A stretch of DNA of 64,000 nucleotides, from contig NC_090418.1 in NCBI RefSeq assembly GCF_036365525.1, forward strand, positions 5,433,492 through 5,497,491, read 5' to 3'. Numbering within the stretch: position 1 is the stretch's first letter; each line of letters starts with the position of its first letter. The translations under genes were made by a program, and so were the position numbers. Under the pieces are notes generated by a model. The model was given only the letters and a program-made list of their open reading frames with translations. It did no database searches and was not told where the DNA came from. This DNA is from Heterodontus francisci. Taxonomy: Eukaryota. Positions 1 to 64,000 of the stretch are shown here, one piece after another.

Positions 1-3000
1 CACACACCCAGGGACCACCCTGTAAATACTGACACACTCCCCGGGGTACCCCCTGTAAATACTGACACACTCCCCGGGGTACCCCCTGTAAATACTGACA
101 CACTCCCCGGGGTACCCCCTGTAAATACTGACACACTCCCAGGGACCACCCTGTAATTACTGACACACTCCCCGGGGTACCCCCTGTAAATAATGACACA
201 CTCCCCGGGGTACCCCCTGTAAATACTGACACACTCCCCGGGGTACCCCCTGTAAATACTGACACACTCCCCGGGGTACCCCCTGTAAATACTGACACAC
301 TCCCCGGGGTACCCCCTGTAAATACTGACACACACCCCGGGGTACCCCCTGTAAATAATGACACACTCCCCGGGGTACCCCCTGTAAATACTGACACACT
401 CCCCGGGGTACCCCCTGTAAATACTGACACACTCCCCGGGAACCCCCTGTAAATACTGACACACACCCAGGGACCACCCTGTAAATACTGACACACTCCC
501 CGGGAACCCCCTGTAAATACTGACACACTCCCCGGGAACCCCCTGTAAATACTGACACACTCCCCGGGAACCCCCTGTAAATACTGACACACTCCCCGGG
601 AACCCCCTGTAAATACTGACACACTCCCCGGGAACCCCCTGTAAATACTGACACACACACCCAGGGACCACCCTGTAATTACTGACACACTCCCCGGGGA
701 CCCCCTGTAAATACTGACACACTTCCGAGGACCCCCTGTAAATACTGACACACTCCCAGGGACCACCCTGTAATTACTGACACACTCCCCGGGGTACCCC
801 CTGTAAATACTGACACACTCCCGAGGACCCCCTGTAATTACTGACACACTCCCCGGGGACCCCCTGTAAATACTGACACACTCCCGAGGACCCCCTGTAA
901 TTACTGACACACTCCCCGGGGTACCCCTTGTAAATAATGACACACTCCCAGGGACCACCCTGTAAATTCTGGCACACACCCAGGGACCACCCTGTAATTA
1001 CTGACACACTCCCCGGGGTACCCCCTGTAAATACTGACACACTCCCGAGGACCCCCTGTAATTACTGACACACTCCCCGGGGAACCCCCTGTAAATACTG
1101 ACACACACCTGGGTACCCCCTGTAAATACTGACACACTCCCGAGGACCCCCTGTAATTACTGACACACTCCCCGGGGTACCCCCTGTAAATACTGACACA
1201 CTCCCGAGGACCCCCTGTAATTACTGACACACTCCCCGGGGTACCCCCCTGTAAATACTGACACACACCCAGGGACCACCCTGTAAATACTGACACACTC
1301 CCCGGGGTACCCCCTGTAAATACTGACACACTCCCCGGGGTACCCCCTGTAAATACTGACACACTCCCCGGGGTACCCCCTGTAAATACTGACACACTCC
1401 CAGGGACCACCCTGTAATTACTGACACACTCCCCGGGGTACCCCCTGTAAATAATGACACACTCCCCGGGGTACCCCCTGTAAATACTGACACACTCCCC
1501 GGGGTACCCCCTGTAAATACTGACACACTCCCCGGGGTACCCCCTGTAAATACTGACACACTCCCGAGGACCCCCTGTAATTACTGACACACTCCCCGGG
1601 GTACCCCCTGTAAATACTGACACACTCCCCGGGGAACCCCCTGTAAATACTGACACACTCCCCGGGGTACCCCCTGTAAATACTGACACACTCCCCGGGG
1701 TACCCCCTGTAAATAATGACACATTCCCCGGGGTACCCCCTGTAAATACTGACACACTCCCCGGGAACCCCCTGTAAATACTGACACACACCCAGGGACC
1801 ACCCTGTAATTACTGACACACTCCCCGGGGACCCCCTGTAAATACTGACACACTTCCGAGGACCCCCTGTAAATACTGACACACTCCCAGGGACCACCCT
1901 GTAATTACTGACACACTCCCCGGGGACCCCCTGTAAATACTGACACACTCCCGAGGACCCCCTGTAATTACTGACACACTCCCCGGGGTACCCCCTGTAA
2001 ATACTGACACACTCCCGAGGACCCCCTGTAATTACTGACACACTCCCCGGGACCACCCTGTAAATACTGACACACTCCCCGGGGTACCCCCTGTAAATAC
2101 TGACACACACCCAGGGACCACCCTGTAAATACTGACACACTCCCCGGGGTACCCCCTGTAAATACTGACACACTCCCCGGGGTACCCCCTGTAAATACTG
2201 ACACACTCCCCGGGGTACCCCCTGTAAATACTGACACACTCCCAGGGACCACCCTGTAATTACTGACACACTCCCCGGGGTACCCCCTGTAAATAATGAC
2301 ACACTCCCCGGGGTACCCCCTGTAAATACTGACACACTCCCCGGGGTACCCCCTGTAAATACTGACACACTCCCCGGGGTACCCCCTGTAAATACTGACA
2401 CACTCCCCGGGGTACCCCCTGTAAATACTGACACACTCCCCGGGGTACCCCCTGTAAATAATGACACACTCCCCGGGGTACCCCCTGTAAATACTGACAC
2501 ACTCCCCGGGGTACCCCCTGTAAATACTGACACACTCCCCGGGAACCCCCTGTAAATACTGACACACACCCAGGGACCACCCTGTAAATACTGACACACT
2601 CCCCGGGAACCCCCTGTAAATACTGACACACTCCCCGGGAACCCCCTGTAAATACTGACACACTCCCCGGGAACCCCCTGTAAATACTGACACACTCCCC
2701 GGGAACCCCCTGTAAATACTGACACACTCCCCGGGAACCCCCTGTAAATACTGACACACACACCCAGGGACCACCCTGTAATTACTGACACACTCCCCGG
2801 GGACCCCCTGTAAATACTGACACACTTCCGAGGACCCCCTGTAAATACTGACACACTCCCAGGGACCACCCTGTAATTACTGACACACTCCCCGGGGTAC
2901 CCCCTGTAAATACTGACACACTCCCGAGGACCCCCTGTAATTACTGACACACTCCCCGGGGACCCCCTGTAAATACTGACACACTCCCGAGGACCCCCTG

Positions 3001-5480
3001 TAATTACTGACACACTCCCCGGGGTACCCCTTGTAAATAATGACACACTCCCAGGGACCACCCTGTAAATTCTGGCACACACCCAGGGACCACCCTGTAA
3101 TTACTGACACACTCCCCGGGGTACCCCCTGTAAATACTGACACACTCCCGAGGACCCCCTGTAATTACTGACACACTCCCCGGGGAACCCCCTGTAAATA
3201 CTGACACACACCTGGGTACCCCCTGTAAATACTGACACACTCCCGAGGACCCCCTGTAATTACGGACACACTCCCCGGGGTACCCCCTGTAAATACTGAC
3301 ACACTCCCGAGGACCCCCTGTAATTACTGACACACTCCCCGGGGTACCCCCCTGTAAATACTGACACACACCCAGGGACCACCCTGTAAATACTGACACA
3401 CTCCCCGGGGTACCCCCTGTAAATACTGACACACTCCCCGGGGTACCCCCTGTAAATACTGACACACTCCCCGGGGTACCCCCTGTAAATACTGACACAC
3501 TCCCAGGGACCACCCTGTAATTACTGACACACTCCCCGGGGTACCCCCTGTAAATAATGACACACTCCCCGGGGTACCCCCTGTAAATACTGACACACTC
3601 CCCGGGGTACCCCCTGTAAATACTGACACACTCCCCGGGGTACCCCCTGTAAATACTGACTCACTCCCCGGGGTACCCCCTGTAAATACTGACACACTCC
3701 CGAGGACCCCCTGTAATTACTGACACACTCCCCGGGGTACCCCCTGTAAATACTGACACACTCCCCGGGGAACCCCCTGTAAATACTGACACACTCCCCG
3801 GGGTACCCCCTGTAAATACTGACACACTCCCCGGGGTACCCCCTGTAAATAATGACACACTCCCCGGGGTACCCCCTGTAAATACTGACACACTCCCCGG
3901 GAACCCCCTGTAAATACTGACACACACCCAGGGACCACCCTGTAATTACTGACACACTCCCCGGGGACCCCCTGTAAATACTGACACACTTCCGAGGACC
4001 CCCTGTAAATACTGACACACTCCCAGGGACCACCCTGTAATTACTGACACACTCCCCGGGGACCCCCTGTAAATACTGACACACTCCCGAGGACCCCCTG
4101 TAATTACTGACACACTCCCCGGGGTACCCCCTGTAAATACTGACACACTCCCGAGGACCCCCTGTAATTACTGACACACTCCCCGGGACCACCCTGTAAA
4201 TACTGACACACTCCCCGGGGTACCCCCTGTAAATACTGACACACACCCAGGGACCACCCTGTAAATACTGACACACTCCCCGGGGTACCCCCTGTAAATA
4301 CTGACACACTCCCCGGGGTACCCCCTGTAAATACTGACACACTCCCCGGGGTACCCCCTGTAAATACTGACACACTCCCAGGGACCACCCTGTAATTACT
4401 GACACACTCCCCGGGGTACCCCCTGTAAATAATGACACACTCCCCGGGGTACCCCCTGTAAATACTGACACACTCCCCGGGGTACCCCCTGTAAATACTG
4501 ACACACTCCCCGGGGTACCCCCTGTAAATACTGACACACTCCCCGGGGTACCCCCTGTAAATAATGACACACTCCCCGGGGTACCCCCTGTAAATACTGA
4601 CACACTCCCCGGGGTACCCCCTGTAAATACTGACACACTCCCCGGGAACCCCCTGTAAATACTGACACACACCCAGGGACCACCCTGTAAATACTGACAC
4701 ACTCCCCGGGAACCCCCTGTAAATACTGACACACTCCCCGGGAACCCCCTGTAAATACTGACACACTCCCCGGGAACCCCCTGTAAATACTGACACACTC
4801 CCCGGGAACCCCCTGTAAATACTGACACACACACCCAGGGACCACCCTGTAATTACTGACACACTCCCCGGGGACCCCCTGTAAATACTGACACACTTCC
4901 GAGGACCCCCTGTAAATACTGACACACTCCCAGGGACCACCCTGTAATTACTGACACACTCCCCGGGGTACCCCCTGTAAATACTGACACACTCCCGAGG
5001 ACCCCCTGTAATTACTGACACACTCCCCGGGGACCCCCTGTAAATACTGACACACTCCCGAGGACCCCCTGTAATTACTGACACACTCCCCGGGGTACCC
5101 CTTGTAAATAATGACACACTCCCAGGGACCACCCTGTAAATTCTGGCACACACCCAGGGACCACCCTGTAATTACTGACACACTCCCCGGGGTACCCCCT
5201 GTAAATACTGACACACTCCCGAGGACCCCCTGTAATTACTGACACACTCCCCGGGGTACCCCCTGTAAATACTGACACACTCCCCGGGGAACCCCCTGTA
5301 AATACTGACACACACCTGGGGACCCCCTGTAAATACTGACATACTCACCGGACCCCCCTGTAAATACTGATGCACTCCCCGGGGACCCCCTGGTAAATGA
5401 TGACACGGTCCTTGGGACCCCCTTGCAAATAATGACCACTCCAGGGATGCCATGTAAATACTGACGCACACCCCGAGGAC
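1..5480. repeat. Minisatellite array, ~32-33 bp unit (ctgtaaatactgacacactccccggggtacccc), with ~2.1-kb higher-order repeat; truncated by window start
   Basis: Unit read directly. The diagnostic variant ttgtaaataatgac...gtaaattctggcacac recurs at ~928, ~3031 and ~5102 (periods 2103 and 2071 bp). Units degenerate over 5330-5480. Confidence 0.97.
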
Positions 5481-5862
5481 CTACAGTGCTGAGAATGTGG
5501 AACTCGCTACCACAGTGAGTGCTTGAGGTGAATACCATAGATGCATTTAAGAGCAAGCTGGATAAACATCTGAGGGAGAAAGGAATAGAAGGATATGTCG
5601 ATGGGGTGAAATGAAGTGGAGGGGGAGGAGGCTCGTGTGTGCATAAACACCGGCATGGAAGAGATGGGGCAAATGGCCTGTTTTGGTGTTGGAAATTCGA
5701 TGTAACTCTATAAATGTTTTGCTTCTAATGTTGCCAGCTCCTTTTACCTTCACCCACCTCCCCTGACTGACTTAATCCCGCTTGTCCTCTAATACAGTTC
5801 ATGCTTGCTGTGTTGCCAGTCGATTTTCACACAGTATCTTTCACAGCGATCGTGATTAAACA

Positions 5863-6147
5863 TAAAACCCGATCCGGGCCCTCCCCTACAACAGCCGACC
5901 CGGTCCCGACTCCTTTAATTTTTTAAAATGCCCGACCCAACCCGAAAATAACAAACATATTAATGAAACGGAAAAGAAATCGTCGATTAAAACGAAAACA
6001 ATAAGAAACAAAACAGTACAGTTCAGCCCGACCCGACCCGACCCGAGCCCGAATGCTGGACGCAGAATACAGACCCGACCCGACTCGACTCGAACCTGAC
6101 ACACGTAGTCGGGTTTGGTCCGTATTGGTCTGGGTAGCCAGGCTTTA
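5863..6147. mobile_element. Possible non-autonomous DNA transposon (MITE) with ACCCG-type subterminal repeats
   Basis: Clusters of cccgacccga, an inverted tcgggt/gggt cluster near the right end, and imperfect ends taaaacc...ggcttta. No clear TSD seen. Confidence 0.3.
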
Positions 6148-6600
6148 CTCCAGACAATAACCTTTCTCATTGTATCATATTGCTGTGCAGTGGGCTGTCG
6201 CTATCTGCTGGTAGAGAAAGGAACTGCGTGATTTGCTGGGTGTTACGAAGTCGACCACATTGCTGTGGGTCTTGATTCACATGCAGGCCAGACACGGTAA
6301 GGGTGGCAGATTTCCAGTTAACACCAATGGAAAGGGAATTTGTGGCCGCTAGTGGTCAGAAGGGGCATTTGTACGAGAGTATTCTTCGACCTGTCGGAAT
6401 AATATTGTGGTTCAGTGGGATGCTCTGTCTCGTGAAGGTTGTGGATTCAACTCTCCAATGCAGAGACTTGACCCTATAATCCAGACTGAAACTCCTGGTG
6501 CAATACCGATGGAATCCAGATGATAGTACATGTGGCTAAAGTGGTGTCACTGCATTAACACCTGAGGCTACTGGATAACACTGTTCTGGGCTGACACTCC

Positions 6601-6897
6601 AGTGCAGTATTGAGGGAACACTGCACTGTCAGAGGGTCAGTACTGAGGGAGCACTGCACAATCAGAGGGTCAGTACTGAGGGAGCGCTGCACTGTTGGAG
6701 GGTCAGTACTGGGGGAGCACCGCACTGTCGGAGGGTCAGTACTGAGGGAGTGCCGCACTTTTGGAGGGTCAGTACTGAGGAAGCGCTGCGCTGTCGGAGG
6801 GTCAGTACTGAGGGAGTGCCGCACCGTCGGAGGGGCAGTACTGAGAGAGCACCACAGTCAGAGGGACAGTACTGGGGAGCACTACACCTTCGGAGGG
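6601..6897 (+). repeat. 33-bp tandem array (~9 units) amplified from the internal segment of a Deu-type SINE
   Basis: Unit cagtactgagggagcgctgcactgtcggagggt, flanked by SINE sequence (ggctgacactcc upstream; tatttgaagaag downstream). Confidence 0.85.
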
Positions 6898-7039
6898 ACA
6901 TGTGGCAGTATTTGAAGAAGGGAAAGGATTATTCTGATCAGGATATCTCCCTCATCCAACTCCAGCTGGTTCTTCAATCATTAATCTGCTGTCCGTAGGA
7001 CCTTACTGTTGGTAAATGTTGCTACATTTACCTACATGA

Positions 7040-7480
7040 AAAGAATTGCATTTATATAGCACCTTTCACAACCTCGGGGTGTGCCAAAGTGCTTCACAGC
7101 CTGTGAAACACTTTTTTGTTGGAGTGCAGTCACTGTTTGAATATTGTAAACGTAGCAGCCAATTTGCACACAGCAAGATCCCACAAACAGCAATGTGGTA
7201 ATGACCAGATCATCATGTTTTTAACCATGTTGGATGAGGGATAAATATTGAACAAGGACATCTTCAAAATCAGAACCATGGGATCTTTTACACCCACCTG
7301 AGGGGGCCTCAGTTTCATATCTGATCTTAAAGATGGCACCCCTTGACAGTGCAGCACTCCCTCAGTACTGCACTGGGAGCGTCAGCCTGAATTATGAGCT
7401 AAAGTCTTTGGAATGGGATTTGAACTAATGACCCTTCTAACCTAGAGGCAAGAGAGAGCTAACCACTGAGCCACAGCTCA
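7040..7480 (-). mobile_element. tRNA-derived Deu-domain SINE (SacSINE1/AmnSINE1-like); representative of >12 copies, e.g. ~10780-11210, 13990-14290, 17770-18070, 19510-19860, 28150-28410, 40390-40710, 47960-48410, 61075-61500
   Basis: Recurrent conserved blocks: B-box-like gggttcaagtccc, cagtactgagggagtgctgcac, gtggatgtaaaagatcccatgg..gaagaagagcagggg, and tail ttggctgtaaagcgctttgggat..ctatataaatgcaag. Family name from recall. Confidence 0.75.
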
Positions 7481-8911
7481 ATAACAGAAAGTACAACTCA
7501 ATGTGATTCATTGTTTGCAAAGTGCTTCAGAGCATCCAGAGAGATGTGATAAGGCATTATATAAATTCTTCCTGTGGACCCAACTGGCACACATTCAAGA
7601 GGAAGTCCAGTTAATCACTTCTCCACAGGAGTTTCCTATTGTTTGAGCTCCGGTACCACGGTGACTGATTTGGCTACTCAGACAGGCCTGGTACGAGGCC
7701 TAGCTTTTCATCCCAAAGCATTTCCTTCTAAACGGGCTCTACACACAAAGGGGAGGCTCACAAGGGAGTTCCCTATTTCCTGACCAGCTTTCATGTGATG
7801 CTTTGAACCCAAGCTTCTTGGGAGTGGCCCCACGATATAAAATCGTGTTTTCTTTCAACCAAATCTAAACGAGGCGGGGTAGAGCTAAAGATGGAGCTAT
7901 GTGCCTAGAATAGGAAAATAAACATATTCAAAATCCTTACGGTTGCGTGCAATTTGGACCAACGTGGGCCCATGTTTATGATGCAAAATCCTATGTAAAC
8001 ATGTCACACTGGAATCGCTCTGCTCCCCCAGTCACAGCACTGTGGCGCCACCACTGGTGGGAGGATGTAATCACAGCACCTTGGCTTACACTGGATTTAC
8101 TCACTCAGAGCTACCAGCAGTGTCCAAGCAACTTTTTTCACCATTATTGACCCACTTTGTTTTATTCAGTGTATTTATTTTGACCCCACCCCCACTTCTT
8201 CCCGACCCACCCCACCCCATTCCCTCGGTGCACCAAGATAACGCAGCCAAGGGAGAAGGGGAATGCGCCCTGTAATTGGCACTCCGTTGACTGCACAAGG
8301 GATTCCTGCATGCAAACAGCCCTCTCTCCAATCTCCTGCCATCCCCCAGCACCACCCACCCCCGCCATTGCTGGCAGTGCACGTGGAAGATGTCTGGTTG
8401 AGGACAGGAATTGTTGGTGGCTACGATGCCTCCCATGGTTCAGCTGCCTGTCCACACTCCTTGTCTAACCTCCCACATTACGAGTGGTCATTCTTTTCAA
8501 GGAAGTCTTCAGCGGAGGGGCGGAACGAGTGTGGCAGATACCACAGGAAGTACCATGTAACACTTGCATTAACCTCTCCTGTTCACTCTAGTCGAGGAGG
8601 GTGCCCCGTTAAATCAGGTTTTGATACTCAGATATATTTTAGTTTCATTTATTCCTGGACATCCCTTTAAGTAACTCTGCCTCTGAAGGGAGGAAGAGGC
8701 TTAATTGAACCTTTCAATGAGAACAAGAGAGTGGGATTGATCAGGTCAATGAAGGGTTAAGAAGGTGTGGGTGTTGTTTCAGATCTGTTCTGCATAAGCT
8801 TCACTTCATGGGATACAGCGAGAGAAATACACAGCGTGTGCCGGTGAGTGGAATTCAGCATCTCTTAGGGAGATGTTAACAATTGATAATCATTGCAGAC
8901 AACACATGGGG

Positions 8912-9330
8912 ACAGTGAGGTTATATAGGGGACTATGGGTTATATTAGGGTGGGTTTATCTGGGGGTTCCTTGGGATTTGTCTGCGCGGTTATATCGGGG
9001 TGGGATTATCTGGGGACCATGGGGTTATCTTAGGGTGGAGTTATCTGGGGGACTAGAGGGTTTATTTTGGGGACCATTGGGTTACGTGGGAATCTGCTGG
9101 GTTATATGAGGGTGTGTTTATCTAGGGGGCTATGGGGTTTATCTGGAGGACTGTGGGCTGTATTAGGGTGGGATTATCTAGGGGGCTATGGGGTTTATGC
9201 GGAGGACTGCAGGGTTATATTAGGATGGGGTTATCTAGGGGGCTATGGGGTTTATCTGGAGGACTGCAGGGTTATATTAGGGTGGGGTTTATCTGGGGTA
9301 CTGCGGGGTTATATTAGGGTGGGGTTATGT
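8912..9330. repeat. Degenerate G/T-rich tandem repeat (~56-57 bp unit, gggttatattagggtgggattatctagggggctatggggtttatctggaggactgca)
   Basis: Repeated blocks visible directly. Confidence 0.8.
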
Positions 9331-9663
9331 TCGGGTTTCCACACTGCCTGTGGTGGATTGTACAGAAAACGAGTTGTACCTTCTCGAACAGGAGCTGTGG
9401 CTTTACATGCCTTTGGATGATGTCCATCTGAGCAATGAACTTGCTTTAAATCCGTTTTTCTGCCCCTATTCCTCCCCCCTCTAATGTACCGGGATGTTTT
9501 TAAACCAAACACATGCCTACGTGCAGTTATGTGTTTGTGGAAATTCAAACACAGGGTTCATTTTGGGGTCTGCCTTTTTTGCATATTGAATTGTGTTTAA
9601 CCTGAGTCTTAACCTCACTAGTTGGGAGTAAAACCAGTATTGGAGGAATGCCAGAGGGAGAGG

Positions 9664-9666
9664 AAG

Positions 9667-9701
<35 letters not shown>
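9664..9701. repeat. (GA)n microsatellite
   Basis: Direct reading. Confidence 0.95.
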
Positions 9702-9703
<2 letters not shown>

Positions 9704-12700
9704 ACAGATCGTACCGACTCAACTACTAACTGGCAAAGTGCTTTGTGTTGAGAAGGAACAGGGTAAATTGAAACCGTCTGGCTGCAGGGCTTAACTTGCC
9801 TGTTAGATGTTGTTAATGCTTGCAATGAAGTTGAACATGTATACTTAGGAGATTCTCTCAGTCTGATAGGAGAAGGAAAACACTTTTGTATTTCAGGGAG
9901 AACCTGGTGAGGCGGTCTGAATTCTCCAGACAAGCTGCCTTAATTTTTATATCCTTGTTGTGCTTTTTTGTTTGTAAAAACTCTTGGCGAGGGGGGATTG
10001 CAGGGTGGGTCTCTCTTGGCTATCTGAAGGCGTAGCTAGAACATGGGAGGTTGGAGAGCTGGCTACGGCAGAATCTGGTAGCGATTCTAGATCCAACCTG
10101 CACAAGCCAGCAGCCAGTGAAGCAATGTCGTTCCGTAAATAGCACCAAAGTCCGAAAGAGCTGAGAGAGCAGGGAACTGACGGGGGAGGGTTCAGTGCAT
10201 TTAAAGAATCTTTTTCCTTTTTTATCGATGAGCCATTGGCCAAAAACCCTCAATGATTTGTTTTTCTAATTCATGCTCATGATGTGGGCGTTGCTTTAAG
10301 GGCAGGCGTTTATTCCCCATCCCTGAAGTTGCCTCAAAGGAGTGGGTTGCCAGGCCATCTCAGAGGGCAGTTGAGAGTCATAGGAACAGGGGGCTCCTCA
10401 AGCCTGTTCTGCCACTCAATGAGATCATGCCCGATCTGTATCTTAACTCCATCTACTCTTGGTTCCATAACCTTTACTACCCTCGACCAATAAAAATATG
10501 TCTTGGGTTTGAAATTTTCAATTGAGCCCCATGCAACCAGCTTTTTCCTGGGGAGAGAGAGTCAGCCATGTTGGTGCAGGCCCAGCCTGGGTAAGGACGG
10601 CAGGTTTCCTGCCCTAGAGGGCCACTAGTGAACCAGTTGGGTTCTGTAACGACAAATCCAACAGTTTCACGGTCACTTTTCCTGAGACCCAGCTTTTTAT
10701 TTCCAGATTTTTTTAAAACTGAGCTGAAATTCTCAAATGCCCCCATGGTGGGATTTGAACCCGATCAGGCCAGGCATCAGAAGTGCTTTACAGCCAACGA
10801 AGTACTTTTTGAAGTGTCGTCACTTGTTGTAATGTCGGAAACACAGCTGCCAATTTGAGCACAGCAAGATCCCACCATCAGCAATGTGATAATGACCCAG
10901 ATAATCTATTTTTTGGTGATATTGGTTGAGGGATAAATATTGGCCCCAGGACACCGGGGAGAACTCCCAAGCGGTGCCATGGGATCTTTCACATTCACCC
11001 GAGAGGGCAGACGGGGCCACGGTTTAATACCTCATCTGAAAGATGGTGTCTGCTGCCAGTGCAGTACTCAGTACTGCCCTTCCGATAGTGTAACACACCC
11101 TCAGTACTACACTGGGAGCGTCAGCCTGCATTTTGTGCTCAAGTCACCGGAGTGGGACTTGAACCCATAACCCTTCTCACATGCGGCGACAGAAAGTGCT
11201 CCCCACTTTCAGCTAACACTACACACTGTGGTTAAGAGCGGTGAGGTGAGTTTTGCGAAGTTGCGTCGCACCTAATTTGACATCCTGAAAAGTTCTGCTC
11301 TGGGACCTCGATAACAGAATCCCACGCTCGGGTTTAGAAGGTGAAGCTAAAGCCAGGTTTCAATCATGTGATAACTTATCATTTGAGATGAGATTAGTCG
11401 GGGTTAGTGGCCTTGCTTTATAACTGCAGACCGTAGGACGAGGCTGGTTTTAAGGGTGAGTTCACAGGGACAACTAACGATTGGTGCAACAACAGGTTCC
11501 CTCTGCACCAACGTCCCAGCTGCGTGGTAACTGTAGCTTAAAGCCAGAGTCGAGGTGCGGTTTGAACGAGATTCTGTGGAAGAGGCGGGTTGTATCTTAA
11601 CTATGAATATGCACTGTGCCAGTTACAGCATCAAGGCTACCAGAGGAATCTGGGTGTCATTTACTCCGTGCCTCTTCAAACAGTTCTTGAAAAATGGCCA
11701 GCATGGGTTGGAGAAAGGAGCAGGAAAGCTGGGGGCATGGTAACACAGAGGCCTGCACACGTGATGCAGTGATGTGAGTTCAAATCCCACCACAGCAACT
11801 GGGGGAACTTTTTAATTCAGTTAGCTAAATGAATCTGGAATTTAGCAATTGGTGCTGGACCAATTGTTAATTTTGAAACTGAGATTGACAGATTTTTGTT
11901 GCCCAAAGGGATATGGAGCAATGGCGGGGGTCTGGAGCTAGGTAGCAGTTCAATCACGATCTCACGGAATGGCAGGAACAGGCTCGAGGGGCTGAATGGC
12001 CTCTCCTTGTTCCTACATTGTCCCTTTTACACCATGGATCTAACTCCATGGAAACTGTGTGTTAACACCAGAATCGCCACCATCGTATTCTAGCTGGGAA
12101 TATAACGATGGGATCAAAATGTTGGAATGGTGGAGGGGGAGAAAGTTTCCTTTCAATGCTCTTGTGGCCTCTTTGTTTCTCTCACGTTTATTTCCCCCCA
12201 CCCTGTGTAGCCTCAGCTGCTGAGATTACTGCAATCTCTCCATCACTAAGGGTAGATTTGAACGCAGTTGCTTCGCAACCGATGCACCGAGACGGGCCTG
12301 GGACCCAGGTGAGGTAATGTTCAGGTTTGTTAATCAAAAACATTATACCAGGTGGGATGTAGTGGTGTTTTTTTTTAAAACATACGCTGATCCTTCACTT
12401 ATTTTTAAATAAAAGCTTTTAACTGCTGGCGGAACGTAAGAAATAGGTGCAGGAGTAGACCATTCAGCCCCTCGAGCCTGCTCCGCCATTCAATAAGATC
12501 ATGGATGAGCTTCGACCTCCTTCCTGCACTATTCCCATATTCCTTAATTCCCCTAGTATCCAAAATCTATCAATCTCAGTCTTGAACATACTCAATGACT
12601 GAGCATCCACAGCTCTCTGGGGTAGAGAATTCCCAACTCTCTGAGTGAAGAAATTTCTCCTCATCTCAGTCCTGAACGGCTAACCCCTTATCCTGAGACT

Positions 12701-14359
12701 GTGACCCCCTAGTCCTAGACTCTCCAGTCTGTGGTCTGAGTCTACGTGTGACTGTGCGGTTGACTTAATGCCCATTAGAGTTCCGTTAACAACGCAGTGC
12801 CTTGCTAGGCCACTGCAGACAGCACTAAGGAGGCAATAAGCAAGGTCATGCCAACATCACCCACACCCCAGCAAGAAGTACTTAAAAGACACCCTCCCCA
12901 ATAAACTCCTAGCTGTGGCTCAGTCAGTAGCATTCCTATCTTCCTGCTCAGATAATTATGGGTTCAAGTCCTGTTCCAAATACGCAAGCACAAAAAACCC
13001 AAACTACCACTCCTAGTGCAGAACTGTGCTGTCCCTCAGATGTGACGTTAAACTGAGACCCCAATCTGTATAAAAGATCCCACAACCACTGTCTTGAAGA
13101 AGAGCAGGGAAGCTTGTCCTATGGCCCCAGAATTGGAACCTGGTCCACTTCACTCTTTCTCTCCCCGGAGAGCGCCCCATCATCCTTTCAGAACTTAAAG
13201 AGAGAAGGGACTTGCATTTCTATAGCGCCTTTCACAACCACAAGGACATCTCAGGGCGCTTTACAGCCAATGAAGTACTTTTTTGAAGTGTAGTCACTGT
13301 TGCACTGTAGGAAAGGCGGCGGCCAATTTGTGCACAGCAAGATCCCACATGGAAGGATTTATATTCCGAACACATCACTTCCCTGTGAAATCCTTATTAT
13401 TGACCAATTGGTCAATTTACGTGCAGATAAGGGAGTGTCTCTAAAGTGTAGACTGAAAACTGATCTGAAACACACTTGGAGAACAACAACAACTTGCATT
13501 TATATAGCACCCTTATCATAGTGGAACGACCCAAGGCGACTGACATCGAGCCACGGAAGGAGATACTATGACAGGTACTTGGTCAAAGAGGTCAGTTTTG
13601 AGCAGCATTTTCAAGGAGGCGGGGGGGAGAGAGAGCGAGAGAGACGGAGAGGTTTAGGGAGGGAATTCCAGAGCTTCGGGCCCAGGCAGCTGAAGGCACG
13701 GCCGCCAATGGTGGAGCGATGAAAATCAGGAATGTGGAAGGGCCAGAACTGGAGGACAGCCGAAATCTCGGAGTGTTGTAGGGCTTGGAGGAGGTTACAG
13801 AAATGGGGAGAGGGTGAGGCCTTGGAGGGATTTATAAATAAGAATGAGAATTTTAAAATTGAGATGTCAGGGAGCATAGAAATGCTCACATTGCAACATC
13901 ACATTTCAAGTGCAGAATTGCTACAGTACCATGCACAGTCAAAGTTTAATTTAATAAATAAATAGAAGGCATTTATTGGTGCCAATTATGCCTCAGGCAC
14001 TCTGATCTCTGAGTCAGGCGGTCGTGGGCTCAAGTCCCACTCCAGGCTGACACCCCCAGTGCAGTACTGAGGGAGTGCTACAATGTCGGAGGTCCTGATT
14101 GCAACTTTAAACTGAAGTTCCCTCTGCCCTCTCAGGGGGATATACAAGATCCCACGGCCACTATTTCGAAGAAGAGCAGGGAGGAGTTCGCCCTGGGCCA
14201 ATATTTATCTCTCACCACTGAAACAGGTTTATCTGGTCACTATTAGATTTTCTGTTTGTGGGAGCTTGCTGCACACAAATTGGCTGCTGCGTTTGGCAGC
14301 TTCTGTCTCTAAATAGGAAATTAGTTCTGTATCGATAAACAAGAGGAAAGGGAATTAAG

Positions 14360-14690
14360 AGCGCGTGCACACAATGACATCAGAGAAGGGTGTGATATCG
14401 CTTCATGTAAAAGCCACTGGGTACTGTGGTTGCTATAGCGGTGACTCCAAGGACGGTCTTCATTTGTTTTGGCTTTTCCATTGGTAGTGTGGGTTGCTAG
14501 GGAAAGATTTAATTCCCTGCGCAGGGGTGAGGGAAAAGTGCGTTAATTATTTAGAATTTAATTAGTGGGTGAGCTGCTGTGACTGTAGTGGGATTAAAAA
14601 GAACTCCATTGGAAACAGGGCTCAAGTGTTACTGAGTTCAACAACATAATCCGCAGTCTAAAAGTCTACTGTATGCGTTTGTTAGGTATG
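14360..14690 (+). promoter_or_regulatory. Putative promoter / 5' non-coding exon of the PTB-domain gene, with RFX X-box-like motifs
   Basis: Repeat-free island. GTTGCTATAGCGGT at 14429 and GTTGCTAGGGAAAG at 14493; donor-like ttag|gtatgt at ~14685. The downstream coding exon has an acceptor at 15635 upstream of its ATG, so a 5' exon is needed. Confidence 0.4.
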
Positions 14691-15682
14691 TGTTTTGAAG
14701 TTACATCTTTCAATCCGCCCTCAGTGCCCCCCTTCACGTGTAACGTGCCTATTCGGAGTTGCACGATGAATCATTGATTGTGTGGATGTTGTGCATGGAG
14801 CAAGTCTGCGTTGGCTGTGCTTTTGGGAAAGGAGAGATTGAGGGAAGTCAGTGGGTGGGCAGGGTTTGATATCTTTAATTCTGGAACATAGAATTTACAG
14901 CACAGAAACAGGCCATTTGGCCCAAAAGGTCCAGGTTTATGCTCCACCTAAGCCTCCTCCCGTCCCCCTCTATATCTCATTCTTTCAGCATTATAAGCAG
15001 AGGCCTGCCACTCTGCACCAACAGACTGACATTGCAAGAGTGACTACACTGCAAGAAGTGCTCTTGCAAAACACTTTGGGATGTCCTGAGGTTGTGAGAG
15101 GCGCTGGTCGTACATCTCATTTTGCCGGTGGTGGGATCTTTCTGTCTGCAAAGTGACTGCTCTGCCATGCCTGTATAAGTTGCTGCGCTTCAAACAGTGT
15201 ACGTTCAAAAGAACCAGCGCAGGCACAATGGGCCGAATGGTCGCCTTCTGTGCTCTATGGTTCTGTGAATCCAAACGGTACTGTGGAGGGAAGGTGTTGA
15301 ATGTTTAGAAAGATATTTCCTCCACAAAGTTAGTGGATCGATGTCTCTGGAGCGGCTCAGTGGGTAGCACTCTCTTACCTCTGAGTCAGAATGTTGTGGG
15401 TTCACATCCCATGCTTAAGAATGAAAATATAGACTGTCACTCCTAGCGTAGTACTGAGAGAGTACAGCACTGTTGGAGGGATTGGCTTTTGGATGGGATG
15501 TTAAATTTAGGCCCCATCTGCCCTCTCAGGTGGATGTAACAGAACCCTGGGTAAGAGATAGACCCAAGGAAACGTGGGGAAGGGTGAAGGACTAAGAAGG
15601 TCTCCTGTCTGAAACCTTTCTCTCTTCGTCTCCAGGTTCAACTGAAGAGAAGGCGTGAAGAAGTTCCCGAGCCTTTGGAATC

Positions 15683-16250
15683 ATGTCGCTCAACAATTTC
15701 CACTTCATTCATAGCATCAAAAACTCGCCTGCCGTCTTCCGCCGGAGGTTTAAGAAGGACAAGACCAAGAACCTGTCCCACGGTGACCCGCTGTTCAAGG
15801 TGCATTACATGGGGATGGAGAAAATCTACTCTCTGCAGGTTGAACAGACCAGGGATGTAGTCGACCGCCTGGTGGGCAAGGAGTCATGCAAGACCTGCAA
15901 GGACCATGCGTTGGTGGTGAGGCCGCGCTACCTAGAGGTGAAGGAGATCTCAAGCGGCCGGCAGATCACCAAGACCTATCTCCATGACATTGCCTACTGC
16001 ACCGCGGACAGAAGCCACACCAACGTGTTCCTCTACATCTGCAAGAGCAGAGGGCAGCTCCAGTGTCGTGTGTTCCTGTGCAACAAAGCAGAGAAGGCAA
16101 AGGCCATCACAGTCTGCTTGGCAAAGTCCTTTGAGACCGCGTTCAGTCAATGGCATGAGACATATCGTGGTCAAGCACTGCCGGTCCCCTCATCAGGTAC
16201 TGATTCTGGCTCTGAGAAACAGGACAATCCTTGTAGTCACACAGAAAAAG
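15683..16250 (+). CDS. PTB/PID-domain adaptor, LDLRAP1(ARH)-like paralogue, coding exon 1
   Basis: FKVHYMG...IAYCTADRSHTNVFLYICK..LQCRVFLCNKAEKAKAITVCLAKSFETAFSQW resembles the ARH PTB (ISYCTADKMHDKVFAYI..LECHAFLCTKRKMAQAVTLTVAQAFKVAFEFW). Acceptor ccag at 15635, in-frame stop at 15656, donor AAG|GTGAGC at 16250 (phase 1). Confidence 0.88.
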
Positions 16251-16475
16251 GTGAGCAAAGTCCTTGAGTAAAAAAGACCTATGTAGAATTCCTTAAAATT
16301 TAAGCATAGAGACAAGCCATTCGGTCCAACCAGTCCATGCTGGCATTTAAGCTCCACTCGAGCCTCCTCCCATTGTTCCTCATCTCACTCGATCAGTGAC
16401 CTCTATCAGCTGGAAGGACAAGGGCAGCAGGCGCGAGGGAACACCACCACTTGCAAGTTCCCCTCCAAGTCACAC

Positions 16476-17501
16476 GCCATCATTGTCAGGTTGGCAGGAT
16501 GTGACCAGTAGGGTACCACAAGGATCAGTGCCTGGACCCCAGCTGTTCACAATCTACATCAATGATCTGGATGTGGGGACCAATTATAATATTTCCAAGT
16601 TTGCGGATGACACAAAACTTGGTGGGAATGTGAGTTATTGGAAGGATGCAAAGAGGCTTCAAAGGGATTTGGAAAGGCTGAGTGAGTGGGCAAGAACATG
16701 GCAGATGGAATATCATGTGGATAAGTGTGAGGTTATCCATTTTGGTAGGAGGAATGGAGGTGCAGAGTATTTCTTAAATGGTAAGAGATTAGAAAGTGTA
16801 GATGTACAAAGGGACCTGGGTGTTCTTTTCAATAAGTCACGGAAAGCTAGCATGCAGGTGCAGCAAGCAATTAGGAAGGCAAACGGTATGTTAGCCTTTA
16901 TCGCAAGAGGACTTGAGTACAGGAGCAAAGAAGTCTTGCTTCAATTGTATACAGCACTGGTAGGGCTGCACCTGGAATATTGTGTGCAGTCTGGTTCCCT
17001 TGCCTGAGGAAGGATATACTTGTCATAGAGGAAGTGCAGCAGAGGTTCACCAGACTGATTCCTCGGATGGTCCTATGAGGACAGATTGAGAAGACTGGGC
17101 CTATATTCTCTGGAGTTTAGAAGAATGAGAGGCGATCTCATAGAAACGTACAATATTTTTAAAGGGATAGACAGGGTAGATGCAGAAAGGAAGTTTCTCC
17201 GGCTGTGGGGCCTAGAACCAGGGGACACAATCTCAGAATTAAGGGCAAGACATTTATGTCTGAGATGAGGGGGAACTTCTTCACTCAGAGGGTGGTGAAT
17301 CTTTGGAATTCTCTACCCCAGAGGGTGGTAGAAGCTCAGTCACTGAGTAAGTCCAAGATGCAGATTGATAGATTTATAGTTGCTAATGACATCAAGGGAT
17401 ATGGGGATAGTGTGGGAGTATGGCGTTGAGGTAGATCAGCCATGATCTAGAATGGCGGAGCTGCCTTGAAAGGCTGAATGGCCTACTCCTGCTCCTATGT
17501 T
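16476..17501 (+). mobile_element. 5'-truncated CR1 LINE (RT C-terminus and 3' tail), inserted into a 3' fragment of another LINE
   Basis: VPQGSVPGPQLFTIYINDLD..SKFADDTKLGG; typical CR1 tail gctgaatggcctactcctgctcctatgtt. The host sequence aagtcacacgccatc / ccatcctgacttggaac is contiguous in the copy at ~55270. Confidence 0.9.
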
Positions 17502-20500
17502 CCATCCTGACTTGGAACTATATCGCCATTCCTTCACTGTTGCTTCCTGACAGAAATGTGGGTGTACCTACAACATACAGACTGCAATGATTCAAGAAGG
17601 CAACTCACCACCACCTTCCCAAGGGCAATGAGGGATGAGCAATAAATGTCGGCCCAGCCAGCGACACCCAAATCCCATGAATGAATAAAAAAGCATAATC
17701 TTCTATTCCTTTCTCCCTCCTGTACCTATCTAGCTTCCCCTTAAATGTATCTATACCTTTTACAACCTTAGGATATCTGCAAGCACTTTACAACCAATGA
17801 AGTACTTTTCCTTGAAGTGTCGTCACTGTTGTAATGTAGGAAACACGGCAGACAATCTGTGCACAGCAAGCTCCCACAAACAGCAACAGCAGGGAGAACG
17901 CCCCCTGCTCTTTTCCAAAATAGCGCCATGGGATCTTTTACTGAGAGGAGCATCCATTTAACATCTCATCACAAAGTTGGCGCCTCCGCCAGTGTGACAG
18001 TCCCTCAGTATTGGCATTGGGAGTGTCGGCCTGGATTATGTGCTCAAGTCTCTAGAGTGGGACACAAACCCAGTAAAGTGACACTGAATACCATCCATGT
18101 CTTAATTGTTTCATTGTTCATTGTTTAGAAGCACCAGTGAGGTGCTAAGACTCTCACTTGTGGCGTGAATTGTAAAGGCCACATTTGAATGTTTCTGTAA
18201 CTAGTTTGCACTTAGAAACGAGAGGAGGCCATTCAGCCCCTCAAGCCTGTTCTGCCATTCATTCAGGTCATGGCCAAGCTGTACCTCAACTCCATTTACC
18301 TATTGGTCTAATTTTAATGTTATGCCCCCTTGTTCTGGATTTCCCCAGCACAGGAAATAGTTTCGCAGTATCTACTCTATGGAATCTTGTTATACTTTTA
18401 AATAACTCAGTTAGATTACCCCTCAACCTTCTAACCGCAAGGGAATACAAGTGAAGTTTATGCAAACTGTCCTCATAATCTAACCCTTGAAGCCCTGGCC
18501 GGGCCAATATTTATCCCGTCACCAACATCACTAAAACAGATTACCTGGACATTTTCATATTGCTGTTTGTGGGATCTTGCTGTGCACAAATTAGCTGCTG
18601 GGTTCCCAACATTACAACAGTGACCACACTTCGCGGGCTGTAAAGCGCGTTGGGACATCTTGAGGTCATAAAAGGTGCTATAAAAATGCAAGTTCTCTCC
18701 ATTAATCTACACTGCTCCCTCTCCAAGGGCAATATGTCCTTCCTGGGATGTGGTGCTCGGAATTGAATGCAATGCTCAAGATAGGGTCTGACCATCAATC
18801 ACAAGACCATTTCAAGAATGACGCCCAGTACGAGCATTTATGGGCGTTCCCTTACTGTACCCAGTGCGTTACAGTTGAGTTTTCAGTTGCAATTTAGAGG
18901 CGCTCCCTTAGCTATATCTACCAATATATTAATTTGGGCAAATAGTTAGAACTAGGCTGATAAGGATCTTTATGTCATTATAGTGAACCTTAAAAAAAAA
19001 TCAAAAATAACGATTTCGCAGGGAAAGAAATGCATTACAGAAATAAATCCCTCCACACCACTGAAAGGGTAGAGATTAAATGTGTAGACAACTTATTCAT
19101 CATAACTCTCTCCCACTCTCTGCCTCAAGTAATAATTTCAAATCTGAGATTGATAAGATTTTTGCCAGCCAAGGATGATAAGGGATATGGATCCAAGGCG
19201 GGTAAATGCAGTTAAGCTACAAATCAGCCATGATCTCATTGAATGGCGGAACAGACTCGAGGGGCTGAGCAGCCTCCTCCTGTTCCGACGTTCCTATAAG
19301 CCTTAGCAAAGATGTTGTGGAATGGTACCCACTAGAAGCTGAGGATGAGAAGATATTCAGCCAATTGGAGACATCTGATGAGCCCATGACAGCATCCCAT
19401 GGTTGAGTGGCTCCTAATGTGCTTCCCTTTTAATATCCATGCTGCAAATTGCTCCAAAAAAATACTATTTTTTGAGTATAAGGTTCCTTCTGAAAGCCAT
19501 CTGCTTTTACTGCACTCCCAGTGCCAGTACTGAGGGAGTGCTGCACCGTCAGAGGCGCCATCTTTTAGATATAAGACTGAGGCCTCATCTATCCTCTCAG
19601 GTGGATGTAAATATCCCATGGTTCTATTTTGAAGAGGAGCAGGGGAGTGCTCCCTGGTGTCCCGACCAATATTTATCACTCAACTAACATCACTAAAACA
19701 GATGATCTGGTCATTTCACATTGCTGATTGTGGGATCTTGCTGTGCACAGAGTGGCTGCCATGTTTCCTATATTTCAACAGTGACTGCACTTCAAAAAGT
19801 ACTTCTCATTGGCTGTAAAGTGCTTTGGATGTCCTGTGGTTGTGCAAGGCACAACGTAAATGCAATGCTTTCTTTTTCTGCTCAGTTGTCTGTGGTGTTA
19901 CTTTACCTGACTGTTTTACTCTGTCTTAATCATCTCCACATTCTCGCTGCGTTGAGAGAGACCCATTGCATCTTTGCCTACTCTAACAACTTTGTCCAGA
20001 ACCTCTCAACTCTAGAGCAGCCTTGCTACAACCATCAGGCTCTTTGAATCGCAAGCTTGGCAGCCCCTGATCGCTACTTCCTGACTTTCGCTCCTCACCT
20101 CTCCTAATCTCTTCTGCCTCGCCCCTGCCTCAGGCCATCTGCTGCTGAAACCCTCAATGACTCTCTTGATACTTGCCCAGACTTGACTATTCCTACAACC
20201 TCCTGTCCGGCCTCCCAACCTGCAGCCTCCATAAACTTCAGTTCACCCAAAACATTTCAGCCTGTATCCTAACTCGCACTAAATCCCATTCACACATCAT
20301 CCTCCCCTGTGCTCGCTGGCCTACACTAGCTCCTGGCAACACCTCAATTTTCAAGTTTTTATCCTCGCATTCAAATCGCTCCGTGGCCTTTCCCTTCCCT
20401 ATCTCTGTAACCTCCTCCAGCCCTACAACCCTTTGAGATCTCTGTGCTCCAGTTCTGGCCTTTTTCACATCCTCAATTTCCTTCCACCAACCATTGGTGG

Positions 20501-20893
20501 CTATTCCTTCAGCTGCCTGGGCCCTAAGCTATGGAGTTCCCTCCCTAAATCTTTCCGCCTCTCCCTTCTCCTTTAAGACATTCCTGCAGACTTCCCCTGC
20601 TCTTCTACTAAATAGTGGCCATGGGCTCTTTCTCTTCCATCTGAGAGGGCAGATGGGGCCTTGGTTTTAACGCTTTATCCGAAAGACGGCACCTCCCACA
20701 GTGCAGTTATGTGTTAGCCGTAGATGTGCTCGCTGATCTACACTGACTCCAGGTCAGGCAACACCTCGAGTTTTACTAAGTTAAAAGACACTGTGCAATT
20801 GCAAGTTGTTGTGTTGGATTCTGGGCCTTGGTGGGGTTTCACCTGGGCTTCCCGATGACAAGACGTCGATCTTAAATTGTCTTGTTTCCACAG

Positions 20894-21099
20894 GGAGCGC
20901 ATTAGACGAGGAGTCGGAGCTCAGCCGCCAGTGTGAAAGCGACGAAGAGGCGGAAGTCAGAATGCACCGGGAGTTCTTGCAGCGGGCAACATCATTCCGA
21001 GCACCTCACCGCCTTGACACGGGCTATCACAACGTGGAGGACCTGACGAGAGATTCCTCAGTACAGGAGCTGGTTGGGGGAGAGCAGGAAGGAGACTGA
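20894..21099 (+). CDS. PTB/PID-domain adaptor (LDLRAP1-like), terminal coding exon; spliced product 257 aa
   Basis: Acceptor tttccacag at 20893, phase 1 matches. EFLQRATSFRAPHRLDTG aligns with ARH EAFSRLAQSRTNPQVLDTG. TGA at 21097-21099; AATAAA at ~21158. Confidence 0.8.
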
Positions 21100-22454
21100 C
21101 CACCAGCTTGCCTTCTGCCTGCTTTGCTTCATCAGTTAATTTTTAATTGAGGGAGAAAATAAATTAAATGGCAGCACAAACCCGTAAGGACGGAGGTCGA
21201 AATCTTCAATGTGACGTATGAGGCTTTTAATCGATCGTTTTTAAAACGGCTTTTAAATGCACCCCCACCTCTCGCAAGAAGATTTTAATCTATGGATGTC
21301 AAGATAACAAAAAAACTCACACATGTGACATAAACACATTCAACACTCCAGCAGCAATGAAGCACATTACGGGAACATGGGTCCTCCTCCTCAAGAACTC
21401 CTGCTCCATGCCATTTAGGCTTTATGTTAAAGATAATGTTCACTGACTAAATTGTGCCTCATCTGAATGTAGAGTATATTCTGTGGAATTTATAAGAGGT
21501 GATCTAATTGAAATGTAGACAATTCTTGGAGGGCTTGACAAGGTAGAGGCTGAGTTTATTGTGCCCTGGCTGGAGAGTTTAGAACTAAGGGTCACAGTCT
21601 CAGCATAAGGGGTCGGCCATTAGGGACTGAAATGGAGAGAAATTTCTTCAAGGAGAGGATTGTGTATCTTTGGAATTCCCTACTCCAGAGGGATGTGGAT
21701 GCTCAGTTACTGAGTTGATTCAATATCTGATAGATTTTTGGACACTAAGGGATAAGGGGGATAGGGTGGGAAAGTGGAGTTGAGTTGGACGATCAGCCTT
21801 GATCTTATTGACTGGCACAGCAGGCACAGGGGGCTAAATGGCCTCATCCTGCTCTTATTTCTGATGCTGTCGACAGCATTCCCTGATGCCACAACTGTGC
21901 ATTTCGCTGTTTATCCATGATGAGCTTCAATTAGCTCCGGAGGGAGATGCGGCTCCGTTTGACAAACAGCCCCCTCCCTAGTAGCCTCCGGCTGCCCATG
22001 CATTACTCTATGCTGATTCTGGAACCTTGCTCGAGGCTTCGCCTGTCTATAAGGTAAAAGAGTACAGTGTCACTTGCTTCTATCAGAGTGTGATACCCTG
22101 TTGAAAATGGATTTACAAAATAACTGAAGGAGTGCGATGTATTTATGTTAACCTGCAGCAGAGTTCTGTCTGTTTTAGATGACTCACCCATCTCTCAGGG
22201 AGTGGGGTGTTGGTCATTGAACTGATGTTTTATCTTTCAAGATGTCTGTTGGAAGGGATGTCCCAGATAGGCTCCCTAACCACAAACTCCCCGTTAATCC
22301 ATTTGTGAGCGACTGCAGACGACACACTAAATGCAGGACAAATTAGAGTGTGTGTATTTTTGAGCAGGACTGTTTTAGAAAGTTAAAATATTTCCAATAA
22401 AAATTGAAATGGAGTTATTTGTCTCGGGTAAAATTGTACAGAGTGCGTCTGATC

Positions 22455-22610
22455 CCCAATCCTCTCGCATCAACAAGACCGCCGACTTCCACCTCAATAA
22501 CATTGCCTGTCTTCACCCCTGCCTCAGCTCATCTGTTGCTGAAACTCTCATTCAAGCTCTTGGTATCTCTAAACTTGACTATTCTAATGCACTCCTGGCT
22601 AACTTCCCAC
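22455..22610 (+). mobile_element. L2-type LINE fragment (continues at ~25726-25980 after the nested insertions); similar fragments at ~13490-13870, 20110-20590, 26750-26960, 38215-38560, 62770-63030
   Basis: Translates as FHLNNIACLHPCLSSSVAETLIQALGISKLDYSNALLAN, then IQNLASRIL..SHSPIT..VLADRHWLP..LKILILVFKSLHGLAPPYL, typical of the L2 ORF2 C-terminus. Confidence 0.8.
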
Positions 22611-23927
22611 AGTCATGCCTGTCTTTTTGTGGGATATGTCGAGCATTCTTTGTTCCAGTCCTACTCAGGCCCCCTCCCCCAACTCTTTTTCCGGTACATT
22701 GATGACTGTATCGGTGCCGTTTCCTGCTCCCGCCCCGAACTGGAAAACTTTAGCAACTTTGCTTCCAATTTCCACTCTTCTCTCACCTTTACATGGTCTA
22801 TCTCTGACACTTCCCTTCCCTTCCTCGACTTCTCTGTCTCCATCTCTGGGGATAGGTTGTCTACTAATATCCATTATAAGCCCACTGACTCCCACAGCTA
22901 CCTCGACTACACTTCTTCACACCCTACCTCCTGTAAGGACTCCATTCCATTCTCCCAGTTTCTCCGTCTCCGATGCATCTGCTCTGATGATGCTACCTTC
23001 CGTGACGGTGCTTCTGATATGACCTTTTTCCTCAACCGAGGATTTCCCCCCACTGTGGTTGACAGGGCCCTCAACCGTGTCCGACCCATTCCCCGCACCT
23101 CTACCCTCACCCCTTCCCCTCCCTCCCAGAACCGTGACAGGGTTCCCCTTGTCCTCACTTTTCACCCCACCAGCCTCCATATCCAAAGGATCATCCTCCG
23201 CCATTTCCGCCACCTCCAGCATGATGCCACTACCAGTCGCATCTTCCCCTCCCTTCCCCAGTCAGCATTCCGAAGGGATCGTTCCCTCCGCGACGCCCTG
23301 GTCCACTCCTCCATTACCCCCACCACCTCGTCCCCTTCCCATGGCACCTTCCCCTGCAATCGCAGGAGGTGTAATACCTGCCCATTTACCTCCTCTCTCC
23401 TCACTATCCCAGGCCCCAAACACTCCTTTCAGGTGAAGCAGCGATTTACTTGTACTTCTTTCAATGTAGTATACTGTATTCACTGCTCACAGTGTGGTCT
23501 CCTCTACATTGGGGAGACCAAGCGCAGACTGGGTGACCGCTTTGCGGAACATCTCCGCTCAGTTCGCAAGCAGGACCCTGAGCTTCCGGTTGCTTGCCAT
23601 TTCAACACTCCCCCATGCTCTCATGCTCACATCTCTGTCCTGGGATTGCTGCAGTGTTCCAGTGAACATCAACGCAAGCTCGAGGAACAGCATCTCATTT
23701 ACTGATTAGGCACACTACAGCCTGCCGGACTGAACATTGAGTTCAATAATTTCCGAGCATGACAGCCCCCCATTTTACTTTCATTTTTAGTTTTTTTTTT
23801 CTTTCTTTTTACAATCTTTTTTACAATCTTTTTTTTTTGCATTTATTTAATTTCATCTTAGTTTGTTCCGTTTGCTTACTCACTGTTTTTTTCAGGTTTG
23901 CACTTGCTGCTGTTCAATATTCAGTGT

Positions 23928-25134
23928 TCTTCTTTTGGGCCTCCTTATCTCGAGAGACAATGGATACGCGCCTGGAGGTGGTCAGTGGTTTGTGAAGCAG
24001 CGCCTGGAGTGGCTATAAAGGCCAATTCTGGAGTGACAGGCTCTTCCACAGGTGCTGCAGAGAAATTTGTTTGTTGGGGCTGTTGCACAGTTGGCTCTCC
24101 CCTTGCGCCTCTGTCTTTTTTCCTGCCAACTACTAAGTCTCTTCGACTCGCCACAATTTAGCCCTGTCTTTATGGCTGCCCGCCAGCTCTGGCGAATGCT
24201 GGCAACTGACTCCCACGACTTGTGATCAATGTCACACGATTTCATGTCGCGTTTGCAGACGTCTTTATAACGGAGACATGGACGGCCGGTGGGTCTGATA
24301 CCAGTGGCGAGCTCGCTGTACAATGTGTCTTTGGGGATCCTGCCATCTTCCATGCGGCTCACATGGCCAAGCCATCTCAAGCGCCGCTGACTCAGTAGTG
24401 TGTATAAGCTGGGGATGTTGGCCGCTTCAAGGACTTCTGTGTTGGAGATATAGTCCTGCCACCTGATGCCAAGTATTCTCCGAAGGCAGCGAAGATGGAA
24501 TGAATTGAGACGTCGCTCTTGGCTGGCATACGTTGTCCAGGCCTCGCTGCCGTAGAGCAAGGTACTGAGGACACAGGCCTGATACACTCGGACTTTTGTG
24601 TTCCGTGTCAGTGCGCCATTTTCCCACACTCTCTTGGCCAGTCTGAACATAGCAGTGGAAGCCTTACCCATGCGCTTGTTGATTTCTGCATCTAGAGACA
24701 GGTTACTGGTGATAGTTGAGCCTAGGTAGGTGAACGCTTGAACCACTTCCAGAGCGTGGTCGCCAATATTGATGGATGGAGCATTTCTGACATCCTGCCC
24801 CATGATGTTCGTTTTCTTGAGGCTGATGGTTAGGCCAAATTCATTGCAGGCAGACGCAAACCTGTCGATGAGACTCTGCAGGCATTCTTCAGTGTGAGAT
24901 GTTAAAGCAGCATCGTCAGCAAAGAGGAGTTCTCTGATGAGGACTTTCCGTACTTTGGACTTCGCTCTTAGACGGGCAAGGTTGAACAACCTGCCCCCTG
25001 ATCTTGTGTGGAGGAAAATTCCTTCTTCAGAGGATTTGAACGCATGTGAAAGCAGCAGGGAGAAGAAAATCCCAAAAAGTGTGGGTGCGAGAACACAGCC
25101 CTGTTTCACACCACTCAGGATAGGAAAGGGCTAT
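23928..25134 (-). mobile_element. 5'-truncated RTE-clade LINE (RT C-terminus plus terminal C2H2-like finger)
   Basis: Uninterrupted 375-aa frame: KQGCVLAPTLF, ELLFADDAAL, FTYLGS, LLYGSEAW, RLRWLGHV.RM, CSTCGRACHSRIGLYSH. Short aagaaga tail. Confidence 0.93.
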
Positions 25135-25590
25135 CAGTGTTCCAGTGAACATCAACGCAAGCTCGAGGAACAGCATCTCATTTACTGATTAGGCACACTA
25201 CAGCCTGCCGGACTGAACATTGAGTTCAATAATTTCCGAGCATGACAGCCCCCCATTTTACTTTCATTTTTAGTTATTTTTTTTTCTTTCTTTTTACATT
25301 CTTTTTTACAATCTTTTTTTTTTGCATTTATTTCATTTCATCTTAGTTTGTTCCGTTTGCTTACTCACTGTTTTTTTCAGGTTTGCACTTGCTGCTGTTC
25401 AATATTCAGTGTATTAACACCTATTTGAACTAATGCTTTGTCTTTCAACACACCATTAACATATTGTTTGCCTTTGCTCCATGACCTTTTGGTCAGCTAT
25501 GCGGCCTGGTCCAATCTAGACTTCCTTTGTTACCTCTTGCCCCACCCCCACCTCACTTGCTTATAACCTGTGACTTTTCCAATATTTGTC

Positions 25591-25627
25591 AGTTCCGATG
25601 AAGGGTCACTGACCCGAAACGTTAACT
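25591..25627 (+). ncRNA. Minimal type-I hammerhead ribozyme motif in the Penelope 3' end
   Basis: AGUU-CCGAUGA-A-GGGUC-ACU-GACCC-GAAA-CG-UU-AACU: core boxes (U4C variant), stem II, palindromic ACGU stem III, and AGUU/AACU stem I. Confidence 0.6.
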
Positions 25628-27661
25628 CTGCTTCTCTTTCCACAGATGCTGCCAGACCTGCTGAGTGGTTCCAGCATTTCTTGTTTTTATTTCACATTTC
25701 CAGCATCCGCAGTATTTTGCTTTTATTCCCACCTTGCACCCTCTGTAAGTTTATGCTTATCCAAAACTTGGCTTCCCGTATCCTAATTTGCACCATGTCC
25801 CATTCACCCATTACCTCCACTGTCCTCGCGGACCGACATTGGCTCCCAGCCCGGCAATGCCTCGATTTAAAAATTCTCATCCTGGTTTTCAAATCCCTCC
25901 ATGGCCTCGCCCCTCCTTATCTCTGTAACCTCCTCCAACTCTACAAAATCTCTGGGCTTCTCCAATTCTAGCCTCTTGTTTGACCCTTGATGGTGAGTAC
26001 TAGCTGTTTTCCCATGAGAACTGGGGGAAAACGGAAGAGCGTCACATCTTAAGTCTGGTGGTCCGTTGCACTTTTTCCCATCAAAATGCTTTGCACAATG
26101 ATTTGCTTTGGAAATGCAACGGCTTGGAAATGAGTAGGCAAAACAGAAATAAATATTCTGTTCCAGCAATAAGGTGACAGTTTATCTTGTATTTACAGAA
26201 GGCCACAGTGACAGCATCGTTATCTATATTTGTACAGTAATCGTCAGGGTCACATTGGTGGGGTGGATGGTTGGACCTGGCAGCACTTAGGCTCTCCCGC
26301 CTATTCTTCAGGCATCATTGAGTTGGGGCAGTGCTCTTGTGGAGTTGAGATGGGGAGGATGATCGGCTTCGATTTTGTGTCCGGCACTAGCTTGCGAAGT
26401 CGGTGGGCGAGGGGTTGGTAGGGGGTGTCATGCAGGGTTGGTGAGGGGACTCATGTGGGCCTCCAGGAAAGGTTCCGGAGTCCATTAAGGGGCTCCAAGT
26501 GTCCCACCATGTTTGTTGGGGTAGGTGGGTGGTGGTTTTGCCTTCTTGGGCTCGGTGCGGGCAGGGTGTGTGGTTCACTACTTCTGCTAGCAGTGTGCAT
26601 TCGAGCTGGGCCTTGGGGCAGTTTACAAGGGGTTGGACGGCTGGTGAGCAGTTGATGAAGAACCTTCAAATGGTGGGGGCAGGGGAACCAAAAGCTTTTG
26701 ATCCAAGGTTTAGGTGTTTCCTGAGGTGGCAATGCTCGAAAGAGGGTTGTAGTGAATACCTCAAATTAAAAATTCTCATCCTCGTGTTCAAATCCCTCCG
26801 TGGCCTCACTCCCTCCCTATCTCTGTAACCTGCTCCGGCCCTACAACCCTCCGAGATCTCTGCGCTCCTCCAATTCTGGCCTCGTCACATCCCAATTTTA
26901 ATTGCTCCACCACAGGCGCTCGTGCTTGGGCCCGAAGCTGTGGAAGAATTCCCTTCCTCGGCCATCGGCAATTTACAACATCAAGAGGCCAGAGGAAGCT
27001 TCCTACTGGCAGCATGTCACAAAAATGCTGCTTGAGAGAAGGAGTGAGGATTTTAAAGTGAACTGGTCCTGGGTGGGTGTTGCTGCACCTAACGATGATC
27101 TAAGTTGCGTTAGCAACTGTTTTTGGCAAGATACAGGACAAAACTGTATTGCTCATTGTATGCTTAAATTGCTACCGGTTCTACTGCCTTTTATCTCCTC
27201 CTCCTCCTCCCCCACTCCAATTTTCTTCTCTCCTGGATTTGTGCTGAGGTTATGGATCCCATGTTCACCAGACACCTGCTTCCCCTCCCCTGTAACCTCA
27301 GCCAAGTGATGATTACTGCTTAGGTATTGTGTTACATTTATAGAACACTCAGCAAACTAAAGGTTGCGATTAATCTCTTGCTGACTTGCCAACACAAACT
27401 AGATTGCACAGTACTTGCAACACAAAGTTAGCTGCAGCTGGAGGGGGTATTATAAGCTGCATTACAACGTAAAGTACGGCTGGGTACGGGTCAGTCACTG
27501 GATGTAGCATCACTTGAAGAGATGAGCAGCATCGCAGAAGGGGGAATTGGACGACATTAAAGGATAGTCCAGCAATAAATGTGGCAACAACATTCAAGTT
27601 GCTCTTATGTTGCTCATTTCCATTTTTCCTTACAGGCAAACTTTTCCAAGCAAATTTAAAG

Positions 27662-28135
27662 AAATTCATTCTGGGAGTGTGGGCGCCGCTGCCCGTCCCT
27701 AATTAGACTTGAGAAGGTGGTGGTGAGCCGCCTTCTTGCCTCTCAAGCCACGGCAGTCTAGGTAGGTACACCCACAGTGCCGACCGGGAGGGAGTTCCAG
27801 GATTTTGACCCAGCAACAGTGAAGGAACGGTGATATAGTTCCAAGTCAGAATGATGTGTGGCTTGGAGGGGAACTTGCAGTTGGTGGTGTTCCCATGTGT
27901 CTGCTGCCCTTATCCTTCTGGGTGGTAGAGTTAGTGGGTTTGGAAGGTACTGTCGAAGGAGTCCTGGCAAGTTGCTACTGTGCATCTTGTAGATGGTACA
28001 CACTGCTGCCACGATGCACCAGTCATGGGACGAGTGAATGTTTAAGGTGGTGGATGGGGTGCCGATCAAGCGGGCTGCTTTTTCCAGGATGGTGTCGAGC
28101 TTCTTGAGTGTTGTTGGAGCTGCACCCATCCAGAT
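27662..28135 (-). mobile_element. 3' fragment of the same LINE family as 52119-55500
   Basis: WMGAAPTTLKKLDTI.EKAARLIGTPST and a 3' UTR matching 55020-55490. Confidence 0.85.
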
Positions 28136-29423
28136 TCTTTCAAGACTGATGTGAACGTAACAAGATCCCACAACCACTATTTCGAAGAGGAGCACAGGAA
28201 TGCTCCCCGGTATCCTGGGCCAATATTTATCCCTCAACCAATATCACTAACACAGATTATCTGGTCATTGCCACATTTTTGCTTGTGGGAGCTTGACGTG
28301 CGGAAACTAACTGCCGCATTTCCATGACAACAGTGACTACACTTCAAATGTACTTCATTCGCTGTAAAGCGCTTTGGGATGTTCTGAGGTCGTGAAAGGC
28401 GCTATAGAAATGCAATTTCTTCCAACAGGAGAAGAAATGGGTTGCCTCAGGTGCCACATGGTAGAGAAGAAGTGGCAGCCTGAGTGGGCCCAATGTTCTG
28501 CTGTTGCCTGGACGTGGCTTTGTGGGGATAAGATGCACTCAGCATGTGCTCCTGGTTCAGCTCAAACCATCTGTGGGACACTGCCAAATAGAGGTGGACA
28601 GAAAATGGGAGCGTCTCATTGACTCCGTTAACATCAGAACCTGGAGCAGGAGTAGGCCATAAAGCCCCTCGAGCCTGCTCTGCCATTCAATATCATAGCT
28701 GATCTTCTACCTCAACTCCATATTCCCGCCCTATCCCCATATCTCTTGATTTAACACCAAATCCATTGCTTTAGACATGAGTTTACAGCCTTCCCACATT
28801 CTCGGGTGGAGTTGGGGACTGGAAGCCTTGAATGAAGAAGAAAATAGCTGACCAGATATCAGACAGTACAAGCAGCACTCTTCACCTGAAGGCAGTGAAG
28901 ACCTTTATTGTAAGTTGTGAAATTCTCGAAGACTGAATCGATGGCAATTATTGAGAACGTGCACATAAACGGAGAACTAAGCACCACTGGACAAGGGAGG
29001 CACCATTTGAGATGTGTTAATTTTCACCCTTTCTCTCCTGATGACTCTGATTCTTGTTTGCTTCAGATCCACGGGCTTTGGCAGCTTTGGTACCACATCT
29101 AATTGTCCCCTCTTCCCTAGATAAGTGAGTGGCAACAGTATATTTGACCATGGAGGTTTATAGCCTGTTTGATACTCACAACTCCGGCCAGAATCACTAG
29201 ACTGTGATCAGGAACAGGAAACCTGGCTGATATTTCCCCTCCTTATCCCAGGAACACTGTAGCCCATTACTGAACTCAACTGCGAACAGCACACCTAGGG
29301 CCTTCAGCTGTGTGTTAATCAGAGCATATTGCCAAGCCACAAGAGGCTAATTCCTAATCAGAAATTATGTTTTTAATTCATTGCATAGATGTCTAAATTT
29401 AACAAGATCAGATTTAACAAGAT

Positions 29424-30620
29424 GACTCTCCCTCTATCTCCCATCCCTCAGTGTCTCTCCCTCCATCTCCCCTCCCTCAGTGTGTCTCTCCCTCTATCTC
29501 CCATCCCTCAGTGTGTCTCTCCCTCCATCTCCCATTCCTCAGTGTCTCTCTCCATCTCCCATCCCTCAATGCGTCTCTCCCTCCATCTCCCATCCCTCAG
29601 TGCGTCTCTCCCTCCATCTCCCATCCCTCAGTGCGCCTCTCCCTCCATCTCCCATCCCTCAATGTGCCTCTCCCTCCATCTCCATCCCTCAGTGTGTCTC
29701 TCCCTCCATCTCCCATACCACAGTGTGTCTCTCTCTCTCCATCTCCCATCCCTCACTGTGTCTCTCTCTCTCCATATCCTATCCCTCAGTGTACCTCTCC
29801 CTCCATCTCCCCTCCCTCAGTGTGTCTCTCCCTCCATCTCCCATCCCTCAGTGTGTCCATCCCTCCATCTCCCATCCCTCAGTGTGTCTCTCCCTCCATC
29901 TCCCATCCCTCAGTGTCTCTCCCTCTATCTCCCGTCCCTCAGTGTGTCTCTCCCTCCATCTCCCATTCCTCAGTGTCTCTCTCTCCATCTCCCATCCCTC
30001 AGTGCGTCTCTCCCTCCATCTCCCATCCCTCAGTGTGTCTCTCCCTCCATCTCCCATCCCTCAGTGTGTCCATCCCTCCATCTCCCATCCCTCAGTGTGT
30101 CTCTCTCTCCATCTCCCATCCCTCAGTGTCTCTCTCTCCATCTCCCATCCCTCAGTGTCTCTCTCTCCATCTCCCATCCCTCAGTGTCTCTCTCTCCATC
30201 TCCCATCCCTCAGTGCGTCTCACCCTCCATCTCCCATCCCTCAGTGTGTCTCTCCCTCCATCTCCCATCCCTCAGTGTATCTCTCCCTCCATCTCCCATC
30301 CCTCAGTGTCTCTCCCTCCATCTCCCATCCCTCAGTGTGTCTCTCCCTACATCTCCCATCCCTCAGTGCGTCTCTCCCTCCATCTCTCATCCCTCAGTGT
30401 GTCTCTCCCTCCATCTCCCATCCCTCAGTGTCTCTCTCTCCATCTCCCATCCCTCAGTGTGTCTCTCCCTCCATCTCCCATCCCTCAGTGTATCTCTCCC
30501 TCCATCTCCCATCCCTCAGTGTGTCTCTCCCTCCATCTCCCATCCCTCAGTGTCTCTCTCTCCATCTCCCATCCCTCAGTGTGTCTCTCCCTCCATCTCC
30601 CATCCCTCAGTGTGTCTCTT
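29424..30620. repeat. Pyrimidine-rich minisatellite, ~30-32 bp unit (ctccctccatctcccatccctcagtgtgtct)
   Basis: Direct reading; accounts for the low-complexity ORFs in all three + frames. Confidence 0.95.
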
Positions 30621-30982
30621 CCCTTCTCTGATTTTTCAACGTGCACGCAATAAACCTGTATTGATTGCTCTATACTGCTACTCTGATTCCCCACCATCGC
30701 AAACATGTTCTAAAGCCCATCAGGGCAGTGAATAAAAATATCTTGCTGGGAACCTGTGTCTTCCCCTCCCTACCCTCCCTGCACCAACACTGACACTTCA
30801 TAAGTTCAGCTACACGCAAGTAGTCGCTGTGATCCCAGTCCCTGGGCATTATATACAATCAACTGCTTCCCGACTCTGTACCCCTTGTCCTTCCCTCTAT
30901 CCATATATTTTAATTGGCCTACGCTACTCTTTTCTGGATTTGTTCCAGAGTTTTGTATGAAAGCTGAAGGAAACCTGCCCAG

Positions 30983-31119
30983 TCACTCGCCATTGGATAA
31001 GCTGCTGTCGATCCCGCATTCATCGTCCGCTTCCTCCTCCATCTCTCTCAGCTTCTGTTTCTGCATCTCGTGGAGAGCTTTTACATGAAATCTGTTCAGA
31101 GCTTCCAGTTCCTCCAAAA
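30983..31119 (-). CDS. Uncharacterised ~283-aa conserved protein, exon 8 (terminal)
   Basis: Acceptor ttttctttcag, phase 1. VLEELEALNRFHVKALHEMQKQKLREMEEEADDECGIDSSLSNGE*. Confidence 0.78.
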
Positions 31120-33315
31120 CTGAAAGAAAAAATAAACCATTTGCACAGCTCCTGGGAATTAACAGAAAGGCATGCTAGCCATCCACACTGCCTCGTCTCC
31201 CGCCACAAATAGTAAATTGTCTCTGCTCATTCGATGAATAGAAGCTTTTTTATGGATATGAAATGGGAGACTTCAGAAATGTGCTGCATTGCACCACCTA
31301 CTGGCCAGACCTCGCAACAACAGTGTTACAGGAAACTGTTTACATAAAGAATTCACTTGTAAATGTCTACATGGGAACAGGAGACCATTCAGCCCTGGAG
31401 CCTGCTCCGCTGCTCAGTTATATCACGACTAATCTGTACCTCAACTTGATTTACCTGATGTAGCTCGACCTCCTTCAACCCCCTTGCCCAACAAAAAATC
31501 TATCGCTCTCAGTCTCGAAGGTTCCAACTGTCCCTCAGCATCCACAGGCTTTCAGGGGCAAGCGTCCCAGATTTCCACTAACCTTTATGTGAAAAAGTGC
31601 TCTCACTCTTCAATGCTCTAGTTATAATTTTGAGATTATGTTTCCTCATTCTGGATTCTCCTGACCAGATGAAATAGTTTTTATCTACCCTGTCAAATTC
31701 TCTCCATAAACCAGTGTGCATCCCAACTTCTCATTCCTGCTTTAAGACACTCCTTCAAACCTACTTCGTTGAGGTGAACCAAGTTTTTGGCCACCTGTAT
31801 CACCTATGTAACTCGGTGTCACATTTTGCTTCATAATGTTCCCGTGAAGCGGTTTGGGACATTTAATGTCATTAAAGGCACTATATAAACACAAGTTATT
31901 GTTGTTGCTTAAACCTCATGTCAGATCACCCCTCAGAGCTTCTGTACTCAAGAGAATACAATCCAACTTTATGCAACCTGTCCTCATAATTTAACCCTCT
32001 AAGTCCAGGTATAATTCTGGTGAATCTGCACTACATACCCTCCAAGGTCACTATATCCTCCCTGGGATGAGGTGCCTAGGGAAGAACACAGTTTCAATGT
32101 TACATAGAGTCATTTAAGGCACAGAGGAAGCTATTCGGCCCATTGAGTCCATGCCAGCTCTCCACGGAGCTATTCAGTCAGTCCCATTCCCTTGCTCGAT
32201 CCCCATAGCCCTACAAGTCTACTCCCTTCAGGTGGCCATCCAATTCCCTCCTGAAGTCATTGATCGTCTCCGCTTCCACCATCCTTGTGGGCAGCGAATT
32301 CTAGGTCATTACCACTCACTGCATAAAAAAGTTCTTCCTCACATTCCCCCCTGCATCCCTTGCTCAAAACCTTCAATCTATGTTTCCTCGTCCTTGGACC
32401 ATTTGTTAATGGGAACAGTTTTCCCTTGTCTAACTTATCTAAGCCTGTCATAATCTTGTACATTTCTATTAAATCTCCCCTCAATCTCCTTTGTTCTAAG
32501 GAGAATAGCAGAATGTTGGCAGAAAAATATGACCCATAATCACGATGAGAAGACGTTGCAGAGGATGTATATGTACGCACAAATTTTTTAAAAATAATCT
32601 AGCAGGTGGTCTCCCGTTGCTTTGCCCAGTGAAAGGCAGGGCAAGAGACACTTCCCTCCGAGTGTCTCTGTGATGCTTCTGAAACTCCATCTAATGGTTG
32701 ACGTTTGCATCTGCAAGGGTGCGATGCTTAAACAAAGAGTGCACAACATACATAAAAGAACTTGTAATGCATTTCACAACCACAGGACGCCCCAGAGCGC
32801 TTTTGAACCGATGAAGTGCTTTCTGAAGTGTATCACAGTTGTAATGCAGGAACCATGAGAGCAACTATGCACATAGCATGTTCGCAAAAACAGGACTGTA
32901 CTAAAGACTGGTAATCTGTTTTTAGTGATGTTAGTTTTCCGTACTTAGAATGTTACAGCGCAGAAACAGGCCATTTGGCCCAACTGAGCGTCTCCCCCCC
33001 CCTATCAGCATATCCTTCTATTCCTTTCTCCCTCATGTGTTTATCCAGCTTCCCCTTAAATACATCTACACTATTCACCTCAACCATTCCCTGTGGTAGT
33101 GAGCTCCACATTCTCACCACTCTCTGGGTTAGGAGGTTTCTCCGGAATTCCCTATTGGATTTATCAGTGACTATTTTTTATTTTTGGAACCATTTCACAC
33201 GTTAGAATCAGAAAATTCTGTTGTTGCTAACAGAAAAAACAAAGGTAAGAATCGAAGTGGAAACAGGAGGTGAGGAGTGGCCGTTTACCACTTATACCAA
33301 CACACTGCGCATTAC

Positions 33316-33513
33316 CTTTGGTGTAATAGGGCTTCTCCCGATTTCCATAGATCACAATTCTCTGTAGGAAGTTGGCCATAGCACCCGATGCCAGAAATCT
33401 CTCTATCAGAGGGAGAGACTCAAAGTACCTGATGTCCAGGGTGAATGGGTTCGATGGTGGAGGCCATGTGCAGAGTTGCACCAATTCAGCCACTATCTCC
33501 CAAATCAGTATGC
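33316..33513 (-). CDS. Uncharacterised ~283-aa protein, exon 7
   Basis: tctccgcag acceptor, gtaatg donor, phase 1/1. GILIWEIVAELVQLCTWPPPSNPFTLDIRYFESLPLIERFLASGAMANFLQRIVIYGNREKPYYTK. Confidence 0.85.
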
Positions 33514-34725
33514 CTGCGGAGAGACAGGAAGCATGATGCTGATGAGAGTGAGGGAAGCTGTTGAAAGGCAGGAGATGGAGGAGGTCGCTGGGTAGTGATC
33601 AGGGTACTGAATTAGACAATCAGCCATGAAAATGGCGGAGGAGGCCCAAAAGGCTGAATGGCCTCCTCCTGCTCCTATTTTCTATGTTTCTAGGAGCAGG
33701 AACTGCAACAAGAGGGGTGGAGACACTGAGAAAGACAGTGTGACGACTGGAAGCTTAAGAGTTCCAAATTAAGGCAAGACTGATGGGCTGACTATCTCCT
33801 CTGTCTGCTCGTTGCAAGAGAAGACAAAGAAAGGACCCGCATTTCTATAGAGCCATCACCACCACAGGGCATCCCAAAGCGCTTTGCAACCAATGACATA
33901 TGGTAGCATAGTGGCTATGTTACCGGACTAGTAATCCAGAGGCCTACAGTGATGATCTGGAGCCATGAGTTCAAAAGTCCCAGGACCAACACTCTTCACT
34001 TTATTGAATAGAAAATTCATTAAAAATAAACAATGAAGGCAGATAGAAGGAAAATTCATGGAGTTTGTGACTTGGTAGGTTGTTTACGCTCTGTGAAAGA
34101 AATGGGCTTGGTGGGCTAAATGGAATTGCCGTTCAACAGATTTCTGTTAGGTAAGGCCGTGGAGCAAAGGCGGGTTAATGTTGCTTGGGTACGGCTTGAC
34201 CGTGATCTAAATGAGTGGTGGAGCAAGCTCGAGGGGCTGAATGGCCTCCTCCTGTTCCTCATTCTTTACACAGAGTACAGAGTACTGACTGGGGGTGGTG
34301 GGGGGGACGCAGAGAAGAGGCAACTAACAAAATAATGATGGCTGACATCTGTGTCCCCCAGAAGCTTCAAAACAAATTCACCATTGCTGAGCTTCACAGA
34401 CCAAGGTCACAGGGTTGGCTGCTGGGCTGTATGAGCTGGGGCAATGGCCCAAGTGTTCCCTGGGCTTGGACAACTTGGCCACAGGTCAATTCCTGATGGC
34501 TGCCCTGTGACCCTGCAGAGCGCACAAGTGGGGATGCCTGATTGTGAATCCGTTCACAGTTGAACAGCCCACCGACACTCACTGTCAAGGCCCACTGTGT
34601 GAATGAGGGTCACTCGGGTGAAGTAGGGCCATTGCTTCTGATCCAAATCCCAGTTACGTGATTTACAGAAACGCGTGCAGTCTTGTAGACAGGGTCAGCC
34701 CCATGCCGTTCGACAGAAAACATAC

Positions 34726-34891
34726 CATTCTGCTGCCATTCCAAAGTGGAGTTCAGCTTCAGAGGGCTGTCCTTGGCTGCCCAGACCTCACTGGTTGTTT
34801 TAATGAGACGCTCGTGGTTGGATCGGATCCACACATACGGGCACTGGTACTTGGCATAGCATGCCAAGAGGAAGAGGGTACAGTTCAGTTC
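34726..34891 (-). CDS. Uncharacterised ~283-aa protein, exon 6
   Basis: ctaacag acceptor, gtatgt donor, phase 0/1. ELNCTLFLLACYAKYQCPYVWIRSNHERLIKTTSEVWAAKDSPLKLNSTLEWQQN. Confidence 0.85.
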
Positions 34892-35081
34892 CTGTTAGAG
34901 ACATGCATTGCATTAGGCAGACTTGTCACATGTAGCTTGGCACTGATGTAAACTGACAGTGTTAGTGGGTGAGGCAAAATAAAGGTACAGAGAGAGAGCA
35001 CAGCAATGTTACAGCATTATACTGCCACTCCCCTGAAACTGGGTATATTTGCAGTAAAGGAGAAATTGCTCGGTTACTTAC

Positions 35082-35154
35082 CGGGAGTGCAATTTCTCGA
35101 TCACATGGAGAGGCTGGAGGCAGCCCCACATCCGCGTGTCCGCAACCACTCATC
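35082..35154 (-). CDS. Uncharacterised ~283-aa protein, exon 5
   Basis: tttcttcgccag acceptor, gtaagt donor, phase 2/0. MSGCGHADVGLPPASPCDREIALP. Confidence 0.78.
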
Positions 35155-36084
35155 CTGGCGAAGAAAGGAAAACAAATTATTAATAGGAGAGAGGAAAAAG
35201 GACAAAGAGTGAAGGAAGGAAGTAATTACTTTTTAAACACAGTTACTGTTGTTATGTAGGCAAACACAGCAGCTAATTTCCACCGAGCAAGATCCCAAAA
35301 CACCAATAAGATGAATGAACAGTCAAAGGGTTTTTTTTCTAGCTGAGGGAGGAGTGTTGGCCTGGACACTGGGAGGAGTGACTGCTCTTCTTCCAAAAGT
35401 GCCATGGGATCTTCTCTGTCCACCTGAGCACAGACTGGGCCTCAGTTTAACATTCTATCCAAAAGACAGAGGAGGAATTGGAGACGATGGGGGAACAGAG
35501 GAGGAAAGAATGGTTACAACAGAGCTATGTAATGGGTACTGCTGTACGAATGCCTGGGAGAAACAGGCCTGTCTCAGGATTTGGGTGTTCCCGTGAGGAA
35601 GGAACGCTGGTCAGGGAACCGGGCTCAGAATTCATGCAGGCAAGTTAAACAGTGAAGGTTTTCTCTTGTTATCAGTTGGTCCGCCCCACAGGACTAGCCA
35701 ATGTGAATCAGGGAGAGTAAGAAACTCCTGGGACTCCACACTATGGCCACCTGTTTGGGAGGCGAGCCTGTACTCGTCTGCACCAATTAGAATGCACAGC
35801 AGGTCCAGCAACATCTGGAAAGAGGAAAGGTTAACGCTTTGGGGAGTTTCTGACACTTTGATGTGGCTTTCCCTCTTTCAGATACTGACTAGCCAGCTCT
35901 GCATTCCGAGCATTTCCTGTTTCCTTTTTGGGAGTTTCCCAGCACTTGGCAACTGTTCCCACTGTTCTCGAGCTCACCAGCGGGTTTCCCTAGCATTTGC
36001 TGGTGAATCTTACCACTGACGTGCAGTAGTGTGGTGGTGGATTGGGGGGGCGGGGGAGGAGATTGGCAAACAGCATTGCTTTAC

Positions 36085-36203
36085 CTCTTCTGTGATCGCA
36101 GCGACGCCAGCAGAGATTGGTCAGCGTAGGGTAGCTCAGCAGCTCCAAAATCCTCATCGGGAGAATTAATCAGACTCCCGGGAAAACTAGCTGATCGCCA
36201 GCT
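36085..36203 (-). CDS. Uncharacterised ~283-aa protein, exon 4
   Basis: cttttcag acceptor, gtaaag donor, phase 0/2. SWRSASFPGSLINSPDEDFGAAELPYADQSLLASLRSQK. Confidence 0.72.
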
Positions 36204-37203
36204 CTGAAAAGATGTGGATAAGAAAAGACAGACTCTTGGTTCAGAGAGATGGAAATTACAACATAGAAGGAGGCCTTTTGGTCCATCATGTGTGTGCTAG
36301 AATTACACAGAATGTCCAGCACCCAAACAGGCCATTGGGCCCATTTGCTCAATGCTACACGAGCCTCCTCCCATCCTATTTCATCTAACCCTATCGGCAT
36401 AACCTCCTACTTCATATAAGACACTGTTTAGGCCAGTTAGAAACTGCTCAAGTACGTTTCACGCTGGATTCCTGCAGCGCGGAGGCCGAGTTGCATCAGC
36501 TCAGAGGAATTGCTGGATGTGGACAGGCCAAGGTCCACTGAGTTCACCTACTGCCAACCTGGGGTAGTCACATGATACAGCAACATTGGCGTTGTTGACT
36601 AAATCACAACAATCAATCTCTGAGGTGAGGGAAACCCCAGTGGTGCAGAGCTTTTTTTTAATTCATTGACGGGATGTGGGCGTTGCTGGCAAGGCCAGCA
36701 TTTATTGCCCATCCCTCATTGCCCTTGAGGTGCCTTCTTGAATACAACTGAGTGGCTTGCTGGGCCATTTCAGAGGGCAGCTAAGAGTCAACCACATTGG
36801 TTGCGGGTCTGGAGTCACATGTAGGCCAGACCTGGTAAAGACAGCAGATTTCCATCCCTAAAGCGCATTAATGAACAATCTGATAGTTACATGGCCACCA
36901 TTACTGAAACTAGATTTTTAGTTCAGATTTATTTAATTCATTGCATTTAAATTCCCCAGCTGCCACAGTAGGATTTGAACCCATCTCCAGATTATTAGTC
37001 CAGTTACATAACCACTATTCTACTATACCCTGTAAACTAAGCATGCTACACTTGCATCTCGACAGTCTGGAGTGGACTTGAACCTAGATCCAAAGCCTGT
37101 GTCTAAGCTACTGAATCATCTTTTTCTTCCAAATGGTCTCACTCATTGACACATAATGTCCACGCACAATTACTTTCCAATTGGGGGCAGATATCCAATA
37201 CAG

Positions 37204-38207
37204 CAGGATTGTCCAATCTTTTTGCGTGGTGGGACCATATTACAATTTTTGTCCTACATGGGGGCCGGTGAGAACATTTCAGAAAGATAAAGGTATTAAA
37301 CCTGTATCTTATTATTAATTAAAACAACAACAAATGTGCATTTTTGTGAAGAAACTTTAAATGAGAAGACTCATTTATTGACTTTTTTTCTCGTCACTAT
37401 GTTGAACACTGATTTGGTGAGATACCTGGCATTGTTTTTGCTTGCATTAGTGGTCAATCTCTGCCTGCACACTTGTAGCAGCAATGCGGTGTATCCCAGA
37501 TAGATCTCCATCTGTCGGAAGTGATCTTGATCTCTCTCTCCCTCCCCCCCTTTCCCTCTCTCTCCCCTCCTCTCTATCTCATGATCTCCCCCTCCTCTCT
37601 CCATCTCACAATCTCCATCTTCTCCCTCGCTCCATTTCTCTCTCTAACTCTCTCCACGGGTGGTGGAGCCGGTGAAAGAGGGGGAAAACAAGGTGACCAC
37701 TAATCGGCCTCCCTAAAATCAGCAATGACCCTTGTGGCAGACATTTTCGCCATTAAAACACCCAAATGAAACTGCTGGAAATGAAGGTCTGGCAAGTCTC
37801 TAACAGGCTAACTGATCCTCTCTGCCACTTTACCCCTCAATTATTAAGTAGAAATTTTAACTCTTTGCGATTGTGTAGAATGCCTGACTCTCTCTCTAAG
37901 GGCGCCCTAGCGTTCCCCCCCCCCCCCCCACTGCTCCTCTGGCTGTGTGATGGCCCGTTCCAGCTGTCCCCTCGGTCTCTCTCTCTCTCTCTCTCTCTCC
38001 CCCCCACAGCAGCCATTGACTCATTCACTCCCTGAACCACGCAAAAACAGCAGGAGCAGCCGATCCCAGCACGCCTGTGCCGCAAGTCACCAATCAGTGC
38101 TCACCCCACCTGGGCAACCCACTGTCAGTTACAAAGGATTGGCGGGCCAGATTGAAACCTTTGGTGGGCCGGACTCTGGCCCACGGGCCTTATGTTGGAC
38201 AACCCTG
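37204..38207. mobile_element. Non-autonomous hAT (Charlie-like) DNA transposon
   Basis: TIRs caggattgtccaa / ttggacaaccctg. Diverged 8-bp TSD caatacag / ctacacag. Subterminal gggccggactctggcccacgggcc motif. Confidence 0.7.
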
Positions 38208-38807
38208 CTACACAGCAACAACATCACCTTGCAATTATATAGCACCTTTAATGTAGTAAAACATTCCCAGGGCGCTTCACATGAGTGCTATCGAACAAAA
38301 TTCGACACTGAGACACATAAAGGGATATTAGGGGCAGGTGACCAAAAGACTGGTCAATGAGGTAGGTTTTAATGAGCATCTTAAAGGAAGGGAAAGAGAT
38401 AGAGAGGCAGAGAGGTTTAGGGAGGGAATTCCAGAGCTCAGGGCCCAGGCAGCAAAAAGCACGGCCACCAATGGTGCCACGATGAAAATCGGGAATGCGC
38501 AAGAGGTCAGAATTGGTGGAACACGAATTTCAGAGGGTTATAATGCTAGATGAGATTACAAGAATGAGAATTTTCCTGGCTGTGTTTCGCCCATCGTAGC
38601 CCAAGGTCACTGAATATAATTGTGGCAGGTGCTACTTGAGGCTACGATCAGCAAACAGGGCAAAGACCAGCAACTGAACTTGGCACCTACTGCTTTGTAG
38701 GGTCTGGTTCTACACTGGTACCTTCACCCACCAGGAAATGCCCCTTCAGCTCAATGAGAAGCATAGGACTTATAACAAGTACCAAAGCTGCTTAGGACAA
38801 TACTTAC

Positions 38808-38879
38808 GACATCCTCATTCACCACAGTCAGTAGCAGCTCCTCGCGACCTCGCAACCAAGGCTGAAAGTATCTGAAACC
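38808..38879 (-). CDS. Uncharacterised ~283-aa protein, exon 3
   Basis: ctctttcgcag acceptor, gtaagt donor, phase 0/0. GFRYFQPWLRGREELLLTVVNEDV. Confidence 0.85.
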
Positions 38880-39846
38880 CTGCGAAAGAGATCAGAAGAA
38901 AACAGTAGCTCTCAATGGAATGGCTGGACAGACCCGTGATTTCCCACAATGTTAAATCTCCAACTCAGGTTTGACAGCAGCTCAGGGAGCTGAGCACGAA
39001 ATCTAGGCTGGCACTCCTCATTGCAGTTACTGAGGGGGTGCTGCACGGTCAGAGAAGGCTCTCGTTCAGATGAGGCATTAAAACAAGGCCCCGCCTGCAC
39101 TCTCAGGTGGATGTAAAAGATCCCGCCGCCATTATTTCGAAGAAGAGCAGTTCAGTTTTCCCCAGTTTCCTGGATCAATATTTATCTCTCAATCAACACC
39201 AGTAAAACAGATAAACTGGACATTGTCTCATAGCCGTTTGTGGGACTTTGCTGTGTGCAAATTGGCTGCCACGTTTCCTAGGCAGATCAGCCGCAATCTT
39301 ATTGAATGACAAGAGCAGGATTGAGGGGCCGTGTAGCCTATTCCAGCTCTTATTTCTTATGTTCCTCTTTTCAAAATTACTATACAGGGTCATTTGAGAC
39401 CTCAGAGGGTGGTTGACCCTGCCCTTTTGCCAGTCACCCCAGGCCCAGGGTTACGAGCCATGGCCCACGGCAGAACTAATGAATTTTCGGTGGTGATGGT
39501 GTAAAAGCTGGAACCTTGAGGGACAGCAGCTGCTTACAGACGGAGGATCCTTTGGGAAGAGGACCTGTGTTTCCTTTAAAGCACGCATGAGGAGGGCAAC
39601 AGGAAACCATCTCATGTACCTTTTCCCTAGTCATATTGCTCATTCTTCATGGAAGTTACAAAATGGGCAGCTCTTACGGGCAACTGAAGAGCAGAGCGCA
39701 GGACCGTGAGGTGCGGAGAAATGAGCCCTTGGGCAGATCACCACTATTACTGTTACACTGACTACAATTCAAACAAGAAAGTACTTCATTGGCTGTAAGA
39801 TGCTTTGGGAATGTCTGAGGTCATGATAGGAGCTATACAAATGCAA

Positions 39847-39991
39847 TAATATCAGTTGTGATGAAGGGTCACTGACCTGAAACGTTACCTCTGCTTCTCT
39901 CTTCACAGATGCTGCCAGACCTGCTGAGTATTTCCAGCATTTGTTTTTATCTCAGACTTCCAGCATCTGCAGTATTTTGCTTTTATTATAT
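39847..39991 (+). mobile_element. Short Penelope 3'-end derivative with a degenerate hammerhead motif
   Basis: gtgatgaagggtcactgacctgaaacgtt..cacagatgctgccagacctgctgag matches 25595-25725. Flanked by an aaatgcaa duplication. Confidence 0.8.
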
Positions 39992-40031
39992 AAATGCAAC
40001 TTCTTTCTGTCTCCCTTCCCACTCCCCTTAC

Positions 40032-40100
40032 CTGCAGGGATCCCAGCACCACCATATCTCCGAGAAACTCTTGAAGTTTCTTCACTTCCTTCGTTTTGTC
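40032..40100 (-). CDS. Uncharacterised ~283-aa protein, exon 2
   Basis: tttctag acceptor, CAG|gtaagg donor, phase 0/0. DKTKEVKKLQEFLGDMVVLGSLQ. Confidence 0.82.
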
Positions 40101-40797
40101 CTAGAAACACAGCACAGAAATCTAATTAGTAGGATTTGGGAGTACAGAAGCAGGCAGTAGAGCAAGGACTGGCCAGACAAGTACTGGCCATCCACCACAT
40201 GGCTCAGAGGTAACGAATCTATTTCTAAGCCACACAGAGCAAGGTGGTGTAATCTCCTATTGTGGGCTAGTTCAGCTGGGTGCAGTTATGAGCATTAAAA
40301 TAGGCTTCATTCAGGCTGCCTTGCCCAACAAGGGGAAAAATCAGTCTGGAATGGCTATTGAATAATGACTGCTGAAATGGTGCCCGTGTGTTTTCAGATG
40401 AGATGTCAAACCAAGGCTCATCTGCCCTCTCGTGGATGTAAAAGATCCGATATTTAAGGAGAACAGCAGGGGAGCTCTCCCTGGCATCTGGCCCAACATT
40501 TATCCCTCAACCAACATCAATCCCTCAACCAAATTCACGAAATGAGATGATCTAGTTATTTATTTCATTGCTGTTTGTGGGAGCTTGTTGTGCGCCAAGT
40601 GGCTGCTGCGTTTGCGATATAACAATGATTACACTTCGAAAAGAACTTCATTGGCTGTAAGGCACTTCGGGTCATCCTGAGGCTGGGAGAGGCGCTATGG
40701 GAATGCAGTACGTTTGGGCAGAAAACAAGAGAGAATAATAGACGTTAAAACATCAGTGGCAAAGACAGCGTCACTGCAATCATAAAAGGTGACTTAC

Positions 40798-40815
40798 CTC
40801 TGTTGTTGAACTCAT
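40798..40815 (-). CDS. Uncharacterised ~283-aa protein, probable first coding exon (MSSTTE)
   Basis: AACATGAG start, GAG|gtaagt donor (phase 0), pyrimidine-tract acceptor at 40827. The frame stays open upstream within the exon, so a longer N-terminus cannot be excluded. Confidence 0.62.
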
Positions 40816-41004
40816 GTTAATCGTTCCTGCATATGGGAGGTGGTAGAAAAATGTAACTATAGGGAGGAAAAATAAAATATTTCAGTTTGGAAGAGCAGAA
40901 TTAAAGACCGAAAACATTTTCTTAGGATTTTTAAAAATGTTAGCTTCATTTTTTTCTATTACAATTTGCCCAAAATTGATAATTATTTTGACTCGTTCCC
41001 AATT

Positions 41005-41280
41005 TTTGCCTATAGCAACTGTAGCAAATTTTATTGTCTCAGCAGCAAATCTCTGCAATGTGATTGTAAAACCTGATTTCTAATATTGTGAATGCATCAA
41101 CTGGACCTTTTATCTGCAGGGTTTATTCTGTGTAAATAAAGAGAATTTGCTGCATTAGGAAGTACCAGGGGAAAGGATGGAGAGTTTCCCTGAGCAACTG
41201 GGCCCCGTCTCCCCTAGCAACCAGATCCAGGCGCGCTGAGGAGGACCACACCGACGAGTGCTGAACGCTGTGCAAGATGG
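41005..41280. promoter_or_regulatory. Putative promoter of the uncharacterised gene with clustered RFX X-boxes
   Basis: GTTTCCCTGAGCAAC (41184-41198), GTCTCCCCTAGCAAC (41207-41221), TTTGCCTATAGCAAC (41005-41019); local CpG enrichment at 41200-41290. Confidence 0.55.
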
Positions 41281-43229
41281 TCCTTTCGATTAATATTAGT
41301 TTTTTTAAAAAACAAACGTAAGTCAGGGAGTTTATCTTCCTCTTGTAGATCTATATTTAACAATTGTTCTTTGTTAATGCTCGATCTTGATGACACAACC
41401 GTTGAAATAAAAGTGCTGCAGCTTTGGCGCCACAGCGCCCCCCTGTGTTGGGAGGACCTCATTGCAGCTTCTGCCCCACTTGCCCCAGAGGGTGGCATTT
41501 TGAGGGGCTTTTGGGTGTTTGGCAACCTGGTTGTGCCAAGCCCCAAGGCTTTGGCCAGATTTCCTGCCCGACACACAGCCACTTCCCGAACAGAGGATGC
41601 CGGAAATGCTCAGCAGGTTCAGGCAGCATCTGCGGAGAGAGGGACAAGGGTTAACATTATCAGGTCGATGACCCTTCAGCAGACTCATTGTTCCTTGACT
41701 TGTCCCATTGCCGCCCACCTATTGCCTCGCACCATCATCTATCTTGTCATTTAATCACGACTGCCTCCCATCCCATTGCAGACCGAACCGAAACATATGA
41801 AATCCTTAAGGGGCTTGGTAGGGTAGATGCTGAGAAAATGTTCCCCCTGGCTGGAGAACACGGAGTCACACTCTCAGAATAAGGGATCAGCGATTTAGGA
41901 CTGAGATGAGGGGAAATTTTTTTTCTTAAAAGGGTGGTAAATCTTTGGAACTCTCTACCCGAGAGGTGTGGATGCTCAGTAGTTGAGTATATTCAAGAGG
42001 GAGATCGATGGAGTTTTGGATACTAAGGGAATTAAGGGATATGGGAAATGTACAATTAGGTGGAGATTAGGTAAAAAAATCAGCCACAATCTTGTTGAAA
42101 GGTAGAGCAGGCACGACAGGCTGAATGGCTTACTCCAGCTCCTATTTTTTGTGACCTTTCCTCCCCTTGTTCCCTGCCTGTTTAAAAACTGTTAATTCTC
42201 TAATTTCTGCCAGTTCTCTCTCCACAGATGCTGCCAGACCTGCTGAGTGTTTCCAGCATTTTCTGTTTTTAATTGTGGAAGGTTATGCTGATAGGGTGAG
42301 TTGAAGAGGGCCGGTTGGAGGCTCGTGTGGAGCAAAAACACCGGCATGGTCCATTTGGGCCGAATGGCCTGTTTCTGTGCTGTTGCATTCCATATAACTC
42401 TATATAAAACATTGCGGACACTAAATCTGAGAACAAAAGCAGAAAATGTTGGAAAACCTCAGCAGGTCTGACAGCACCTGTGGAGAGAGAAACAGAGATA
42501 GTGTTTCAGATTGATCACCTCTGTAGTGCTGCTGAAAGGTCATCCACCTGAAATATTAGCTGTGTCTTTCGCTCCACAGATGATGCCTGACCTCCTGAAC
42601 GCTTCCAGCTTTTTCTCTTTTTATTTTACATTTTGTTCTTTCTTGAAGCTGCTGGGGTACAAAGTGCAGGGTCAATTCCTGTGGGAGCTTCAACCTTTTC
42701 AGCAGCACAACACGAGGGAGATGTCATGTTCTGAGGCTGGTACAATCCGTGTCTCATGTTCACCAATACAGACTTTTCCAGCACAGAATCATTACCAGGT
42801 GCAAGAAACCTTGTTGATTCTTCCTCACTAATAGCAGCTCACCAGAACTGCATTTATATAGAACCTTTAAGGTAGTAAAAGAACAGCAGCGTGATCAGAC
42901 AAAATTTGACACCAAGCCATACAAGTAAAAAGACTTGCTTTCTAAAATGTATAAGCAACTTCAGGACATCCCAAAGCACTTTACAGCCAAGCAAGTACTT
43001 TTGAAGTGTTGTAATGTAGGAAGTGTGGCAGCTCATTTGGGCACAGCAAGATCCCACAAACAGCAATGTGATCACCTGTTTTTGTAAAATTGGTTGAAGG
43101 ATAAATTTTGGTCCAGGACACAGCAGAGAACTTCCCTGTTATTCTTTGGAACAGTGGCTGAGAGATCTTTTACATTCACCAAAGAGGGCAGATGGGGCCT
43201 TGGTTAAGGGCTCATCCAAAAGATGACAC

Positions 43230-43920
43230 TTCCGACAGTGCAGCACTCCCTCACTACTGACCCTCCGACAGTGCAGCACTCCCTCAGTACTGATCCTCTG
43301 ACAGTGCAGCACTCCCTCACCACTAACCCTCCGACAGTGCAGCGCTCCCTTGGTACTGACCCTCCGACAGTGCAGCACTCCCTCGGTACTGACCCTCCGA
43401 CAGTGCAGCACTCCCTCGGTACTGACCCTCCGACAGTGCAGCGCTCCCTTGGTACTGACCCTCCGACAGTGCAGCACTCCCTCGGTACTGATCCTCCGAC
43501 AGTGCAGCGCTCCCTTGGTACTGACCCTCCGACAGTGCAGCACTCCCTCGGTACTGACCCTCCGACAGTGCAGCGCTCCCTTGGTACTGACCCTCCGACA
43601 GTGTAGCACTCCCTCGGTACTGATCCTCCGACAGTGCAGCGCTCCCTTGGTACTGACCCTCCGACAGTGCAGCACTCCCTCGGTACTGACCCTCCGACAG
43701 TGCAGCGCTCCCTTGGTACTGACCCTCCGACAGTGCAGCACTCCCTCGGTACTGACCCTCCGACAGTGCAGCGCTCCCTTGGTACTGACCCTCCGACAGT
43801 GCAGCGCTCCCTTGGTACTGACCCTCCGACAGTGCAGCGCTCCCTCGGTACTGATCCTCCGACAGTGTAGCGCTCCCTCAGTACTGCCCCTCGCACAGTG
43901 CAGCACCCCCTCAGTACTGA
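43230..43920 (-). repeat. 33-bp tandem array (~21 units) amplified inside a Deu-type SINE spanning ~42950-43990
   Basis: Unit ccctccgacagtgcagcactccctcggtactga; intact SINE body and head on either side. Confidence 0.92.
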
Positions 43921-44389
43921 CCCAGGAGTGTTGGCCTGGATTTTGCGCTCAAGTGGCTGGAGTGGGACTTAACCCCACCACCTTCTGACATTCTAGAATG
44001 GGTCTGAGAATCCCACCTGGGAATTATTAGCAAGTTGTGTTGTAGCTTTCTTGGGGCACATACTGGGCTACCTGGGGTAAATCTACAGCTAAGAAAAAAG
44101 TGAGACTTTCAAAAAAGAATAGACAATAATTGTTAGTCACCTAGTTCATCACCATTTTATAACAGTCTATAAAAATGTGGCTGTCCAGTATCTGCCCTAA
44201 TGTCACCATTTGCCATTTTGCAACTCTGTCTGCCACCCACCACTGTCCCACTCTACATGGAAGTATAGTATTCCAGATTTACCCATTTTATACCAGTGTC
44301 TGCTCAATGCACACGGGCCTCCTCCCACTCTCTTCATCTCACCCCATCAGCATAACCTTCTATTCCTTTTGACCTCATATTTAACTTCA

Positions 44390-44830
44390 GTTATGTGGAT
44401 AGATTGGAGAAACTGGGACTGTTCTCCTTCCGGAGAGGAATAAAGAGATCAAATCATATTCAAAATCATGAGGGGTCTGGACAGAGTAGGTAGGGAGTTA
44501 CTGTTCCCATTGGCGGAAGGATCCAGAAACAATGAACACCGATTTTAAGGTAATTGGCAAAAGAACCAAAAGCGACATGAGGAAACACTTTTTTTTTAAT
44601 ACACAGAGTGTGGTTAGGATCTGGAATGCACTGCCTGAGTGTGTGGTGGAGGCAGATTCAATTGTGGCTTTCAGAAGAGAATTGGGTAATTATCTCAAGA
44701 GCAAAAGATTTGCAAGGCTGCAGGGAAAAGGGGTGGGTGTGGGACGAGGTGAGTTGCTCTTGTAGAGAACCAGCATGGACATGATGGGCCAAACGGCCTC
44801 CTTCTGTGCTGTAACCATTCTATGATTGTG
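44390..44830 (+). mobile_element. CR1 LINE 3' fragment; similar fragments at ~12430-12725(-), 21490-21860(+), 32100-32500(-), 41790-42150(+), 45350-45710(+), 50660-51060(-)
   Basis: Encodes degenerate ..FF.TQSVVRIWNALPECVVEADS..F.REL motif plus a CR1 3' tail. Confidence 0.8.
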
Positions 44831-46226
44831 TGTGTTTAATCCAGCTTCTGCTTAAATACATCTGTACGATTCACCTCAAAACACTCTGTGGTGAGTTCCA
44901 CCTTCTCTGCACTCTCCAGGTAAAAGAGATAGCTCTTGGATTTCCAATTGGATTTATTGGTGACTACCTTTTATTCATGGCCCCTAACATCTGTTAGCAA
45001 TAACAACGCTGTTTAGGTCTACACCAGGAGAGGAGGATTGCCAACTCCGATTGGATGTATCCCAGGAGGCATTGTCACATGGCCTCCTCACCTCCAAATG
45101 CCATTGGTCACCCAACAGAACTATCCACACAACACATCACCATCCCGCAGCCAATCAGAACGCCAACAGACTCTTCATTAACCCGATTGGATGATTTTTG
45201 ACTGCCAGTCAAACAGCCCTTTTCTCCCCCATTTCCAACAATTGCATAACTAATAAACAAAACTGTTTTTTAAAAAAAGTATTTTTAAAATTTTCTTAGA
45301 AGTACCCAAATAACTTTCTTCTTGGGGTGGCTGGAGAGATAGAAGGGGCCCATATTTCCCCAAATTTAGAAGACTAAGAGGTGATCTGACTGAAACAGAC
45401 AAAATTCTCAAGCAGGTTTGTCAGGGTAGATGCTGAGAGGCTGTTTTCCTCTGGCTGGAGAATCCAGCACACAGGGTCACGCTCTCAGGATTGGCCATTT
45501 AAGACTGAAATGAGGAGAAATGCTATCACTCAGAGGGTTGGAATTCTCTACTCCAGAGAGCTGTGGATGCTCAGTCGTTGAGTATACTCAAGACTGAGAT
45601 TGATAGAATTTTGGATACTAAGGGATATTGGGATAGTGCGGGAAGGCGCAGATGAGGTCAAAGATCAGTTGCGATTGTACTGAATGGCCTTCTCCTATTT
45701 CTCATGTTCCTTGAGACGCCAGGACAATTGTGCCATGGTTGTAGCGCGAGCTGGCAAACCTGCAGCTCCCACTTACTGCTCCCGGGCTAATTCAACACAA
45801 AATAGCCGCCCGCAAACTTACAGCACATAGACACACTCGGGAGGATAGAAGCACAAAGTTGGCCCCAAGGGGGAACACACCAGTTTGGACAAATACACTT
45901 CCCCTTTAAATGCCTTTGGCCAGTTTTATTTTATAAATTAAAAAGGGGCAACTAGCAGAAACAGTTCTCTCATTCAAAATCAATAACAACTTGCTTCATT
46001 CCACCAACCATTGTTAGTCCATAGTTATAGCTGAGAACATAAGGTGGTGAAAGTGGGAGAAACAAACATTCTTCTGGAGTCAGAAAGACAGTGGAAATTC
46101 AGCACGCAGTAGATGTGACAGTGCAGATTCTGTTTGGGACTCTCGGTCGAAGCAATGCAGTTTCTCACGCTTGTTTATTTAGCGTTTCTAAACTGCCGTG
46201 GCCGTTAATCGGGCCAGGACCCGCAT

Positions 46227-46355
46227 TCAGCCCGCTCGGGCAGAGAAGAAAGGCAGGCCACGGACAAAACTGTCTAGTTTGGTTCGGAACAGTTCGCTCT
46301 GAATGGGCTCATTCATACTGCACAGGGGGTTCTTCACCACAAGCTCGACAAAGAT
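46227..46355 (-). CDS. TRAPPC1: Trafficking protein particle complex subunit 1, terminal coding exon
   Basis: IFVELVVKNPLCSMNEPIQSELFRTKLDSFVRGLPFFSARAG*. AATAAA at 46174-46179(-). The four exons sum to 438 nt = 145 aa, the known TRAPPC1 length. Confidence 0.96.
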   Translation of the reverse strand: MFVELVVKNPLCSMNEPIQSELFRTKLDSFVRGLPFFSARAG

Positions 46356-47797
46356 CTGAGAGATAAGAAAAGACAATTAGATTCCAGCCTGTAACTCACT
46401 CCTGGGTATGTTATTTTATACATAAACCACCCCTTAAACCCTTCGATTAGTTTGCAGCCTGTAACTCACACTGTGGTTTGCAACCCTCCCTGTAAAAGAA
46501 AACCAGAAAACAAGGACTTTGAACATGAATGGCAATTTCATGATTGCAAATCCAATTTTCAAAGCCGGGGCAGACAGAGGTTTGTCACTGTGGTGCTCAG
46601 GACCACACGTTCACAGGGCCCTTTGCAACAGTTTATTTCCCCACCAGTAGTAGCTGCTCTCCAGCACCTCCAAGTGGCGAGCCCAGAGAGTGTGCATCAG
46701 CTGGCTGTTTGACCAGGGCGGGCATCACATTCGCTTCTGATCCTGCCCTCATTGGACATTCTCCTGTCTAATCGAGGGGTCAGTCTTGACCAGGGCGGTC
46801 CCGAGTACAAGTAATGGCCTGAGATAGGTTAACTGTTGGGCTGATATTGGGCTCACTGTCACAAAACGAGAGATTCAGCTTTGAGAGGTGTTGCGGGGCG
46901 GGATGGAAATACAGCCAGGTTTCCCGATCACTGTTCAGCAACCCACCCGATGGAAGTAAGCACGTGCCGTTATTGGGCGAGGTCAGATTGGACTCGGGTC
47001 TGGAATCACATGTAGGCCAGACCAAGTAAGGATGGCAGATTACCTTCCTTAAAGTGAACCAGATGGACTTTTACAATAATCGATAATAGTTTTGCCTCGC
47101 CATTACTGAGACTAGCTTTCAATTACAGATTTTAATTAATGAATTGAATTTAAATTCCACCAACTACTGCGGCGGGATTTGAACCCATGTGCCCATTAGC
47201 CTGAGTTCTAGATTACTAGTCCAGTGACATTACCCCAATGCCACTGTCTTCCCCGATGTAGGAGACATGGCAGCCAATTTGCACATAGCAAGCTGCCACA
47301 AACAGAAAAGTGATAATGGCCAGATCATCTGTTTCAGTGATGTTGCCTAAGGGGCAAACGTTGGACAGGATCCTGGGAAAACTCCCCCGTTCCTCTTCCA
47401 ACAGCGGCCACGGGGTCTTTTACGCCCATCCGAGGAATCCCTGGTCTAACGTCTCAACCGAAAGACAGCATCTCCGAGTTCCAATGAAAGGTCACTGAGC
47501 TGAAACGTTATCGCTACTTCTGTCTCCACAGATGCTGCCAGACCTGCCCAGTATTTCTTGTTTTTATGTCTGACGGTGCAGCCCAGGATTATGTGCTCAA
47601 GTCTTTTGGAGTGGCGTTTGTACCACAACCCCCTGACTCAGGTGAGAGGGCACTACCCACTGACCCATGGCTGACACCGGTGGTAAAGGAGACCAGCGAT
47701 GGCCGATGGAATATCACTGTGGGAACAGCGGGTTTCAGTGATAGGGAGGAGCGAGGCGGTCGAGGAACTTGTGGATGAGGATTTCAGAAGAACTCAC

Positions 47798-47936
47798 TGT
47801 ACTGTAGATCTGACTGAGAACGTCTCTGATGTTTCCGACCCCTAGGTCTGTGTTCATGACAATTTTAATGCCAGTTGCCGTCTCGTAATAATGCAGTTTG
47901 TATTTGCTTGTCTGAAAGGACAGGAAACCATCTCTA
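47798..47936 (-). CDS. TRAPPC1: Trafficking protein particle complex subunit 1, coding exon 3
   Basis: RDGFLSFQTSKYKLHYYETATGIKIVMNTDLGVGNIRDVLSQIYST; 139 nt; gtgagt donor. Confidence 0.96.
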
Positions 47937-49653
47937 CTGTTTGAATATGTTAAAGAGAAGAACTTGCATTTTTATAGCGCTTTCACATCCACAGGATGTC
48001 CCAAAGCACGTCACAGCCAATAAGGTGCTCTTTGAAGTGTAGACACTGTTGTAATGTAGGAAATCCGCAGCAAAATGGTGCACAGCAAGCTCCCCCAAAC
48101 AGCGACACGCAAATGGTCAGATAATTTTTTTTATGTTGTAGTTGAGGGATAAATGCTACACAGGACACGGGGAGAACTCCTCTGTTCTTCCTTGGATTTT
48201 CTCCACCCACCTGAGGGGACAGACAGGGCCTCCGTTTAACATCTCATCTGAAATTCGGCACCTCCAACAGTGCAGCACTCCCTCAGTACTGGCACTGGTG
48301 TGTCAGCCTTGAACATGTGCGCAAGTCTTTGGAGTGGGACTTGAACCCAGGACCTTTTGACTCAGCAGAGAGAGACAGAGCGCTACCCACTGAGCCAAGG
48401 CTGACACTTGGAGACACGTTGAGGAACCGAACAGCAGATACACAGGAGAAAGAAACAGGAGACTGCAAGAGCTGAGAGGTACTTGCCGCAGTAACGCAGT
48501 ATCACCCGCCCCAGCCCCTGCAGCTGTTCCAGCAACAAACTAAGCCAGCACCGCACCCTTATATTGCTAATGGAGAGCAACATCTGTAGCAAATCTCTCC
48601 ATTTGATGGGAGCTTTCCTCTGTATCAAACCTTTTTTTTTCTAAATTGCAGCCTTCCTTGATGGTTCAATCCACTCTGCGTTCACCTCTCTCCAGTTACT
48701 GCAGTCTCCACTCTGCATTCACCTCTCTCCACTGTGCAGTTGCAGCAGCACAGGTGCAGCTGCTCCCCCTGATTGCAGGCGGGAAGTGCTCCAATTGCCC
48801 AGCCAATCCCAGTGCTGTACCTGTCCTGGGAGCATTTGATGGGGACAGTGTAGAGGGAGCTTTACTCTGTATCTAACCCTGTGCTGTACCTGTCCTGAGA
48901 GTGTTTGATGGGGACAGTGTAGAGGGAGCTTTACTCTGTATCTAACCCTGTGCTGTACCTGTCCTGGGAGTGTTTGATGGGGACAGTGTAGAGGGAGCTT
49001 TACTCTGTATCTAACCCCGTGTTGTACCTGTCCTGGGAGTGTTTGATGGGGACAGTGTAGAGGGAGCTTTACTCTGTATCTAACCCCGTACTGTACCTGT
49101 CCTGGGAGTGTTTGATGGGGACAGTGTAGAGGGAGCTTTACTCTGTATCTAACCCTGTGCTGTACCTGTCCTGAGAGTGTTTGATGGGGACAGTGTAGAG
49201 GGAGCTTTACTCTGTATCTAACCCTGTGCTGTACCTGTCCTGGGAGTGTTGATGGGACAGTGTAGAGGGAGCTTTACTCTGTATCTAACCCCGTTTTTTT
49301 TTTTAAATGTCACACTGATTCAATAAAGGGCACTCTTCTGAGCTTGAGGGTAAAACATATTAGGGCAACAAAGAGGGAGCTTTACTCCGTATCTAACCCC
49401 ATTTTCTTTTTTTTTAAATAATACAATGGGCCCTGTCTTTGCTCTGTATCTAACCCCATTTTTATTTTTTGTGCTGTACCTCTCCTGGGAGTGTTTGATG
49501 GGACAGTGTAGAAGGATCTTTACTCTGTATCCTACCCAGTCATGTACCTGCCCTGACATTGACAGCAACAAGCGGAAACGTTTCAAGCGTGTAGCATGTC
49601 AAACTATCGGACATGCAGGCAGGTTTGCTACAGGACGTGGCAGCAAAGGATAC
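47937..49653 (-). other. U12-type (minor spliceosome) GT-AG intron of TRAPPC1
   Basis: 5' site GTATCCTTTG (49653-49644). Branch site TCTTTAAC (47956-47949) about 13 nt from the CAG, with no polypyrimidine tract. Confidence 0.88.
48812..49293. repeat. 69-bp tandem repeat, ~7 copies (partial copies to ~49555)
   Basis: gtgctgtacctgtcctgggagtgtttgatggggacagtgtagagggagctttactctgtatctaaccct starts at 48812, 48881, 48950, and so on. Confidence 0.93.
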
Positions 49654-49724
49654 AAATCAACAGGAGACATCTTGTTGACAAAAGATCGGATGGAGAACAG
49701 CATTCCGTACATCAGCTGATATTC
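49654..49724 (-). CDS. TRAPPC1: Trafficking protein particle complex subunit 1, coding exon 2
   Basis: EYQLMYGMLFSIRSFVNKMSPVD; 71 nt; ctccag acceptor. Confidence 0.96.
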
Positions 49725-51689
49725 CTGGAGGGCACAGATACAGCAGGTCATTCAGAGAAATATACAGATCACCTACCTCACCCCCCATCCACACTTTCGG
49801 GATGCCTTCTAATACTTTGCCCAAAATAAATGTCAGACTTTTGAAGATTGGCGTTCTGATAGTTACTTTCCAACCCCATTTGTACTGATTCCTTAAAGAT
49901 ATGCAGCAAGGACATCACTGATGAAGTGTTCTTGTATGAGATTCACCCAAGCCTGTTATACTGCCTTCCTTCCCCCAACTACAGTAATGTAACAATTAAT
50001 TTATAGCCTGAAATAAGAACTGAGTCACAGAGAAAGGACAAAGGAGATTCTGATTGTCACAAACATAATTCATTCAAATTAATATTGGAGGGAGATTGGC
50101 ATGAATAGCACATCAAACACTGTGTAATATTATGCAATGTACAGCACAGAACATTGCATATTACATATTATTTACAGCACAGAAACAGGCCATTCGGCCC
50201 AACTGGGCCATGCTGGTGTTTATGCTTCACACAAGCCTCCTCCCACCCTTTCTGCTTCTCACTCCATCCTTTCTCCCTCATGTGTTTATCCAGCTTCCCC
50301 TTAAATGCCGCTCCACTAGTCACCTCAACCATTCCCTGTGGTACCGAGTTCCACATTCTCACCACTCTCTGGGTAAAGAAGTAAACACAATCTGTAAATG
50401 TCGAGAGGCGACAGTGGTTAGTTTTAAGATTCTCACGGTTCATTTTCAGACGCGACCGGCTGGGAAATGGACGGGAGCACAAGGGAGGTAGAAATGACCG
50501 GAGAGGTGGGGGGAGAGGCTTAGCAGAGACATGCCAGTTAATAGGGTGAGACCTGGCAGAGGAGACACTGGTGCCAATCCTATGTGCCACAGCTGGCAGA
50601 GTCTATTCAACACTAAACAGTCACTGCAATGAAAATTTGACGGAAATCAAACATCACAGGGATCACACAGCACGGATGGAGGCCATTCAGGCCATTGTGC
50701 TTGTGCCAGCTCTTTGAAATAGCTATCCGATTGGTCACGCTCCCCCAAATGGACTCCATCGCCCTGCACACGCTTCTCCTTTTCAAGTCTTTCTCCAATT
50801 CCCTTTTGAAAGTCCCTATTGAATCTGCTTCCACCGCCCTTTCAGGCAGCGCGTTCCAGATCACAACAACTCGCTGCGTGAAACAATTCTCATCTCCTCC
50901 TCTGGTTCTTTTACCAATTATACGAAATCTGTGTCCTCTGGTTACCGACCCTCCTGCCAGTGGAAACATTTCTCTTTACCTAATCGAACAAGAACGCTCA
51001 AAATTTTGAATGCCTCTATTAAATCTCCACTTAACCGTCTCTGCTCCAAGGACAACAATCCCAGTGCTGAGTTAATTGATCTCAGCTTGGAGGAGAGTGG
51101 GGGCACTTTGGCAGCCCTGTCACTAGATGCAACATCCAAAACCCACCCCCTCCACCATAGGCACTCCATGGCGTCTACTATCTACAAGATGCAAAGCAGG
51201 GACTCGCAAAGGTTACCTAGACAGTACCCGCCTCCCCGGGGCCTCCACCACCAAGGAGAAAAGCAGCAATGTCGAGGGAATACCATCCTAACTTGGACGC
51301 AGTTTCTTCATTGACTCTGGGCCAATATCCCAGAATTCCCCATCTGACACCATCAGTGCCAACGAGCCAGGCTGAAGGGCCACCACTACTGTCTTGGGGC
51401 AATTTGAGATGGGCAGTAACTGTGGCCTCGCCAGCATCACCCCATCCTACGAACGAAGAAAATATTGCCAAATGCCTGTGGTACAATAGGCAAGAGTCAG
51501 AATCTTAGCAATGGGGGAGGGGGCAACCCAAGAGAAGAAAAGACACTTGCATTTTTATAGCACCTCAGGACGTCCCAAAGCACTTTACCCCCAATGAAGT
51601 AATTTAGGAAACGCGGCAGGCAATTTGTGCACAGCAAGCTCCCACGGACAGCAGTGAGACAATGAGACCATCTGAGGTATACTACTCAC

Positions 51690-51788
51690 TTGCTCCCTCG
51701 AGATGCCTGCGTGTTTCTTCCGGTTCCACTCACTATAATGGAGGCAGACACCGTTCCGATCAAAGATGTACAGATTGTGGACTGTCAT
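51690..51788 (-). CDS. TRAPPC1: Trafficking protein particle complex subunit 1, coding exon 1
   Basis: MTVHNLYIFDRNGVCLHYSEWNRKKHAGISREQ; gtgagt donor. Acceptor tag directly before the ATG implies a non-coding exon upstream (candidate donor gtaagg at 56091). Confidence 0.96.
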
Positions 51789-52118
51789 CTAGTAGGAAAT
51801 ATAGCACAAAGTCAGCAGACAGAATCAAATTTGGTTTACGATGCTTTACAGGATAACAGCAGCTAGCCAGGTTCTAAAACACACGGACTCCTTTTTTCAT
51901 CTGTCAATGTCCAGTGATCATCAATGCCAGATACACACACTGCCTCCTCAGAGTTGAAAATGTAGACTCATAGCAGCACCTCCTCTAATTCAGTCCCTAG
52001 AAACTATTATCTCCACATTACAATCAAAACTTAACATTTCCTTTTTGATTCACCTCATTACCTTTCCTACACATCAAACTGTCCTGAATTAAGTTTCTGA
52101 GCAGTCTTGCCCAATGAG

Positions 52119-55100
52119 GTAGGTGGTGGCGTAGTGGTATTATCACCGGACTAGTAACCCAGAGACCGGTGATAATACCACTACGCCACCACCTACATGT
52201 GACTCCAGACCCACAGCAATGTGGTTAATTCTTACATGCCCTCTGAAATGAGCCTAGCAAGTCACTCAGTTGTATCTAACCGCTACAAAGTCTATAAAAA
52301 GGAATGAAACCGGACGGACCACCCAGCATCGACCTAGGCACCGGAAACGACAACAGCAAACGCAGCCCTGTCAATCCTGCAAAGTCCTCCTTACTAACAT
52401 CTGGGGGCTTGTGCCAAAGTTGGGAGAGCTGTCCCACAGACTAGTCAAGCAATAGCCTGACATAGTCACACTCACGGAATCATACCTTACAGACAATGTC
52501 CCAGACACATGGTGATGGCAAACACGAGGGGACATAGCTTTAAGTTGAGGGGTGAAAGATATAGGACAGATGTCAGAGGTAGTTTCTTTACTCAGAGAGT
52601 AGTAGGGGCGTGGAACGCCCTGCCTGCAACAGTAGTAGACTCGCCAACTTTAAGGGCATTTAAGTGGTCATTGGATAGACATATGGATGAAAATGGAATA
52701 GTGTAGGTCAGATGGTTTCACAGGTCGGCGCAACATCGAGGGCCGAAAGGCCTGTACTGCGCTGTAATGTTCTAATTCTAAAACACTGCCATCACCATCC
52801 CCGGGTATGTCCTGTCCCACCGGCAGGACAGACCCAGCAGAGGTGGTGGCACAGTGATATACAGTAGGGAGGGAGTTGCCCTGGGAGCCCTCAACATTGA
52901 CTCCGGACCCCATGAAGTCTCATGGCATCAGATCAAATATGGGCAAGGTAACCTCCTGCTGATTACCACCCAATGCCCTCCCTCAGCTGATGACTCAGTA
53001 ATCCTCCATGTTGAACACCACTTGGAGGAAGCACTGAGGGTGGCAAGGGCACAAAATGTACTCTGGGTGGGGGACTTCAATGTCCATCACCAAGAGTGGT
53101 TCGGTAGCACCACTACTGACCGAGCCCTAAAGGACATGGCTGCGAGACTGGGTCTGCGGCAGGTGGTGGGGGAACCAACACGAGGGAAGAACATACTCGA
53201 CCTCGTCCTCACCAATCTGCCTGCCGCAGATGCATCTGTCCATGACAGTATTGGTAGGAGTGACCACCGCACAGTCCTTGTGGAGACGAAATCCCGCCTT
53301 CACATTGAGGATACCGTCCATCGTGTTGTGTGGCACTACCACTGTGCTAAATGGGATTGATTTCGAACAGATCTAGCAATGCAAAACTGGGCATTCATGA
53401 GGCGCTGTGGGCCATCAGCAGAATTGTACTCAACCATAATCTGTAACCTCATGGACCGGCATATCCCCCATGCTACCATTACCATCAAGCCAGGAGACCA
53501 ACCCTGGTTCAATGAAGAGTGCAGGAGGGCATGCCAGCAGCAGCACCAGGCATACCTCAAAAAGAGGTGTCAACCTGGTGAAGCTACAACCCAGGACTAC
53601 TTGCATGCCAAACTGCATAAGCAGCATGCGATAGACAGAGCTAAGCGATCCCATAACCAACGGATCAGATCTAAGCTCTACAGTCCTGCCCCATCCAGCC
53701 TAGAATGGTGGTGGACAATTAAACAACTAACTGGAGGAGGTGGCTCCACAAATATCCCCATCCTCAATGACGGGGGAGCCCAGCACATCAGTGCGAAAGA
53801 GAAGGCCGAAACATTTGCAACAATCTTCAGCCAGAAATGCCGAGTTGATGACCCATCTCGGCCTCCTCCTGAAGTCCCCAGCATCACAGATGCCAGACTT
53901 CAGCCAATTCGATTCACTCCACGTGATATCAAGAAACGACTGAAGGCACTGGATACTGCAAAAGCTATGAGCCCTGACAATATTCCGGAAATTGTACTGA
54001 AGACCTGTACTCCAGAACTTGCCATGCCCCTAGCCAAGCTGTTCCAGGACAGCTACAACACTGGCATCTACCCTGCAATGTGGAAAATTGCCCAGGTATG
54101 TCCTGTACACAAAAAGCAGGACAAATCCAACCCGGCCAACTACCGCCCCATTAGCCTACTCTCAATCATCAGTAAAGTGATGGAAGGTGTCATCAACAGT
54201 GCCATCAAGCGGCACTTGCTTAGCAGCAACCTGCTCAATGACACTCAGTTTGGGTTCCGCCAGGGCCACTCAGCTCCTGACCTCATTACAGCCTTGGTTC
54301 AAACATGGACAAAAGAGCTGAACTCCAGATGTGAGGTGAGAGTGATTGCCCTTAACATCAAGACAGCATTTGACTGAGTATGGCATCAAGGAGCCCTAGC
54401 AAAACTGAGGTCAATGAGAATCAGGGGGAAAACCCTCCGCTGGCTGGAGTCATACCTAGCACAAAGGAAGATGGTTGTGGTTGTTGCAGGAAAATCATCT
54501 GAGCTCCAGGACATCACTGCAGGAGTTCCTCAGGGTAGTGTCCTAGACCCAACCATCTTCAGCTGCTTCATCAATGACCTTCCTTCAATCATAAGGTCAG
54601 AAGTGGGGATGTTCGCTGATGATTGCACAATGTTCAGCACCATTCGTGACTCCTCAGATACTGAAGCAGTCTGTGTAGAAATGCAGCAAGACCTGGACAA
54701 TATCCAGGCTTGGGCTGATAAGTGTCAAGTAACATTCGCGCCACACAAGTGCCGGGCAATGACCATCTCCAACAAGAGAGAATCTAACCATCTCTCCTTG
54801 ACATTCAATGGCATTACCATTGCTGAATCCCCCACTATCAACATCCGAGGGGCTACCATTGACCAGAAACTGAACTGCAGTAGCTATATAAATACCGTGG
54901 CTACAAGAGCAGGTCAGAGGCTAGGAATCCTGAGGCGAGTAACTCACCTCCTGACTCCCCAAAGCCTGTCCACCATCTACAAGGCACAAGAAAGGAGTGT
55001 GATGGAATACTCTGGATGCTCTCCAACAACACTCAAGAAGCTCAACACCATCCAGGCCAAAGCAGCCCGCTTGATCGGCACCCCATCTACAAACAAACAT

Positions 55101-55500
55101 TCACTCCCTCCACCACCGACGCACAGTGGCAGCAGTGTGTACCAGCTACAAGATGCACTGCAGCAATGCACCAAGGCTCCTTGGACAGCACATTCCAAAC
55201 CCACGACCTCTACCAAATAGAAGGACGAGGGCAGCACACACATGGGAACACCACCACCTGCAAGTTTCCCTCCAAGTCACACACCATCCTGACTTGGAAT
55301 TATATCGCTGTTCCTTCACTGTCACTGGGTCAAAATCCTGGAACTCCCTTCCTAACAGCACTGTGGGTGTACCTACCCCACATGGACTGCAGCGGTTCAA
55401 GAAGGCGGCTCACCACTACCTTCTCAAGGGCAATTAGGGATGGGCAATAAATGCTGGCCTGGCCAGCGACGCCCACATCCCATGAATGAATTTTTAAAAA
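52119..55500 (+). mobile_element. Apparently full-length, decayed CR1-group LINE (APE endonuclease + RT) with a tRNA/SINE-like 5' head, in TRAPPC1 intron 1
   Basis: LLTNIWGL, TES, RGGG, VGDFNVHH, LDLVLT, SDH (APE); NYRPISLLS, QFGFR, GVPQGSVL, FADD (RT). Several stops and frameshifts. TSD aatgag (52113-52118 / 55501-55506). Confidence 0.92.
52509..52782 (+). mobile_element. CR1 3' fragment nested in the LINE endonuclease region
   Basis: [29 protein letters not shown]; ttctaattcta tail; acac duplication; the host frame (NVPDT|AITIPGY) resumes after it. Confidence 0.88.
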
Positions 55501-56039
55501 AATGAGACTCAGTCTGCCTCTCTCCACTCAACCTTGAAAATAAATCAGAGCAAATCTCATCTGTAAAAGACGCATTAAATTGCACACAAATTGAATTCTA
55601 AGTCAGAAATGGGTTCCAGCTGGAATTCTTAAGCGCAGATGCCGGGGCGATGTAAAGGGAGACCCAGGATAGAGTGACAGCAATGCAAACAGCTAGCAGT
55701 GGGCTAATGGGATAGGCAGGTGGGAGAACACCAGGCTAATGGGATAGGCAGTCAGGTTAAAATACAGTTCCTTTAACTAACTTTCCTGTAGCACAATAGT
55801 AACTACTCTCCATTAAAAGCAACGCAGTGGCCATAAAGTGTTTGGGGCGGGGATGGAGGAGGTTCCCGAGGACGTGAAAGTTGCTATATAAATGCAGCAT
55901 CTTTCTTGCCCCTCAATCCCTTCCCTCTCAATCTGCAGCCACCCAGGCTGCTCCATACAGCACACTAGGGTTATCTAACCCCCTACTTAACCACCTCCTC
56001 TCCCCGTCCACCTACCTCGTCCTCTCCTTCCTCCCCACC

Positions 56040-56550
56040 TCGGGGACTCAGGCAGCGCGCTGGACAACCCCAGCTTGGGGGCCTTCCTTACAAATAGTCG
56101 CAGTGTGCCGCGGGATTTATGAATAAATTACACCAATTAATGAAAAAAATAAATTGATTTAACCGGACTCCCCCTCCCCGACTAAACGCCTCGAGAATAA
56201 GAGCGACGCCGCGGTTCATCATGCCCTCTCGATATAGATACTTTAAAAAATACTTCCCAGTTGCCCTGATGAGTACCGCCGGGGTCTTTCTTTCTGTGCG
56301 TGTGTTTGAAGGTGTTGGTTTGTGGAGGGGTTTTTTTGTCCGCTGTTTGATGCCGGTGAGTTTTTGCGGGGGGAAGTGAGGCAGCGTACGGGGCAGCTGG
56401 ATCATAACCGTTGGGGTCCTTGCCCGCACGCGGGCGCTGTGGTGATGACGCGCCGGAGAGCGGTTGCTATGGCGGCTTCGAACGCGGGACTGAGAAAAAT
56501 TCCCCAGAAACCGGAAAAAAAGAGAGAGACAGGCGGTAACAGAGCTCAGA
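56040..56550. promoter_or_regulatory. CpG-rich bidirectional promoter region for TRAPPC1 (-) and CNTROB (+)
   Basis: High CpG density between divergent genes. X-box-like GTTGCTATGGCGGC at 56463-56476, CRE half-site TGACG at ~56446, ETS-like CCGGAA at ~56511. Donor-like sites on both strands (56091 -, 56356 and 56536 +). Confidence 0.7.
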
Positions 56551-56551
56551 G

Positions 56552-58117
56552 CGGGTGGAGGGGACGGGGGTGGGTGGAGGGGGTGGGACAAGAGGAGGGG
56601 ACGGGGATGGGTGGAGGGGGGCGAGGAGGGGGTGGGACAAGAGGAGGGGACGGGGATGGGTGGAGGGGGGTGAGGAGGCGGTGGGACAAGAGGAGGGGAC
56701 GGGGATGGGTGGAGGGGGGTGAGGAGGGGATGGGTGGAGGGGGGCGAGGAGGCGGTGGGACAAGAGGAGGGGACGGGGATGGGAGAAGAGGAGGGGACGG
56801 GGGTGGGTGGAGGGGGGCGAGGAGGCGGTGGGACAAGAGGAGGGGACGGGGATGGGTGGAGGGGGGTGAGGAGGTGGAGGGGGGTGAGGAGGCGGTGGGA
56901 CAAGAGGAGGGGACGGGGATGGGTGGAGGGGGGTGAGGAGGGGATGGGTGGAGGGGGGTGAGGAGGCGGTGGGACAAGAGGAGGGGACGGGGATGGGTGG
57001 AGGGGGGTGAGGAGGGGATGGGTGGAGGGGGGTGAGGAGGCGGTGGGACAAGAGGAGGGGACGGGGATGGGTGGAGGGGGGCGAGGAGGCGGTGGGACAA
57101 GAGGAGGGGACGGGGATGGGTGGAGGGGGGTGAGGAGGGGATGGGTGGAGGGGGGTGAGGAGGCGGTGGGACAAGAGGAGGGGACGGGGATGGGTGGAGG
57201 GGGGTGAGGAGGGGATGGGTGGAGGGGGGCGAGGAGGCGGTGGGACAAGAGGAGGGGACGGGGATGGGAGAAGAGGAGGGGACGGGGGTGGGTGGAGGGG
57301 GGCGAGGAGGCGGTGGGACAAGAGGAGGGGACGGGGATGGGTGGAGGGGGGTGAGGAGGTGGAGGGGGGTGAGGAGGCGGTGGGACAAGAGGAGGGGACG
57401 GGGATGGGTGGAGGGGGGTGAGGAGGGGATGGGTGGAGGGGGGTGAGGAGGCGGTGGGAGAAGAGGAGGGGACGGGGGTGGGAGAAGAGGAGGGGACGGG
57501 GGTGGGTGGAGGGGGGCGAGGAGGCGGTGGGACAAGAGGAGGGGACGGGGGTGGGTGGAGGGGGGCGAGGAGGCGGTGGGACAAGAGGAGGGGACGGGGG
57601 TGGGTGGAGGGGGGCGAGGAGGCGGTGGGACAAGAGGAGGGGACGGGGGTGGGTGGAGGGGGGCGAGGAGGCGGTGGGAGAAGAGGAGGGGACGGGGGTG
57701 GGTGGAGGGGGGCGAGGAGGGGGTGGGAGAAGAGGAGGGGACGGGGATGGGTGGAGGGGGGCGAGGAGGCGGTGGGAGAAGAGGAGGGGACGGGGGTGGG
57801 TGGAGGGGGGCGAGGAGGCGGTGGGAGAAGAGGAGGGGACGGGGGTGGGTGGAGGGGGGCGAGGAGGGGGTGGGAGAAGAGGAGGGGACGGGGATGGGTG
57901 GAGGGGGGTGAGGAGGCGGTGGGAGAAGAGGAGGGGACGGGGGTGGGTGGAGGGGGGGCGAGGAGGCGGTGGGAGAAGAGGAGGGGACGGGGGTGGGTGG
58001 AGGGGGGGCGAGGAGGGGGTGGGAGAAGAGGAGGGGACGGGGGTGGGTGGAGGGGGGGCGAGGAGGGGGTGGGAGAAGAGGAGGGGACGGGGATGGGTGG
58101 AGGGGGGTGAGGAGGGG
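56552..58117 (+). repeat. G-rich minisatellite (~49-bp unit plus ~24-bp variants), G-quadruplex-prone
   Basis: ggtgggacaagaggaggggacggggatgggtggaggggggcgaggaggc; an internal 485-bp block duplication (identical ORFs at 56719 and 57204). Confidence 0.95.
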
Positions 58118-58304
58118 TTGATGCCTGTTGAATACAGGTGTGTCTTGCCACATGGCAGGTAATTTAAATGAATTAATACTCGTTCGTGACTGCCTTCTTT
58201 AATAACTTTTTCAAATTTGTTTTTTTGTCAGTAGGTTGGGATTGTGACACTGTCCTGTGATGCGGAGCCGTTCCCGTTTGGTTTCGATTGATTGTTGCCA
58301 GGCA

Positions 58305-58979
58305 ATGAATTCCCCGATCCGACCTGAGGACCTGATGAGCGACGTGGAGCCTCTGCCCGCGTCCGCGCCCAGTTCTGCCCCCGCCAGCCCGCGTGCTGCC
58401 TGGGCCACAGCTGCGGCCGTGCCATGCTTTGACCGCTCTGCTGCTACTGCCGTGGTCCGTTCCCTGCCTACCAGCCCCTGCGCCACCCTCACCTCCTCGT
58501 CTGAGGTCACGGCCAGGCTGTATGCTTCGCTGCAGACCAGCCGCGATCTGGGTGGCGCCTACTCCTCCTCTGGCTCCTCTCACTCGTCCTCCTCCTCCTC
58601 CTCGTCGAAACGTGCCGAGACCTCCAACCCCAAAGAGGCAGCGGAACGCACGCATGGCCCTGGCCTGCAGTCAGTCCGCGGCGATGGGTCCAATTCTTCA
58701 ATCCCTGGACCCCGGTCCCGCATTCAACCACCTGACCACACGTCTGGACTTGGGTCCAAGCTGGGGGCAAGTGGCAGGAGTCGTGTCAGGCCAGGCCTCC
58801 CATACAATGTGGTGCCCATGGGCGCTTCCGAAATCACTGCCTCCCGTCATCCAAAATCTGCCCAATTCGCCAAGGACGCAGGTTCAGCTGGTCAAATGGC
58901 GCCCTCTGACCTGGAAGAGCTTGGTGTGGAGATGACCCAGAGACTGTCCAAGAGGGTCGAAGCCAGCAATGGTTCAAAG
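58305..58979 (+). CDS. CNTROB: Centrobin, coding exon 1
   Basis: SPIRPEDLMSD and SSEVTARLYASLQTSR match human SPLGAEDLLSD and SSEVTSQLYASLRLSR. Donor AAG|gtaatt, phase 0. Head-to-head with TRAPPC1 as in human. Confidence 0.88.
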
Positions 58980-60109
58980 GTAATTCTGCGTCGCGTCAGC
59001 AGCTTACTGTCAGGCTTTCCTCGTCAACCAATTCTGCACAGAAACTCAGCAATGTCCTTGCGAGTCTCCAGACTAAACTAACTTCAAACAAACTCCATTT
59101 CCCGCCATAGAGTGTGCATGCTGTCCTGTGAGGGCACAGGGAGTGGTTGAGGCCAATAACATAGATGTATTTAAGGGGAAGCTGGATAGACACATGAAGG
59201 AGAAAGGAATAGGATATGTTGATGGGATGAGATGAAGTATAGGGTGGGAGGAGATGCGTGGATCGCAAACCAGCACGGATCTGTTGGGCTGAATGGCCTG
59301 TTTCTGTACTCTAACTTCTATGTACCTAAACCCAAAGAGCTTAGTTTCAGCTGGGTAATCCTAAGGTTTGGGGACCTCCAAATGTGTAACCATAAACGGG
59401 ACGAGTGATTTGACGCTACGCAGTGTCCTGTGACATGATGGGTGTAAAGCAATTCCTTGTCTGAGTGGTGCAGTCTTGCATAGAACGATCCCAGCTGGAG
59501 TGAAAATGCTGCAATCAGTCAATTTGAGTCCTGCTGGTTTCGCACCTGTACACCGTGTGTCCCTGGGCTTCATCACTGCACTTGCAGGAGGATAGCCATA
59601 TAAATAATCACGTGTACTAACCCAACGCCAAGGAGAATCAGCTCCTACTTTAATGGGGGTCCACATTGGGCTCTTTCTGCTCTTGTCCAGTCATACTTTT
59701 TATTACCCATTCTCCGGATGTGGGTGTCACTGGCAAGGCTGCATTTATTGCCCATCCCTAGTTACCCTGTTCAGTTGAGGGGCTTGCTCAGCCACTTCAG
59801 GGGGTAGTTAAAAGTCAGTCATGTTGGTGTAAGACTGGCGTCGCCTATGGGCCAACACCGGGTAAGGATGATAGATATCCTTCCCTTCCCTGAAGGAATC
59901 AATGAGCCAGTTGAGTTTTGATGACAGTCTGACCCCTTCAGCTCACTTTTTTTTTTTAACAACTTTTTATCAGTTTCTCACTACACTGGTGGGGCCTCTG
60001 AGACCAGGCCTCAGGATTACTAGTCCAGTAGCATAACCACTACACTGCCCTTTGAAAGGGGAGTGCGAGGTTAACACTCTTTGTTCTCTCTGTCTATTGT
60101 TCCTTGCAG

Positions 60110-60194
60110 ATTGGATCCAGGCACATCTCGGAAATGGAGTCAGTGAGGTCCCACCTACACAGCATGTTGAAATTCTCTCAGGAGCTCACCGACA
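60110..60194 (+). CDS. CNTROB: Centrobin, coding exon 2
   Basis: IGSRHISEMESVRSHLHSMLKFSQELTD vs human DGSKHIFEMESVRGQLQTML; 85 nt; gtgagt donor. Confidence 0.92.
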
Positions 60195-60726
60195 GTGAGT
60201 ATCCGGCCGTGCCCTCACAGGCTGATGCTTAAAGGGAGGGTAGGCACAGAGTAAAAGCTGCAGCGGGAAAATACTATCCTGCCTTGGATGGGTTTGTGCC
60301 GTGATGCGTTTGCTTTTCCACTTTCCTTCCAAGGGGCTACAGCAAGAAGCCAGTGCCTTCCAGATTGGGGTGGGTGGGGAATTGGTTACTCCCATTAGCA
60401 GCTCATTTTTCAACAGTTTGGATTGGCATTTGTAGGGCTCGCAGAAGAGGCAGGGACTGGTACACGCCTCTAACTGTCCATACATATATCGCGTGCTATT
60501 CGCATTAACTGCCAATCGCTGTGGAGAGCTGTTGAGTGGAGGCCAGACACGTCCCTGTGGCAAAAATAAGCAAGAGGTATTAGGAACCGCTTTGTGGAAG
60601 TTCCCCGTCTCCCTTGCTTCTGATGGAAGCCCCTGACTAAAGGGAAGCTGACCAGGGGGAAATAGTGTACAAATTGAATTGCAAATTAACCCAGGTATCA
60701 TCTGGCTTCACGTTCCCTCCCTACAG

Positions 60727-60832
60727 GGGATGCTGCTGTCAATCCAACTTCTCCAACGCTGGTGCCAAAGGCAGCTGAGGAGCAAAGGGATAACGACTCA
60801 TTTGAGAGTGACTGCACCAGCACCTTGCTCAG
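60727..60832 (+). CDS. CNTROB: Centrobin, coding exon 3
   Basis: EEQRDNDSFESDCTSTLL vs human ERREEDSFDSDSTATLL; phases 1/2 consistent with neighbours. Confidence 0.9.
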
Positions 60833-61814
60833 GTGGGTGAAGGGTGTTTGTAAGTAAATATCTTTTATTTTGGGAGGGATTGGTTGCTTGGTAATGCTGC
60901 AAGCTACTGCTCCAGTGTTCTTGGCTAACCAATGTTTTCATCTGTGACTCCCACCTTCCATCCAATGACCACGGTTGGTCCATCAGAGGGAGAGAAGCTG
61001 AACAAAAGTCCTGATATTTCCTTTCTGGGAAAGGGGGAAATGAGGAGGCAGCTGGGGACTTGGTGTCGCAAACACAGTTTGCATTTCTGTAGCGATTTTC
61101 ATAACCTCAGGATGTCCCAAAGTGTTTTACAGCCAATGAAGTACTTTTTGAAAAGTAGTTATTGTGGTATTGTAGGGAACATGGCAACCAGTTTGCGCAC
61201 AGCAAGCTTCTACAAACAGCAATGCGATAATGACCAGATTATCTCTTTTTTTTTAATGTTGGGTTGTGGGATAAATATTGAACAGGAGAACATCCCTGCT
61301 CCTCTTCCAAATAGCACCGTGGGATCTTTGACAGGGCAGACAGGGGTCCAGGTTTAACCTCTCAATTGCAAGATGGTACTATTGACAGTGCCACACTCTT
61401 TCAGTACTGGCAGAGGGAGTGTTGGCTTGAATGAGGTGCTCAAGTATCTGAAGTGGGGACTTGAACCCACTCAGAGATGAGAGTTCTATCACTGAGTGCA
61501 GTGTGGCAGCACAGGCTAAGGGCCCAGTATGAAACGAGTTGGACTGTCTCGGCTTAATTCCTGGTGAGCAAGGGTGGGTTGCGTAAATGAGGGGAGCTGC
61601 CAACCCAAGGGTAACTTCCAACAATAACTAACTAATTGACCCAGTGACCTATCTTTATACCACTTAACTGCACAGGGAGTTTATATGTAGCGACCTTTAA
61701 AAGAGTCAGGCTAAGTTAACAACTGACGTCACTTATATGTTTAAGGCCCAGTATTGCCCAGGAGCAACTGTGGGTACAGTAGCCTAGTGATTTTGTTACC
61801 AGACAAGTAATCCA

Positions 61815-61957
61815 AAGGTAATAAAAACAGAAAGTGCTGGAAATACTCAGCAGGTCTGGCAGCATCTGTGGAGAGAGAAGCAGTGTTAACGTTTCAGGTC
61901 TGTGACCTTTCAGAATCTCACTATTTCAGATTTCCAGCATCTGCAGTATTTTGCGTT
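61815..61957 (-). mobile_element. Short Penelope 3'-end derivative (partly inverted) with a 15-bp TSD, inserted in a SINE (~61775-62370)
   Basis: cagacaagtaatcca duplicated at 61800-61814 and 61958-61972; body matches 25595-25725. Confidence 0.82.
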
Positions 61958-62493
61958 CAGACAAGTAATCCAGAGGCCCAGATTAATATGGAGACATGAA
62001 TTCATGTCCCTCCACTGGCAGTGTGTGAATTTGAATCAGTTAATTAAATCAATCTGAACTGAAAAAGTGAGTATCAGTCAGTAATGGTGGTCGTGAAGCT
62101 ATGGGATTGTTGTACAAAACCCATCTGGTTCATCAGTGTCCTTTAGGGAAGGAAATCTGCTGTCTTTACCTGGTCTGGCCTACATGTGACTCCAGACTTA
62201 CAGCAATGTGGTTGACCCTTAACTGCTTTCTGAAATGGCCTAGCAAGCCATCAAACTGCTATGAAAAAATATTTCACAATGACAGTACCATTACCACATA
62301 GACTGCAGCGGTTCAAGTAGGCGGTGCACCACCACCTTCTCAAGGGTAATGTCCCATGAATGAATAAACAAAAAGGGCACGGGAGAGCCATGCATGTCTT
62401 TTATAACTTGTTTTTTTAAAAATCCAAATTCTTTGACTGTTTTGTCTGGGTTTCAGTCAATGCATTTGACCCATCTTCCTTCATCATTTCAGC

Positions 62494-62679
62494 GCCAAAC
62501 CGTTCCAGGAGATTTCCGTGTCCCCTCCGATGCCCCTCCTGGGATTGGATGAAGCTGCTCTCTTCCCCCGCTATTCCCGCATGCGGCTAGGGACAGGAGA
62601 AGGGCCAGCGGCCGAATCCTCCCTCTATGAGTATCAGATCCTGAAGGACACCCTTGATAAAGAGCGCACAAGGAGAAAG
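62494..62679 (+). CDS. CNTROB: Centrobin, coding exon 4 (gene continues beyond the window)
   Basis: AKPFQEIS..LFPRYSRMR..LKDTLDKERTRRK vs human TRPLQDLS..LFPRYTSLR..LRDALDSEHTRRK; AAG|gtaagg donor. Confidence 0.92.
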
Positions 62680-64000
62680 GTAAGGAATGGTGCCCGACAA
62701 CAACAACCCTTCCACCTTTTCAAGGCCGTCCTCCAAACCCACCCGTTCCGCTCTGCTTTCTCATAATTCTCTACAACAACAACTTGCCTTTCTGTAGCAC
62801 TGTTTTAAGCAGTAAAATGTCTCGAGGCATTTCATAGCAATGTTAGCAAACAAAATCTGATATCGAGTCGCACAAGCTGTGAGGACAGGGGACCAAAAAC
62901 TTGATCAAAAAGTTAGGTCTTAAGGAGCATTTTAAAGGAAGAGAGTTTTCGGGAGGGAATTCCAGAGCTTAGGGCCCAGACAGTTAAAGGCACGGCTGCC
63001 AATGGTGTAGTGATTTAAAATAAGGGATGTGCTAGTGAAATATCTGCCATGTATCGACGGTCTTTGTGCACTTCGCGATAGTTTGGGGCAGTTAGTCCAA
63101 ATTATCGCAACTGTTCTGCCAAGTAGAGAGTCGTATGTAACTGCACACTGTATACGGGACTTTATGGTACTGGTGTAACTGAAGACAAGTGAAGGGTTTC
63201 ATTTGGATTTCTGAATGTGTTCTGAACAAATACAGGTGCCATTTGATTGCAGTTTTAATTGGAAGGTCTCATTCTGTCGACAATAAAGGTCCAAGCTGAA
63301 TTTGAGCCCAGTTTTCTGTAGCACCAAGGCAGGTTACAAGCCGGTGAGACATGGAGTAAAAATGTTGCATTGATTCATCGGGGGTTGCTGCTCCAAGGTG
63401 ATTCCCATTAATCTGCATAGATTTCAAGTCGTTGTGACTAACAGACCTTGGTGCCTTGAGTTGGGATCTCTCCTCCAACTAGGGACTGCATTAAGAAAGG
63501 CCTTTTCCAGCCCCACGAAATGCATCCAGGACAAACTAATGTGTAATACATGCAGGGGCTGAGCTGCTGGGCTTTTGGGGGCCAAGGTTCTGGGCTGCAT
63601 GTGGCCTGTGACACTCCTGCATTAAACTATCTCAAAAATTTTACGCCGTTTCCTGTTGCTGTCTCCCTTTGTGTTTCCTAGCCCTTTCCCTCTGTGCTCA
63701 GAAAGCACTCCTACTCTGAATTAACATCGCAGGTTACTGAGCAGGATTATCTAACCCTGACCCCCTGCCCAAATAATGTGAGCACCTCCTTTAGTAATAA
63801 GTCACATAAGCCTATTTAGTCAGATTAGCAGGGGCCTGCAGGCGTTTGATAAGCTGCAGAAATGTGATGTTTGTCTAAGGAAGATTTTCTCCTCCCGTGG
63901 CCACAAACCCGATTACCCATCCTGTGTTTTGCTTTGCTTTCATCGGCATTTATGCAGCAATGGGAGTTTGGATGAGGGCATCTTGTATTTTTTTTACATT

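Follow-up and report, generated by a model that had tools for sequence, protein, structure and literature searches.

The minus-strand gene at 30983..40815 of the analysed window (64,000 nucleotides of Heterodontus francisci contig NC_090418.1) encodes a member of the DUF7886 family with a predicted E2-like fold and no conserved cysteine. The protein is very probably an E2-fold variant. We favour, with modest confidence, a catalytically inactive variant that serves as a ubiquitin/traffic adaptor and is not restricted to the cilium. The useful result here is the fold assignment, which Pfam's own description of the family may already mention.

All seven introns of the eight-exon gene have GT donors and AG acceptors, the exon phases are compatible, and the spliced coding frame of 852 nt, including the stop codon, yields 283 residues (Table 1). 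The coordinates, splice sites, phases and frame given in the preliminary description were all verified. The spliced product is identical at 283/283 residues to the NCBI protein P0001, named 'uncharacterized protein si:dkey-19b23.7 [Heterodontus francisci]', which was returned by a search with exon 7. Thus the gene, earlier described as hidden, had already been annotated; the suggested kinship with si:dkey-19b23.7 and DUF7886 was correct, as seen from the name of P0001 and the matches to Pfam PF25377. The family match occurs at one locus at least in the shark genome, and by sequence comparison the gene appears to be the single-copy orthologue of si:dkey-19b23.7. The proposed check of splice junctions in RNA was made with contigs of public runs from two studies, presumed to be RNA and of unrecorded tissue. 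In X1 record 1, exon 7 is joined directly to exon 8 with no mismatches and no intervening letters. In X2 record 8, a contig of 1364 nt that derives from another organism, exons 8, 7, 6 and 4 are tiled at consecutive record positions among the alignments listed, with a 73-nt gap that is exactly the length of exon 5. The contigs extend past exon 8 into the 3' UTR.

Table 1. Coding exons and candidate regulatory sites of the DUF7886 gene (window coordinates)
Feature	Position	Strand	Remarks
Coding exon 1 piece	40798..40815	-	ATG at 40815, residues 1-6; GT donor; identical to P0001
Coding exon 2	40032..40100	-	Residues 7-29; most of helix 1 of the predicted E2-like core
Coding exon 3	38808..38879	-	Residues 30-53; strands 1-2, joined by the near-invariant RGREE hairpin; not covered by the Pfam DUF7886 model
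Coding exon 4	36085..36203	-	Residues 54-93; insert of low confidence and variable length (about 6-98 residues in relatives)
Coding exon 5	35082..35154	-	Residues 93-117; last part of the insert, then the PPASP motif, which aligns to the E2 loop preceding strand 3
Coding exon 6	34726..34891	-	Residues 118-173; strands 3 and 4, H143, D158-P160, K162, W169
K162 codon	34757-34759	-	In exon 6; aligns to the E2 catalytic-Cys position
Coding exon 7	33316..33513	-	Residues 173-239; core helix 2, NPF motif, first C-terminal helices
Coding exon 8	30983..31119	-	Residues 239-283 and stop; long C-terminal helix with H250, acidic tail
X-box-like site	41207..41221	-	One complete half-site, 2 mismatches in the other
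X-box-like site, best of three	41184..41198	-	1 mismatch, 3-nt spacer; sole match in the window to the stricter pattern
X-box-like site	41005..41019	-	1 mismatch, 3-nt spacer

Directly upstream of this gene, on the same strand, lie exons of a TRAPPC1-like gene (46233-46361 and 51693-51788, Pfam Sybindin). Head to head with the latter is a plus-strand gene without a Pfam match (56462-56477 and 58248-62680), which we take to be centrobin-like; the centrobin and TRAPPC1 genes are presumably adjacent in human too. X-box-like sites occur at 56463 and 58294, at the centrobin-like gene, and two more at 14429-14506, with a plus-strand exon of a PTB/PID-domain gene (15659-16264; PID_2, E 1.5e-8) that we assume to be FAM43-like. 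A 33-bp minisatellite of more than 15 kb occupies positions 18-5475 and continues past the left end of the window (L068 1-10000). Further arrays are found at 29426-30624, 43231-43923, 48808-49291 and 56553-58117, and the long frames at 52780-55220 (plus strand) and 23980-25130 (minus strand) resemble, by eye, remnants of LINE reverse transcriptases.

The shark protein scores 192.9 bits against DUF7886 (PF25377; cut-off 27 bits, E 2.7e-57, model positions 1-144 of 144), and exons 6 and 7, each alone, are far above the cut-off. The Pfam model spans residues 108-252 only and lacks helix 1 and strands 1-2, which together form the N-terminal half of the predicted E2-like fold. In a Pfam scan the 104 members match 15 families, the sole recurring second family being UEV, and the protein is a stand-alone, single-domain-family product. 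Family-wide candidates for an invariant surface are R39-G40-x-E42-E43, Y129, Y132, W138, R140, D158, W169 and N194-P195-F196; the polar residues R39, E42, E43, Y129, Y132, R140, D158 and H250 are kept in 87-102 of the 104 sequences, from fungi to sharks. No published function was found in the literature searched, which comprised few subscription papers and partial supplements and names neither the gene, nor the family, nor any of four orthologue identifiers.

The predicted core comprises helix 1 (residues 2-26) and a four-stranded antiparallel meander (34-38, 43-49, 121-127, 136-139), its sheet split by a disordered insert at about residues 50-119. There follow an E2 flap with Lys162 at the place of the catalytic cysteine, helix 2 (176-187) and the NPF loop. 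This succession of helix, meander, flap and helix in the predicted structure is that of the E2-variant (UEV/RWD, UBC-like) fold. The three predicted C-terminal helices (200-273) are positioned unlike those of canonical E2s. The family is matched weakly by a profile built from 56 E2 fragments (P about 0.05), a score also reached by one of 60 block-shuffled controls. In this weak alignment PPASP falls on the E2 loop that precedes strand 3, while H143 corresponds to the HPN histidine, K162 to the catalytic cysteine and W169 to the conserved tryptophan; the NPF loop matches the proline-rich loop following helix 2. Equivalents of several E2 motifs are retained: Tyr-x-x-Pro before strand 4, the histidine at the HPN place, Trp169, and the proline-rich loop after helix 2. 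The shark genome's own UEV exons gave a near-gapless alignment of 52 columns (E 0.15-0.24), with K162 opposite a tyrosine. Cysteine was found at position 162 in none of the 104 sequences, and there is no conserved cysteine column, the highest holding at most 48/104. Of the HPN motif and active-site Cys of canonical E2s, the histidine is kept in 68/104 sequences, and both Pro-Asn and the cysteine are absent. A UEV is defined as an E2 fold that lacks the catalytic cysteine, according to a passage in PMC10942982.

Searching 1.84 billion sequences with a profile made from 40 vertebrate sequences gave 580 representatives at E <= 0.001. Of these, 150 were listed and 30 looked up, with an organism name obtained for 23 clusters. 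Thirteen named clusters are animals (bony and cartilaginous fish, Xenopus, lamprey, sea urchin, hemichordate, molluscs, jellyfish, Trichoplax), two are choanoflagellates, three are zoosporic fungi and five are fungi without flagella, namely the three Mucorales Lichtheimia, Syncephalastrum and Chlamydoabsidia, together with Basidiobolus and Tieghemiomyces. The Atlas top cluster consists for the most part of Mucoromycota. Mucoromycota and Zoopagomycota are non-flagellated, as stated in an excerpt of PMC7865070. The tree, built from 150 of 161 sequences (11 with fewer than 90 core columns were omitted), places animals beside choanoflagellates and keeps the named fungi together, the pattern expected of one orthologous family; it also includes many further lineages. 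A word-seeded search with the Xenopus protein gave 205 matches; the 120 listed include frogs, newt, lungfish and fishes, and reptiles, birds and mammals are absent from them. This agrees with the absence from mammals suggested as possible in the preliminary description, and loss in amniotes is likely. No Dikarya, insect or nematode names occur among the matches listed. As far as sequence comparison goes, the gene is ancient and common to early fungi through frogs.

The minus strand does contain three X-box-like sites, located 190-406 bp upstream of the ATG and within 217 bp. A scan with the plain consensus is at chance in the window (39 matches, 31.7 expected), and a stricter pattern matches once (41184-41198; 0.66 expected). 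A looser definition, built from a consensus and set after the sites had been seen, gives 24 sites in the window, with two of the six best in this cluster; three such sites were held by none of 4000 simulated 500-nt windows, the definition being post hoc and the start site unmapped. The cluster is probably real. Just past it, the plus strand carries at 41277-41325 an ATG, then 13 codons and a strong GTAAGT donor, which may represent the first exon of a divergent or antisense gene. RFX peaks have their centres slightly upstream of start sites; in ependymal cells RFX1 is found at 7440 sites and RFX3 at 9318 sites (excerpts of PMC7498320). Conserved RFX/FOXJ1 sites accompany 29.4% of the known ciliary genes, against 9.7% of all human genes (PMC6522010, in its Table 1), and thus an X-box multiplies the odds of a role in cilia by about three, no more.

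The reading proposed earlier, a dedicated ciliary or basal-body protein under RFX control, draws on this cluster. Ciliated or flagellated lineages make up 18 of the 23 named clusters, and one of 120 listed names, that of the tilapia record P0032, is 'centriole, cilia and spindle-associated protein'. However, this name looks like an automatic transfer, since another fish member, P0096, is named 'Elongator complex protein 2'; both are probably mis-annotated. The five flagella-less fungi retain the core residues and motifs, amniotes, though ciliated, are missing from the Xenopus matches listed, and the two IFT-A rows have a probability of just 0.02-0.03. Since the gene is shared from early fungi to frogs, it is probably not cilia-specific. 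With non-flagellated fungi in 5/23 named clusters, its distribution appears to be the wrong pattern for a core ciliary gene. The orthologue names are absent from the expression supplements searched, tables that are partial or have no control genes. Given also the E2-variant fold, the ciliary claim is weak, and we consider a dedicated ciliary protein very unlikely.

Two other readings share the predicted fold. The E2 fold might be used outside the ubiquitin system, as an RWD-like scaffold forming a structural subunit of some complex. This is unlikely, as the E2-specific motif equivalents are retained and UEV is the only second Pfam family to recur. The protein could also be an enzyme with a new, cysteine-free active site built on this fold from the invariant polar residues. 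The conservation of these residues and the stand-alone product speak for such an enzyme; on the other hand, no enzyme other than E2s was matched and conserved polar surfaces are equally typical of binding sites, which makes it very unlikely.

An adaptor role in the ubiquitin/traffic system is plausible, if held at somewhat less than even confidence. The protein would form no ubiquitin thioester and would act by binding, like VPS37A, TSG101 or MMS2. The invariant surface candidates, from the RGREE hairpin to the NPF motif, suggest one conserved partner, to which they would be presented in ubiquitin handling or in endosomal/autophagic membrane traffic. The hairpin of strands 1-2 is presumably the site where TSG101 binds ubiquitin. 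The VPS37A domain does not bind ubiquitin, according to another passage in PMC10942982, and thus an E2, a ligase, an ESCRT subunit and a membrane are all candidate partners. The C-terminal helices may serve assembly and the insert regulation. The function would be general, in cells with and without cilia; RFX factors may drive the gene in vertebrates via the X-box cluster, which is compatible with the adaptor reading, and in amniotes the gene has probably been lost. A bolder version, which we regard as distinctly unlikely, is that DUF7886 proteins are overlooked ancient stand-alone UEV adaptors, an extra ubiquitin/membrane-recognition arm beside TSG101, VPS37A and MMS2 that predates the animal-fungus split, disappeared from amniotes and, it seems, from higher fungi, and in fishes and frogs became controlled by RFX factors, coupling ubiquitin/ESCRT sorting to cilia.

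A cysteine-less E2 fold would place this domain of unknown function in the small, well-studied class of TSG101, VPS37A and MMS2, and it names residues worth mutating. Retention in lineages as far apart as zygomycete fungi, choanoflagellates, sharks and frogs, with no amniote among the matches listed, points to a ubiquitin/traffic step that would have escaped the usual models, yeast, mouse and human cells. Zebrafish or Xenopus would be direct test systems.

Among known E2 relatives, the UEV-like domain of VPS37A (PDB 8e22; ESCRT-I, phagophore closure) is 9-11% identical to the shark protein. Its Z is tied with those of canonical E2s and thus indicates no special kinship; Mod(r) or another ESCRT-I core family, as in TSG101 and VPS37A, was matched by 0/104 members in the Pfam scan. 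The UEV family of TSG101/Vps23 and UEVLD (PF05743) gives a sub-threshold match from strand 3 to helix 2, at best 18.5 bits against a cut-off of 27 bits, with 3/104 members at E <= 0.1. In both the DUF7886 protein and the shark genome's UEV exons, strand 4 is followed by a long loop of similar size. Unlike TSG101 and UEVLD, the DUF7886 protein has a big insert after strand 2, and the Pfam scan of members found no coiled-coil/steadiness-box family. Compared with MMS2/UEV1A and canonical E2s (UBE2G1, UBE2C, UBE2N; PF00179), it lacks the catalytic cysteine and the HPN asparagine; its C-terminal helices are not superposable on those of E2s, the alignments ending near E2 residue 115-133. By the tests made, the shark protein lies outside the Pfam UEV family, ESCRT-I and the active E2s, and we tentatively suggest that this DUF7886 member works like a UEV.
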